From the NCBI GenBank assembly GCA_017460325.1, contig JAFUBF010000482.1:1-44436 (forward strand): a stretch of DNA of 44,436 nt, written 5' to 3'. The notes below the pieces were generated by a model, which had not been told where the DNA came from, did no database searches, and saw only the letters and a program-made list of their open reading frames with translations. This document shows positions 1 to 44,436 of this stretch, piece after piece. The DNA comes from Clostridia bacterium (GTDB lineage Bacteria > Bacillota > Clostridia > Christensenellales > Aristaeellaceae). A program made the position numbers and the translations under genes. The number at the start of each line of letters is the position of its first letter. Position 1 is the stretch's first letter.

Positions 1-561
1 CGTCAGATCTGCTGCGATCCGTCGCTTCTCTTTGAAAACTACAGCGGGGAGAGCGCCAAGCGGGAGGCCTGTATGGAGCTGGTGAAGAGCGCGATCGAGG
101 GCGGACACCGGATGCTGATCTTCTCCCAGTTCGTCACCATGCTGAATCTGCTGGAGGAGGACTTTGCCAGAGAAGGCATTGAAACCTATAAGATCATCGG
201 CTCAACGCCGAAGGAGAAGCGGATTTCCCTGGTCCGGCAGTTTAATGAAAATGAGGTGCCGGTGTTCCTGATCTCCCTCAAGGCGGGCGGCACCGGTCTC
301 AACCTGACCGGCGCGGATGTGGTCATTCACTACGATCCCTGGTGGAATCTGGCTGCGCAGAATCAGGCCACGGACCGCGCCCACCGGATCGGCCAGACAC
401 GCCAGGTGACGGTGTTCAAGCTGATTCTCAAGAACACCATTGAGGAGCGGATCATGGCGCTGCAGGACGCGAAAAAAGATCTGGCAGAGGCCATTCTCGA
501 AGGAAAGAGAGAGTCCCTCATGAGCATGTCGGCGGAGGAACTCATGGCGCTCCTCGGATAA
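1..561 (+). CDS. SNF2/Swi2-family helicase, C-terminal part (5' end lies upstream of the window)
   Basis: Frame 1 is open from base 1 (RQICCDPSLLFENYSGESAKREAC...). Helicase C-terminal motifs are readable: MLIFSQF (IV), LISLKAGGTGLNLTGADVVIHYDPWWN (V), QATDRAHRIGQTRQV (VI). Stop TAA at 559-561. Confidence 0.9.
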   Translation, partial: RQICCDPSLLFENYSGESAKREACMELVKSAIEGGHRMLIFSQFVTMLNLLEEDFAREGIETYKIIGSTPKEKRISLVRQFNENEVPVFLISLKAGGTGLNLTGADVVIHYDPWWNLAAQNQATDRAHRIGQTRQVTVFKLILKNTIEERIMALQDAKKDLAEAILEGKRESLMSMSAEELMALLG

Positions 562-571
562 GTGGCAGGCG

Positions 572-1546
572 GTGCGTATGAAAAAACAGAGTCTTGAATC
601 GCTGCTGGGAAAACGGCTGGCGGAACCGTACGAGAGTCAGTACCGGTATGTGATGGACCTGATTGAATCCGGGCGGATCCGGCCGGTACGGACCTCGCCC
701 GGGAACGGAAAGCGGCCGGCCCTGCGCACGCAGTACTGGCTGGTGGAGGAAAAGCCGGATTACTCTGCATACAGGGATGAACTGCTTTACGAGACCAGCC
801 CCCTGATCCATGTGGATTACTATCTGGGACACCCGGAGGCGTATGTGCAGGACCGGCCCTATGTCAGGCGGCTTTCGGCCTATCTGCAGAAACGGACAGA
901 GCCTGTGCCGGTGTCCTGCAATGAGCGGAGCTTTGAAATCTGGGGCGAGGAAAAGTTCCTGTCAGGCCCCGGCCGGCAGATCCTCAGCCGCTGCGGTGTG
1001 AGGGAATCCGATCTCGCGGTATACTTTACCGCCGAGCCGTTTGCCTGTTTTGCCTTCAGCCGGGAGGTTCCGCAGAAGCTGCTGATTCTTGAAAACAAGG
1101 ATCCGTTTTTCGGTATGCGGCGGTTTCTCCTGGAGGGACATGAGCGGATTCTGGGGGAAACCATCCGTACCCTGATCTACGGGGCGGGCAAGCGTGTGGT
1201 GAGCAGCTTCCGGGAATTTGACCTCAGCGCGGAGCCGTACATGAAAGAGGACGGAAATACCTTTCTCTATTTCGGCGACCTGGATTATGAAGGAATCGGG
1301 ATCTATGAATCGCTGGCGGAGACGTTTCAGGGACGGCAGGTGATCCCGTTTGCCCCGGCGTATCTGGCCATGCTTTCAAAGGGCCGGCAGGCACTGACCC
1401 TTCCTGCCACCCGGGAGGGGCAGAACCGGAACGTGTCCGGTCTGTTTTTTTCCTTCTTTGACGGGTCAGCGGTTCGGCAGATGCAGGCCATTCTGGAGAG
1501 CGGCCGGTACATCCCCCAGGAGATTCTGAACACCGGAGATTATTGA
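572..1546 (+). CDS. Toprim-domain protein resembling the Wadjet JetD / MksG C-terminal domain (DUF2220-like); putative DNA-cleaving subunit
   Basis: 324-aa ORF starting at GTG 572 or ATG 578, 10-16 nt after the SNF2 stop. It carries Toprim-like acidic motifs: LLILENKD (Glu codon 1091-1093) and LYFGDLDYEGIGIY (Asp codons 1277-1279 and 1283-1285), giving an E...DxD pattern. Assigned from motif memory, not from a search. Confidence 0.65.
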   Translation: MRMKKQSLESLLGKRLAEPYESQYRYVMDLIESGRIRPVRTSPGNGKRPALRTQYWLVEEKPDYSAYRDELLYETSPLIHVDYYLGHPEAYVQDRPYVRRLSAYLQKRTEPVPVSCNERSFEIWGEEKFLSGPGRQILSRCGVRESDLAVYFTAEPFACFAFSREVPQKLLILENKDPFFGMRRFLLEGHERILGETIRTLIYGAGKRVVSSFREFDLSAEPYMKEDGNTFLYFGDLDYEGIGIYESLAETFQGRQVIPFAPAYLAMLSKGRQALTLPATREGQNRNVSGLFFSFFDGSAVRQMQAILESGRYIPQEILNTGDY

Positions 1547-1550
1547 GATA

Positions 1551-3173
1551 ATGCAGTATGATTTTCTGAAGGCGTTTCCCAGGCGGATGAAAAGCGTCGG
1601 GCTCTATGCCCTGCTCCTTTCCGCCAGCGGCCAGAAAAGTATCTGGAAGGGGTATCAGTTCGATACAGAGGCGGAGCAGCTGAACATGGACTTTGCGGTT
1701 CTGCTGTTCATCATGGAACAGTCGCTGCGGGAACTGCCCTGTACGACGGATGACATCGGCGCGTTTATCGATGGCATCAATGCCCGCTATTTCCACAAGC
1801 CCATGACCTATGAGGACTGCCGCACTCTGGGGGATTACATCATCAATAATATCCTCTCCAATGAAGGGGCGCCCATGTACTTTGACGGGTTCGACTTTGA
1901 GGAATCGGCGTGGCAGAAGATCCACGTCAGCTATGTGGCGAACCGGATCATCTACCTGGACCAGGAGGTCCGCCGGACTTCGTATTACCTGACGGATGAC
2001 GGGTATAATCTGCTTCTGGGGACACTGGAAGTGGAAAACAACATGAAACTGACCATTCAGGAAATGATCTTCCGGATGCATCTGGAGAAGCAGAGCTATG
2101 ATCAGGCGCTGGAGGACATCAAGGGGGTATTCAATCTTCTCCGGATTCAGATTCAGCGGATTCAGGAGGCCATGAACCGGATCCGGCGGAATGTGCTTGA
2201 TTACAGCGTGTCGGACTATGAGAAAATTCAGGAGGAAGACCTGGATACCATTACGCAGACCCGGGACAAGTTCAGAGGGTACCGGGAGACGGTACAGAAC
2301 CGTGTCCGGGAACTGGAGGAGCGGCGGATCAATGTCCACCTGCTTGAGGCCGGAGAGGAGGACAAGCTGCGGAATCTCCGGGAAATTGAAACCTATCTGA
2401 ACCGGGCCATTGATGAACACCAGCGAATCCTGAACGGACATTTTGACCTCAAATCGCTGTATACAAATGAACTGGAAAAGGTGGCCGAAATGTCCCTGGT
2501 CCGGCGTTTCAGTCTCCGGACGGAGCTGTTTGGCCGGATTGTGGAACAGCCGGAATGTCTTGACCGGATGGATCTGTTTCTGCATCCGCTCTTCAACCGG
2601 AATCCCGGACGGATTCTGAATCTGAGCCGGATCTTTGAGCCCCGGCGGGCAATAGAGACGGAGGAAGAGGAAACCGGAACGGTGGAACTGGATTTTGACG
2701 AGGAGGCGTGGCTGGCCGAACAGGAAGAGAGGCGCAGGCTGAAACAGAAACGGATGGACGAAAGCCTCACCGTTCTCCTGAGGGCGGCAAGGGCCGGCGG
2801 GGTCCATCTCTCGGAAATCCGGGCAGGGCTTGATGAGGCGGAGTACCGGCAGCTGGTCCCGGACGTGGATCTCTTCCGGGAAATCATGGTGGAACTGCTT
2901 CAGGCCCGGGACATTGATATCCGGCGGCTGAGACAGGAACGGGCGGACTATATCCGGGAGGACAGGGAGGAATTCAGCCTGAAGGAGCGGATTCTGAAAA
3001 TCCTTCAGGACCGCCCGGAGTGGAAACGGATTGCCTGGCTGCGGATTGAAAAGGACGAGGGCGCCGAACCGGTCATTTTTGAACGTGTTCCGGATGAATC
3101 CGGTAATCTCCTTTCCGTACGCTGCACGGATGTGGTGATTTCCGTGGATGAGGGTGACACAGATGGCATATGA
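1551..3173 (+). CDS. Kleisin-like subunit candidate (JetA/MksF-like), 540 aa
   Basis: ATG 1551 lies 4 nt after the upstream stop. Architecture is an N-terminal globular region, a coiled-coil segment (QEMIFRMHLEKQSYDQALEDIKGVFNLLRIQIQRIQEAMNRIRRN), an acidic linker (ETEEEETGTVELDFDEEAWLAEQEERRR, about 2655-2745) and a C-terminal globular domain. Size and position immediately upstream of a ~240-aa protein and an SMC-like ATPase fit a kleisin. I recognise no sequence motif; the functional call is inference. The ORF itself is very likely real. Confidence 0.5.
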   Translation: MQYDFLKAFPRRMKSVGLYALLLSASGQKSIWKGYQFDTEAEQLNMDFAVLLFIMEQSLRELPCTTDDIGAFIDGINARYFHKPMTYEDCRTLGDYIINNILSNEGAPMYFDGFDFEESAWQKIHVSYVANRIIYLDQEVRRTSYYLTDDGYNLLLGTLEVENNMKLTIQEMIFRMHLEKQSYDQALEDIKGVFNLLRIQIQRIQEAMNRIRRNVLDYSVSDYEKIQEEDLDTITQTRDKFRGYRETVQNRVRELEERRINVHLLEAGEEDKLRNLREIETYLNRAIDEHQRILNGHFDLKSLYTNELEKVAEMSLVRRFSLRTELFGRIVEQPECLDRMDLFLHPLFNRNPGRILNLSRIFEPRRAIETEEEETGTVELDFDEEAWLAEQEERRRLKQKRMDESLTVLLRAARAGGVHLSEIRAGLDEAEYRQLVPDVDLFREIMVELLQARDIDIRRLRQERADYIREDREEFSLKERILKILQDRPEWKRIAWLRIEKDEGAEPVIFERVPDESGNLLSVRCTDVVISVDEGDTDGI

Positions 3174-3867
3174 ATTTGAGCAGGTCAGGACCAGTCAGGA
3201 GATTTTCATCTATCTCCTTGAACATCATGAGCTGAGAGAAACGGATCAGCCGCAGCTGTACCGGGCGTTTGCGGAGGATGAGGCGGTACAGAACCTGGTC
3301 CGGTCGCAGGGCAGTACGGCCGAATGCGATGTGGAGCGGTACGGGGATGTGATCTATCTCATTCCCGGCCTGCAGAACCGTTTTCTGGGGTATTCCCGGG
3401 CACAGCTGAAAAAGGAACTCTGCCGGTCCAACGCAACGGACCGGGACTATTATCTGGTGCAGTTCTCAATGCTTGTCCTCCTCCTCGAGTTCTATGACGG
3501 GCAGGGAAGCAGCAGTAAAACCCGGGACTATATCCGGGTGGGCGAACTGCAGAACAGCATTACCGCGCACCTGCAGGAAGGCCGGGCAAGGGAAAGTGAG
3601 GAAGGCGCAGGCGGCACCTTTACCCAGATGACGGAGGCGTACGAGGCCCTCCGCTCGGATGATAAGGGCACCCGGCAGAAGACAACCAAGGAAGGGTTTA
3701 TTCACCATATCCTCCGGTTCCTCCAGGCCCAGGGCCTGATTGAATACATTGAGCAGGATGAGATGATCAAGACCACCCGGAAACTGGATCGTTTCATGGA
3801 CTGGAATCTTCTGAACAAGGCCAATTACCAGCGCGTTCTGGATGTACTGGGAGTGCAGAATGAGTAA
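3148..3867 (+). CDS. KITE-like subunit candidate (JetB/MksE-like, DUF4194-like), ~235 aa
   Basis: The ORF overlaps the upstream gene. ATG 3163 is the alternative start and has GAGGGTG upstream. Size and position between the kleisin-like and SMC-like genes match JetB/MukE-class proteins. The stop TAA 3865-3867 overlaps the next start (ATGAGTAA). The functional call is inference. Confidence 0.45.
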   Translation: MRVTQMAYEFEQVRTSQEIFIYLLEHHELRETDQPQLYRAFAEDEAVQNLVRSQGSTAECDVERYGDVIYLIPGLQNRFLGYSRAQLKKELCRSNATDRDYYLVQFSMLVLLLEFYDGQGSSSKTRDYIRVGELQNSITAHLQEGRARESEEGAGGTFTQMTEAYEALRSDDKGTRQKTTKEGFIHHILRFLQAQGLIEYIEQDEMIKTTRKLDRFMDWNLLNKANYQRVLDVLGVQNE

Positions 3868-6800
3868 AATCAACGCAGTCAGGTTCATCAATCTGAACTA
3901 CAACTACAACATGTTCCGCATCAGTGATGAAACGCTGTATTTCAACGGGGAAAGCACACTGGTGAAGATGGACAACGGGGGTGGCAAGTCGGTTCTGATT
4001 CAGATGCTGACGGCGCCTTTTGTTCAGAAGCGATACCGTAACGTCAAGGACCGCCCCTTTGCCAGTTATTTCACCTCCGCCAAACCGACGTTTATCCTGG
4101 TGGAGTGGGAACTGGAACAGGGGGCCGGGTATGTTCTGACCGGCATGATGGTGCGGCAGAATCAGAAGATGGAGGAGGACAGCGACGAGGAGCTGGAGAT
4201 TGTCAATTTCATCAGCGAGTACCGGGAACCCTGCGTGCAGGACCTGAACCATCTGCCGGTGGTGGAGAAGACGAAAGAGGAAATCCGGCTGAAGAGCTTT
4301 GCGGAGTGCCGGGCGCTGTTTGACGGGTACAGGCGGGAGAAGGGGGTACGCTTTCAGAGCTATGACATGGGCAATTCAGCCCAGTCCAAACAGTACTTTG
4401 ACCGGCTGCTGGAGTACGGAATCAACTACCGGGAATGGCAGAACATCATAAGGAAGATCAACGAACAGGAATCGGGCCTGTCGCGGCTCTTTGATGACAG
4501 CCGGGATGAGCGGGGACTGGTGGAAAAGTGGTTTCTCGAAACCATTGAAAACAAGCTGAACCGTGGGCAGAACCGGATGCAGGAATTCCGGAACATCCTG
4601 GAAAAGTACATTGGCAGTTACCGCAACACACAGGACAAGATCCGGCGCCGGGACAACATCCTGCGCTTTGAGGAGGAGGCGGAGAAGATCCGCGGCAGCG
4701 CGGGGGAATACCTTTCTGCCACCCGGGAGTGCCAGGACAGACGGAACGGAATTGTCGCCTATCTCGGTGAACTGCGGCGCCTCGGGGAGGAGGCCAATTC
4801 GGGCCTGAAGGCCGAGCAGGAATGTCTGGTGGAGCTGCGGCAGGAACTGCGGCGAACGGATCATCAGATGCACTCAGCCGACTACTACGCCGGCAGGGAA
4901 CAGATGGAAGCGCTGCAGGGGCAGATCCGTGAACTGCAGCAGGCCCTTGCGGATGCCGAGGCAGAGCGGGCCGGGCGGGAGCGGACGGTGCACCTGCATG
5001 AAATGGCGGACCGCCAGGAACAGACGGATCTGGTGCGGGCGGATCTCCTGGAAGCGGCACAGGCCCTTGAAATCTGCCGGCGAAAAGGGGAGGACCTCAA
5101 GCCGGAGAGAGATTACATCGGGTATCTGCTGCGGTCCGGGTACGAACAGGAAAGGGAAAAGATCCGGCAGCAGCTGGAGGAGACGGAACGGGAGCGGCAG
5201 GGGCGGATTTCCCGGAGAAAGGAACTTGGGGGAGAACTGACCGGCATTGAGCGGGAGACCCGCAGCGCCGAGCAGGAAAAAGGCCGGCTGACCGCCTCCG
5301 TACAGGCCTATGATGAGACAGAAGAGCGGTACATAAGAAACTGGAACGTGGACCTGAACCGGAACCTGATGGGCGAGTATGAGCCAGGGCTGCTGGCAGT
5401 CCTGGGGGAAAAACTGAACAGGGAACGGGAAGAGATCCTCGGGGCGCGTCAGGCCGGACGGAACCGACAGGTGAGTCTGGAGGGCAGTGTCCGCCGTCTG
5501 GAGGACGGGATTGCCGGGCTGGAGCGACTGATCCAGGCGGAAACGGACCGGCTTCGGGTGGCCCGGGAGGAGCGGGAGGCGTTTGAGGCGGAACTGAGGG
5601 TCCGCCGGAGTATCCTGCAGTACCTGGAGCTGAAAGAGGATGCCCTCTTTGATACAGAGCGCATCCTGAGTGAACTGAACAGCCGGATTGCCGAACTGGA
5701 GAGCGGAATTGACCGAGCGGTCATTGAAAGCCGGGCGCTGGAGGGGGAGATCCTCCGGCTGTCCACCGGGCGGACCGTGGAACTGCCGCCGGAGCTGAAA
5801 GAGGCCATGGAAGGCCTTGGAATCCATGTGGTATACGGCATGGAATGGCTGAAGCGGAACGGGAACACGGAAGAGGAGAATCTGCGCCTGGTGGAACGGA
5901 ATCCCTTCCTTCCCTATGCCCTCCTGATGACCGGACGGGAACTGGAAAAACTGAAAGCGGCAGATTTGCCGGTTTATACCTCCGCGCCGGTCCCGGTGGT
6001 CATCCGGGAAAGCCTGGCTGATCTGCAGACGGCCCTGCCGGAGGACATCCCCGGCGTTCACTTTTACATGCTGTTCAACCGGAACCTGCTCAATGAGGAA
6101 CGGCTTCTGGCCATGCTGGAGGAGAAACAGCGTGAGCTTGAGCGGAAAAATGAGGAAATCGAACGGAGGCGTACGGGACACCGGGACTACCTGGAGCGCC
6201 GGACGCGGATAGATGAACAGAAGGTCACAAAGCGGGCGTATGAGGAAACGCAGGAACGGATCACCGAACGGGAGAAACGGATTGAGGCGATCCGGGCGGA
6301 AATCGGCCGGAACATGGACGAGCTTGCCGCTCTGCGGGAAGGACTGAAACAGCTGGCCGAAGAGCTGACCACGCTGGAGCGCCAGCTGGATGCGCGGGAG
6401 CGGCAGGGCCGGGAACTGGATGAACTGACCCAGGCCTATAACCGCTATCTCCTTGCCATGCAGGCATTGCGTGAATGTGAGGCAGGTCTTGTGGACCTGG
6501 ACAGGAAAAAGAAAAAGCTGCAGGTGGAACTGCAGAAAAACGAGGAAGAGAGCCGTCTTCTTGAGGCGCAGCAGAGCGAACTCCGGTTTCGGGACGGGGA
6601 GGTCCGAAGGGAGCTCTCGGCCTATGAGTGGTACGAAAAGACGGATGCACCGGCGCAGTTTGATACTGCCCTCCGGGAGGATGTCCAGGCCCTGATCGCC
6701 CGGTACAAAGCGATTACGGAGAATGTGTCACGGGAGGAAAAGGAGCTGGAGGAGGCCCGAAAGAAGGCGGCGGACCGACTGGACAAGGCGGAAAAGGAAC

Positions 6801-8272
6801 TGGACCGTCGGGCCCGGAAGTACGGGCTTCAGCCCAGTGACTGGCAGGAAATCCGGTACAGTCCGGCAGAACAGGACCGGGCAGAGGCGGAGATGAACGC
6901 TTTTGCCGGGCAGATCCGGGAGCTTTCATCCGATGTGCATGCTCTTGAAATTGAGCACGGGAAAAAGGAAGAGGCCCTGCGCCAGATCCTTGAGTGGATG
7001 CAGCGGGACTGCGGAACGCGGGAACCGCTCTCAAGGGACGAGGTGCCGGTCATGGACTATTCGGAGCGGAAAAGCCTGCTTGTTCACGAAAAGGAGGAGC
7101 ATGGGGCAGCGGCAGATCGTCTGGCGGACCGGATCCGGATTTACAGCGCCAACCTGACCTCCCTCTCCGAGTTTCAGGATACGCCCGCAGGCGAGCCGGT
7201 CCGGTTCGAGGAGGATTTTTCTGCGTTTACGGAGGAGGCGCTGCGCAGCTTTACCGGAAACGCGCTGCGAAACTACCGCAGTGCCGCCGAGGTTGTACGC
7301 GAGCGGAAGGACCGGACGGAAAAAGTCCTGCGGCAGACCGCCCGGATGGAGGAGTTTCAGGATGATTATTACCAGAAACCCCTTGAGACCATTCTGGCAC
7401 TGACGGAGGATGCCGGGCAGGTGCTGCGTCAGCTGGACATGGTCCTGCAGTCGTACCGGGACCTGGTGGCCAAGCTGATGGTGGATATTGCCGTGGTGGA
7501 AAAGGAACGGGCCCATGTCATAGGGGTTTTGAGGGAATACACCCACGAACTTCACCTGCAGATGGGCAGAATCGACCGCAATTCCACGGTAAACGTGCGC
7601 GGAAAGCCGCTGAAAATGCTCAAAATCACGCTGCCGGACTGGGAGGACAATGCCAGGGTATTTGAACCCAGAATCGCGGATCTGGTGGATGAGCTGACCA
7701 AAAACGGGATTGCCCTGCTGGACAAGGGAGAGGCCATCCATGACTTCATCGGGAAACGGATGACCACAAAGGAACTGTATGACACGGTGGTGGGCATCGG
7801 GAATGTGCGGATTCAGCTGTACAAAATTGAGGCCCAGCGGGAACTGCAGATTACCTGGAGTGAGGTGGCCAGGAACTCCGGCGGCGAGGGATTCCTCTCG
7901 GCATTTGTCATTCTCTCCAGCCTCCTGTACTACATGCGGTGGGAGGAAACGGATGTCTTTGCCGACCGGAATGAGGGCAAGGTGCTGCTGATGGACAATC
8001 CCTTTGCCCAGACCAATGCCGCCCACCTGCTGATTCCGCTGATGGAGATGGCGAAGAAGAACAATACACAGCTGATCTGTTTCACCGGCCTGAGCGGCGA
8101 GTCCATCTACAGCCGCTTTGACAACATCTATGTGCTGAACCTGGTCAGGTCTGCTCTGACCAATACGCAGTACCTGCGGGGCAAGCATATTGCCGGCAGT
8201 GACCCCGAGGTGGTGAGTACGGCACGAATTGAGGTCAGCCGCGATTCCGGACAGATGCGGATGCTGTTCTGA
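3860..8272 (+). CDS. SMC-like ABC ATPase with long coiled coil and central hinge (JetC/MksB/MukB-like), 1470 aa
   Basis: Walker A is MDNGGGKS (3968-3991). About 1000 aa of E/R/L/Q-rich heptad-like sequence is interrupted by a non-coiled segment at roughly 5768-6120 (GRTVELPPELKEAMEGLGIHVVYGMEWLKRNG...NPFLPYALLMTG...). A signature-like NSGGEGF is present (SGGE at 7877-7888), followed by Walker B KVLLMDNPF (7982-8005). ATG 3860 is preferred over 3842 because GGGAG lies 8 nt upstream. Confidence 0.8.
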   Translation: MSKINAVRFINLNYNYNMFRISDETLYFNGESTLVKMDNGGGKSVLIQMLTAPFVQKRYRNVKDRPFASYFTSAKPTFILVEWELEQGAGYVLTGMMVRQNQKMEEDSDEELEIVNFISEYREPCVQDLNHLPVVEKTKEEIRLKSFAECRALFDGYRREKGVRFQSYDMGNSAQSKQYFDRLLEYGINYREWQNIIRKINEQESGLSRLFDDSRDERGLVEKWFLETIENKLNRGQNRMQEFRNILEKYIGSYRNTQDKIRRRDNILRFEEEAEKIRGSAGEYLSATRECQDRRNGIVAYLGELRRLGEEANSGLKAEQECLVELRQELRRTDHQMHSADYYAGREQMEALQGQIRELQQALADAEAERAGRERTVHLHEMADRQEQTDLVRADLLEAAQALEICRRKGEDLKPERDYIGYLLRSGYEQEREKIRQQLEETERERQGRISRRKELGGELTGIERETRSAEQEKGRLTASVQAYDETEERYIRNWNVDLNRNLMGEYEPGLLAVLGEKLNREREEILGARQAGRNRQVSLEGSVRRLEDGIAGLERLIQAETDRLRVAREEREAFEAELRVRRSILQYLELKEDALFDTERILSELNSRIAELESGIDRAVIESRALEGEILRLSTGRTVELPPELKEAMEGLGIHVVYGMEWLKRNGNTEEENLRLVERNPFLPYALLMTGRELEKLKAADLPVYTSAPVPVVIRESLADLQTALPEDIPGVHFYMLFNRNLLNEERLLAMLEEKQRELERKNEEIERRRTGHRDYLERRTRIDEQKVTKRAYEETQERITEREKRIEAIRAEIGRNMDELAALREGLKQLAEELTTLERQLDARERQGRELDELTQAYNRYLLAMQALRECEAGLVDLDRKKKKLQVELQKNEEESRLLEAQQSELRFRDGEVRRELSAYEWYEKTDAPAQFDTALREDVQALIARYKAITENVSREEKELEEARKKAADRLDKAEKELDRRARKYGLQPSDWQEIRYSPAEQDRAEAEMNAFAGQIRELSSDVHALEIEHGKKEEALRQILEWMQRDCGTREPLSRDEVPVMDYSERKSLLVHEKEEHGAAADRLADRIRIYSANLTSLSEFQDTPAGEPVRFEEDFSAFTEEALRSFTGNALRNYRSAAEVVRERKDRTEKVLRQTARMEEFQDDYYQKPLETILALTEDAGQVLRQLDMVLQSYRDLVAKLMVDIAVVEKERAHVIGVLREYTHELHLQMGRIDRNSTVNVRGKPLKMLKITLPDWEDNARVFEPRIADLVDELTKNGIALLDKGEAIHDFIGKRMTTKELYDTVVGIGNVRIQLYKIEAQRELQITWSEVARNSGGEGFLSAFVILSSLLYYMRWEETDVFADRNEGKVLLMDNPFAQTNAAHLLIPLMEMAKKNNTQLICFTGLSGESIYSRFDNIYVLNLVRSALTNTQYLRGKHIAGSDPEVVSTARIEVSRDSGQMRMLF

Positions 8273-8305
8273 TGGAGATGCAAGACAGAAAGACGGGATG
8301 AGGGT

Positions 8306-9526
8306 ATGAAAAAAGACGAAAACAGACGATACGTGAAAGTGGGCGTTATGTTGCTGGCCGTTCTCAGTCTGGCGATTCTCCTGACCTTTGCGCTTTTCCG
8401 TCTGGACGGAATTATCAAAATGGTCCGTACGGCACTGCGGATCATGCAGCCCTTCGTGTACGGCGCGGTCATTGCCTATATCCTTGCGCCGCTGTGCGGG
8501 AAAATCGAAGAAGGTCTGATCCGCCTGCTGGGGGAAAAACGGAGGCGGCTGTGTGCGGGGCTGTCCATTTTCCTGTCGGTTCTCCTCTTTATTCTGCTGA
8601 TTGTTCTGCTCATTGCCATCGTCATTCCGCGGGTATTCAACAGCATTGTCACCATTGTCAATTCCCTTCCGGGCCAGCTGAGGGAGCTGAGCCGGAAGAT
8701 TGATGAACTGGTGGCCATGGATGAGGACCTGCAGAAGGCCTGGACAGGGATTACCAGCGAGATCATCCGACGGGTGCAGAACTTCCGGAATACGGGGCTG
8801 ATGCCCATTGCCCAGCGGCTGCTGTCCGGCACTGCTACCTATGTTTCCGTCATTTTCCGGTTCCTGAGCAATCTGATTCTGGCCATTGTCATGACGGTCT
8901 ATCTTCTGGCAACCAGAAAACGCATTGCGGCGCAGGCACATCTGGTCGTGAGGAGCATCTTTTCAACCAAATGGGCGGACCGGATCGAGGGCGAGATCCA
9001 TTTTGCGGATCAGATGTTCAACGGCTTTTTCATGGGCAAACTCCTGGACAGTGCGATCATCGGGATCCTCTGTTTCCTGGGCTGCGTGGCGATGCGTTTC
9101 AGCTCCGCTCCGCTGATTGCAGTGGTCGTGGGAATTACCAACATTATTCCGTTCTTCGGACCGTTCATCGGGGCGATTCCCTGTCTCCTGATCCTGTTCC
9201 TTGAAAACCCTCTCCACAGCCTGATGTTCCTCATCTTCATCCTCATCCTGCAGCAGCTGGACGGGAATTTCATCGGCCCCCGGATTCTCGGCAACACCAC
9301 CGGGCTCTCCGGTCTCTGGGTCACCTTCGCCATCCTGCTCTTTGGCGGCCTCTGGGGCATTACCGGCATGATCGTCGGGGTTCCGCTCTTTGCCGTCATC
9401 TATGATGTGGCCCGCAAGCTCTGCCACAAGGGGCTTCGCTTCCGCGGCAGGGAGGACCTGATCCGGAACTACATGGCAAAATTCCATCCGCCCCTCAGAC
9501 AGCCGGCCAAAGCGCCGAAAGAGTAA
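8306..9526 (+). CDS. AI-2E family transporter (PerM/YtvI-like, UPF0118) integral membrane protein
   Basis: 406-aa polytopic membrane protein with the family-typical segment ITNIIPFFGPFIGAIPCLLILFL and a GxxG-rich C-terminal TM region. RBS GAGGGT lies before ATG 8306. Confidence 0.8.
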   Translation: MKKDENRRYVKVGVMLLAVLSLAILLTFALFRLDGIIKMVRTALRIMQPFVYGAVIAYILAPLCGKIEEGLIRLLGEKRRRLCAGLSIFLSVLLFILLIVLLIAIVIPRVFNSIVTIVNSLPGQLRELSRKIDELVAMDEDLQKAWTGITSEIIRRVQNFRNTGLMPIAQRLLSGTATYVSVIFRFLSNLILAIVMTVYLLATRKRIAAQAHLVVRSIFSTKWADRIEGEIHFADQMFNGFFMGKLLDSAIIGILCFLGCVAMRFSSAPLIAVVVGITNIIPFFGPFIGAIPCLLILFLENPLHSLMFLIFILILQQLDGNFIGPRILGNTTGLSGLWVTFAILLFGGLWGITGMIVGVPLFAVIYDVARKLCHKGLRFRGREDLIRNYMAKFHPPLRQPAKAPKE

Positions 9527-9536
9527 AAAACCGAAA

Positions 9537-9588
9537 CAGGCAGCCCCATGACCCTCAACTACGGGTCATGGGGCTGCCTGTTATCTTT
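9537..9588. terminator. Bidirectional rho-independent terminator between convergent genes
   Basis: 18-bp perfect stem: CAGGCAGCCCCATGACCC (9537-9554) pairs with GGGTCATGGGGCTGCCTG (9563-9580) across an 8-nt loop. It is flanked by TTATCTTT on the plus strand and by AAAAAACCGAAA (a T-tract for the minus strand) upstream. Confidence 0.85.
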
Positions 9589-9595
9589 GCAGGGA

Positions 9596-10876
9596 TCAGC
9601 ATTCCACGCGGATCATGCTCTTCACGTCGACCAGTTCCGCATTGAGCGAGGAAATGGTTTCCTGTACAGCCTGTTCGTTTGCCTCATGGGTAATGAGAAT
9701 GATCTGCGCACGTCCCTTCTCCTTTGAGGGGCGCTGAAGAAGCGAGGCGATGGAAATGGACCTGGCTGAGAAGGCACTGGCCACGCTTCCGAGAACGCCC
9801 GGTGTATCCGCTGCATCCAGGCGCACAAAATAGCGGCAGTTCCAGTTGTCTGTAAAGGAGATCGCCGGGTCCGTCTCGGCGGTGTTGTCAAAAGAGGGTA
9901 CGGTGGGCGTATCCATGTGACAGGCGGCATAGAGGATGTCTCCGCAGATGGCGCTGGCTGTCGGTTTGTCGCCCGCGCCGCGGCCCTGGAGCATCATATC
10001 CTGACAGTACTTGCCGTGAATATAGATGGCGTTGAGGGAACCGTCCACCCGGGCGAGCGGATGCTCATTGGGCAGGAAGGTGGGATGAACCCGTACCTCA
10101 ATGGAGTTGCCGCTGCGCTTTCCGATCGCCAGGAGCTTCAGGGTATAGCCCATTTCCCGGCCATAGGCAATATCGTCCGGCGTGATGCCGGTAATGCCTT
10201 CCCGGTGAATTTTCGCATAGGTAACACGGGTATGGAAGGCAATGGAGGAGAGGATGGAAAGCTTGTAAGCGGCATCATACCCCTCCACGTCCGCCGTGGG
10301 GTTCGGCTCCGCAAGACCGAGCTGCTGCGCCTCGGCCAGCACATCCGTGTAGGAGCGGCCCTGCTGGCTCATCTGCGTCAGGATGTAATTCGTGGTTCCG
10401 TTGACAATGCCCATGACCTGGTCGATCTCGTCGGCATTGAGGGAAACGGTCAGGGAACGGATGACCGGAATGACGCCGCCGACACTGGCCTCATAATACA
10501 GTCCGGCATGGTGCCCGACGGCGGCCGCCTGCAGCCTGTGCCAGTTCAGTGCCAGGGCCATCTTGTTGGCCGTGACAACGGTCTTTCCGTTTTCAAGCGC
10601 CTGCTGCATGAAAGAGGCGGCAGGCTGTTCGCCGCCCATGAATTCGCAGATGATATCAATGTCGGGATCCTTCAGCACCTCATCCGCGTGCTCGGTCATG
10701 ATGTCCTTCGGGACGTCGGACCGGGCTTCGGCAATGCTTTTCACCAGTGCACTTTTAATACGGATGTCAATGTTTTCCCGTTTCAGAATTTCCCCGTGCA
10801 TGTCGGTCAGGAGGTGATAAACGCCTCCGCCGATGTTTCCGCAGCCAAGAAATCCGAGAGTAATGACTTTTGCCAT
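9596..10876 (-). CDS. hom: Homoserine dehydrogenase with C-terminal ACT domain
   Basis: N-terminal Rossmann motif MAKVITLGFLGCGNIGGGV, a central homoserine-DH core (VTANKMALA..., VGGVIPVIRSL, GIVNGTTNYILTQM) and an ACT-like C-terminus. ATG 10876 with AAAGGA RBS is preferred over the track start at 10921. Confidence 0.9.
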   Translation of the reverse strand: MAKVITLGFLGCGNIGGGVYHLLTDMHGEILKRENIDIRIKSALVKSIAEARSDVPKDIMTEHADEVLKDPDIDIICEFMGGEQPAASFMQQALENGKTVVTANKMALALNWHRLQAAAVGHHAGLYYEASVGGVIPVIRSLTVSLNADEIDQVMGIVNGTTNYILTQMSQQGRSYTDVLAEAQQLGLAEPNPTADVEGYDAAYKLSILSSIAFHTRVTYAKIHREGITGITPDDIAYGREMGYTLKLLAIGKRSGNSIEVRVHPTFLPNEHPLARVDGSLNAIYIHGKYCQDMMLQGRGAGDKPTASAICGDILYAACHMDTPTVPSFDNTAETDPAISFTDNWNCRYFVRLDAADTPGVLGSVASAFSARSISIASLLQRPSKEKGRAQIILITHEANEQAVQETISSLNAELVDVKSMIRVEC

Positions 10877-11301
10877 GACGTCTGTCCTTTCAAAGAAGAT
10901 GGATTTTCGGCGATGAGCCACCGGGTCTTTTGCGGCTGCCCATCACTGACAAACTGTCGCGAAGCAGCATCCCGCTCACTCGAGGGGACTGTCTGCGCCT
11001 TATTCTGTGTTCAGATCGGTTCTCCGTCGTCCCGGCAAAGGGCCGGGCCAATGTGCATGAGAGCCGAATGCCCGCATTATAGCATACTTTCCCGGGCAGG
11101 AACATGTGGACCGCCAAAAAAGCTGAAAAACCCACTTTACCGGCAAACAGGAATCGCCGTTGTCCTGACACGGCGATTCCTGTTCTATCCGCTGTTATGT
11201 CGTCATTCCCAATCACCGGATAAAAACTCCGGTTTCTGAGAAACACGGCTTCTCACGGTATCAGGGATCACCGTTTTTCAGCTATACCTGCTCAGCCAGC
11301 T

Positions 11302-11502
11302 TCAGCTTTTTTTATTCATGTCTACAACAGCACGCGCCATCTCGTAGGTTTCTTTTGTAATCCCCACCGCTGTGCATGCTCTATCCTCGTCGAGACCTTG
11401 CTCCTTCATCTTTCGTTCCACAAGGTCTACATACACCTTTGCAACACAGAAGTCCGCATACTGCCGTTTCTCCTGCTCATATCTTTCTCCAAGCACTGTC
11501 AT
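11302..11502 (-). CDS. Small hypothetical protein (66 aa), possible HTH-like segment
   Basis: Strong RBS (CAGGAGGTACCGGATATG). A hairpin at 11146-11184 followed by a T-rich tract on the minus strand could be its terminator. The segment ACTAVGITKETYEMA looks helix-turn-helix-like. I recognise no family. Confidence 0.5.
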   Translation of the reverse strand: MTVLGERYEQEKRQYADFCVAKVYVDLVERKMKEQGLDEDRACTAVGITKETYEMARAVVDMNKKS

Positions 11503-11819
11503 ATCCGGTACCTCCTGTAAGCTGACTCGAAGTCCACGATCGCATAAGAGCCATCTTCAGGCAGGAATACATGATCCGATGTCCTGTCCGATGCTTCTAT
11601 GGTCGGGGAGTCGTCCCATCCTAAGCCGAAAGCCCATAAAAGTCAAGTGCCACAACGTTTCGGCCTCTGAACCGGAACGGTACACGGGGAGACAAAAAGA
11701 ACGGCTGACAATATAACGTCATTCACTGAAGTCCTCTTTTTCGTAAGGAGATTCGGATACATTTGGTGTTGTACAGGTGCGGGTTTCATGTGCAGTAACA
11801 TGAGATGAATGTACGCAGA

Positions 11820-11848
11820 TTGACCATTTGGATGTTTTGTGACATAAT
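11820..11848 (+). promoter_or_regulatory. Sigma-A type promoter candidate upstream of the namZ-like gene
   Basis: TTGACC (11820-11825), a 17-nt spacer, then CATAAT (11843-11848). This implies a ~235-nt 5' leader before ATG 12089. Confidence 0.5.
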
Positions 11849-12088
11849 TTGCTGGTCAGAGACACATTCAATGTTTATCCGTGAAACCGTTCGATCTGTC
11901 CGCTGATCGCGGGACCCGCCATAACGAAATCTCCCGTTTGTTGAAGAGAGGAAGATCAGCAGTTGAAAGCACGGACGGGGATATCAGAGCGGTTATCTGG
12001 CGCAGAAGGGATGCGAACACGGCAGGTGAGCTTCAGATAAGGGACCCTTCAGAATGCGGCTGATGGAGTGACAGAACAAGGAGGAAAA

Positions 12089-13402
12089 ATGAGAATACTT
12101 GGCAGACTGTTCCTGCTGGCAGGAATGATGGCGTTTGCACTATGGACGGGTGCGGCGGCACAGGAAAGTGTTGTCCTTGGAGACGAGCAGTTTGATGTCT
12201 ATCTGCCGTTGCTCGAGGGAAAACGGGTGGCGCTGTTTTCCAACCAGTCCGGAATTGTGGGGAACCGGATCCTGAATGCGGTGGAGCCGGAGGAGGGAAC
12301 GGATACGACCCTGATCCCCTTTGGCAGGGATGCCGGGGGAAATGAGGTGACCTATGGCGAGCATATCCTGGATGCACTGATTTCAAGAGGCATTCAGGTC
12401 AGTGCGGTATTCTGCCCGGAACATGGATTTCGAAACATGGCGGATGCCGGAAGCACGATCAATGATTCGGTTGATGAGAAGACCGGGGTGCCGCTTCTGT
12501 CCCTGTATTCGGGGAATACGAATTATCCCAGCGAGGAGGCCATGGAGACCTTTGATGTCCTGGTGATTGATATCCAGGATGTGGGCGTCCGGTTTTATAC
12601 CTACTGGATTTCCATGTCCTATCTGATGGATGCCTGCGCAAGTCATGGCAAGGAAGTGATCTTGCTGGACAGGCCGAATCCCAACGGATTCTGTCTGGAC
12701 GGTCCGGTTCTGAAAGAGCCGTTTGCCTCCGGGGTAGGAAAGTACCCGATTCCCATGGCGTATGGGATGACACTGGGGGAACTGGCCCGGATGATCAACG
12801 GCGAGGGGTGGCTCAACGCGGGAAAGGATGCCTGTAATCTGACGGTGATCCCGTGCCAGAATTACACCCACCAGACCCGGACGGACCTGATCTGTGCGCC
12901 GTCGCCGAACCTGAAGGATATGCGGGCCATCTATCTGTATCCGTCGATCTGTCTGTTTGAGAATACGTCGGTCTCCGTTGGCCGCGGAACACAGATGCCG
13001 TTTGAAATCTACGGAAGCCCCCTGCTTGAGGGAAATGAAAAGTATCCCTTTTCCTTCATTCCGGAGAGTATGCCCGGGGCAACGGACCCGCCGATGAAGG
13101 GACAGGAGTGCTTCGGCCGGGATCTCAGAGAGAAACCGGTGGAGGAAATCTGGCAGGAAGGGATTCAGCTGGATTACCTGATTGAAGCCTACCATGCGGT
13201 GACGGAGGAACATCCCGAGGTGTCTTTCTTTGGAAAGAGCGACAGTCAGGGACGATACTGGCTCGATAAACTCTGCGGGACAGATCAGGTCCGCAGGATG
13301 ATTGAAGAAGGGCATACCGCCGGGGAAATCCGGGCGACATGGACGGAGGAACTGGAAAAGTTCAGGGGGATGCGGAGCGCGTATCTGCTTTACGCCGACT
13401 GA
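12089..13402 (+). CDS. namZ: DUF1343 family protein, exo-beta-N-acetylmuramidase NamZ-like, secreted
   Basis: AAGGAGG RBS before ATG 12089 and a signal peptide MRILGRLFLLAGMMAFALWTGAAAQ. DUF1343-typical blocks are present: VALFSNQSGIVGN, VFCPEHGFRN, VIDIQDVGVRFYTYWISMSYLMDAC, ILLDRPNP. Confidence 0.8.
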   Translation: MRILGRLFLLAGMMAFALWTGAAAQESVVLGDEQFDVYLPLLEGKRVALFSNQSGIVGNRILNAVEPEEGTDTTLIPFGRDAGGNEVTYGEHILDALISRGIQVSAVFCPEHGFRNMADAGSTINDSVDEKTGVPLLSLYSGNTNYPSEEAMETFDVLVIDIQDVGVRFYTYWISMSYLMDACASHGKEVILLDRPNPNGFCLDGPVLKEPFASGVGKYPIPMAYGMTLGELARMINGEGWLNAGKDACNLTVIPCQNYTHQTRTDLICAPSPNLKDMRAIYLYPSICLFENTSVSVGRGTQMPFEIYGSPLLEGNEKYPFSFIPESMPGATDPPMKGQECFGRDLREKPVEEIWQEGIQLDYLIEAYHAVTEEHPEVSFFGKSDSQGRYWLDKLCGTDQVRRMIEEGHTAGEIRATWTEELEKFRGMRSAYLLYAD

Positions 13403-13457
13403 TCAGCCGGCAGGTCAGCGGGAGGCGGTCCGGTCTGCCTGCGGGAACGGATAAAAG

Positions 13458-13510
13458 AGGCTGCGAAAACGGAACAACGGTTCCGCTTTCGCAGCCTTTG
13501 TTTCGGTTTT
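13458..13510. terminator. Rho-independent terminator between convergent namZ-like and GH3 genes
   Basis: Long stem: AGGCTGCGAAAACGGAAC pairs with GTTCCGCTTTCGCAGCCT (13458-13497), followed by TTGTTTCGGTTTT. Confidence 0.8.
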
Positions 13511-13519
13511 GGGAAACGA

Positions 13520-15784
13520 TCAGGAATTCAGCGCATCCAGCAGCGTTTTCAGCTCCTCATGGTTTCCCATGCCGAAGCTGATCATCCCACGCAGAGGCAA
13601 ATAGCGAATCATGGCCAGACTCATATCAGCGGAAATCGCTTCCCCCGCAGCAGATCCCTCCCCGTCGCTCGGAGCGAAGGTGGAAAGGAGGGCCTGCATG
13701 GAATCCTGCATAATGGGTACGGCTTTGGGATTGGTCAGGATATCCATGAAGATGGAATCCTCGGTATAGGTAACCGGGATTTCCGTCGTACCGGTGACCT
13801 CCACTTCGGCACAGAGAACGATATCACGGCTGCTGCGGCCGATCTGAATGTCAAACTTTCCGGATTCCACATACCAGTCGTGAATGTCCGTGGACCAGTA
13901 GGCAAAGGAACGTTTGTCAAGGGTGAAGGAGACGGTCTTTGTTTCGCCCGGGGCCAGTTCGACCTTGTCAAAGCCCTTCAGTTCACGTACCGGACGGAAG
14001 ACACTGCTCTCGGGATCGCTGACGTAGAGCTGGACAACCTCCTTGCCGGACCGCTTTCCGGTATTGGTAACATCCACGCAGACGGTCAGGGTGTCCGTAT
14101 CCTTTATGTGATCGGCACTCAGCACCAGGTTGCTGTAACGGAAGGTGGTGTAACTGAGACCGTACCCAAAGGGATAGAGAACCTCCATCTTCTTCCTGTC
14201 GTAATAGCGGTATCCAACGAAGATGCCCTCGCTGTACACGGCGGTATTGCCCTCTCCGCCATAGCTCAGGTAGCAGGGGGTATCCTCAAGCCGCAGCGGC
14301 ATGGTTTCCGGAAGGCGGCCGCTGGGATTTACTTCACCGTACAGGACGGCACGGTTGGCGGTGCCGACATTCTGTCCGGCCAGATAACCCTCAATCAGGC
14401 CTTTTACAAGTCCGTTCCACGGCATCTCGACAGGGGAACCGTTGTAGAGAAGGACGATCAGGTTCGGGTTGACGGCGGCCAGCTTTTCAATCAGGCGGTT
14501 CTGGTTGGCAGGCATCTGCATGTGGGAGCGGTCATATCCCTCGGATTCAAAGCTGTCCGGCAGACCGGCCACGACGACGACCTTGTCGGCGGCGGCGGCC
14601 ACCCTGAGGGCCTCAGCCGTCAGGGCCTCGTCCTCATCGGTACTCTCGATGCGGTAGCCCTGCGCATACGTCACATTAGCCTTGTCACTGAGGGCATCCA
14701 TCAGGCTGGTGACTTTGAAACTGTTGATATGGGAACTGCCGCCGCCCTGGAACCGCGGTTTTACGGCAAACTCACCGATAATGGCGACCCTGTCGCTGTC
14801 CGCCAGCGGAAGGATGTCATCCTCATTTTTCAGCAGCACCAGGCAGTCCGCGGCGAGGCGTCCGGCCAGTTCGTGATCCGCGTCCTTATCCCAGGGTGTC
14901 TCGGGTTTCCGGTTCTTCAGATAGCGCTCGTGCACATTCAGAATGTGTTCGACGCACAGATCCACGTACTTTTCATCCAGTCGCCCTTCCCGGACCGCCT
15001 TAACCACCTCGGCATCATTGATGCCGTTGGAGCCGGGCATTTCAAGATCCAGGCCGGCCTCGACGCCGCAGGGCCTTCGGGAGACGGCGCCCCAGTCGCT
15101 CATGACATACCCGTCAAAGCCCCATTCGCCGCGCAACAGATCGGTGAGGAGCCATTTGTGTTCCGAGGCATAGGTGCCGTTCAGCCTGTTGTAGGAACAC
15201 ATAAAGGTCCAGGCTTTCCCGCGTTTGGCCGAGGCCTCAAATGCGGGCAGATAGATTTCGCGCAGGGTCCGCTCGTCCACGACACTGTCAGAGGACATGC
15301 GGCGGTGTTCCTGATCGTTTGCGGCAAAGTGCTTGACGCTGACGCCGATGTTCTTGCTCTGGACGCCGCGGATCAGGTCGACGGCCATTTCACCGGCCAG
15401 ATACGGATCCTCACTCATGTATTCAAAGTTCCGGCCGCAGAGGGGGGAACGCTTGATATTGATGGCGGGTCCGAGGTTGATGGCGACCTCCTCGTGCTGG
15501 CACTCGTCGCCAATGGCCTCGCCCAGACGATGAACCAGACTGCGGTCAAAGCTGGCCGTACTGGCACAGGCGGCCGGGAAACAGACAGCCTTGATGCTGT
15601 CGTTGATGCCGAGATGATCTCCTGACTGATCCTGTTTGCGCAGGCCGTGAGGTCCGTCGGAGACCATTACCCCTTCAATGCCGAGCCGGGGAATGCCCCT
15701 GGTGTGCCAGAAATCGGCTCCGGAAAGAAGGGATGCCTTTTCCTCCAGAGTCATTTGGGCGATCAGATCCTTTACTGAACTCAT
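13520..15784 (-). CDS. Glycoside hydrolase family 3 beta-glucosidase-like enzyme (BglX-like) with C-terminal fibronectin-III-like domain
   Basis: 754 aa with GH3 blocks SDGPHGLRKQ, KHFAANDQE and GFDGYVMSDWGA (nucleophile Asp). The tail is typical of three-domain GH3 enzymes (VQLYVSDPESSVFRPVRELKGFDKVELAPGETKTVSFTL). Confidence 0.88.
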   Translation of the reverse strand: MSSVKDLIAQMTLEEKASLLSGADFWHTRGIPRLGIEGVMVSDGPHGLRKQDQSGDHLGINDSIKAVCFPAACASTASFDRSLVHRLGEAIGDECQHEEVAINLGPAINIKRSPLCGRNFEYMSEDPYLAGEMAVDLIRGVQSKNIGVSVKHFAANDQEHRRMSSDSVVDERTLREIYLPAFEASAKRGKAWTFMCSYNRLNGTYASEHKWLLTDLLRGEWGFDGYVMSDWGAVSRRPCGVEAGLDLEMPGSNGINDAEVVKAVREGRLDEKYVDLCVEHILNVHERYLKNRKPETPWDKDADHELAGRLAADCLVLLKNEDDILPLADSDRVAIIGEFAVKPRFQGGGSSHINSFKVTSLMDALSDKANVTYAQGYRIESTDEDEALTAEALRVAAAADKVVVVAGLPDSFESEGYDRSHMQMPANQNRLIEKLAAVNPNLIVLLYNGSPVEMPWNGLVKGLIEGYLAGQNVGTANRAVLYGEVNPSGRLPETMPLRLEDTPCYLSYGGEGNTAVYSEGIFVGYRYYDRKKMEVLYPFGYGLSYTTFRYSNLVLSADHIKDTDTLTVCVDVTNTGKRSGKEVVQLYVSDPESSVFRPVRELKGFDKVELAPGETKTVSFTLDKRSFAYWSTDIHDWYVESGKFDIQIGRSSRDIVLCAEVEVTGTTEIPVTYTEDSIFMDILTNPKAVPIMQDSMQALLSTFAPSDGEGSAAGEAISADMSLAMIRYLPLRGMISFGMGNHEELKTLLDALNS

Positions 15785-15904
15785 TCACAGGTCCTCCTTT
15801 AGTGATTAATGTCGAATCGCAGGAAACGGATATGGAAAATACTAACATGATTCCGGCATTGTATCAATATGTAAATGCAATTTCAAAAAATTTTTTTGTG
15901 CATA

Positions 15905-15933
15905 TTGACAGATTCTTTCCGGATTGTTATCAT
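15905..15933 (+). promoter_or_regulatory. Sigma-A type promoter for the ABC importer operon
   Basis: TTGACA (15905-15910), a 17-nt spacer, then TATCAT (15928-15933), within an AT-rich divergent intergenic region. Confidence 0.6.
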
Positions 15934-15943
15934 TTGTCTAGCC

Positions 15944-15955
15944 GAAAACGTTTTA
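15944..15955. promoter_or_regulatory. Candidate LacI-family/cre-like operator
   Basis: Near-palindrome GAAAACGTTTTA centred on CG, 11 nt downstream of the -10 box. It matches the AANCGNTT core of cre/LacI-type operators, but the outer positions of the cre consensus do not match. Confidence 0.3.
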
Positions 15956-16011
15956 CCCGAAGATGGATTTAAGGCATCTGCCTTGAAATAAATTTTTAGG
16001 AGGAACTACTC

Positions 16012-17799
16012 ATGAGGACATTGTTATCTCTCGTCCTGGCGCTGGTCATGCTGGTCTCCGTTGCCTGCATCGCCACCGCTGAGACAGCCACGGATCTCCC
16101 CCGCAATGAGACGCTGTATTTCGGCGGTCAGCAGTGGGGACCGACCATCGGCTTCAACGCACTCAGCTCGAACATGAACAACGCGATGGTGATCGCATCC
16201 AACCCGCGCGGCTCCCGTACGCTGATGTTCGAGACGCTGTACATGTACAACTCCCTCGACGGCAAGCTCTATCCGCTGCTCGCCGATGGAGACTATGAGT
16301 GGAATGATGATCTCACGAAGATGACCGTGAAGATCAAGAAAGAAGCCAAGTGGTCAAATGGCAACCCGGTTACCGCCGAGGACGTTGTTGCCACATGGGA
16401 TGCCGCCGTTCTGACCAAGAACAATACGTACACCGGCTATTCTCCGTACATTGAGAAAGTGGAAGCGGTGGATGGCGCTGTCGTCATCACCACGACCCTT
16501 ACCGATGCAGGCAAGCCCACCAACCCGCTCCAGGTTCTGAACTTTGTGAGCGCCACCTATATCCTCGAGAAGGACTGGCTCGCCGCCCTGGCTGCAAGGA
16601 ACGACAATGATGCGGCCAAGATGCTGGAGGATCCGGCCGAGGATATCGTCTATTCCGGTCCGTATCACGGGTATTTCTCCAACGACCAGCTGGCTGCCTT
16701 CGTTCGCGATGACAACTACTGGGGCGCCTGCGAGGCCATGTGGGGAGCTCTCCCGGCACCGAAGTACATTGCCCATGCCCTTTACAGCGATAACGATGCG
16801 GCGCTGGTTGCCTTCACGGCCGGTCAGATCGACGTGAACCAGCAGTTCATCGCCAACGTGCAGAAACTGTGGGAAGATCAGGATCTGCCGATCGCGACCT
16901 ATATGAGCGAGGAACCGTACAACATCTGCACCACCATGCCCACCGCCTGGTACAACATGGAAATCCCGGTTCTCCAGGTGAAGGAAGTCCGCAAGGCTAT
17001 CGCCATGGCGGTTGACTATGACCAGATCATCGAGAACGCCATGACCAATCAGTGCCCGAGCTTTGCTGCCGTACCGCGTTCTGTCATGAACCCGACCGAC
17101 GGTGAGCAGGCGCTCTATGATCATGACGCTGTGAAGGATCTCCAGTGGATTGGCAAGGACATCGAAGGCGCCAAGGCGCTCCTCGATTCTGCCGGCATCG
17201 TTGACTCCGATGGCGACGGCTATCGTGAGTACAATGGCGAGAAGATCTCCCTGAATGCCTGCTGCCCCAACGGCTGGACCGACTGGCAGGCCGCAATGGA
17301 AATCGTTGCTGCTGCCGGACAGGCCATCGGACTGGACATCACCACCAATTATCCCGAGTGGAGCATCTATCAGACCGTTTTCACCAAGGCTTCCCAGACC
17401 GAGTATGACATCTTCATGTACAGCCCGGCAGGTGCCGAGCCGGCCGCTCCCTGGAGCCGTGTCCGCTCTTTCATGAGCTCCGACTTCCTGGGTGCTGACA
17501 ACAACTGGTCCGGCAACTACGGTCACTTCAAGAATGACCGCATTGACGAGATCATTGCGACGATTCCGCTGACGACCGATGAGGATGAAATCAAGGCGCT
17601 CTATACCGAGGCGACCAAGATTTATCTGGATGAGGTTCCGAGCTTCTCTCTCATGTATCGTCCTGATTACTTCCATGCTGTCAATGAGTCTGTATGGACC
17701 GGATTCCCGGAGTATAACGACGGAGATAACATTCCGCCCGCTGACTGCACCGATGGATATGGCATCGCTGCTCTGTACAACCTTGAGCTGATCAAGTAA
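16012..17799 (+). CDS. ABC transporter substrate-binding lipoprotein, family 5 (Opp/Dpp/oligosaccharide type)
   Basis: 595 aa. The signal peptide has a lipobox-like LVSVAC. Its size, and the downstream OppB/C/D/F-type genes, fit SBP family 5. Confidence 0.8.
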   Translation: MRTLLSLVLALVMLVSVACIATAETATDLPRNETLYFGGQQWGPTIGFNALSSNMNNAMVIASNPRGSRTLMFETLYMYNSLDGKLYPLLADGDYEWNDDLTKMTVKIKKEAKWSNGNPVTAEDVVATWDAAVLTKNNTYTGYSPYIEKVEAVDGAVVITTTLTDAGKPTNPLQVLNFVSATYILEKDWLAALAARNDNDAAKMLEDPAEDIVYSGPYHGYFSNDQLAAFVRDDNYWGACEAMWGALPAPKYIAHALYSDNDAALVAFTAGQIDVNQQFIANVQKLWEDQDLPIATYMSEEPYNICTTMPTAWYNMEIPVLQVKEVRKAIAMAVDYDQIIENAMTNQCPSFAAVPRSVMNPTDGEQALYDHDAVKDLQWIGKDIEGAKALLDSAGIVDSDGDGYREYNGEKISLNACCPNGWTDWQAAMEIVAAAGQAIGLDITTNYPEWSIYQTVFTKASQTEYDIFMYSPAGAEPAAPWSRVRSFMSSDFLGADNNWSGNYGHFKNDRIDEIIATIPLTTDEDEIKALYTEATKIYLDEVPSFSLMYRPDYFHAVNESVWTGFPEYNDGDNIPPADCTDGYGIAALYNLELIK

Positions 17800-17811
17800 G
17801 AGCTTAATAGA

Positions 17812-17848
17812 GCGGCCATAACCGGACAGGTTGTGGCCGCCCTTTTAT
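17812..17848 (+). terminator. Intra-operon hairpin/attenuator after the SBP gene
   Basis: GCGGCCA (17812-17818) pairs with TGGCCGC (17834-17840), followed by CCTTTTAT. This is the usual arrangement giving excess SBP transcript. Confidence 0.45.
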
Positions 17849-17866
17849 ATGCAGGGAGGTGATACC

Positions 17867-18874
17867 GTGACGAAAGGCATGAAGAAATACTTCAAAAAGA
17901 AGATCATCTGGTTTCTCATCACGTTTGTTGCGGCATTGATTCTGAATTTTATTCTGCCGCGGCTCATGCCGGGTGATCCGGTCAACGCAATTGTCGGAAA
18001 GAGCATCAGCCCCGGCGCCACGCAGGAGCAGGTTCAGGAACAGCTGACGTTTTACCGGCATCAGTTCGGACTGGACAAGGGTCTGTTTGGACAGTTTCTG
18101 GACTTTGTAAAAAATGCATTCAACGGAACGTTCGGCGTCAGTTACAGTCAGTATCCGAGAAAAGTTTCCGATATCATCGGCAGCGGAATCTGGTGGACCG
18201 TGGCGCTGCAGCTGCCGGCCATTCTTGTCGGCTGGATTCTGGGGAACCTGCTGGGCGCAGTTGCCGCGTATAAACGGGGATTCTGGGACAAGGTCCTGAT
18301 GCCCGTCAGTCTGTTTATGAGCGCGATTCCCGCGTTCGGCGCGGCGGTGATTCTCCTGGTGGTCTTCTCGGTCAACCTGGGAATTGCACCGGCCAACGGT
18401 GCGTATGGCGTGGGCATGATTCCGAATTTCAGCTGGAGTTTCATTGCCTCGGTGATCTGGCATTATCAGCTGCCGTTCTGGTCCATCGTGCTGATCTCCA
18501 TCGGCGGCCAGGCGGTTGGAATGCGCTCCATGTCCATTTATGAACTGAATGCGGATTACGTGAAATATTCCCGTTTCCTTGGCATCAAGGATTCAAAGAT
18601 TGTCCGGTACGTTTTCCGGAATGCCATGCTCCCCCAGGTGACCGGTCTTGCCATGAGCATCGGTTCCATGGTCGGCGGGGCACTGGTTGCCGAGACGATC
18701 TTCAGTTATCCCGGACTGGGCATGACGATGTACAACGCCATCACGCAGTCGGATTACCCGGTCATTTCTGCCACTACCCTGATCATTACCATCATGGTGC
18801 TCCTGGCGTCCTTTGCACTGGACATCATCTATGCGTTTATTGATCCGCGCGTCAAAGCGGCGCAGTTTGATTAA
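17867..18874 (+). CDS. ABC transporter permease (OppB/DppB-like)
   Basis: GTG 17867 lies 7 nt after GGGAGG; ATG 17879 is the alternative start. It has multiple TM segments and the EAA-loop region typical of Opp-type permeases. Confidence 0.85.
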
Positions 18875-18886
18875 GGAGGAGAAAGC

Positions 18887-20149
18887 ATGAAAAGTACATT
18901 GCGAAATATTCTTCATTCTCCTCGATTCATGGTCGGATTTACCATCTTCATGGTCATGCTCCTGACGGTGCTGATCTATCCGTTCTTTGTGACACGGGAT
19001 CCCCTTCTTTCGCTCGGAAAGGGATTTCTCGCCCCCGGCACTTACTTTTCCGTCTATGATGCCAATAACGCGCCGACGGTTCGCGTTGAGCTGCCTGAGG
19101 CGGCAGCCAACCGTCTTCAGAATGATCTGCCGGATTCCGACCGGAAGCTGATTCTGGATTTTCTGAGCGCCAAAGGCGTGGATACAACAGGTCTCAGCAC
19201 GGACAATGAAGGGGTTGCCGATCTGCTTGAGGCCTGGACGGCCAACTACGACGAAGCCGACGTCAAGAAGTCCAAATATCCGGGATACACGACCCAGGCA
19301 AAGCGCCGTGCCCTGTCCAAACTGGATAAACAGCTGAAAAGCTTCCTTTCTGGTGCTACCATGAAAGTGACCCGCGGTGAGGAGGAGGATTTGCAGGAAT
19401 CCGTCGTCAGCGGTTCGGATTATGCGCGTGTTGATCAGGTGGCCAATACCCTGAATCTCCCTCTGGGCACGGACAACTTCGGACGTGATACCCTGACGGA
19501 ACTGGTAAAGGCAACCGGTGTTTCCCTGCTGATCGGCCTGATTGCCGGCACCATTGCCACCCTGCTGGGTCTGACCGTCGGACTCCTGGCCGGTTATGTG
19601 GGCGGGATTGTGGATGATATCCTGATGTTCATCGCCAACATTTTTACCGTCATCCCGGGCTTTGTTCTCCTGATCCTGATCTACTACTCGGTGGGACAGG
19701 AAGCACGGGGCGTGGTAACCTGTGCGGTGGTGATCGGCCTGACCAGCTGGGTATGGACGGCCCGTTCTGTCCGCTCGCAGGTCATTTCCCTGCGCAACCG
19801 AGACCACGTCAACCTCTCCAAGCTTTCCGGACATTCCCTGTTCCGGATCGTGACCACAGACATCCTTCCGTACATCGCCTCCTATGTGGTCATGGCCTTC
19901 ATTCTGCAGGTCAGCAGCGGCATTCTGGCAGAGGCACAGCTTTCCTTGCTGGGCCTTGGACCGAAGACCACGGAGGTTCCTACCCTGGGCCTGATGATGA
20001 ACTGGGCGAAGCTGTTCGGTGCCTATACCTCCAGCAATGCCTGGTGGGCCTATTTCCCGGTCATCCTGGTCATTGCACTCACCTCTTTCTCTCTGAACCT
20101 GATGAATACCGGTCTTGACCAGGTGTTCAATCCGACACTGCGTGATTAA
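18887..20149 (+). CDS. ABC transporter permease (OppC/DppC-like) with enlarged extracytoplasmic loop after TM1
   Basis: AAGGAGGAG RBS. TM1 is [22 protein letters not shown], then ~155 hydrophilic residues precede the conserved [10 protein letters not shown] block. The permease core follows. Confidence 0.85.
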
Positions 20150-20162
20150 GGAGGTGCGGACT

Positions 20163-21173
20163 TTGGCGAAAAAGATGCTGGAGGTCAGACAGCTGACCAC
20201 GAAATACATCACAAGAAACGGTGAGAGTGTTTACTCGGTGGACCATGTGTCCCTCGACATTGAGGAGGGAAAGAGCCTGGGAATTGCCGGTGAATCCGGC
20301 TGCGGCAAGTCCACTCTGGCACTCAGCCTGATGGGATACTATTTCCCGCCTCTCCACTACACCAGCGGCGATATCATCGTGGATGGCAAGAACATTTCGG
20401 GACTGGATCCGGACGTGGTCCGCAAGACCGTTCTGGGGTCCGACGTGGCGTATATTCCCCAGGCGGCCATGAATGCGCTGAATCCGACCCGGAAAGTCGG
20501 CAAGTTCATTGAGGATGTGATCCGGGCTCACGAACTGCCCATGGACAGCAAGCAGATTCGGGAAATGGCGGAGCAGCGCTTCGCGCTGCTGGGACTGCCG
20601 GTGGAGGCGCTGGACAAGTACAGCGTGGAGCTCTCCGGCGGTATGCGCCAGCGGGTGGTTATCGCGGTTTCCACCATTCTGAATCCCAAGGTGCTGATTG
20701 CGGATGAACCCTCTTCCGCCCTTGATGTTACCAGTCAGAAAATGGTTATCAAGATGATGAAGGACATGATGGCCAAGGGACTGGTGAAGAGCATGATCTT
20801 CATTACCCATGAGCTGCCGCTTCTGTATAACGTGACGGATGACATCATGGTCATGTACGCCGGCCAGATTGTGGAGCGGGGGAGCGCGAAGGAAATGGTC
20901 TTTGACCCCATCCATCCCTATTCCCGCGGACTCATGAATTCCATTCTGGTGCCGGAGGAGGGAACGCGCGATGTCAAGCTGACGGCCATCCCCGGAACAC
21001 CGCCGAACCTGAAACATCCGCCGGTAGGCTGCCGCTTTGCGGAGCGTTGCCGCTATGCAACCGATACCTGCAGGTTCAATCAGATGCCGGTGATCGACAT
21101 CGGCGGCGGACGGCAGTACCGCTGCGGCATGTCTGTTGAACATCTGAGGGAGGTGTATGCAAGTGAGCAATGA
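20163..21173 (+). CDS. ABC transporter ATP-binding protein (OppD-like)
   Basis: Walker A GESGCGKS, signature LSGGMRQR, Walker [13 protein letters not shown] and a Cys-rich C-terminal oligopeptide-ATPase tail ([14 protein letters not shown]). TTG 20163 lies 8 nt after AAGGAGG; ATG 20175 is the alternative start. Confidence 0.88.
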
Positions 21174-22056
21174 GGAAATCAGAGATCAGGCGCCGGTTGA
21201 TAACCGTGAGAGCGTTACCTTTGGGGCGAACCGGAACAAGGACTTTTCAAAAGAACCGCTCTGTCTTTCCGGAAAAGACGTAACCCGTGTCTTCCATACC
21301 GGCAAGACCACCACCACGGCGGTTGATCATGTCAATTTTGATTTTCATAAGGGTGAACTGATTTCCATCGTCGGCGAATCGGGCTCCGGAAAGACGACGC
21401 TCTCCAAGATGCTCCTTGGCCTCCTTGAGCCGACCTCGGGGGAAATCTTCTATCGCGGGGAGCCCCGGGACATTTCCACCGGAGCAAAGAAGCGCAAGTA
21501 CTGGCAGGGCATTCAGGCCATCTTTCAGGATCCGTTCTCCTCATACAACGTCTTCCACAAGATTGACGATGTGCTATTGGACTGCATCAACATGCGCGGC
21601 GGGCGGAACCTGTCCAAAGACGAGAAATTCGCCCAAATGACAGAGGCCTGTTCGTTTGTCAACCTGAAATTTGCCGAACTGACCAACAAGTATCCCTTCG
21701 AGCTCTCCGGCGGACAGATGCAGCGCCTGATGATTGCCCGGATCTTCCTTCTGAAACCGGAGATTCTGCTGGCAGATGAACCCACCTCCATGATTGATGC
21801 CTGCTCCAGGGCCACCATCCTGGACATGCTGCTCAATCTGCGGGATGAGACCGGCATGACCGTTATCTTCATCACGCATGATATCGGCCTGGCCTACTAT
21901 ATTTCGGACTCCATTTATATCATGGAACACGGAAAATTCGTGGAAAGCGGGAAAGCGGAGGAGGTTATCCTCAATCCCAAGGCGCCCTATACCAGACGCC
22001 TGATCAGCGATGTTCCCAAGATTCACGAACCGTGGGATCTTTCAACCGTCGGCTGA
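21157..22056 (+). CDS. ABC transporter ATP-binding protein (OppF-like)
   Basis: Walker A GESGSGKT, signature LSGGQMQR and Walker [13 protein letters not shown]. It overlaps the upstream gene by 17 nt. Confidence 0.88.
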
Positions 22057-22065
22057 GGCCGGCAG

Positions 22066-22095
22066 AAAATGCCCTCCATGCGGAGGGCATTTTTC
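22066..22095 (+). terminator. Rho-independent terminator after the ABC operon
   Basis: ATGCCCTCC (22069-22077) pairs with GGAGGGCAT (22082-22090) across a 4-nt loop, followed by TTTTT. Confidence 0.8.
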
Positions 22096-22109
22096 GGAAA
22101 GGAACAAAA

Positions 22110-24305
22110 ATGACGCCTGAAATACACGCAACCCCGTACTGCACCCTGATCCGGAATCCGGATGGACCGGTTCTGGGGATTGCCAATCCGAAAACGCCCG
22201 GCATGGGTCAGGTGCCCCTGATTGAGGAGGATGGCCAATTTTTCAAGGACCTGGCCCGGCAGGGGACGCTGTTGCCCTATGAGGACTGGCGCCTCAGTGC
22301 TGAGGAACGGGCCCGGGATCTGGCTGCCCGGCTTTCCCGGGAGGAGGTGGCCGGTCTGATGCTTTATTCCAGCCATCAGATCGTGCCCTTTGTTTCCAGC
22401 GGCCATTTCGTCGGACACTACGGCGGGGCTTCGTATGATGAAACGAAACATGAACCGGATGAACTGACGGATGAGCAGATCCGGTTCATCCGGCAGGATC
22501 ATATCCGGCATATTCTGCAGATGCGCGTATGCGATGCCCGGACATCCGCCCGGTGGAGCAACCGCCTGCAGGAGCTCTGCGAATCGGAGCGGTGGGGGAT
22601 TCCGACGGACATCTCCACCGACCCGCGGCACGGGGCAGGCCGGGCATCTGCCGAATTCAAACAGGAAGGGAGCGGCGTGTCCAAATGGCCGGAGGGAATC
22701 GGGTTTGCGGCCGCCGGTTCCCCGGAACTGGTGGGGGAATTCGCCCGGATTGCCTCGGCGGAATACCGGGCTCTGGGGATTACCACGGCCCTGGGACCGC
22801 AGATTGACCTGTCTACCGAACCGCGCTGGATGCGGCTGGAGGATACTCTGGGACACCGGCCGGACCGGGTCATTCCCATGGTCCGGGCCTACTGCGACGG
22901 GATGCAGACAACGGAGGGAACTGAGGATGGCTGGGGCCGGGAGAGTGTGGTGACCATGGTCAAGCACTGGCCCGGCGGCGGAACCGGCGAGGGCGGACGG
23001 GATGCCCACTATCCCTATGGCTGCTTTGCCGTCTATCCGGCCGGCCAGTTTGAGACGCACATGCGCCCCTTTACGGAGGGCGCGTTCCACCTGGACGGAC
23101 CCACCGGGTGCGCCGCGGCGGTCATGCCCTACTATACGGTTTCCTGGCTCGAGGGACAGCCGCACGTGGGCAACTCGTACAGCTCCTATATCATTCACGA
23201 TCTGCTGCGGGAACGGGCCGGGTATAAGGGCATTGTCTGCACGGACTGGGGGATCACCGGGGATCCGGATCCCGAAATCGACAGTTTCGGCAGCCGGTGT
23301 TACGGCGTTCCGGAACTCTCCGTGGCGGAGCGTCACCTGAGGATTCTCATGAACGGTGTGGATCAGTTCGGCGGCAATGACTCCGCGGAGCCGATCCTGG
23401 AAGCGTGGCGCCTGGGGGATGCCCGATACGGATTGGACACGATGGACCGGCGTATGCGGGAGAGCGCTGAGCGTCTGCTGTTGCCGCTGTTCCGCCTGGG
23501 CCTGTTTGAGAATCCCTATCTGGATCCGGAGGAGAGCGCCCGGATTGTCGGTGCACCGGAATTCGTCCGAAAAGGTCTCGAGGCGCAGGCCAGGTCGGTG
23601 GTCCGGCTCAAGAACCGGGAGGGGATCCTGCCCCTCCGAAAGGGAATGCGGATCTATGTACCGGGTCGCTCCCTCGGGAAGTCCAAATCCTTCTTCAGGT
23701 CGGAGATCGACGCGCATACGGATGATCCGCTGGAGGGAATGGACACTGCTCCCTGGTTTGAGCGCGTCGATACACCGGAGGCGGCGGAGGCCATCCTCGT
23801 GTTCATGGAAAGTCCCCTTTCCGATCCCTATCAGGCGGATGAGGGGAACGGATATCATCCGCTGATGCTCCAGTACCGTCCCTATACCGCCACGGAGGCC
23901 CGCAGCCCCAGCATTGCGGGCGGGGATTTCCGGGAGACGTTTACGGACCGAAGCTACCGGGGCAAGAGCAACCGGGCGATAAACGAATGCGACCTTCAGA
24001 ATGTGGAGGATGCAGCGTTGACCGGGAAAAAGGTCATTGCCGTTATATACATGCACAATCCCACCGTGCCGGCGGAATTTGAACCGCTGTGCGACGGAAT
24101 CCTGGTCCACTTCGGCGTTTCCCTGTCCGTTTTGCTGGATATCCTGTTCGGGGACCGGACCGCAGGCGGGCGCCTTCCGTACAATTTGCCGGCCAGCATG
24201 GCGGCCGTTGAACGGCATGCCGAGGATGACCCGGAGGATCCGGAACCGTACCGGACCGCTGAGGGGACCGTGTACGCCATGGATTATCGGGCAAATGCGG
24301 ACTAA
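22110..24305 (+). CDS. Glycoside hydrolase family 3 enzyme (second GH3, divergent)
   Basis: ATG 22110 follows AAAGGAAC. GH3 blocks are present: VKHWPGGGTGEGGRDAH and GIVCTDWGI (nucleophile Asp in TDW). The 78 nt of track ORF upstream of 22110 cover the terminator hairpin. Confidence 0.8.
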   Translation: MTPEIHATPYCTLIRNPDGPVLGIANPKTPGMGQVPLIEEDGQFFKDLARQGTLLPYEDWRLSAEERARDLAARLSREEVAGLMLYSSHQIVPFVSSGHFVGHYGGASYDETKHEPDELTDEQIRFIRQDHIRHILQMRVCDARTSARWSNRLQELCESERWGIPTDISTDPRHGAGRASAEFKQEGSGVSKWPEGIGFAAAGSPELVGEFARIASAEYRALGITTALGPQIDLSTEPRWMRLEDTLGHRPDRVIPMVRAYCDGMQTTEGTEDGWGRESVVTMVKHWPGGGTGEGGRDAHYPYGCFAVYPAGQFETHMRPFTEGAFHLDGPTGCAAAVMPYYTVSWLEGQPHVGNSYSSYIIHDLLRERAGYKGIVCTDWGITGDPDPEIDSFGSRCYGVPELSVAERHLRILMNGVDQFGGNDSAEPILEAWRLGDARYGLDTMDRRMRESAERLLLPLFRLGLFENPYLDPEESARIVGAPEFVRKGLEAQARSVVRLKNREGILPLRKGMRIYVPGRSLGKSKSFFRSEIDAHTDDPLEGMDTAPWFERVDTPEAAEAILVFMESPLSDPYQADEGNGYHPLMLQYRPYTATEARSPSIAGGDFRETFTDRSYRGKSNRAINECDLQNVEDAALTGKKVIAVIYMHNPTVPAEFEPLCDGILVHFGVSLSVLLDILFGDRTAGGRLPYNLPASMAAVERHAEDDPEDPEPYRTAEGTVYAMDYRANAD

Positions 24306-24376
24306 TGCCTGCCCTCCAAACCCTTCCCGGATTTCGGGTTGCCGGATATCTTTTTTGCAACTTTGAAAAAAACCGC

Positions 24377-24405
24377 TTGACAGAATTTTTCGTGCCCGAT
24401 ATAAT
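24377..24405 (+). promoter_or_regulatory. Consensus sigma-A promoter of the T-box leader
   Basis: TTGACA (24377-24382), a 17-nt spacer, then TATAAT (24400-24405). Confidence 0.8.
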
Positions 24406-24411
24406 GTCGGC

Positions 24412-24693
24412 AATTGAACAGCAAACCGATGAGGTGGAAATCAAACCGGAAAGCGCACTTCCAGAGAGTCTGGCCGGACATGGTCCGGGTGGAAGCCAGA
24501 CAGAGAGCGGGCCGGCAAATGGCCCACCGAGGGAAAGGTGAAAGGGTTTCCGAGTAACCGGACCGTATGCCTGCGTGAAAGGCGGGGAATGTGTTGGCAT
24601 TCCTGCAAAGTGGGTCCCGTGCGAGCGGGATCAATTAAGGTGGTACCACAGAGTGTAAAGCCCTGTCCTTTATTGGACAGGGCTTGTTGTGTT
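24412..24693 (+). promoter_or_regulatory. T-box riboswitch leader (tRNA-sensing transcription attenuator)
   Basis: K-turn GA motif CGATGAGG (about 24427-24434) pairs across GGTGG/CCACC with CCACCGAGG (24524-24532). An AG bulge CCAGAGAGTC and a distal GGGTGGAA are present. An AGTA box (CGAGTAAC) and an F-box-like CCGTAT follow. The T-box sequence is AATTAAGGTGGTACCACA (24633-24650). The terminator AAAGCCCTGTCC-TTTATT-GGACAGGGCTT runs 24657-24685 and is followed by GTTGTGTT. Confidence 0.85.
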
Positions 24694-24705
24694 CAGGAGG
24701 GGAAA

Positions 24706-24999
24706 ATGAGACATATCGTTATGATGCGGCTCAAACCGGGCGTGTTTGATGAGGCTGCGGAACGGGAATACCGGGAAACGTTTGATGCCCTTGCCAGGGA
24801 AATGCCCGAGGAGATCCTGCGTGTGCAGGTGCATCGCAACATCGTGGACCGGGCGCAGAACATGACCGTGATGATTGAGATGACTCTGAGGGAGGAGGCC
24901 TCCCTGCAGCGGTACCTGACTCATCCCCTGCATGTGGCAATGGGGAAAAAGTACAACCCGTACGTTGAGGCGATTGCCTCGTTTGACTGTCCGGACTGA
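24706..24999 (+). CDS. Dabb (stress-responsive alpha/beta-barrel) domain protein, 97 aa
   Basis: AGGAGGGG RBS before ATG 24706. The sequence MRHIVMMRLKPG...YLTHPLHVAM...ASFD follows the Dabb pattern. The upstream part of the track ORF (24538-24705) is the T-box leader. Confidence 0.7.
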   Translation: MRHIVMMRLKPGVFDEAAEREYRETFDALAREMPEEILRVQVHRNIVDRAQNMTVMIEMTLREEASLQRYLTHPLHVAMGKKYNPYVEAIASFDCPD

Positions 25000-25017
25000 T
25001 CCGGGAAAGGGGCAAGC

Positions 25018-26133
25018 ATGGAACGGTCAATGTCGAATTACTCGATTCTCCTTCCGGCATACAGCATCGGGGAATCGGTGCTGGAGCGGGTGGGGGAGGT
25101 CTGCAGTCCCTGGGGACGTCGGGCGGTCCTGATCGGCGGGGAGCGTGCCCTTGGGGCCATTGGTGAAAAGCTGATGGAGTGTGCTCGCCGGGACGGGCGC
25201 ATTGAGGTAATGGGCCCGCTCCTGTACGGCGGGGAGGCGAGCCTTGAAAATGTCCATGCCCTGATGGACCGCCGGGAGGTCCGGGAGGCGGACATGATTT
25301 TCGCGGCAGGCGGCGGGAAGGCGCTGGATACCTGCAAGGTCCTGGGGGATCTGACGGGGAAGCCGGTCTTCACCTTTCCGACGATTGCCTCCACCTGTGC
25401 GGCGACCACGGCGGTTGCCATTGTGTATCACCCGGATGGCCGGTTCGATCATCCCCATTTTCTTCCGGGACCGGCCAGGCACGCATTCATTGACACGACG
25501 GTGATTGCCTCGGCGCCGCCCCGGTACCTCTGGGCAGGCCTTGGGGATACCTATGCCAAATACTTCGAGTCCACCATGTCCTCGCGGCTGGATGAACTGA
25601 ACCACTATCACGCGCTGGGGGTGGTGACCAGTCAGGCCTGCCTGATGCCCCTGCTCAGGTATGGCGAGGCCGCCATGGAGGCGCACAGGCAGCAGAGGGT
25701 TACGCCGGAACTGGAACAGGTCATCCTGGCCATCATTGTGACGACGGGCATTGCCTCCATTCTGCTGACGGCGGACCGGATCATTGATTACAATACCGGA
25801 CTGGCACATGCCGTGTTCTATGCGCTGACGGGCTTTCCGGAGCTGGAACTGGAGAAACACCATTTGCACGGCGAGGTAGTCGGCTTCGGAGTCCTGATTC
25901 TTCTGCTGGTGGATGGCCAGCGGGAGCGGTTTGAGGAGGTCTACCGGTTCAACCGTTCCGTCGGGCTTCCCACCTCGCCGGAGGAAATCGGGGTCAGCCG
26001 GGACATGCTGAAACGGGTCATTCCCTGCATTCCCCGCATGGCCGATGTGGCGCACAACCCGTACCCCATTACCGAATCAATGCTCATTCGGGCTTTCGAT
26101 GAGCTTGAGATAATCAATTCTGCCAACCAATAG
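25018..26133 (+). CDS. Iron-containing alcohol dehydrogenase superfamily protein (glycerol dehydrogenase-like)
   Basis: 371 aa with AAGGGKALDTCK (the GGGSxxDxxK-type nucleotide-binding motif) and FPTIASTCAATT, plus His-rich metal-site regions (HHLHGEVVGFG). Confidence 0.75.
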   Translation: MERSMSNYSILLPAYSIGESVLERVGEVCSPWGRRAVLIGGERALGAIGEKLMECARRDGRIEVMGPLLYGGEASLENVHALMDRREVREADMIFAAGGGKALDTCKVLGDLTGKPVFTFPTIASTCAATTAVAIVYHPDGRFDHPHFLPGPARHAFIDTTVIASAPPRYLWAGLGDTYAKYFESTMSSRLDELNHYHALGVVTSQACLMPLLRYGEAAMEAHRQQRVTPELEQVILAIIVTTGIASILLTADRIIDYNTGLAHAVFYALTGFPELELEKHHLHGEVVGFGVLILLLVDGQRERFEEVYRFNRSVGLPTSPEEIGVSRDMLKRVIPCIPRMADVAHNPYPITESMLIRAFDELEIINSANQ

Positions 26134-26143
26134 GAGGTTCGCT

Positions 26144-27115
26144 ATGAAAAAGATTCTTGTTCTCTCTCTCGCACTCGTTCTGGTTCTTCTCTGCACGGCC
26201 GGTGCCATGGCAGACAAGACCAAAGTCGGTATTATTCTCATGATTGAAAACGGTGCATTCCTGGATATGAAAGACGGAATCATTTCAGGGCTTGCCGCCA
26301 ACGGATATGTGGAAGGCGATAACCTTGAAATTGATTACAAAAACGCTCAGGGAGATGCCACGAATCTGGCCACCATCTGCCAGGCTATGGACGATGGAAC
26401 CTACGATGTGGTCTTTACCGTGGCCACGCCGGCAACCCAGTCCTTTGTCAGCCTTGAGTCCGAGACACCCTGCATTTTCTGCTCCGTGGCAGCCCCGGTG
26501 GCAGCCGGCGTCATGAGCGCCCTGGACACTCCGGACATGAATGCCACCGGAACCAGCAATGCGGTACCGGCAGGGGATATCCTGAAGCTCGGCCTGACCA
26601 TTACCCCGAACGTCAAGACCTTTGGCCTTCTCTACTGCACCAGCGAAATTAACGCGGTGAATGCCATGAACAACGCCAAGGCCTACCTGGATGAAATCGG
26701 GTACAAGTACGTCGAGACCACCGTCTCCTCCTCTGCCGAGGTACAGACCGCCACGCAGGCGCTGCTTGAAAAGGGCATCGATGCCATGTTCATCGCCAAC
26801 GATGCAACGGTCCAGGCAGCCGTGGATGTGCTGGCCGAACTGTGCACCGAGGAAGGCATTCCCACCTATGCCTGCTCTGCCACCACCGTCCTCTCCGGCT
26901 GCCTTGCCACCCTGGCCATGAGCGACACCTATATCGGCGAGCAGACCGCGGAGATTGCCGTCAGGGTCCTGAAAGGGGCGAAGGTATCTGAGGTGCCCGC
27001 CATTGTGGTGCCGGCCAATATCGTCTCGGTCAATGAGCGCACGATGGAAGCGCTGGGGATCACCCTTCCGGATTCCATTGGCGAGATCGGCGAGATTCAG
27101 TTCCTCGGCAAATAA
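26144..27115 (+). CDS. ABC transporter substrate-binding lipoprotein (ABC_sub_bind / COG2984-like)
   Basis: Signal peptide with lipobox LVLLCTAG. About 320 aa, with the KVGIIL...ENGAF start typical of this family. Followed by a COG4120-type permease and a COG1101-type ATPase. Confidence 0.75.
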   Translation: MKKILVLSLALVLVLLCTAGAMADKTKVGIILMIENGAFLDMKDGIISGLAANGYVEGDNLEIDYKNAQGDATNLATICQAMDDGTYDVVFTVATPATQSFVSLESETPCIFCSVAAPVAAGVMSALDTPDMNATGTSNAVPAGDILKLGLTITPNVKTFGLLYCTSEINAVNAMNNAKAYLDEIGYKYVETTVSSSAEVQTATQALLEKGIDAMFIANDATVQAAVDVLAELCTEEGIPTYACSATTVLSGCLATLAMSDTYIGEQTAEIAVRVLKGAKVSEVPAIVVPANIVSVNERTMEALGITLPDSIGEIGEIQFLGK

Positions 27116-27129
27116 TCCCCGAACAATAC

Positions 27130-27161
27130 CCGTCCTTCGGAAAAATCCGAAGGACGGCTTT
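27130..27161 (+). terminator. Intra-operon hairpin after the SBP gene
   Basis: CCGTCCTTCGG (27130-27140) pairs with CCGAAGGACGG (27147-27157) across a 6-nt loop, then CTTT. The T-tract is weak, so this is more likely a stabiliser or partial terminator. Confidence 0.45.
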
Positions 27162-27166
27162 GGAGT

Positions 27167-28066
27167 GTGACAGTCTTGAAATTACTCATTGGCTCCCTGC
27201 AGCTCGGGCTGCTCTACGGCATTCTTGCCCTGGGAATTTACATCAGCTTCCGGATTCTCTCGGTTCCCGATCTGACCACGGAGGGGTCCTTTGCCTTCGG
27301 GCTCTCGGTTTCGGCGGCCATCACGGCCAGCGGCCATCCGGTGCTGGCCATACCGGTTGCCATGCTGGCCGGTGCCGTGGCTGGCGGGATTACCGGAATT
27401 TTGCAGACCACGTTTATGGTCCATCCGATTCTCGCGGGCATCATTACCATGAGCGGACTGTATTCCGTCAACCTGTTTATTATGGGCGGGGCCAGCAATC
27501 TTTCCCTGGTTCGGATTGATACGGTTTTCAAACTTCTCCCCGGCCTCTCCAAACAGGATGCACAGACGGTCATTGCCCTGATCCTGTGTCTGCTGACGAT
27601 GGTGGTGCTGATCCTGTTTTTCCGGACGCATATCGGCATGTGCATCCGGGCGGTGGGGGACAATGATGAAATGGTCCGGGCGTCGTCCATTAACGTGGAT
27701 GCCTGCAAGATTCTGGCGTTCTGCCTTTCCAATGCGGTGATTGCCCTTTCCGGCGCCCTGATTGCCCAGTATCAGGGCTATGCGGATATTTCCTCCAGTT
27801 CCGGTATTCTGGTCATCGGGCTGGCCTCAGTGATTATCGGGGAGGCCATTTTCGGCCGGCGAAACGTGACCGTGGGGTTCATTTCCGCCGTTGCCGGTTC
27901 GCTCATCTACCGGGTCATTATCGCTCTGGCCACCAAGTACAGCCCGCTGCCGGCGTACATGCTGAAACTGCTCTCGGCCATCATCGTCGGCCTGGCCCTG
28001 TCTCTGCCGGCTATCCGGCTGCATGCGGCCATCCGTCGGCAGAAGAGGAGGAATCCGGATGCTTGA
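27167..28066 (+). CDS. ABC transporter permease (branched-chain/sugar-type BPD_transp_2, COG4120-like)
   Basis: 299-aa polytopic membrane protein. Start is GTG 27167, with TTG 27176 as the alternative. N-terminus LLIGSLQLGLLYGILALGIYISFRIL. Confidence 0.8.
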   Translation: MTVLKLLIGSLQLGLLYGILALGIYISFRILSVPDLTTEGSFAFGLSVSAAITASGHPVLAIPVAMLAGAVAGGITGILQTTFMVHPILAGIITMSGLYSVNLFIMGGASNLSLVRIDTVFKLLPGLSKQDAQTVIALILCLLTMVVLILFFRTHIGMCIRAVGDNDEMVRASSINVDACKILAFCLSNAVIALSGALIAQYQGYADISSSSGILVIGLASVIIGEAIFGRRNVTVGFISAVAGSLIYRVIIALATKYSPLPAYMLKLLSAIIVGLALSLPAIRLHAAIRRQKRRNPDA

Positions 28067-28868
28067 GATCAGAAATGCCCGCAAGGATTTTGAGTGCGGG
28101 AACGTGATGAAACGCACCGTACTGGACCATCTGTCCCTGCATCTGGATGACGGGGAGTTTGTGACCATTATCGGCTCCAACGGCGCAGGGAAAAGTACGC
28201 TGTTTAATGCCATCTGCGGTACCTTCCTCCTGGATGAGGGCAGTATCCGCCTGGATGAGATGAACATGACCATGATGCCGGAGCATCGCCGTGCGCGGTA
28301 TATCGGCCGGGTCTTCCAGGATCCCATGCGGGGCACGGCGCCCAACATGACGGTTGAGGAAAACCTGTCCCTGGCGCATTCAAGGAGTACGGCCAACCCC
28401 CTCTCCTTTGCGCCCACCCGGCAGGAAAAGGCGCTCTTCAGAGACCGGCTGTCAGAATTCGGCATGCAGCTGGAGGACCGGATGAAAACCAAGGTCGGGC
28501 TGCTCTCCGGCGGGCAGCGCCAGGCGGTCACGCTTCTGATGTGTACGATTGTGACCCCCCGGCTTCTCCTGCTGGATGAACATACGGCCGCCCTGGATCC
28601 GGGGGCGGCGGCCAAGGTCATGGAAATTACGCGGAAGATCGTTTCGGATGGACACCTGACCACCATGATGATCACGCACAACATGTCGGCCGCCCTCACC
28701 ACCGGGACAAGAACCCTGATGATGGAAAACGGGAAAATCCTGTTCGATCTCTCCGGCGAGCAGCGGGCCAACATGACCACGGAAACCCTGCTTGACCTGT
28801 ATTCCACCACGACACATGCGAAATTTGACAATGACCGGATGCTCTTTGAGAAGGCCGGTCATGCCTGA
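28059..28868 (+). CDS. ABC transporter ATP-binding protein (COG1101-like)
   Basis: ATG 28059 follows GAGGAGG and overlaps the permease stop. Walker A GSNGAGKST, signature LSGGQRQA, Walker B LLLLDEHTAALD. Confidence 0.88.
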   Translation: MLEIRNARKDFECGNVMKRTVLDHLSLHLDDGEFVTIIGSNGAGKSTLFNAICGTFLLDEGSIRLDEMNMTMMPEHRRARYIGRVFQDPMRGTAPNMTVEENLSLAHSRSTANPLSFAPTRQEKALFRDRLSEFGMQLEDRMKTKVGLLSGGQRQAVTLLMCTIVTPRLLLLDEHTAALDPGAAAKVMEITRKIVSDGHLTTMMITHNMSAALTTGTRTLMMENGKILFDLSGEQRANMTTETLLDLYSTTTHAKFDNDRMLFEKAGHA

Positions 28869-28901
28869 GCGAAAGATGGCCGATGCCACGAAAGGACCGC
28901 G

Positions 28902-29918
28902 ATGAGCAGGAAACGGATTCTTGTGATTTACACGGGCGGCACCATTGGGATGACCCGAACCGAGCATGGATATGCCCCGCAGAAGGAAGCGTTTCACGCC
29001 CTTCTGCGGCAGATTCCGGAGCTGTATGCGCCCACCATGCCCGAGTGGGACATGGTGGACATGGATCCTCTTCTGGATTCCTCCAACATCACGGTTCTGG
29101 AATGGAACGCCATTGGCGAGCAGATCGCCAGCCACTACGCTGACTATGACGGGTTTGTCGTCCTGCACGGAACGGATACCATGGCCTATACCGCGTCGGC
29201 TCTGTCGTTCATGCTGCGCAAGAGCAACAAACCGGTGATCCTGACGGGCTCCCAGATTCCGCTCTGCGAGGTCCGGAATGATGCGCGGGACAATCTGATC
29301 ACGGCACTGCTGATCGCTGCAGGCAGTCTGGTGCATGAGGTGTGCCTGTACTTCGGCGGAAAGCTGCTCCGGGGGAACCGGGCCATTAAGTATTCAGCGG
29401 ATGACCTGATTGCCTTTGAGTCGCCCAATTACCCCGTACTGGCGGAGGCGGGAATTGAAATCCGCATGAACCGCGCGGCCCTTCTGCCCCGGTGCCGGGA
29501 GAACTTTTCCCTCCAGCGCCTGGTGAACATTCCCATCGGGGTCATCAAGGTGTTCCCGGGGATTCAGTTCGACCTCTTTGATTCCATCATGACGGAACGG
29601 CTGAAGGGCATTGTGATTGAAACCTTCGGTGCGGGCAACATTCCAAAGCACGCCGACTCCCTGCTTCCCATCATCCGAAAGGCCAGTGAGAACGGGACCA
29701 TCATCATTGTCTGTTCCCAGTGTCCCCACGGAACCGTATCCCTCGGCGCTTACGAGACCTCCAGCGCCCTGAAAGACGCCGGGGCCGTCAGCGGATACGA
29801 CATCACAACAGAGGCGGCGGTTGCGAAACTGTACTACCTGTTCAGCCGCGGCCTGACCGACCGGGAAATCCGGGAAAGGATGGGGCGAAGCCTGCGGGGA
29901 GAGGTAACCCTTCCCTGA
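28902..29918 (+). CDS. ansA: L-asparaginase, type I (cytoplasmic AnsA-like)
   Basis: ILVIYTGGTIGM (catalytic Thr motif), VVLHGTDTMAYTASAL and IVIETFGAGN. Confidence 0.88.
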   Translation: MSRKRILVIYTGGTIGMTRTEHGYAPQKEAFHALLRQIPELYAPTMPEWDMVDMDPLLDSSNITVLEWNAIGEQIASHYADYDGFVVLHGTDTMAYTASALSFMLRKSNKPVILTGSQIPLCEVRNDARDNLITALLIAAGSLVHEVCLYFGGKLLRGNRAIKYSADDLIAFESPNYPVLAEAGIEIRMNRAALLPRCRENFSLQRLVNIPIGVIKVFPGIQFDLFDSIMTERLKGIVIETFGAGNIPKHADSLLPIIRKASENGTIIIVCSQCPHGTVSLGAYETSSALKDAGAVSGYDITTEAAVAKLYYLFSRGLTDREIRERMGRSLRGEVTLP

Positions 29919-30172
29919 CCCCTGCGAAGGACCTTCCGCCTTTGCCCCACTGCTGTCCAAAATGGCAGTGCCGGGGAATGATCAGATGAATCCATGAAAT
30001 GAGGCAGGGCGAAAGACTGACCATGCTTCCCTGTTTCGCAAAGGCAGGCAGTGCCGACGAAGTTTATACTGCATGCAGAAAGAAGGGGGCAAAGTCTGCA
30101 CCAGTTTGTCGAATCATGTCCCATATCCATCATACGGTGCCGAAAGCCAAGGCGCCATGAAAGAAGAACCTG

Positions 30173-30655
30173 GTGCTGGCGAAAAACACCTCCTGGCAGC
30201 TGACCTGTCAGGTACTTCCGGAGGAGGCGGATGACAAGACCGTTCTGTGGAAATCGACGAACGAGGCGGTGGCCACCGTCGATGAATCCGGTCGGGTCAC
30301 AGCAGTGGGCACTGGAACTACCACCATCACAGGCACCGCCGGGGACGGATCAAAAGTGAAGGCGCAGATCGGAGCTACCGTGAAGGCATATGATCTGGTA
30401 CTGACAGGAGATCAGAGCGAGGATGTCTCTGCCGTGCTGTTTGATGGGGTGGTGACAGTTTCCGGACAAAAGGTGACAGGAGAGTTTGATGAAACAAAGG
30501 TAAAGTTCCGAAAAGGCTGTGCCGTGATCGAAAACGGCCTCCTGAAACCGCTGAAACCGGGAGAGGATACGGTAACCCTGTCCTACCTGGTGGACGGCAG
30601 GGAAAAGAAAGGGACCTTCACGCTGTATGTTTCCCGGGACTGCGTGAATGAGTGA
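30173..30655 (+). CDS. Bacterial Ig-like (Big_2) domain protein, probably a 5'-truncated remnant
   Basis: Big_2 pattern: TSWQLTCQVLPEEADDKTVLWKSTNEAVATVDESGRVTAVGTGTTTITGTA. The ORF opens 12 nt after an in-frame stop, starts at GTG, has no signal peptide and has no convincing RBS. Confidence 0.4.
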   Translation: MLAKNTSWQLTCQVLPEEADDKTVLWKSTNEAVATVDESGRVTAVGTGTTTITGTAGDGSKVKAQIGATVKAYDLVLTGDQSEDVSAVLFDGVVTVSGQKVTGEFDETKVKFRKGCAVIENGLLKPLKPGEDTVTLSYLVDGREKKGTFTLYVSRDCVNE

Positions 30656-30685
30656 GCTGCGGGGAACAGATTTCCATAATACGAA

Positions 30686-30714
30686 AGAACACGGGCCGGG
30701 CCCGTGTTCTTTGG
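30686..30714. terminator. Hairpin terminator between convergent genes
   Basis: AGAACACGGG (30686-30695) pairs with CCCGTGTTCT (30701-30710), followed by TTGG. The T-tract is short. Confidence 0.55.
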
Positions 30715-30743
30715 TACTATGGAATCGGTGGGGATAGGGGCAA

Positions 30744-31715
30744 TCAGAGAAGATTGACGCGGAGATCGTCCACAGACGGGAGGGTATGGATGATGCCCCG
30801 GTCAAACATCCACTGGATGTTTTCCTGCCAGCACAGATCCGACTGGGTCAGGAACGGGACATCCTCCTTTTCCATCATGGGGAGCAGAACATTCATGCTC
30901 TTTTCCTCCACTTCAGGGGAGAGCGGGAAATTTTCCTCAGTCTGATTGTCGAGCAGATTTCCGAGGGAGGCGGCAGGGTCCGCTTTCATGTCCGCGAATC
31001 CGCGGGCAGAGGCCCGCAGAAAGGCCCTGAGGGTGTCGCTGTCCTGATCAATCATGCGATCACTGGCCAGAAAAACGGCCTCGTAATAGGTGGGGACGCC
31101 GTACTCGTCCAGGGGAAAGTAGCTGACCTCGAACCCTTCCTTTTCAAGCTGGGGAACCTCGTGGTTGACGAGGCAGCCGATGGTCGCATCCACGTTTCCG
31201 GTGGTCATGGAGGACATGAGATCAAAGCCCACGTCGATCAGGTGGACATCCGATTCACTGGCGCCGACATACTTCATCATGGAGGCGATAATCTCCTCGC
31301 TGAGTTCTGTGCCGGCGTAACCGACGGTTTTCCCGACCAGATCGGCGGGGGAATGGATTCCCCTGTCCCGGAGGGACAGAACGATATTCAGCGGACCCTG
31401 TACAATTGCCCCGATGGATTTGACGGGGACATGCTGATTGGCCCGGGCCTGAATGATGTCCTGCTGATAGTAAACGCCGATGTCGGCGCGGCCTGCGGCC
31501 ACCAGGGACAGGGCGTCATTGCTGTTTGAGGGAAAGCGGATGTTAACCTGAAGCCCTTCCTCGGCATAATACCCTTTCTGAATGGCCGTGTAAATGAAGG
31601 CGTGCAGGGCATTGGGATACCAGTCGAGGACCACATCCAGTTCTCTCAGGGGCGCTGCCTGAGCGATGACGGCAAAGAGGCACAGGATAAAAAGAATGGC
31701 AAGAAGGCGTTTCAT
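30744..31715 (-). CDS. thiY: NMT1/THI5-like ABC substrate-binding protein (ThiY-like, HMP/pyrimidine precursor binding)
   Basis: ATG 31715 follows AAGGAG, with signal peptide MKRLLAILFILCLFAVIAQAAP. The NMT1/THI5-like block is LDVVLDWYPNALHAFIYTAIQKGYYAEEGL. It sits in a thiamine locus. Confidence 0.7.
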   Translation of the reverse strand: MKRLLAILFILCLFAVIAQAAPLRELDVVLDWYPNALHAFIYTAIQKGYYAEEGLQVNIRFPSNSNDALSLVAAGRADIGVYYQQDIIQARANQHVPVKSIGAIVQGPLNIVLSLRDRGIHSPADLVGKTVGYAGTELSEEIIASMMKYVGASESDVHLIDVGFDLMSSMTTGNVDATIGCLVNHEVPQLEKEGFEVSYFPLDEYGVPTYYEAVFLASDRMIDQDSDTLRAFLRASARGFADMKADPAASLGNLLDNQTEENFPLSPEVEEKSMNVLLPMMEKEDVPFLTQSDLCWQENIQWMFDRGIIHTLPSVDDLRVNLL

Positions 31716-31897
31716 GGCGTACACTCCTTTTATGTTGCTTTGGCTTTCGGCATCGTATGATTAACAGGGAACATGATTTGACAAAACGGTGCTGCGCACC
31801 GGGCCCACTCCCTTAAGATTGACAGGGCAAGGTTTGACAAACCAGTGCAGACTTTGCCCATTCCTCTGTTCGTTTATCGATTGAAACCCGGAAGGGC

Positions 31898-32653
31898 TCA
31901 GGATTCGCCACGCCAGCGTACCAGATGCCGTTCCAGCAGGCTGACGCCGGTGACGGCCAGCATGGCGATGAGGGACATGAGGACGATGGGGGCAAAGACC
32001 CCGGCGCCGTCCAGCTGGGTCATCATGCGCCGTGAGAAATAACCGAGCCCGTTCTGTGCACCCAGCCATTCGCCGATGGCGGCCCCGATGATGCTCATGG
32101 GGATGGACATCTTGATGGCGGAGAAAAAGGAGGGCAGGGCACAGGGGACCTTGATTTTGAAGAAAATATCCCGTTTCCCGGCGCCATAGGTGAGAAGAAG
32201 CTCGGCCATTTCGACCCGGGCGGACTTGAAGCCGTCAAATACCGTGATGGTGATGGGGAAAAAGGTGATGAGAATGGTGACCACGACCTTGCTCCAGATG
32301 CCATATCCGAACCAGAGGACGAACAGCGGGGCAATGGCGGTGGTTGGGATGGTCTGGGAGGCCACCACGATGGGATAGAGAGATTTGTACATCAGGGGAC
32401 TGGCATCCATCAGGATGGCCAGGCCGAGCCCGAGAACCAGAGAGATGAGCAGCCCGATGGCTGTGACCTGCAGGGTGGCCGGCAGATGGACGGTGAAAAG
32501 CGGCACCCGCAGTTCGTAGAGACGGACCAGGATCTGGATGGGCGAGGGCAGAATGTACGCGGCGTTGATGTTCATGGCACTGACCTGCCAGAAGAGGAGG
32601 AGAAGGAAGAGAAAGATCAGGGCGGGCAAATTGCCCGAATTGGCCTTTTTCAC
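31898..32653 (-). CDS. thiX: ABC transporter permease (NitT/TauT family, ThiX-like)
   Basis: 251 aa with six predicted TM segments. Its start overlaps the stop of the upstream ATPase gene (32650-32653). Confidence 0.75.
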   Translation of the reverse strand: MKKANSGNLPALIFLFLLLLFWQVSAMNINAAYILPSPIQILVRLYELRVPLFTVHLPATLQVTAIGLLISLVLGLGLAILMDASPLMYKSLYPIVVASQTIPTTAIAPLFVLWFGYGIWSKVVVTILITFFPITITVFDGFKSARVEMAELLLTYGAGKRDIFFKIKVPCALPSFFSAIKMSIPMSIIGAAIGEWLGAQNGLGYFSRRMMTQLDGAGVFAPIVLMSLIAMLAVTGVSLLERHLVRWRGES

Positions 32654-33426
32654 GTGATCACCTGCTTTCGGAGGGCAGCGAGCAGTGCTTCGCGCAACTC
32701 GACAATCTCAGGCCGGGACAGGTCCCGGCGTGTTCTGCTACCGGGGAGCGGGACGGGAATACGGGAAAGTTCCCGGATCGGGGTGTCCGTCACCACCAGA
32801 ATATCGCTCGAGAGATACAGCGCCTCCTCCACGTCATGGGTGATGAAGAGGATGGTTTTGCCGCTGCCCTGCCACTGCGCCCGCAGCCATTCCTGCATGT
32901 CAATGCGGGTCAGATAGTCAAGTGCCGAGAAGGGCTCATCCAGGAGCAGCAGATTGCTGCCGGTGAGCATGGTCCTTGCAAATGCAGCCCGCTGACGCAT
33001 TCCGCCGGAGAGTTCCTCCGGTTTTTTGTCGATACAACCCTCAAGACCCACGCTGGCAAGGGCCTCCCGGACCCGGTTTCGTATCTCGGTCCCGGAGAGA
33101 CCGCCCCGGATTTCAAGCGGGAGCGCGAGATTCCGGCCGACACTTCGCCAGGGAAACAGCAGATCTTTCTGCGGCATATATCCGCAGTACTGGCGAAGAC
33201 CGGTGATATTCTCTCCGCCCACCCGGATCTCGCCGGCATCGGGCCGGAGCAGTCCGTTGATGAGACGGAAGATGGTGCTCTTGCCGCAGCCACTGACCCC
33301 CAGCAGGCAGTGAAAGGCGCCGGGCTGGACCTGGAAGGACAGGTGCTCAAGGGTATCCTGGGGATCCCCGGGATACCGGAAGGTGACATGGTCAAAATCC
33401 AGAATACTCATAGCTGCTGTTCCCAT
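32650..33426 (-). CDS. thiZ: ABC transporter ATP-binding protein (ThiZ-like)
   Basis: Walker A GVSGCGKST, signature LSGGMRQR, Walker B LLLLDEPFSALD. The alternative start ATG 33411 would avoid overlap with tenA. Confidence 0.8.
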   Translation of the reverse strand: MGTAAMSILDFDHVTFRYPGDPQDTLEHLSFQVQPGAFHCLLGVSGCGKSTIFRLINGLLRPDAGEIRVGGENITGLRQYCGYMPQKDLLFPWRSVGRNLALPLEIRGGLSGTEIRNRVREALASVGLEGCIDKKPEELSGGMRQRAAFARTMLTGSNLLLLDEPFSALDYLTRIDMQEWLRAQWQGSGKTILFITHDVEEALYLSSDILVVTDTPIRELSRIPVPLPGSRTRRDLSRPEIVELREALLAALRKQVIT

Positions 33427-34067
33427 GCCATATCCCAGAAGGCGAGCTCATAGCGGCTGCAGTTCACAAAGATTTCCGTCAGGCGGGCCCGCTCGGCCGC
33501 ATCGGCGGATTCTGCCAGATCGTCCATAAGCCGGATCAGGGCCTCATTGGTACGCTGATATTCCTCTGAGGTATAGCCCGTAATCCATTCGCCGTAGAAC
33601 GGATGGGCTGCGGCCCCCGGGACACTTCCCAGTGCGCTTCCGATTTCCGCATAACTCCAGGAACAGGCAAGAATGGCCGCCACGATTTCAGCGGGGCCGC
33701 CTGCCTCTGCAATGGCTAGCATGTAATGCGTATAGGAGAGATTGGCCAGGGCCGGTGTAACCTGCAGGACGTCCTCCTCCCGGATGCCGAGACGCTGCAT
33801 ATACGCACGGTGGAGGTTCATCTCCCCGTTCAGGGTCGCCTCCACGTTCCGGGCAAATTCCCGCATCAGGACCGGATCCCGGGCCTTCACGACGCCCAGA
33901 GCGAAAACGCGGGCATAGTCGAAGAGGTACAGGTAATCCTGCAGCATGAAGAAGCGGAACTTTTCCATGTCAAGGGTGCCGTCGCCAATGCCCCGGACAA
34001 AGGGGTGATCCAGGCACTGTGCCCAGATTTCGGCGGCTGCGGCATGCATCTGTTCGGTCAGTTTCAT
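33408..34067 (-). CDS. tenA: TenA family aminopyrimidine aminohydrolase (thiaminase II)
   Basis: HPFVRGIGDGTLDMEKFRFFMLQDYLYLFDYARVFALGV is typical of TenA. The start overlaps the thiD stop (ATGA). Confidence 0.85.
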   Translation of the reverse strand: MKLTEQMHAAAAEIWAQCLDHPFVRGIGDGTLDMEKFRFFMLQDYLYLFDYARVFALGVVKARDPVLMREFARNVEATLNGEMNLHRAYMQRLGIREEDVLQVTPALANLSYTHYMLAIAEAGGPAEIVAAILACSWSYAEIGSALGSVPGAAAHPFYGEWITGYTSEEYQRTNEALIRLMDDLAESADAAERARLTEIFVNCSRYELAFWDMAWEQQL

Positions 34068-34876
34068 TTATCTGCCTCCTCCCCGATAAACGAACTCCGG
34101 AGGTCATAGAGATGATTCATGGGTCCGCGGCCGCTGCCCAGATCCAGCATGGCGGCCAGTGCACCGGAGATGTATTCCTTTGCCCGCTCCACCGCGGTCT
34201 CAAGGGGCATGTCCTTGGCCAGGTTGGCGGCAATGGCGCTTGAAAGGGTGCATCCCGTTCCGTGGGTGTTTGGGTTCAGAATGCGGCGGCCCCTGAACCA
34301 GTGGAGCGTTCCGCTCTGCCAGAGGAGGTCGTTGGCATCATTGAGATCGTGTCCGCCTTTGAGGAGGACGGCGCAGCCCAGGCGCTGCCCGATCCGGTCC
34401 GCGGCCTTTTCCATGTCGTCAGGGCTGGTGATGTGCAGGCCGGAGAGGATCTCCGCCTCCGGAATGTTCGGCGTAATGATCTCGGCCAGGGGGAGCAGGC
34501 GGGTGATGAGGCTCTCAAGGGCATCATCCCGCAGCAGCTTGGCACCGGAGGTGGCGACCATGACCGGATCGGCCACGATGTGCCGGGCCCTGTACTGCGT
34601 CAGCTTTTCGGCGATGACCTCAATCAGGTCACGGGAGGAGACCATGCCGATCTTGACGGCATCTGGATAGATATCCGTAAAGACGGCGTCAAGCTGGCTG
34701 GCGAGGAATTCCGGTGTTGAATCCAGAATGGCGGTGACGCCGGTGGTGTTCTGGGCCGTCAGGGCGGTTACGGCGGTCATGGCAAAGACGCCGTTTGCGC
34801 TCATGGTCTTAGTGTCCGCCTGGATTCCGGCGCCGCCGCTTGAATCGCTTCCGGCGATGGATAATGCTGTTTTCAC
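34064..34876 (-). CDS. thiD: Hydroxymethylpyrimidine/phosphomethylpyrimidine kinase
   Basis: ALSIAGSDSSGGAGIQADTKT and GTGCTLSSAIAANLA motifs. Confidence 0.9.
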   Translation of the reverse strand: MKTALSIAGSDSSGGAGIQADTKTMSANGVFAMTAVTALTAQNTTGVTAILDSTPEFLASQLDAVFTDIYPDAVKIGMVSSRDLIEVIAEKLTQYRARHIVADPVMVATSGAKLLRDDALESLITRLLPLAEIITPNIPEAEILSGLHITSPDDMEKAADRIGQRLGCAVLLKGGHDLNDANDLLWQSGTLHWFRGRRILNPNTHGTGCTLSSAIAANLAKDMPLETAVERAKEYISGALAAMLDLGSGRGPMNHLYDLRSSFIGEEADK

Positions 34877-34962
34877 GGGAATGCTCCTTTCATTTACCGG
34901 CCAATTCCGGCCGGAATAAAGAAAAGCGGTGTCCTTCCGGACACCGCTTCAGTCTGGCGCGT

Positions 34963-35481
34963 TTACTGCCCCAGGTGGGCAGTGAGGCTGTTTAATGCGC
35001 CGCTCCGCTTGAGAGCCAGAGCGACGACGGCAGCGATCACTGATCCCACAACGGTGGAGATCAGGAAGGGAACGATATAGGCATAGAAAGCCACGTTCGC
35101 TGCCGAAACGCCCATGAAGGAAATGGCGATGGGATAAGCCAGCAGACCGCCAATGATGCCGGTCCCGATGATCTCACCCACAGCAGTGGGAATGACTTTC
35201 TTTGTATAGCGGTATACAAGTCCGCTGAGCAGGGCACCGCACATGCTACCCGGGAAAGCCATGAGGCTGCCAAGACCCAGCAGATTACGAAGGAGGCTGG
35301 CCAGAAAGGCGACGCCCACGCCGTACCCGGGGCCCAGCAGAATGGCACAGAAGACGTTGACCATGTGCTGCACGGGGGCGCATTTGCTGCCCAGAACGGG
35401 GAAGGAAAGCAGGCTGCCGACGACGGCAACCGCAACCAGAATACCGGCCAGTGCCAGCCGGAGTGTGGAATTGTTTTTCAT
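34963..35481 (-). CDS. thiW: ECF-type thiazole precursor transporter S component ThiW
   Basis: 172-aa membrane protein. The ThiW-like N-terminus is LRLALAGILVAVAVVGSLLSFPVLGSKCAPVQHMVNVFCAILLGP. AAAGGAG RBS. It lies downstream of a TPP-like element. Confidence 0.75.
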   Translation of the reverse strand: MKNNSTLRLALAGILVAVAVVGSLLSFPVLGSKCAPVQHMVNVFCAILLGPGYGVGVAFLASLLRNLLGLGSLMAFPGSMCGALLSGLVYRYTKKVIPTAVGEIIGTGIIGGLLAYPIAISFMGVSAANVAFYAYIVPFLISTVVGSVIAAVVALALKRSGALNSLTAHLGQ

Positions 35482-35489
35482 ATCGATCG

Positions 35490-35625
35490 CTCCTTTGATT
35501 ATAGGCAGGGGATCAGCAGCAAAACAGACAGCTTCCCCCCGGGGAAAACGGCATGAACCCTCTGCGGTCCGTGCCGGTCGGTCGAGACTAACTGGTCTCC
35601 TCTCACGCCGGAGGGGATTCGGTTT
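35490..35625 (-). promoter_or_regulatory. Divergent TPP (THI-box) riboswitch-like element upstream of thiW
   Basis: The minus strand reads CCCCTCCGGCGTGAGAGGAGACCAGTTAGTCTCGACCGACCGGCACGGACCGCAGAGGGTTC. It has a GUGAGAGG core in place of CUGAGAGG, a GAGAC/GTCTC hairpin and a (A)CCG...CCGCAGAGGG 3' half resembling ACCUGAUC...GCGUAGGGA. The match is clearly weaker than for the thiM element. Confidence 0.5.
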
Positions 35626-35801
35626 CGAATCCGTCCCGAAGGGACAAGATCCGCCGTGCGGACCTTCCTTATACGGCTTCCCATCGCTGTCCTGTATCGT
35701 TTCCGATACGACCGCCGCAGGGCGCTCCCCCTCCGGCGGGTCCCGTCTCCCGGGACGTTTTGCGCTTCCCCTCCTTTCGTCAAAAGATCAATCGGCCGGA
35801 T

Positions 35802-36440
35802 TCAGTCTGAAACCAGCTGCTCCGAAAGCTGACGGAGCAGAACGGATTCACCGTAGATATCCGGGGCCGAAAAGATGCCGGATACGACGGCAACCCCCCG
35901 AATCCCGGTGCCGGCAAGCCCGGCGATGTTCTGCCGGCTGATGCCGCCGATGGCCACCACGGGAATTCGGACGGAGGCGGTAATTTCGCGAAGTCTGTCC
36001 ATGGTCATGAACGGAACACCGGGCTTGGTGGTCGACCCGAAGACGGCGCCGCTGCCCAGGTAATCCGCGCCGGCTGCCTCGGCTGCCCGGGCCTGCTCCA
36101 CGGTTTTGGCCGTGACACCGAGAATCCTGTCGGGGCCGATGCGGGCCCGGACATCGCCGGCGGGCAGATCGCTCTGACCGACGTGCACCCCGTCTGCTCC
36201 GCAGGCCAGTGCAATCTCGATGCGGTCATTGATGATCAGCGGAACCTGATGGGCCTGACATACCTCTTTCAGCCGGCGGGCCTCCTCCAGGAAGCGGGCA
36301 TCATCTGCGGTCTTATCCCGGAGCTGGATCATGGTGGCGCCGCCCAGAATTGCGGACCGGACCTGTTCGACCAGGTCAGGCCCGGCAGCGGGATCGGTGA
36401 GGGCATAGAGCCGCAGCATGGACTCAGTAAATCTTTTCAT
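35802..36440 (-). CDS. thiE: Thiamine-phosphate synthase
   Basis: Motifs LYALTD, GADGVHVGQSDL, GADYLGSGAVFGSTTK and VVAIGGI. ATG 36440 is preferred because GAAGGAAG lies 6 nt upstream. The track start is 36467, and 36419 is also possible. Confidence 0.88.
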   Translation of the reverse strand: MKRFTESMLRLYALTDPAAGPDLVEQVRSAILGGATMIQLRDKTADDARFLEEARRLKEVCQAHQVPLIINDRIEIALACGADGVHVGQSDLPAGDVRARIGPDRILGVTAKTVEQARAAEAAGADYLGSGAVFGSTTKPGVPFMTMDRLREITASVRIPVVAIGGISRQNIAGLAGTGIRGVAVVSGIFSAPDIYGESVLLRQLSEQLVSD

Positions 36441-37230
36441 ACAGGGCTTCCTTCTCCAGTGTTTCATCGGTCAGAACGGAAAGGGCATCCAGAAGATAGG
36501 TTCGGAAACTGGCATTACCCTCTGTGGGGGATAGCCGCCGGGCGGCCCATTGGCCGCAGATCCCGTGGGCGCAGACGGCGGCCAGGGCAGCGATGAGCGG
36601 GCTTTCCGGACAGGCAGCCAGGTACGCGCCGGTCAGGGCGGAGAGCATACAGCCGGTCCCGGTGACAAGGCGCATCATGGGGGTTCCGTTCCGGACCAGG
36701 TAGAGGGTGGTGCCGTCGGTGACAATGTCCTCGGCGCCGCTCACGACGACGACCGCCTTTCGCTGCTGCGCCACGCGGCGGGCCATGTGGATGATCCCCT
36801 CTGCCTCGTGTTCCGGGGCGTCGACGCCGCCCGGTACGGGCCTGTCGGTATACAGGACCTCCAGTTCTCCGGCGTTTCCGCGGATCACGGTGACGGGAAC
36901 GGTGTCAAGAATGCGCCTCGCCGCCGCCCGCCTGAACGAGGAGGCACCGACGCCCACCGGATCGAAGACGATGGGGTGACCCAATTGACCGGCTCTTTGC
37001 CCGGCCAGACACATGGCCTCAATCTTTCCGGTACTGGGTGTTCCGAGGTTCAGTACCAGTCCGTCGCAGCCCGAGGTAATCTCGCTGACTTCCTCCGGCG
37101 CCTCCGCCATAATGGGCGAGGCGCCGCAGCCGAGCAGCAGATTGGCGCAGTCGTTGGAGGTGACGTGATTGTCAATGCAGTGAATCAGTGGATGTCGGGC
37201 CCGGTTTCGGACAATGATACGGTTAAACAT
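36424..37230 (-). CDS. thiM: Hydroxyethylthiazole kinase
   Basis: PLIHCIDNHVTSNDCANLLLGCGASPIMAEAPEEV and VTGTGCMLSALTGAYLA motifs. Confidence 0.9.
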   Translation of the reverse strand: MFNRIIVRNRARHPLIHCIDNHVTSNDCANLLLGCGASPIMAEAPEEVSEITSGCDGLVLNLGTPSTGKIEAMCLAGQRAGQLGHPIVFDPVGVGASSFRRAAARRILDTVPVTVIRGNAGELEVLYTDRPVPGGVDAPEHEAEGIIHMARRVAQQRKAVVVVSGAEDIVTDGTTLYLVRNGTPMMRLVTGTGCMLSALTGAYLAACPESPLIAALAAVCAHGICGQWAARRLSPTEGNASFRTYLLDALSVLTDETLEKEALYEKIY

Positions 37231-37239
37231 GCTTTACTC

Positions 37240-37372
37240 CAATAAAAAACAGGCGTCCCTGACGGAACGCCTGCTGGCTCGCGGTTTGCTCCCTACGACG
37301 GCATTATCCGTATCAGGTTAAAGGGTCGAAGGTATCGCCTTCCTCTCAGCGTGCATATACAGCTCCCCTGTC
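37240..37372 (-). promoter_or_regulatory. TPP riboswitch with terminator expression platform (controls thiM-thiE)
   Basis: The minus strand reads AGGGGAGC...GCACGCTGAGAGGAAGGCGATACCTTCGACCCTTTAACCTGATACGGATAATGCCGTCGTAGGGAGC. The terminator follows: CAGGCGT/ACGCCTG (37250-37273) then TTTTTTATT. Confidence 0.92.
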
Positions 37373-37379
37373 AGTGCCA

Positions 37380-37408
37380 AGTATACTCGGGTTCCGGTCG
37401 GCTGTCAA
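37380..37408 (-). promoter_or_regulatory. Sigma-A promoter for the thiM riboswitch transcript
   Basis: On the minus strand: TTGACA (plus-strand TGTCAA at 37403-37408), a 17-nt spacer, then TATACT (plus-strand AGTATA at 37380-37385). Confidence 0.7.
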
Positions 37409-37597
37409 TTCTCAATTTTTGGTCGGCGCATCATCTCTGTCCGCTGAACCGGGCATATGCCCACTGTTTATGTCTGTACCCATACGAAACAGAGATGGTT
37501 CTCCCGTGTCCTGAAATTCCAATCCGAATGGGACTGATCGGCGTAACCGGCAGAGGTGCACGTTATTCCCAATTGACGGGTTTTCGTCCCTGAAGTG

Positions 37598-37626
37598 TTG
37601 ACGAAAAAGGCCGGATTGACTATCAT
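37598..37626 (+). promoter_or_regulatory. Sigma-A promoter candidate for the exopolysaccharide operon
   Basis: TTGACG (37598-37603), a 17-nt spacer, then TATCAT (37621-37626). This leaves a ~100-nt leader before ATG 37732. Confidence 0.55.
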
Positions 37627-37731
37627 AACACTGTAAGCAGCGGCTCTGTCTGCAAGATGATACAGGCAGGGCAGGGGAATGAAAAGAACCGGTCCGAGCG
37701 ACAGACCGGCAGAAGGAGTTGAACCCGGCAG

Positions 37732-39054
37732 ATGGGACTGTATGAGCGACTGATATCCGGTGAGTGCAAACTGGCCGTTATCGGAATGGGATATGTGGGC
37801 ATGCCGCTGGCACTGGCGTTTGCCGAGCACCTGGGGGTGATCGGATTTGATGTCAATCAGCGGAAAATCGAACAGTATCAAAGCGGATTTGATCCGACAA
37901 TGGAGGCGGGAAACGAGAAAATTCGCCGGACAAAAGTGGAATTTACCAGTGATGAAAACCGTCTCTCGGAAGCCGGTTTTTTTGTTGTGGCGGTTCCCAC
38001 CCCCATCTATGATGACAAGAAGCCGGACCTGAGGCCGGTGGAATCCGCCTGCGAGATCGTCGGACGGCACCTGAGTCAGGGGGCCATTGTGGTCTTTGAG
38101 TCGACGGTTTATCCGGGGGTGACCGAGCACGTCTGTGTGCCGATCCTGGAAAAGACGTCGGGGCTTCGCTGCGGGACGGATTTTAAGGTGGGCTATTCGC
38201 CGGAGCGGATCAATCCCGGTGACCGGGTTCACCGCCTTGAAAACATCCGGAAGATCGTTTCGGGCATGGATGAGGAATCCCTTGAGGTCATTCGCCGCAC
38301 GTATGACCTGATCATTGAGGCAGGAACCTACCCGGTATCCAACATCCGGACGGCGGAGGCGATCAAGCTGGTTGAAAACAGCCAGAGGGACATCAACATC
38401 GCTTTCATGAACGAGCTGGCCATGCTGTTCGATCTCATTGACATTGACACCAATGAGGTCGTTGACGGGATGAACACCAAGTGGAATGCGCTGGGATTTC
38501 GTCCCGGTCTGGTGGGCGGTCACTGCATCGGGGTGGACCCCTATTACCTGGTCTATGAGGCGGAAAAGCAGCGCTTTACCGATCAGATCGTCATGGCAGC
38601 CAGACGGGTCAATGACGTCATGGGAAAATTCATCGCGCGGGCCACGATCCGTCAGATGTCGCGTGCCGGTCTGGCGCCGAGCCTGGCCAAAGTGGTGATT
38701 CTGGGACTGACCTTTAAGGAGAACTGCCCCGACATCCGGAACACCCGGGTGGTGGATATTATCGACGAACTGAAAGAATACAGTGTTGAGCCCATTGTCT
38801 GTGATCCCCTGGCAGACCCGGAGGAGGTCAGGCGGGAATACGGGATTGAACTGGCGGATCCTTCGGATCTGCACGGCGTGGACTGCCTGATCGTGGCGGT
38901 AGCCCATGACCGGTATAAAGACCTCACCAAAGAGGAGATTCTGGCGTTTTTCGAGGGAAGCAGCAATGCCCGCCATGTGCTGATTGATGTAAAGGGCATA
39001 TACGGGAAACACGAATTTGAGAAGATGGAGAACATGATACTCTGGAGGCTGTAA
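37732..39054 (+). CDS. Nucleotide-sugar 6-dehydrogenase, TviB/WbpO/VipA-like (UDP-GlcNAc or UDP-GalNAc dehydrogenase type)
   Basis: N-terminal Rossmann motif KLAVIGMGYVGMPLALAF. Further blocks are VVAVPTP, YSPERINPGD, VENSQRDINIAFMNEL and GLVGGHCIGVDPYYL. I associate the last block with the TviB-type branch rather than Ugd (GGSCFPKD). Confidence 0.8.
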   Translation: MGLYERLISGECKLAVIGMGYVGMPLALAFAEHLGVIGFDVNQRKIEQYQSGFDPTMEAGNEKIRRTKVEFTSDENRLSEAGFFVVAVPTPIYDDKKPDLRPVESACEIVGRHLSQGAIVVFESTVYPGVTEHVCVPILEKTSGLRCGTDFKVGYSPERINPGDRVHRLENIRKIVSGMDEESLEVIRRTYDLIIEAGTYPVSNIRTAEAIKLVENSQRDINIAFMNELAMLFDLIDIDTNEVVDGMNTKWNALGFRPGLVGGHCIGVDPYYLVYEAEKQRFTDQIVMAARRVNDVMGKFIARATIRQMSRAGLAPSLAKVVILGLTFKENCPDIRNTRVVDIIDELKEYSVEPIVCDPLADPEEVRREYGIELADPSDLHGVDCLIVAVAHDRYKDLTKEEILAFFEGSSNARHVLIDVKGIYGKHEFEKMENMILWRL

Positions 39055-39071
39055 CTCCGGCGAGGTGGACA

Positions 39072-39965
39072 ATGAGCAATCTGAACGGACTGGCGAGTCA
39101 GGAGAACTTTGAAAAATTCCGCAGACAGTGGGTCGGGCTCACCATGGAGGAGGCCGGCAAGTGGACCATGAACGCGGATACACAGGCGCTGCTGACCGAG
39201 GCGGTGCTGGCCACATTGCGCCAGGAATACGCCGGCCGTGTCCCCTCGGGAAACATGACCTATTTCATCCGCGCCCAGGCCTGCCTGATCTTCAGTATCA
39301 CCGGCGACAGCCCGAAGCGGCTGCGGGAATACATCGAGAGCCACGGCCTCGCGGACAGCATGCCTGTACCGGCCCCGGTGAGGACCGGAGTGCCCCGAAA
39401 TGAACAGAAGGCCGAACCCGTGAGCCGCTTGTCCGGGGATGGGACCGGCGCTTTGCACCGGCGCCGCCGGACCGGTGAGGCGGGAAGCCGTTACGGAAGC
39501 CCGGTTGCATCCATTGGGACGGAGGGGCTGGATTCCTTCCGGCCAGTAACCTCTGTCGGTGCGGAACATTCGCCGCCTTCCCGGGAATCCGGGGAAGGAA
39601 CCGTGCCAGGCACCCCGGCAATGCCCGTAACGGCAGAGGCGCAAATGCCGGTCACCGAAAAAACGGAGGCACCTGTGCCGGCCGAATCTGTGACTGATGC
39701 ACCGGTCCCCCCGGCAACAGCCAGGCCTGCGGCGAGACGGGAGGCGGACACCTTCTATGATCCGGAGCGGACACAGTTCTGGACGCCGGGACCGCTGGAG
39801 GAAACCGAACATGTGGTGCAGGAACTGTCCCTTCCGGACGAGGAGGTGACGGATCCGCCGTCGCCCCGGCTTTCCCTCATCAATACATGTCTCTTTATTG
39901 CCATGATTGCGTCCTTTATTTTCATGGTGTATGAATCCCGGGTGATTCAGCATTATCTTCTGTGA
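39072..39965 (+). CDS. Hypothetical tail-anchored protein with Pro/Ala/Glu-rich linker
   Basis: GAGGTGG RBS. It has an N-terminal ~95-aa globular region, a low-complexity middle (PVPAPVRTGVP...PAMPVTAEAQMPVTEKTEAPVPAESVTDAPVPPATARP) and a single C-terminal TM segment (LSLINTCLFIAMIASFIFMVY). Confidence 0.6.
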   Translation: MSNLNGLASQENFEKFRRQWVGLTMEEAGKWTMNADTQALLTEAVLATLRQEYAGRVPSGNMTYFIRAQACLIFSITGDSPKRLREYIESHGLADSMPVPAPVRTGVPRNEQKAEPVSRLSGDGTGALHRRRRTGEAGSRYGSPVASIGTEGLDSFRPVTSVGAEHSPPSRESGEGTVPGTPAMPVTAEAQMPVTEKTEAPVPAESVTDAPVPPATARPAARREADTFYDPERTQFWTPGPLEETEHVVQELSLPDEEVTDPPSPRLSLINTCLFIAMIASFIFMVYESRVIQHYLL

Positions 39966-39973
39966 GGTTGAGC

Positions 39974-40732
39974 ATGGACAGACAGAAAGAATTCAAAAAG
40001 TTTCTCGGACGGTATAAGGCCTCTGAGGTCGACCGGTATCTGCTTGAACTGGGGCAGGAAAGGGCAACACAGGAGGCAAAGCTGGACAGTTTGCGGCGTG
40101 CGGCTGAGCAGGAAAGCCAGTCGCTTCGGGCGCAGGCGGAAAAGGAGCGGCAGGAAAAAGCGCTGCTTGAGGAAAAGCTGGGTCAGGCGGCGGAGGAGCG
40201 GCGGCTGGATCAGATGAATGCCGAGATGCTGCGCAAGGAGATCCGGACGCTTGAAAAGCGTCTTGCGGATGCCAAAGAGGAAAACCGGGCCTGTGTTTCG
40301 GAAAACAGACGGCTGAAGGCAGATCTGGAGGAGGCGCGGCACAGGCAGGAATCTGTGCAGGAGGAGCTCAGCTTTGCCCAGCTTCAGGCTGAGCAGCTGG
40401 GGCAGAGAGCCGCCAGCCAGCGGATGGAAATTGAACGCCTTGAGAAGATGATTGAGGCGAATCCCGTTGGGGATGCCAATCTGAAGGCACAGAAAATCGT
40501 CCAGGAGGCGGTGGATACCAGCCAGAAAATGCTGGACGATGCGGAAAATGTCCGCTCACAGGCCACGGCGGCGGTCCGTGCCGCGTACTTCAATGCCATG
40601 GGATTCCGGCAGGTGATTGAGGAGCGCTTTGTGAACCTCCAGCATGAGCTGGACAAGTCCATGGGCTCGCTTCGGATGCTGCAGTCACCGGGGAGCTATC
40701 CTGTGTATGTTTCCGGAGAGAACGATGAATAA
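39974..40732 (+). CDS. DivIVA-domain coiled-coil protein
   Basis: The N-terminal FKKFLGRYKASEVDRYLLEL fits the DivIVA motif (F..x.rGY...EVD.fL). About 200 aa of coiled coil follow. ATG 39974 is preferred over 39962. Confidence 0.65.
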   Translation: MDRQKEFKKFLGRYKASEVDRYLLELGQERATQEAKLDSLRRAAEQESQSLRAQAEKERQEKALLEEKLGQAAEERRLDQMNAEMLRKEIRTLEKRLADAKEENRACVSENRRLKADLEEARHRQESVQEELSFAQLQAEQLGQRAASQRMEIERLEKMIEANPVGDANLKAQKIVQEAVDTSQKMLDDAENVRSQATAAVRAAYFNAMGFRQVIEERFVNLQHELDKSMGSLRMLQSPGSYPVYVSGENDE

Positions 40733-42281
40733 CAGATGGGTATTGCTGCTGCTTTTGCTGGGGCTCCTGGCTGTGCTGTCCGGCTGTTCCGCGTTTTCGC
40801 GGAAGGCGGAGGTCACCCCTGAGCCGGAGGTGAAGACGGTGACCCCGACCCCCATGCCCCGGATTGATGCCAGCCCTGCCAAGCTTCTCAGTGGCGTGGA
40901 GACGGACAGGAAGGTTGTGGCCCTGATCTTTGAGGGGTATACGGATGACCTGACGGTGGAGGCCATTGCTGGCGCCCTTCAGGACCGCCATGTGCCCTCG
41001 ACGTTCTTTGTTTCGGGCGTCACGGCAGATGAGCATGGAGAGCTGCTGAAAAAGGTGGCCGAAATGGGCTTCGGCATCGGGAATTACGGTATGAGCGGGG
41101 CGAAAAAGCTGGAACGGCTTCCGGCCTATCAGAACGCGGAACAGTTTAAAAAGACCCAGGACCTGATCACCCGTGCCGCCGGCATTCGACCGACCTATAT
41201 CCGCTGCAACGGAACCGTCTATACCGAGGATGTCCTTCGGGCGGTGACGGCCGGCGGGCTGGAGGTGGCGGTTGAGCCCAGTGCGTACCTGAATCACCGC
41301 AGTTTCAAAACCGAGGCGGATGCCGGCCTGTACACTCAGTCCGTGATCCTGGGCAGCATCATTTCGGTCAAGCTGGGACAGGAACTGGACAAGGACGAGT
41401 TCGGCGAAGTGGAAGATGAACTGGATGAGCGTCCCGCCATTGATCCCAGCCCCGGGATCCGCCGGGACTGGGAGGCCACGGATGAACGGTTTGTGGATCG
41501 TCCCAAGATGGTCGGCTGGCTGGTGGACCAGCTGCGGAAGGCCGGGATCACACTGGTGAGTCTTGATGAACTGGAGGCCAGCCGGGTGACCCTGCTTGAA
41601 AAAAGGCGTGAACTCAACGAAGAGGAAAAGGAGCTCCTGACCTACCGAAAGGGCGCCCTTCCGCTGACGGAGGAGCCGCTGAGTGCCGGACAGTTCCGGG
41701 CCGGATCCCAGGAGGATTTCGCCGGTGCCGTCTTTGTGGGGGACTCTGTCATGGCCGGTGTCGGGGACTATGTGCAGTGGCGGCGGCAGATTAATCCGTC
41801 CTACCTCTCCGACGCGGTTTTCCTGACGGAAAACAACATGACGGTGGAATCGCTTCTCGCGGAGACGAATCCCATCGAGGACCGGCTGGCTGAGATGGGG
41901 GCCCGGAGTGTCTGGCTGTGCCTCGGCTTTACAAGCCCGGAGGGATACAGGCGGGAGGCCTACCTGCTCAACTATCGCCTGCTGGTGTACCGTATCCGGC
42001 AGAAAAATCCGGGAATCCGGGTGATCGTGATGAGCATTCCGCCCCGGCTGGAGGGCTATGCGGGCGTTGGAAATGAGCAGCGGTTCCGGTTGAATCAGAT
42101 GCTTTGCGGCATGGCGAAGATGTACGGGCTGGGATTTGTGGATGCGGCGTATCCCCTGCGGGACCGGACGGGGGCGCTTGAGGCATCCTACTGTCTGGAT
42201 GCGGTGACCTATGGGCGGCATCTCAATGATGCCGGCTGTGAGACACTCCTGTCCTTTGTCCAGATGCACATGCCGGAGTAG
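40725..42281 (+). CDS. Lipoprotein with NodB-like (polysaccharide deacetylase fold) N-domain and SGNH/GDSL-type C-domain
   Basis: ATG 40725 overlaps the upstream stop (ATGAATAA), and the lipobox is LAVLSGC. NodB-like blocks are VVALIFEGYTDD, STFFVSG and GFGIGNYGMSG. The SGNH block I is AVFVGDSVMAG (GDS at 41739-41747), with a C-terminal GRHLNDAG. Confidence 0.65.
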   Translation: MNNRWVLLLLLLGLLAVLSGCSAFSRKAEVTPEPEVKTVTPTPMPRIDASPAKLLSGVETDRKVVALIFEGYTDDLTVEAIAGALQDRHVPSTFFVSGVTADEHGELLKKVAEMGFGIGNYGMSGAKKLERLPAYQNAEQFKKTQDLITRAAGIRPTYIRCNGTVYTEDVLRAVTAGGLEVAVEPSAYLNHRSFKTEADAGLYTQSVILGSIISVKLGQELDKDEFGEVEDELDERPAIDPSPGIRRDWEATDERFVDRPKMVGWLVDQLRKAGITLVSLDELEASRVTLLEKRRELNEEEKELLTYRKGALPLTEEPLSAGQFRAGSQEDFAGAVFVGDSVMAGVGDYVQWRRQINPSYLSDAVFLTENNMTVESLLAETNPIEDRLAEMGARSVWLCLGFTSPEGYRREAYLLNYRLLVYRIRQKNPGIRVIVMSIPPRLEGYAGVGNEQRFRLNQMLCGMAKMYGLGFVDAAYPLRDRTGALEASYCLDAVTYGRHLNDAGCETLLSFVQMHMPE

Positions 42282-42320
42282 GTGAGGCGCGGATGGGGCC
42301 TGAAAAACAGAGGAAGTCAT

Positions 42321-44144
42321 ATGAAGAATAAGAAGGTTATTGAGGACCGCATCCTGGAGGCGCAGGGCGACCGCCGGCTGATGCCCAATGTCCCGGATCC
42401 GTCCAACCGCCGCAGTAATCATGACCGGCGGGACAATAAGTCGGACGATGATTCCAGGCCGCAGTATGCCACCTATGCCGGGCAGCGGTTCAGTGTTCAC
42501 GTCAAAACACGGGTGCTGCTGGACAACGGGAAAAGCTTTGAGGGGAACACCATCGATATCTCGCAGACCGGCATGATGCTCCATGTTCCCGAGGCCATGC
42601 GGTCCCTTCCTTTTGAGAAGGAACAGCACCTCCGCCTGACCTTCCGGCTGCAGGAGGGGGATCTGCAGGAGGGAACGGAGAAGAAATACAAGAAGATCTC
42701 CGCCAAGATCATGCGGGTCATCGGGGACGGGGAAAAGCTGGCCATTCAGTTTTCCCATCCCCTCTATGAGGAGCGGCGCAAGACGGATGGACTGCTGTTC
42801 ACCCTTTCGGTGCTGTTCCTGTTCCTTTGTACCCTGGTGATCATGTTCATGCGGGTGGAGAGCATTGCGGAGTTTGCCAAAAGCCCGATGCTCTACGGAT
42901 ACAGCATCCTGACGGCCCTGTTCCTTTTGACCCGGTATCTCTTTGGCGTGTTTTACCATCCGGTACCCGTGGACCCGACCTTTACCCCCAGTGTCACGGT
43001 GGTCATTCCCTGCTTCAATGAGGAGGAGTGGATCCGCACTACCATTCTCAAGTGTGTCGACCAGGATTACCCGGTGGACCGGCTGGAATTCATCATTGTG
43101 GACGACGGGTCCTCCGACAATTCGGTGGAGGTCATCAAGAAAACCGTGGAGGACCTCCGAAAGGAAGGTCCGCAGTACGATATCGAGAACCGGGTCCGGG
43201 TCTTTTTCCAGAACTATAATCAGGGCAAGCGTGAGGCCATGGGCATCGGCATCCGGAACTGCCGGACCGAGCTCATCGTCTTCGTGGATTCGGACAGTTT
43301 CCTGCAGCCCAATGCCATTCGCTGTCTGGTGCAGCCCATGCGGGATCCCCAGACGGCGGGGGTGGCGGGGAGAACGGATGTGGCCAACATCTATACGAAT
43401 CACCTGACCAAAATGCAGGCAGTCCGCTATTACATCTCGTTCCGCGTGATGAAGGCGGCGGAGGCTTATTTCGATTCCGTCATGTGCCTGAGCGGTCCGC
43501 TTTCCTGTTACCGGATTTCGGCGGTCCGTGAGGTGTTTGACAAGTGGATCAACCAGAAATTCCTCGGTCAGAAGGCGACGTTCGGGGATGACCGGAGCCT
43601 GACCAATTATGTGGTGGAAAACCACCGGACTTACTACCAGGACACGGCCATCTGCTCCACCATCGTGCCCAACCGGCACCGCCAGTTCCTCCGCCAGCAG
43701 ATGCGCTGGAAGCGGTCCTGGCTTCGGGAGTCGCTGCGGGCGGGGCGCTTCATCTGGCGCAAGCAGCCCTTCATGTCCTTTTTCTTCTATCTCGGGCTGC
43801 TGGTGCCGCTGATTGCCCCCATCATCGTCCTTTACAACGTGGTCTATGTGCCCCTTACTCAGGGGGTCTTTCCGACGACGTTCCTGCTGGGCCTGCTCAT
43901 GATGTCTTTCATGATGTGCTTTGCCCAGCTGATTCTGAAAAAGAGTACACTCTGGATTTACGGTCTCCTGTTCTGTCTGTATTACGAGTTTTTCCTCCTC
44001 TGGCAGATGCCCTGGGCCTGGGTCACGTTCTGGGTCAATGACTGGGGCACCCGCGGCAAGGGCAAGAAACGCGTGGCAAAGAAGGCGGAGACCGGACAGA
44101 ATCCGGGCAGTACCTCGCAGGCAGGGGTGACGGCAAATGGATGA
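42321..44144 (+). CDS. Class I hyaluronan-synthase-like processive GT2 glycosyltransferase with N-terminal PilZ-like domain
   Basis: GAGGAAG RBS. The N-terminal ~165 aa form a PilZ-like region with DISQTG (42555-42572). The remainder aligns by eye along streptococcal HasA: VVIPCFNEEE, IIVDDGSSDNS, QGKREA, FVDSDSFLQPNA, LSGPLSCYR, FGDDRSLTNY (GDDR at 43584-43595), QQMRWKRSWLRES (QMRW at 43698-43709) and a C-terminal DWGTRGKGKK. Confidence 0.85.
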   Translation: MKNKKVIEDRILEAQGDRRLMPNVPDPSNRRSNHDRRDNKSDDDSRPQYATYAGQRFSVHVKTRVLLDNGKSFEGNTIDISQTGMMLHVPEAMRSLPFEKEQHLRLTFRLQEGDLQEGTEKKYKKISAKIMRVIGDGEKLAIQFSHPLYEERRKTDGLLFTLSVLFLFLCTLVIMFMRVESIAEFAKSPMLYGYSILTALFLLTRYLFGVFYHPVPVDPTFTPSVTVVIPCFNEEEWIRTTILKCVDQDYPVDRLEFIIVDDGSSDNSVEVIKKTVEDLRKEGPQYDIENRVRVFFQNYNQGKREAMGIGIRNCRTELIVFVDSDSFLQPNAIRCLVQPMRDPQTAGVAGRTDVANIYTNHLTKMQAVRYYISFRVMKAAEAYFDSVMCLSGPLSCYRISAVREVFDKWINQKFLGQKATFGDDRSLTNYVVENHRTYYQDTAICSTIVPNRHRQFLRQQMRWKRSWLRESLRAGRFIWRKQPFMSFFFYLGLLVPLIAPIIVLYNVVYVPLTQGVFPTTFLLGLLMMSFMMCFAQLILKKSTLWIYGLLFCLYYEFFLLWQMPWAWVTFWVNDWGTRGKGKKRVAKKAETGQNPGSTSQAGVTANG

Positions 44145-44436
44145 CAGATGGCTGGTTCGGAAAAACCGGCTGAAGGTGATCCGGACCATTTTTGAGCTGA
44201 TCGTCATGGTCCTGGCCCTGGCCTGGGTGATCTGGTCGCTTCGGAGCTATCGGCTTTCCCAGGCGAAACCGGAGGCCATGCCGCCGGAAAAAGAGAGCAC
44301 CATGATCGCCTCCGACACGATTACGGCGGGCTATGAGAGTATGGGCCATGCCTCCGGAACGCATTTCATTGCCCTGTCCTATAACGGTGTGGTATCAAAG
44401 CCTGTTGAGGGCGGCAAAATTGTCAACCTGCAGGCC
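44137..44436 (+). CDS. Single-pass membrane protein, 3'-truncated by the window end (downstream member of the EPS operon)
   Basis: ATG 44137 overlaps the synthase stop (ATGGATGA). The sequence is MDDRWLVRKNRLKVIRTIFELIVMVLALAWVIWSL (TM) followed by ...GTHFIALSYNGVVSKPVEGGKIVNLQA, open to the end of the window. It is absent from the ORF track because it has no stop. Confidence 0.6.
   Translation, partial: MDDRWLVRKNRLKVIRTIFELIVMVLALAWVIWSLRSYRLSQAKPEAMPPEKESTMIASDTITAGYESMGHASGTHFIALSYNGVVSKPVEGGKIVNLQA

What the first reader, a model, noticed from the sequence alone, without database searches (positions are those of the whole stretch)
1..8272. SNF2 helicase coupled to a permuted (D-A-B-C) Wadjet/MksBEFG-like SMC-kleisin-KITE-Toprim cassette
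Five same-strand genes are packed with 4-16 nt gaps or overlaps. They run SNF2 (stop 561), Toprim protein (572/578), a 540-aa protein (1551), a ~235-aa protein overlapping by 11-26 nt, and a 1470-aa SMC-like ATPase whose ATG 3860 overlaps the previous stop.

The last three genes have the order, sizes and architecture of kleisin / KITE / SMC (JetA-JetB-JetC, MksF-MksE-MksB). The first carries the E...DxD Toprim pattern of JetD/MksG.

As far as I know, described Wadjet types I-III and Mks operons place the Toprim gene last. Their JetC is about 1100 aa, their JetD about 400 aa, and they have no SNF2 partner. Here the Toprim gene is first and short (324 aa), the SMC is MukB-sized, and a SNF2 translocase gene sits directly upstream.

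This could be an undescribed condensin-type DNA surveillance (anti-plasmid/anti-phage) variant that combines two DNA motors with a nuclease.
Basis: partly seen in the sequence, partly recalled or inferred. Interest (0 to 1): 0.85.

Follow-up and report, generated by a model that had tools for sequence, protein, structure and literature searches.

The report
Ordinary type III Wadjet anti-plasmid operon
The four genes are a standard, already-classified type III Wadjet anti-plasmid system whose nuclease-first gene order and large sizes are normal for that type, and the SNF2 helicase gene in front of it is an unrelated chromosomal neighbour.

Summary
The described genes are real and sit at the stated coordinates. 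The four-gene cassette (window 578-8272) matches the PADLOC type III Wadjet profiles nearly end to end: JetD3 7e-108, JetA3 3e-231, JetB3 4e-117, JetC3 E=0. Those models have the same lengths as the window proteins, so the "short Toprim" and "MukB-sized SMC" are type III norms.

The D-A-B-C order is universal in this family. It holds in 79 of 79 related loci and in two very distant plasmid copies.

The SNF2 linkage is not conserved. SNF2 lies upstream in only 3 of the 62 loci with at least 3 kb upstream, all close relatives. SNF2 orthologs occur without Wadjet, including an "empty site", OGG-SNF2-AI-2E transporter. In the close relatives a ~260-nt spacer with a hairpin and, in one of them, a near-consensus promoter separates SNF2 from jetD. 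The window has lost that spacer.

Verdict: a known system, not an SNF2-coupled or permuted variant.

Side observation: every type III JetC examined has Asn in place of the catalytic Walker B Glu (78/78 loci, 147/147 cluster representatives).

The parts
1..561 (+). 3' end (186 codons) of a 1271-aa SNF2-family helicase gene (SNF2_assoc + SNF2-rel_dom + Helicase_C). It is a chromosomal neighbour, not part of the Wadjet system.
   Evidence: Helicase_C 5e-26. The full gene is on the parent contig at L001:5196-9011. PADLOC DpdE/ZorD hits cover only the helicase core, and all NCBIfam hits are far below their cut-offs. Orthologs occur without Wadjet.
562..577 (+). 16-nt junction between the SNF2 stop and the jetD ATG. 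The three closest relatives have a ~260-nt spacer here.
   Evidence: Alignment A5. The relatives' spacer holds a strong hairpin directly after the SNF2 stop (dG -25.5 and -25.8 kcal/mol, z -5.6 and -4.0). In L005 it also holds an 11/12 sigma-70-like promoter. No promoter-like site was found on the + strand in window 1-9800.
578..1546 (+). jetD (type III), Toprim nuclease effector, 322 aa. Catalytic-type residues are E172, D234 and D236 from ATG 578 (E174, D236, D238 from GTG 572).
   Evidence: PADLOC JetD3 PDLC00592 7e-108, residues 3-323 on model positions 13-337 of 346. Pfam JetD_C 3e-4, below the cut-off. E and DxD are invariant in 27 homologs. AF2 model pLDDT 89.4. Top PDB fold hits are P. 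aeruginosa JetD 7TIL (prob 0.99, E 9e-5), then topoisomerase VI-A and type IIA Toprim domains.
1551..3173 (+). jetA (type III), presumed kleisin subunit, 540 aa.
   Evidence: PADLOC JetA3 PDLC00561 3e-231, 1-533 on 1-536 of 539. 2563 homologs. The kleisin fold was not confirmed: AF2 pLDDT 55.5, with only residues ~385-535 confident; Foldseek was non-significant; hhalign to MukF was negative.
3163..3867 (+). jetB (type III), presumed KITE subunit, 234 aa (the longest ORF starts at 3148). It overlaps jetA by 11 nt.
   Evidence: PADLOC JetB3 PDLC00572 4e-117. Pfam DUF6063 8e-78. The KITE fold was not confirmed by sequence: PDB profile search and hhalign to MukE were both negative.
3860..8272 (+). 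jetC (type III), SMC-like ABC ATPase, 1470 aa. Walker A is NGGGK43S, the signature motif is NSGGEG (1339-1344), and the Walker B position is VLLMD1379-N1380-PF (nt 7982-8005). The ATG overlaps the jetB stop by 8 nt.
   Evidence: PADLOC JetC3 PDLC00583 E=0, 1746 bits, 7-1476 on 1-1471 of 1471. Coiled-coil matches over residues ~750-1060. hhalign aligns the C-terminal head to MukB 1365-1469, E 4.6e-4. Motif conservation.
8306..9526 (+). AI-2E family transporter gene. It is the backbone gene on the far side of the slot that holds the Wadjet cassette.
   Evidence: Pfam AI-2E_transport 2.5e-50. In L084 this gene follows the SNF2 ortholog directly, with a 63-nt spacer and no Wadjet. In L089 the same slot holds a UvrA-like ATPase plus a NUDIX gene.

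Best explanation
Window 578-8272 is an intact type III Wadjet operon, jetD-jetA-jetB-jetC, in the gene order and with the protein sizes that are normal for that type.

By analogy with characterised Wadjet systems, JetA/B/C form an SMC motor complex that loads on DNA and extrudes loops using ATP. On a small circular DNA the extrusion runs to completion and the complex stalls. The JetD Toprim nuclease then cuts the DNA, destroying plasmids while sparing the chromosome.

Shown here: the family assignment of all four proteins, the JetD fold and its catalytic-type residues, the SMC-type motif layout of JetC, and the conservation of the operon order.

Inferred: the kleisin and KITE folds, and the extrusion-cleavage mechanism. 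Biochemistry exists only for types I and II. Type III has only genetic evidence of plasmid restriction.

The SNF2 gene upstream belongs to the host chromosome backbone (OGG - SNF2 - [variable slot] - AI-2E transporter - homoserine dehydrogenase). The Wadjet cassette occupies the variable slot in this clade. The 10-16-nt SNF2-jetD spacing results from loss of a ~260-nt spacer that the closest relatives still have. That spacer carries a terminator-like hairpin and, in one of the three relatives, a near-consensus promoter. So in this genome the operon is probably transcribed by read-through from the SNF2 gene or from a promoter inside its 3' end (inference).
For: - Near end-to-end, very strong hits of all four proteins to PADLOC type III profiles of matching length.
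- RefSeq names for homologs: JetD domain-containing protein and DUF6063 family protein.
- JetD model pLDDT 89.4, with P. aeruginosa JetD as top PDB fold hit, followed by topoisomerase VI-A and Toprim domains. E...DxD is invariant.
- JetC has Walker A at the N-terminus, signature plus Walker B Asp at the C-terminus, a central coiled coil, and a C-terminal head that aligns to MukB.
- D-A-B-C order on one strand in 79/79 loci, median jetD-jetA gap 34 nt. The same order holds at 24-30% identity on C. perfringens and Pontibacillus plasmids.
- The B. thuringiensis operon, which names as the type III representative, restricts plasmids in B. subtilis, and a JetD Toprim Glu-to-Ala mutation abolishes this (bioRxiv 10.1101/2022.10.04.510915). 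The types are defined partly by operon organization (PMC10586767).
- SNF2 independence: it lies upstream in only 3 of 62 loci with at least 3 kb upstream, all 81-85% identical relatives that also share the flanking OGG and AI-2E genes.
- SNF2 orthologs without Wadjet: L083, L084 (empty slot), L085, L089 (other cargo), L091.
- The spacer with a hairpin (and, in L005, a promoter) is present in the relatives and absent in the window.
- The rest of the window is ordinary metabolism and transport, not a defence island.
Against: - The kleisin (JetA) and KITE (JetB) folds could not be confirmed independently of the PADLOC names.
- JetC lacks the canonical Walker B glutamate (Asn1380). This holds for the whole type III family, so the ATPase cycle may differ from the type I/II paradigm.
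- No activity data exist for this locus.
- The lost spacer carried a promoter-like site in L005, so loss of the operon's own promoter could mean low or no expression here.
- SNF2-type genes flank Wadjet-III in two independent ways among 80 loci (upstream here; a DUF3670-type SNF2 downstream in L060/L079/L082). That is somewhat more than I would expect by chance, though I did not test it statistically.
Confidence: 0.92

Rival explanations
1. One reading: an undescribed Wadjet variant in which an SNF2 translocase works together with a permuted JetDABC cassette, so that two DNA motors act with one nuclease.
For: The SNF2 stop and jetD start are only 10-16 nt apart on the same strand, with no promoter-like or terminator-like site between them, so co-transcription is likely in this genome. 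SNF2 helicases are components of several defence systems, and the core domain hits DpdE, ZorD and DrmD profiles. A different SNF2 family sits just downstream of jetC in three other loci.
Against: SNF2 is upstream in only 3 of 62 related loci with enough upstream sequence, all close relatives with shared flanks. Even there a ~260-nt spacer separates the genes, with a hairpin in all three and a promoter-like site in L005. SNF2 orthologs at 46-71% identity lack any Wadjet neighbour, and L084 shows the empty slot. The D-A-B-C order and the sizes are the type III norm. The PADLOC SNF2 hits cover only the generic helicase core, and NCBIfam scores are far below their cut-offs.
Confidence: 0.03
2. The cassette is a chromosome-organising MksBEF/MukBEF-type condensin rather than a defence system.
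For: The JetC C-terminal head aligns weakly to MukB. The genes sit in a core metabolic neighbourhood rather than a defence island.
Against: A JetD Toprim nuclease gene with intact catalytic-type residues is part of the operon, and that gene is what distinguishes Wadjet from condensins. The cassette is present or absent among close relatives at the same slot, as expected of accessory genes. The type III operon restricts plasmids in B. subtilis. Other loci have a Septu system nested inside the operon, which is typical of defence-gene clustering.
Confidence: 0.02
3. The operon is a silenced or poorly expressed copy. Loss of the ~260-nt spacer removed its own promoter, so the genes are intact but not functioning in this organism.
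For: The spacer present in L003-L005 is absent in the window, and in L005 it holds an 11/12 sigma-70-like promoter. No promoter-like site was found on the + strand in window 1-9800.
Against: All four ORFs are intact and full length relative to their profiles. The hairpin was lost together with the promoter region, which would allow read-through from the SNF2 gene. The promoter scan is a crude consensus match and may not suit this organism.
Confidence: 0.08

Closest known systems
Wadjet type III (JetD3-JetA3-JetB3-JetC3; Doron et al. 2018 classification as implemented in PADLOC; representative operon from Bacillus thuringiensis)
   Same: All four proteins match the type-III-specific profiles nearly end to end with the same lengths. 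The operon order is the same as in 79 other loci and two annotated plasmid copies. JetD has the Toprim residues and the JetD fold. JetC is long, as reported for Wadjet-III.
   Different: Nothing of substance. This copy sits directly behind an SNF2 gene because the intergenic spacer was lost. I could not retrieve the B. thuringiensis reference operon or the Doron et al. text, so the comparison is to the PADLOC family models and to homologous loci, not to the reference sequence itself.
Wadjet type I (E. coli GF4-3 and P. aeruginosa JetABCD; C. glutamicum MksBEFG)
   Same: Same four-subunit logic of kleisin, KITE and SMC plus a Toprim nuclease. The JetD model's best PDB fold match is P. aeruginosa JetD 7TIL. 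The DxD motif aligns with MksG.
   Different: According to the literature, type I has the order jetA-B-C-D. Type I JetD profiles are mostly longer (387-409 aa against 322 aa here). Sequence similarity is nearly undetectable. Type I JetC has the usual Walker B Asp-Glu (the EQ mutants used in the literature; my own knowledge), whereas type III has Asp-Asn.
MukBEF / MksBEF condensins
   Same: Three consecutive genes of kleisin-like, KITE-like and SMC-like sizes. The JetC C-terminal head aligns to MukB 1365-1469, covering the signature and Walker B motifs. JetC is MukB-sized.
   Different: A Toprim nuclease gene is present. There is no detectable similarity of JetA to MukF or of JetB to MukE. Distribution is accessory and patchy. 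Walker B Glu is replaced by Asn.
SNF2-containing defence systems (Dpd, Zorya type II ZorD, DISARM DrmD, BREX BrxH)
   Same: The upstream gene's helicase core hits DpdE, ZorD and DrmD profiles.
   Different: Only the generic SNF2 core (residues ~700-1270) matches. No partner genes of any of these systems are present nearby, since upstream lie an OGG glycosylase and small ORFs with no PADLOC hits. NCBIfam scores are far below their cut-offs. The gene is conserved in the backbone without any defence partner.

Membership tests
Wadjet type III | Four co-oriented, adjacent genes encoding JetA, JetB, JetC and JetD, each matching the type-III-specific sequence families | tested here: met
   PADLOC JetD3 7e-108, JetA3 3e-231, JetB3 4e-117, JetC3 E=0, all near full length on both protein and model. 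ORF layout.
Wadjet type III | Operon organisation characteristic of the type (jetD first, then jetA, jetB, jetC) | tested here: met
   79/79 homologous loci with a JetD hit have it upstream on the same strand, median gap 34 nt. Two RefSeq-annotated plasmid copies at 24-30% identity have the same order. The literature states that the types differ in operon organisation. I could not read the order itself in a paper.
Wadjet type III | JetD: Toprim nuclease with a conserved acidic Glu and a DxD motif, and the JetD / topoisomerase VI-A-like fold | tested here: met
   E172, D234 and D236 (from ATG 578) are invariant in 27 homologs. AF2 pLDDT 89.4. Foldseek top hits are 7TIL JetD (prob 0.99) and 1D3Y Topo VI-A, but global TM-scores are low (0.26-0.30). 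Pfam JetD_C is below its cut-off for this protein but is recorded for most homologs.
Wadjet type III | JetC: SMC-type ABC ATPase with N-terminal Walker A, C-terminal signature motif and Walker B, separated by long coiled coils | tested here: met
   NGGGK43S. NSGGEG and hhhhD1379 align to the MukB signature and Walker B. Coiled-coil matches over ~750-1060. Caveat: the Walker B Glu is Asn in this protein and in all type III members examined. No structure model was possible because the protein is too long for the tool.
Wadjet type III | JetA: kleisin with N- and C-terminal winged-helix domains that bridge the SMC heads | tested here: inconclusive
   AF2 model pLDDT 55.5, with only residues ~385-535 confident. 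In Foldseek, JetA chains of Wadjet-II (9qe1_E) and Wadjet-I (8as8_E) appear at ranks 13 and 17 with E 0.5-0.7. hhalign to MukF and the PDB profile search were negative.
Wadjet type III | JetB: KITE subunit (tandem winged-helix) | tested here: inconclusive
   Pfam gives only DUF6063. The PDB profile search found nothing meaningful, the best relevant hit being a Fur winged-helix at E 0.04. hhalign to MukE was negative.
Wadjet type III | Restricts small circular plasmids in a JetD-dependent manner | not testable with these tools
   Reported for the B. thuringiensis operon in B. subtilis. Not testable for this locus.
SNF2-dependent defence systems (Dpd, Zorya II, DISARM, BREX-BrxH) | The SNF2 protein matches the family model over its full length and sits with the system's partner genes | tested here: not met
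   Matches cover only the helicase core. NCBIfam DpdE scored 31 bits against a cut-off of 500, and ZorD 217 against 1500. The upstream neighbours are OGG and small ORFs with no PADLOC hits.
MukBEF/MksBEF condensin (no nuclease) | A three-gene kleisin-KITE-SMC operon without an associated Toprim nuclease gene | tested here: not met
   jetD is the first gene of the operon, here and in all 79 related loci.

The most novel reading that the evidence does not exclude
The locus itself is ordinary, but the family it belongs to may not be. Every type III JetC examined has Asp-Asn instead of the Asp-Glu Walker B motif that provides the catalytic base in type I Wadjet, MukB and other SMC/ABC ATPases. This holds for 78/78 loci and 147/147 cluster representatives down to 38% identity. 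If it has not been described and matters for function, Wadjet-III motors either hydrolyse ATP with a different catalytic residue or work with very slow turnover, as proposed for Lamassu LmuB with its natural Glu-to-Gln. That would mean they do not follow the type I loop-extrusion paradigm that is currently extended to them by analogy.
Probability: 0.3. Interest if true: 0.55.

Novelty: already known. Interest (0 to 1): 0.1.

Why it matters
For the finding as posed, it matters little. This is one more copy of a classified defence system that standard tools (PADLOC, and RefSeq naming) already recognise. The apparent SNF2 coupling comes from chromosomal neighbourhood plus the loss of an intergenic spacer.

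It is still a useful calibration example. Type III Wadjet differs enough from the textbook type I (nuclease gene first, shorter JetD, MukB-sized JetC, no Pfam hits for JetA or JetC) that a reader who knows type I will take it for something new.

Two residual points have some value. First, Wadjet-III is still mechanistically uncharacterised according to the literature. Second, the family-wide Walker B Asp-Asn is a concrete, testable feature for anyone working on it.

Tried and rejected
1. Dpd/Zorya reading of the SNF2 fragment. The first PADLOC hit was DpdE, but the full-length protein matches only through the helicase core, no partner genes are present, and NCBIfam scores are far below their cut-offs. 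Rejected.

2. Any other conserved partner upstream of jetD. I clustered upstream ORFs in the 62 loci with at least 3 kb upstream. The largest family covers 9 loci (a surface repeat protein) and none is conserved.

3. Sequence and profile searches of JetD, JetA, JetB and JetC against PDB sequences. The only results were a marginal MksG hit at the DxD motif (E 0.55) and coiled-coil noise.

4. JetA structure model. It was too poor (pLDDT 55.5) for a meaningful fold search.

5. hhalign of JetA3 vs MukF and JetB3 vs MukE. Nothing found.

6. Literature statement of the type III gene order. Doron et al. 2018 is not held. Two full-text searches timed out. The papers I could read describe the operons only in figures.

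7. H-loop anomaly in JetC (Thr-Gly instead of His). Dropped, because MukB also lacks His at the aligned position.

8. Defence-island context. The rest of the window is metabolism and transport genes, with no tRNA or integrase nearby. The way the cassette entered the slot remains unknown.
Full report
**Observation.** The ORF map confirms five co-oriented genes at the stated coordinates.
- An SNF2 fragment ends at 561.
- A 322/324-aa ORF runs from 578/572 to 1546.
- A 540-aa ORF covers 1551-3173.
- A 234/239-aa ORF covers 3163/3148-3867.
- A 1470-aa ORF runs from ATG 3860 to 8272.

E174, D236 and D238 of the second protein lie in LILENKD and FGDLDYEG, and K43 of the last protein lies in NGGGKS.

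The window is part of a 104-kb metagenomic scaffold (L001; window position = L001 position minus 8450). On that scaffold the SNF2 gene is complete: 1271 aa with SNF2_assoc, SNF2-rel_dom and Helicase_C domains, preceded by an OGG-type DNA glycosylase gene.

**What the four genes are.** Against PADLOC, each protein matches a type-III-specific Wadjet profile nearly end to end:
- JetD3 PDLC00592, 7e-108
- JetA3 PDLC00561, 3e-231
- JetB3 PDLC00572, 4e-117
- JetC3 PDLC00583, E=0, 1746 bits, residues 7-1476 on a 1471-position model

The type III models are 345-350 aa (JetD3), 498-539 aa (JetA3), 237-254 aa (JetB3) and 1451-1486 aa (JetC3). The "short" Toprim protein and the "MukB-sized" SMC are therefore exactly what type III looks like. 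Most type I and II JetD models in the same output are longer (387-430 aa).

Pfam recognises only DUF6063 in JetB (8e-78) and a sub-threshold JetD_C in JetD. That explains why the cassette looks unannotated at first sight.

Homologs are abundant: 2563 JetA and 2245 JetD relatives among the scored candidates, mostly Clostridia and Lachnospiraceae. RefSeq already names some of them [quoted passage not shown].

**Independent checks of the subunit identities.**
- *JetD.* An AlphaFold model built on 27 homologs is confident (pLDDT 89.4). Its best PDB fold matches are P. aeruginosa JetD (7TIL, probability 0.99, E 9e-5), then topoisomerase VI-A and the Toprim domains of type IIA topoisomerases. Global TM-scores are low (0.26-0.30), as expected if the two domains are oriented differently. 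The Glu and the DxD are invariant across the alignment.
- *JetC.* It has Walker A at the N-terminus. Its signature motif and Walker B aspartate lie in a C-terminal head that hhalign aligns to E. coli MukB residues 1365-1469 (E 4.6e-4, probability only 33%). Coiled-coil matches cover residues ~750-1060.
- *JetA and JetB.* I could not confirm the kleisin and KITE folds. The JetA model is poor (pLDDT 55.5) and its fold search non-significant. Profile searches against PDB sequences and against MukF and MukE found nothing. These two assignments rest on the PADLOC families, gene position and size.

**Gene order.** I scanned one genome per species with a JetA alignment. 326 genomes encode a relative, and I examined the best 80 loci.
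- JetD lies immediately upstream of JetA on the same strand in all 79 loci where a JetD match exists, with a median gap of 34 nt.
- The other three loci simply start too close to jetA to show it.
- JetB and JetC follow jetA in every case.
- Two far more distant copies (24-30% identity to JetA) have the same order in RefSeq annotation: JetD-domain protein, hypothetical, DUF6063 protein, then a 1450-1705-aa hypothetical. These are on a 404-kb C. perfringens plasmid and an 898-kb Pontibacillus plasmid.

D-A-B-C is therefore the native order of this family, not a permutation. [quoted passage not shown] Another paper notes that Wadjet-III SMCs lack a hinge channel and mostly have longer coiled coils (PMC12647877). 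I remember the type III operon being drawn with jetD first in Doron et al. 2018, but that paper is not held, so this stays a recollection.

**The SNF2 linkage.** Among the 62 loci with at least 3 kb upstream of jetD, an SNF2 gene lies upstream in only three (L003-L005). These are the closest relatives: Jet proteins 75-95% identical, and SNF2 80-83%. They also share the flanking OGG gene and, where the contig reaches that far (L004), the AI-2E transporter gene. This is conserved chromosomal synteny within one clade. No other gene family recurs upstream of jetD either.

From the other direction, the SNF2 protein has about 20 full-length orthologs, and I fetched the contexts of seven. None has Wadjet next to it:
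- L083: OGG, SNF2, then citrate-lyase genes.
- L084: OGG, SNF2, then the AI-2E transporter after a 63-nt spacer. This is the empty slot.
- L085: dnaE, then SNF2.
- L089: SNF2, a UvrA-like ATPase, NUDIX, the AI-2E transporter, then homoserine dehydrogenase. This is the same backbone with different cargo.
- L091: SNF2 among uncharacterised genes, followed by a CAP-domain gene on the opposite strand.
- L090 and L092 also lack Wadjet, but these contigs end too soon after SNF2 to say much.

The Wadjet cassette thus occupies a variable slot downstream of a backbone SNF2 gene.

**The tight spacing.** Aligning the junction shows that L003-L005 have a ~260-nt spacer between the SNF2 stop and the jetD ATG, and the window lacks it. 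The spacer begins with a strong hairpin directly after the SNF2 stop (dG -25.5 and -25.8 kcal/mol, z -5.6 and -4.0). In L005 it also contains an 11-of-12 match to a sigma-70 promoter about 150 nt upstream of jetD.

In the relatives, then, the two genes look like separate transcription units. The same alignment fixes the jetD start at ATG 578. A likely consequence, which I infer but did not show, is that jetDABC is now transcribed by read-through from the SNF2 gene. Alternatively the operon is poorly expressed.

**Is the SNF2 a defence gene?** Its PADLOC hits (DpdE, ZorD, DrmD) cover only the generic helicase core (residues ~700-1270). NCBIfam scores are far below every cut-off. No partner genes of those systems are nearby. 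The rest of the window encodes transporters, NamZ, a GH3 hydrolase, asparaginase, thiamine genes with a TPP riboswitch, and polysaccharide synthesis genes. This is not a defence island.

**How it most likely works.** By membership in Wadjet, JetABC would be an SMC motor that loads on DNA and extrudes it. Complete extrusion of a small circle stalls the complex and licenses JetD to cut.
- This mechanism is established for type I and reported to hold for type II. Those authors extend it to type III only by inference.
- The B. thuringiensis operon, which names as the type III representative, restricts plasmids in B. subtilis. A JetD Toprim Glu-to-Ala mutation abolishes this.
- For the window locus, the mechanism is inference from family membership.

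**An unexpected family-wide feature.** At the Walker B position JetC reads VLLMD-N-PF, with Asn1380 where ABC and SMC ATPases have the catalytic glutamate.
- The hhalign alignment places this Asn opposite the Walker B Glu of MukB (LFLD-E-AA).
- The motif is DNPF in 78 of 78 type III JetC copies in the fetched loci.
- It is D-N in 147 of 147 scorable cluster representatives, out of 827 detected in a 1.8-billion-protein library, down to 38% identity.
- I found no mention of this in the papers I could search, but that search was far from exhaustive.
- A natural Glu-to-Gln at the same position is described for Lamassu LmuB and interpreted as slow or absent hydrolysis.

This is a property of Wadjet-III in general, not of this locus. 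It is the one point where the standard mechanism may not transfer cleanly.

**Verdict.** It is an intact, typical type III Wadjet operon sitting next to an unrelated chromosomal SNF2 gene. Novelty: already known. Interest: low.

Noticed in passing
window 7982-8005 (JetC residues 1375-1382, VLLMDNPF); also L003-L088 and P0301-P0450: Type III JetC has Asp-Asn at the Walker B position instead of the Asp-Glu of SMC/ABC ATPases. The motif is invariant in 78/78 loci and 147/147 cluster representatives, and hhalign places the Asn opposite MukB's Walker B Glu. I did not find this described in the papers I could search. It suggests unusual ATPase chemistry across Wadjet-III.
   Followed up: partly
L061:7911-9985 (probably also L018 and L057, which have 1.6-kb gaps between jetD and jetA): A complete Septu system (PtuA, PADLOC 2e-141; PtuB, 9e-44) is nested between jetD and jetA of a type III Wadjet operon. 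One defence system is inserted inside another operon, on the same strand.
   Followed up: partly
L060:16846-19458, and the equivalent positions in L079 and L082: A different SNF2 helicase family (870 aa; DUF3670 + SNF2-rel_dom + Helicase_C) starts about 90 nt downstream of jetC on the same strand in three Lachnospiraceae loci. Together with the window clade, that makes two independent SNF2 adjacencies among 80 Wadjet-III loci. I did not test this against chance.
   Followed up: partly
window 562-8305 compared with L084:13808-13870 and L089:3980-7585: The slot between the SNF2 gene and the AI-2E transporter gene is variable among relatives. It is empty in L084 (63 nt), holds Wadjet-III in the window clade, and holds a UvrA-like ATPase (PADLOC mad3 2e-66) plus a NUDIX gene in L089. 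No integrase, transposase or tRNA is nearby, so how the cargo is exchanged is unknown.
   Followed up: partly
L001:4260-9011; L083:4602-9533; L084:9031-13807; L003-L005: An OGG-type 8-oxoguanine DNA glycosylase gene sits directly upstream of the 1271-aa SNF2_assoc helicase gene in several lineages (SNF2 64-100% identical). It is absent in L085, L090, L091 and L092. This hints that the SNF2 protein has a DNA-repair-related housekeeping role.
   Followed up: no
L087 (C. perfringens pJFP838A, 404 kb) and L088 (Pontibacillus sp. plasmid, 898 kb): Distant type III Wadjet operons are carried on very large plasmids. This fits the reported size limit of Wadjet targeting (about 100 kb for type I), which would let such replicons carry an anti-plasmid system without destroying themselves.
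   Followed up: no
window 37273-37379 (- strand): A TPP riboswitch (Rfam RF00059, 55 bits, just above the gathering score) lies upstream of minus-strand genes that include a phosphomethylpyrimidine kinase (34064-34876). This is ordinary thiamine regulation.
   Followed up: no
window 40644-44144 (+ strand): A polysaccharide deacetylase/GDSL protein is followed by a glycosyltransferase family 2 synthase with an N-terminal PilZ domain. This suggests a c-di-GMP-controlled exopolysaccharide synthase pair.
   Followed up: no

Follow-up and report, generated by a model that had tools for sequence, protein, structure and literature searches.

The window analysed here is a 44,436-nt stretch of DNA from a gut or rumen Clostridia bacterium. 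On its + strand, positions 37732 to 44436 hold five complete, closely coupled genes and the start of a sixth, of which 100 codons are included (Table 1). All six open reading frames lie on this strand in the order originally predicted, and the gaps of 8 to 40 nt and two 8-nt overlaps claimed for them proved exact. Start codons were picked by ribosome-binding site (RBS) and ortholog lengths.

Table 1. Coordinates of the operon genes and of features upstream of them
Feature	Position	Strand	Remarks
TPP riboswitch	37273-37379	-	Sole Rfam match in the window
Promoter-like site TTGACG-17-TATCAT, 5' of first operon gene	37598..37626	+	Consensus scan; consensus match only
Stem-loop	37688-37710		Between promoter-like site and dehydrogenase gene; AGGAG RBS also there
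Dehydrogenase gene	37732-39054	+	440 aa
Pro-rich protein gene	39072-39965	+	297 aa; gap to dehydrogenase gene 17 nt
Coiled-coil protein gene	39974-40732	+	252 aa from ATG 39974; gap 8 nt
CE4/SGNH lipoprotein gene	40725-42281	+	518 aa; 8-nt overlap with coiled-coil gene, ATGAATAA
Synthase gene	42321-44144	+	607 aa; gap to lipoprotein gene 39 nt
PgaB-like gene, 5' part	44137-44436 (window end)	+	8-nt overlap with synthase gene, ATGGATGA

Extent and distribution of the operon

Does the operon end with the sixth gene? In close relatives (92% identical) it goes on, beyond the gene for the PgaB-like membrane protein, to encode a GH18-like hydrolase and a CE4 deacetylase of two domains, and a pattern scan of the operon in these relatives found no convincing internal terminator. 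The six genes first proposed do form an operon, but the relatives indicate eight genes, the window stopping 100 codons into gene 6. The universal partners (PgaB-like, GH18-like and active CE4) lie beyond the window and hence were invisible to the original prediction. The gene context, which had been called unusual, is ordinary, with a divergent thiamine salvage operon under TPP-riboswitch control next to it on the upstream side; the surroundings are not kept in relatives. Rfam detected no c-di-GMP riboswitch in the window.

Relatives are encoded by at least 238 species. Carriers in culture include Clostridium aciditolerans DSM 17425, Pectinatus haikarae DSM 16980 and Paenibacillus cellulositrophicus KACC 16577. 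We compared 80 loci from Clostridia and Negativicutes, together with a Paenibacillus plasmid, and observed a constant core comprising a big CE4 protein, the synthase, the PgaB-like protein and the GH18-like protein. We found no published description or characterisation of the operon in the literature. We conclude that it is real, widely conserved and unstudied.

The synthase and its PilZ domain

The synthase opens with a PilZ barrel (residues ~56-146) and two transmembrane (TM) helices, continues with a GT-A domain (~225-450) and then interface and TM helices, and, like bacterial HasA, carries a WGTR gating motif at its C-terminus. Pfam recognises PilZ at 39.2 bits (cut-off 22.5) along with GT2/Chitin_synth_2, and the motifs first read by eye are all there: VDDGSSD, VDSDS, FGDDRSLTNY, QQMRWKRS and WGTRGKGKK. 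A PDB sequence search returned CvHAS (5e-35) and XlHAS1 (2e-32). Using an AF2 model of the synthase (pLDDT 81.5, pTM 0.81), Foldseek placed class I hyaluronan synthases (HAS) at ranks 1-13 (E 4e-22 to 7e-18); outside that class, BcsA matched at 2e-13 and Chs1 at 2e-11. Fold and topology are thus common to the synthase and class I HAS (HasA, Chlorella virus HAS, vertebrate HAS1-3), as are the DxD, GDDR, SGPL, QQxRW-xxS-xRE and WGTR motifs. However, the class I HAS sequences compared have no N-terminal PilZ domain, and the synthase, unlike them, is accompanied by extracellular partners of PgaB-like, CE4 and GH18-like type.

The synthase is only 29-34% identical to HAS and ~33% to HasA. Its best NCBIfam model is NodC, at 185 bits against an equivalog cut-off of 550; it scores 99 bits against PgaC and 112 against TIGR03937 (cut-off 422). 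The family as a whole scores 172 bits against HasA and 158 against NodC, and HasA against NodC also gives 172. As to the proposed placement among HasA and NodC, the synthase is HAS-type by sequence, fold and signatures, but it belongs to a separate family at a HasA-NodC-like distance, one that, by sequence comparison, separates at the depth of the HasA/NodC/CvHAS split. As HasA and NodC are equally far from this family, homology alone cannot assign its product.

Four HAS signatures are found in the synthase: GDDR, SGPL, RWxxSxxRE and the channel-entrance Arg. Synthase residues R369, Y370, F374 and K378 align with R287, Y288, F292 and R296 of Xenopus HAS1 (XlHAS1); two of these, R287 and R296, are close to GlcA-2, and HA becomes shorter when they are mutated (PMC11750622). 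The R287 position is Glu in NodC (three sequences) and PgaC (two sequences), and chitin synthases have QHFEY and EDR at the Arg and GDDR positions (PMC9556331); this residue argument for the HAS type draws on few characterised sequences. NodC has GEDR, CGPC, EY and WLSR where the synthase family has HAS residues. The patterns VRY..FR..K, GDDR, QxxRW and WGT[RSK] occur in 80/80 loci. Equally invariant, with or without an adjacent dehydrogenase, are three basic IF1 residues; basic IF1 residues are shared with class I HAS at the positions of XlHAS1 R287 and R296. Given the Foldseek ranking and the channel-entrance Arg, GDDR and SGPL, the HAS assignment is firmer than could be known when it was made. 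We conclude that the synthase, as judged from its sequence and modelled fold, is a class-I-HAS-like processive GT2. The view that a genuine exopolysaccharide-type operon surrounds this HasA-type, PilZ-fused enzyme is supported.

Of the 80 loci, 79 have the PilZ DxSxxG pattern ([DN].S.[TSG]G). The canonical RxxxR right before strand 1 is missing; [FY]AGxR stands there, and conserved Arg clusters lie farther upstream, which leaves c-di-GMP binding uncertain. BcsA is likewise a processive GT2 fused to PilZ, with intact DxSxxG and a gating loop by the active site. Since both enzymes combine a fused PilZ with a gating loop, an allosteric release of the BcsA type is plausible for the synthase. The system is probably gated by c-di-GMP. 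BcsA differs in having its PilZ at the C-terminus, in its weaker fold match and in its BcsB- and BcsZ-type partners, which the operon lacks; the synthase PilZ is N-terminal, with a non-canonical RxxxR.

The dehydrogenase and the partner proteins

The dehydrogenase has three UDPG_MGDP_dh domains (Pfam). TviB is its best NCBIfam model, at 447 bits and under the equivalog cut-off of 592, with UDP-ManNAc dehydrogenase models at 227 and 208 bits and UDP-glucose dehydrogenase at <=163 bits. The top PDB matches are the UDP-ManNAc dehydrogenase 4r16 (193 bits), Cap5O (168) and the GalNAcA dehydrogenase 3g79 (162), as against ~100 bits for UDP-glucose dehydrogenases. These scores agree with the earlier assignment to the UDP-HexNAc branch (TviB, then UDP-ManNAc dehydrogenase) rather than the UDP-glucose branch, and the enzyme would be a supplier of a UDP-HexNAc-uronic acid donor, e.g. 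UDP-GlcNAcA.

A HexNAc-type dehydrogenase adjoins the synthase in 33/80 loci: 32 encode TviB-like orthologs, placed upstream, downstream or on the opposite strand, and one (L036) has in the same place a non-orthologous, WecC-like HexNAc dehydrogenase that scores best to UDP-ManNAc dehydrogenase models. Dehydrogenase identity follows synthase identity across loci (r = 0.82). The gene is present within 6-10 kb in 21 of 46 well-sampled loci, and absent beside the two closest synthases (L006 and L007, 93% identical). The dehydrogenase is thus outside the universal core; as roughly half of the well-sampled loci do not have it nearby, the acidic donor may be dispensable or encoded elsewhere. There is no UDP-glucose dehydrogenase in the window or beside the synthase in the 80 related loci. 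The streptococcal has operon pairs HasA with that enzyme, and we rejected the locus as a has operon for want of a hasB-type gene.

The lipoprotein carries an LSGC lipobox, Polysacc_deac_1 (55.6 bits) and Lipase_GDSL_2 (41.2 bits; both Pfam). Both domains of the predicted NodB-like/SGNH lipoprotein were therefore found, but the NodB-like domain is catalytically degenerate: with FEGY and GNYGMSG in the places of FDDG and HxxxxH, the Asp/His/His metal ligands are gone, and other residues stand at the metal and base positions both in the window copy and in 5/5 aligned close orthologs (Christensenellales/Oscillospirales branch). The window copy keeps the SGNH GDS serine, which is Ala in the orthologs of two loci (L010 and L018). 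The lipoprotein may bind or modify the polymer on the extracytoplasmic side. Of the four CE4-like domains in the system, three are degenerate; one canonical domain (TFDDWG, HTHQH) is present in every case and here is encoded just beyond the window.

The window fragment of gene 6 is 74% identical to P0121/L001:11814-13721. The full PgaB-like protein (635 aa) combines a TM helix with a CE4-fold barrel, whose catalytic residues are altered, and a jelly-roll of CBM66/lectin-like type. Its family profile matches PgaB/IcaB/BpsB at 2e-12, and its AF2 model (pLDDT 87.4) retrieves PgaB 4f9d (1e-12) and CBM66 (2e-7) in Foldseek. Relative to PgaB, H55 is N/P/F, D114 is E and H184 is N. The gene lies directly 3' of the synthase gene in essentially all 80 loci. 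The GH18-like protein keeps the D-x-E catalytic pair and matches YdhD (1.6e-17). Each extracytoplasmic partner has a signal peptide, lipobox or TM anchor. Together, the PgaB-like, GH18-like and canonical CE4 partners suggest a polymer that is N-acetylated and beta-linked.

The Pro/Ala-rich protein starts with a helical domain of ~85 aa, followed by a low-complexity linker, and is tail-anchored by a TM helix at its C-terminus; ortholog alignment reveals a conserved FYDPxRTxxWTP motif, and no family match was found in Pfam, NCBIfam or the PDB. It is restricted to the Christensenellales/Oscillospirales branch of the family and is presumed to be a cytoplasmic scaffold. The coiled-coil reading frame opens at GTG 39962, with the ATG at 39974, and the N-terminal KEFKKFLGRYKASEVDRYL is similar to the DivIVA N-domain. 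The predicted DivIVA relationship is weak for the window copy (Pfam E = 0.12) but is backed by orthologs (6/14 match, best 1e-7) and by the family profile, which matches the DivIVA N-domain 2wuj (E = 0.002) and also GpsB. This DivIVA/GpsB-like protein presumably positions or scaffolds the machinery.

Proposed product and competing explanations

The best explanation of the locus, which we hold to be somewhat favoured when taken as a whole, is that these genes make up the 5' two-thirds of a synthase-dependent exopolysaccharide operon of eight genes, and that this system, probably gated by c-di-GMP, produces and exports a new acidic amino-sugar polymer of HexNAc and HexNAc-uronic acid that is partly de-N-acetylated. 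The TviB-like dehydrogenase would act in the cytoplasm, oxidising UDP-HexNAc, most likely UDP-GlcNAc, to the matching uronic acid nucleotide. The synthase would join UDP-GlcNAc and the acidic donor, perhaps as an alternating copolymer, the chain leaving via the enzyme's own basic transmembrane channel, and the N-terminal PilZ would tie output to a cytoplasmic signal, most likely c-di-GMP. Outside, the TM-anchored PgaB-like pseudo-deacetylase with its lectin-like domain and the pseudo-CE4/SGNH lipoprotein may receive or bind the chain, the canonical CE4 domain may strip some N-acetyl groups, and the GH18-like hydrolase may trim or release the polymer. The DivIVA/GpsB-like and tail-anchored proteins would position the machinery at the cytoplasmic face.

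Parts of this scheme have counterparts elsewhere. NodC is a related GT2, likewise coupled to a CE4-family deacetylase for a GlcNAc chain. NodB, however, is cytoplasmic, with export via NodIJ, whereas the CE4 proteins here are predicted to be extracytoplasmic; the nod loci retrieved have nodA and nodI beside nodBC, and the operon has neither NodA nor an ABC exporter. In PgaABCD/IcaADBC (PNAG) systems, too, a GT2 synthase-translocator works with a PgaB-type CE4-fold partner that has a second domain for carbohydrate binding; the polymer is partly de-N-acetylated, a glycoside hydrolase activity is associated, and in E. coli c-di-GMP exerts control. The synthase is much nearer HAS than PgaC, though, and the operon lacks PgaA and PgaD. 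PgaB has GH153, catalytic His55 and metal His184, whereas the PgaB-like protein has a lectin-like domain and has lost both His, the hydrolase here being GH18-like. The PNAG c-di-GMP sensor is the PgaC-PgaD interface; here it would be the fused PilZ, if that is a sensor. B. subtilis ydaJKLMN is also Gram-positive and synthase-dependent without outer-membrane components, with a GT2 synthase, hydrolase and membrane partners, and Listeria pssA-E and B. cereus pel are c-di-GMP-linked loci of the same kind. They have a separate degenerate-GGDEF receptor (YdaK, PssE, PelD) in place of a fused PilZ, and different synthase families, YdaM being set apart by description rather than by sequence.

Might the core instead make a neutral product, either a chitin-like homopolymer of beta-1,4-GlcNAc or long chito-oligomers, for CE4 to convert to a chitosan-like cationic polymer, the dehydrogenase being a lineage-specific add-on that serves another pathway or only a minor substituent? 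The NodC and Chitin_synth_2 matches, the classical chitin-processing pairing of GH18 enzymes with CE4 deacetylases, and the lack of a dehydrogenase gene beside the core in roughly half of the loci, the nearest relatives included, all fit this reading. Yet the four signature positions fit HAS and not NodC/PgaC (RY not EY, GDDR not EDR, SGPL, RWxxSxxRE), chitin synthases having EY and EDR at two documented positions (PMC9556331); the IF1 residues are invariant regardless of an adjacent dehydrogenase; and HexNAc-type dehydrogenases recur in several arrangements, including one non-orthologous replacement. We consider such a product possible but rather unlikely. Authentic hyaluronan (GlcA-GlcNAc), as made by streptococcal and Bacillus has operons, is highly improbable: the HAS motif set and fold, and the name "hyaluronan synthase" given to some homologs by JGI auto-annotation, are set against 33 adjacent dehydrogenases of which none is of the UDP-glucose type, and against the distance from HasA of what is a distinct family. 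By contrast, pXO1 has hasA-galU-ugd, without CE4, GH18 or PgaB-like partners, and we know of no has operon that includes them.

The acidic amino-sugar polymer that we favour could serve as biofilm matrix, or the product could be a cell-envelope polymer directed by the DivIVA-like protein to poles or septa, or made in a developmental stage, by analogy with Streptomyces, in which CslA together with DivIVA synthesises glycan at tips. The operon does contain DivIVA/GpsB-like and tail-anchored scaffold genes; the nearest GH18 relatives (YdhD, YaaH/CFLE) and CE4 models (PdaA, PdaB) are spore-cortex enzymes; and the YdaJKLMN machinery of B. subtilis likewise clusters at poles (PMC13274460). However, the scaffold genes are limited to one branch of the family, Clostridium and Negativicutes loci lacking them, no sporulation genes are linked, and fusion to PilZ typically goes with matrix polymers under signal control. 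An envelope role is therefore doubtful in our estimation; it is a proposal about what the polymer does rather than what it consists of, and is compatible with the other explanations.

Hyaluronan synthase-like features of the PilZ-fused glycosyltransferase

The fifth gene of the operon starting at position 37732 encodes a protein with a PilZ domain, two transmembrane (TM) helices, a GT-A domain, interface and TM helices, and a C-terminal WGTRGKGKK. HasA-type motifs had been read in this synthase by eye, and we confirmed the class I hyaluronan synthase (HAS) motifs VDSDS, FGDDR, QQMRW and DWGTRG. We examined 80 contig loci carrying relatives, the best of a scan for the synthase; the patterns DSD, GDDR, Q[QR].RW and WGT[RSK] each occur in all 80. 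The only strong sequence matches in the PDB are hyaluronan synthases, those of Chlorella virus (CvHAS, 5e-35) and Xenopus (HAS1, here XlHAS1, 2e-32). Among annotated plasmid genes, Bacillus anthracis HasA (38% identity, 175 bits) ranks above NodC (34%, 157 bits) and PgaC (25%, 96 bits).

The AlphaFold (AF2) model of the synthase (pLDDT 81.5, pTM 0.81) predicts the HAS fold and topology: an N-terminal TM pair, GT-A domain, interface helices, and a C-terminal TM bundle that would form the channel. Foldseek ranks 1-13 were all XlHAS1 or CvHAS (target-normalised TM-score of at most 0.66), and BcsA and chitin synthase were about nine to eleven orders of magnitude weaker than the top HAS match. We then aligned three members of the family with eight reference sequences (three HAS, three NodC, two PgaC) and compared signature positions. 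At every position compared, the synthase family was HAS-type in this set of few characterised sequences.

Signature positions of the synthase family and of related processive enzymes
Position	Synthase family	HAS	NodC	PgaC
Catalytic motif	GDDR	GDDR	GEDR	TEDI
Gate/switch loop	SGPL	SGPL	CGPC	SGV(I/V)
After QxxRW	RWxxSxxRE	RWxxSxxRE	RWARSTFRD	RWA(Q/K)GG
IF1 channel entrance	R-Y	R-Y	E-Y	E-Y / E-F

The channel-entrance residues lie on the interface helix IF1. Synthase residues R369, Y370, F374 and K378 align with XlHAS1 R287, Y288, F292 and R296. Numbering of the deposited chain is shifted by a constant 13 residues, and we used this shift to check the register. In XlHAS1 solved with bound HA, residues R287 and R296 sit beside GlcA-2, and their mutation gives shorter or deregulated HA (PMC11750622). 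All 80 related loci carry VRY..FR..K unchanged; the three NodC and two PgaC sequences have Glu at the position of XlHAS1 R287.

Could the synthase be a NodC or a PgaC? It scores 185 bits against the NodC equivalog (NCBIfam TIGR04242), whose threshold is 550 bits, and all three NodC signatures, GEDR, CGPC and EY, differ. Against the PgaC/IcaA equivalog (TIGR03937, threshold 422 bits) it scores 111.6 bits, and it is 25% identical to Escherichia coli PgaC. Pairwise bit scores are star-like (synthase-HasA 172, synthase-NodC 158, HasA-NodC 172, synthase-CvHAS 126); judged by these sequence comparisons, the family is not nested in HasA.

The PilZ domain scores 39.2 bits against Pfam PF07238 (cut-off 22.5). 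It contains DISQTG, in which S, Q, T and G are invariant in 65 sequences, and 79 of the 80 loci have the [D/N]hSxxG motif. The canonical RxxxR right before strand 1 is missing; [FY]AGxR[FY] occurs instead, with the second Arg alone retained, and 20-40 residues ahead of [FY]AGxR there are two kinds of conserved cluster, DRR and R(x4-5)RR. The N-terminal placement of PilZ and its non-canonical Arg motif distinguish the synthase from BcsA. Binding of c-di-GMP by this domain is plausible. At four of the 80 loci (L036, at 14225-15898, and three others) a REC-GGDEF-EAL-type protein, its domains read by eye from the sequence, is encoded a few kb downstream of the operon, and this lends weak circumstantial support to c-di-GMP control.

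Operon layout, partner genes and surroundings

The six-frame ORF list contains an unbroken plus-strand series from 37732 to the window end, for which start codons were picked from ribosome-binding sites (RBS) and ortholog lengths. The computed junctions of +17, +8, -8 (ATGAATAA), +39 and -8 (ATGGATGA) nt match exactly the gaps and two overlaps of the original prediction. Its six genes stand as stated, with one amendment: relatives show eight, two more lying past the sixth.

Features of the window
Feature	Position	Strand	Basis or remark
Type III Wadjet anti-plasmid system, complete	73-8272		PADLOC, E 7e-108 to 0
JetD3	572-1546
JetA3	1551-3173
JetB3/DUF6063	3148-3867
JetC3	3842-8272
Cluster resembling peptidoglycan/amino-sugar salvage	12068-24305
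NamZ exo-beta-N-acetylmuramidase	12068-13402
GH3	13520-15784	-
Opp-type ABC transporter	16012-22056
Second GH3	22032-24305
Block between asparaginase gene and exopolysaccharide operon	30173-37379		about 7.5 kb
Thiamine salvage operon (ThiM, ThiE, ThiW, ThiD, TenA, ABC ATPase, permease, NMT1/THI5 binding protein)		-
TPP riboswitch	37273-37379		Rfam
Promoter-like site TTGACG-17-TATCAT	37598-37626	+	before first operon gene
TviB-like dehydrogenase	37732-39054	+	ORF list, RBS, ortholog lengths
Pro-rich protein	39072-39965	+	ORF list, RBS, ortholog lengths
Coiled-coil protein	39974-40732	+	ORF list, RBS, ortholog lengths
Lipoprotein	40725-42281	+	ORF list, RBS, ortholog lengths
Synthase	42321-44144	+	ORF list, RBS, ortholog lengths
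Sixth gene (PgaB-like)	44137 to window end	+	ORF list

The gene context had been called unusual. We consider it ordinary, because what lies upstream is a thiamine salvage operon that runs divergently and has a TPP riboswitch. That riboswitch was the sole Rfam match; upstream of the exopolysaccharide operon, Rfam found no c-di-GMP riboswitch or other RNA element. The context is not conserved among relatives: the asparaginase gene is 7.8 kb upstream in the window and directly adjoins the operon in 92%-identical relatives. The intervening block, which holds a Big_2 fragment and the thiamine salvage operon, is missing from the close relatives L001, L007 and L008.

The first gene had been placed in the UDP-HexNAc branch of dehydrogenases rather than the Ugd branch, and profile scores bear this out. 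The protein has three UDPG_MGDP_dh domains (Pfam) and exceeds the threshold of subfamily TIGR03026 (388 vs 190 bits). TviB is by far its top NCBIfam model at 447 bits, followed by UDP-ManNAc dehydrogenase models (227 and 208) and UDP-glucose dehydrogenase models (at most 163); the ranking against solved structures in the PDB agrees. These scores make it a UDP-HexNAc branch member. Because it falls under the TviB equivalog cut-off (NF011729, 592 bits), the GlcNAc, GalNAc and ManNAc forms are all candidate substrates.

Is the dehydrogenase a regular partner of the synthase? A TviB-like dehydrogenase gene is adjacent in 32 of the 80 loci; of the 46 loci with 6 kb or more on each side, 21 have it. 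It lies mostly directly upstream, on the opposite strand in five loci, and dehydrogenase identity correlates with synthase identity (r = 0.82). At L036 a WecC-like HexNAc dehydrogenase occupies the position. The two closest relatives (L006 and L007, 93%) are without it, as judged within 10-kb flanks, and have a PAP2/UppP-like gene there. Such PAP2/undecaprenyl-diphosphatase-like membrane protein genes were seen at L006 326-991, L007 5648-6313 and L087 666-1508; PAP2-like ORFs recur near four Clostridium-type loci, and a PAP2 gene is also found upstream of hasA on the B. anthracis plasmid pXO1. The recurrence may be fortuitous, or it may point to a lipid-linked step.

The Pro-rich protein begins with a helical domain, continues through a Pro/Ala-rich linker and has a conserved FYDPxRTxxWTP motif and, at its C-terminus, a TM helix. 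It had no family match in Pfam, NCBIfam or the PDB, and an impression that its N-terminus resembles sigma-70 region 2 found no support on checking. At L006 (1315-2331) two ORFs stand in place of the single gene, owing to a frameshift, a stop or else an assembly error, which suggests that the gene may be dispensable. The coiled-coil protein has a DivIVA/GpsB-like N-terminus: the window copy matches Pfam PF05103 at E = 0.12, non-significant alone, six of 14 orthologs match DivIVA at E <= 0.01 (best 1e-7), and the family profile matches the DivIVA N-domain 2wuj at E = 0.002 amid coiled-coil noise. The fourth gene encodes a lipoprotein with an LSGC lipobox and CE4 and SGNH domains, both over their Pfam cut-offs (CE4, 55.6 bits). 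In the window copy and five close orthologs, FEGY and GNYGMSG replace the Asp-Asp (TFDD) and His-His metal ligands of CE4. The lipoprotein is therefore unlikely to be a deacetylase, and we set aside an active role for this CE4 domain.

The exact window synthase sequence is not on record; hence we turned to relatives with 92-93% identical synthases and read the downstream content from the 92%-identical ones, L001-L003. There the operon continues with genes for a 635-residue protein, a secreted 338-residue protein and a TM-anchored 567-residue protein with two CE4 domains. Next, beyond a gap of 137 nt, comes an SH3 protein gene with a promoter-like site of its own. Window positions 44137-44436 are the first 100 codons of the 635-residue protein, at 74% identity. 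The profile of this protein matches the PgaB/IcaB/BpsB deacetylase domain at 2e-12, and its AlphaFold model (pLDDT 87) is PgaB-like (1e-12) and then a CBM66/L-type-lectin-like jelly-roll. We confirmed the identities of E. coli PgaB His55, Asp114, Asp115, His184 and His189, residues with roles in catalysis, among them the catalytic His55 and the metal-binding His184. At these positions the 635-residue protein has N/P/F, E, D, N and an ambiguous residue, which excludes it as an active deacetylase; it reads as a probable polymer-binding partner, not a PgaB-type enzyme. The profile of the 338-residue protein matches (beta/alpha)8 GH18 proteins, namely YdhD (3cz8, 1.6e-17) and also YaaH/CFLE. It carries DGIEIDYE, the catalytic D-x-E, with D and E invariant, and PGAP names its Paenibacillus ortholog GH18. 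The canonical CE4 residues (TFDDWG, HTHQH) occur only in the C-terminal domain of the 567-residue protein.

A proposed secretion system and its product

Set against the has, pga and bcs paradigms, the locus is hybrid-like and belongs to none. The synthase resembles HAS in motifs, fold and channel. The operon departs from has in its partner: no gene for a hasB-type UDP-glucose 6-dehydrogenase, which would supply UDP-GlcA, was found in the window operon, in contrast to the hasA-galU-ugd order on pXO1. The locus partner is PgaB-like and lacks the full set of PgaB catalytic residues. We would class the locus with synthase-dependent, second-messenger-linked exopolysaccharide systems.

The enzyme activities, c-di-GMP binding and product chemistry that we infer would together make up a Gram-positive synthase-dependent secretion system. 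The HexNAc dehydrogenase would supply a cytoplasmic precursor, and the HAS-type synthase would polymerise and translocate in one step under the control of its fused PilZ sensor. Outside the membrane, the PgaB-like/lectin protein and the pseudo-CE4/SGNH lipoprotein would bind the polymer, the single canonical CE4 domain would de-N-acetylate it in part, and the GH18-like hydrolase would trim it.

What might the polymer be? CE4 and GH18 chemistry both require 2-acetamido sugars, and for GH18 the HexNAc where cleavage occurs must be beta-linked. The main rival, which we hold to be rather improbable, is that the synthase makes a chitin- or chitosan-like homopolymer. Chitin synthases carry EDR at the catalytic motif and QHFEY at the IF1 entrance (PMC9556331). 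The HAS-type basic channel entrance of the synthase and the recurrent HexNAc dehydrogenase point instead to an acidic second sugar. True hyaluronan is highly unlikely, because the dehydrogenases found beside the synthase in the 80 loci include no UDP-glucose enzyme, and the window shows none either. A true has operon is accordingly rejected, its dehydrogenase being HexNAc-type and ugd being absent.

We lean, with some reserve, towards this overall model with a partly deacetylated HexNAc/HexNAc-uronic acid copolymer as its product. That the product is specifically alternating GlcNAc-GlcNAcA is a tentative suggestion. Equally tentative is the fullest joint reading, in which the HAS-type enzyme would alternate GlcNAc with a HexNAc-uronic acid (e.g., GlcNAcA) to give an "N-acetylated hyaluronan analogue", an unknown glycosaminoglycan-like polymer made zwitterionic by partial de-N-acetylation outside the cell. 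In that reading the N-terminal PilZ, a new arrangement whose binding motif is non-canonical, would act as a second-messenger switch, and in Christensenellales/Oscillospirales a dedicated DivIVA-like scaffold would organise synthesis in space. The polymer would be made by many members of the Clostridia and the Negativicutes, and by one Paenibacillus or more. The role of the polymer is a separate question. A spatially targeted envelope polymer, as opposed to a matrix exopolysaccharide, is a possibility that we keep alive, given the DivIVA-like gene in the operon and GH18 and CE4 relatives with spore-cortex affinities.

Few synthase-dependent systems have been characterised: cellulose, PNAG, Pel, alginate and hyaluronan. 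If confirmed, the system proposed here would add a new one to these. A HAS-type enzyme using HexNAc-uronic acid would show acidic-donor selection by class I HAS and could be a tool for new glycosaminoglycan-like materials. Zwitterionic or HA-like host-facing polymers of commensals could matter for immune interactions, and an N-terminal PilZ with a non-canonical Arg motif would offer a case of second-messenger gating of HAS-like synthases in Gram-positives.

Distribution of the core and other features of the window

A scan that took a single genome for each species found synthase relatives in at least 238 species. Among the best 80 loci are those of Christensenellales, Oscillospiraceae, Lachnospiraceae, several cultured Clostridium species, Desnuesiella, Tissierella and Holtiella, and of the Negativicutes Pectinatus and Propionispora. 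Carriers include abundant, little-studied gut and rumen anaerobes (such as Christensenellales, Oscillospiraceae, Lachnospiraceae and Clostridium). Some carriers are in culture: Clostridium aciditolerans DSM 17425, C. sartagoforme, Desnuesiella massiliensis, Tissierella pigra, Holtiella tumoricola, Pectinatus haikarae DSM 16980 and Paenibacillus cellulositrophicus KACC 16577. A full-length ortholog with only a generic annotation is located on a Paenibacillus cellulositrophicus megaplasmid.

Essentially all 80 loci keep the core order of large CE4 protein, synthase, PgaB-like protein and GH18-like protein. The DivIVA-like and tail-anchored genes are restricted to the branch where synthase identity is 58% or higher. 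When flanking ORFs were clustered, no other gene (diguanylate cyclases, epimerases, exporters) recurred in more than five of the 80 loci. In the Bacillota MAG OH_HBlB_263 (L057, 7333-21807) the whole core is present twice in tandem. In the Clostridium/Lachnospiraceae/Negativicutes branch (L039-L085), one upstream protein of 800-1400 residues (e.g., L045 7367-9925 and L041 6273-9560) replaces the SGNH lipoprotein and the two-CE4 protein; five that we aligned have at least two degenerate CE4 domains and one canonical C-terminal CE4, and SGNH is absent.

Databases name the family "glycosyltransferase", "hypothetical protein" or, automatically, "hyaluronan synthase". We found no published characterisation of it in PilZ surveys or in work on bacterial chitin synthases, synthase-dependent systems or ydaJKLMN. 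The bacterial chitin synthase genes of Goncalves et al. are proteobacterial division-1 enzymes unrelated to this family (PMC5122149).

Elsewhere in the window, the C-terminal end of a DpdE/ZorD-like SNF2 helicase, truncated by the window start, lies ahead of the complete type III Wadjet system. Farther along lies the cluster resembling peptidoglycan/amino-sugar salvage, with its NamZ exo-beta-N-acetylmuramidase, two GH3 genes and an Opp-type ABC transporter.
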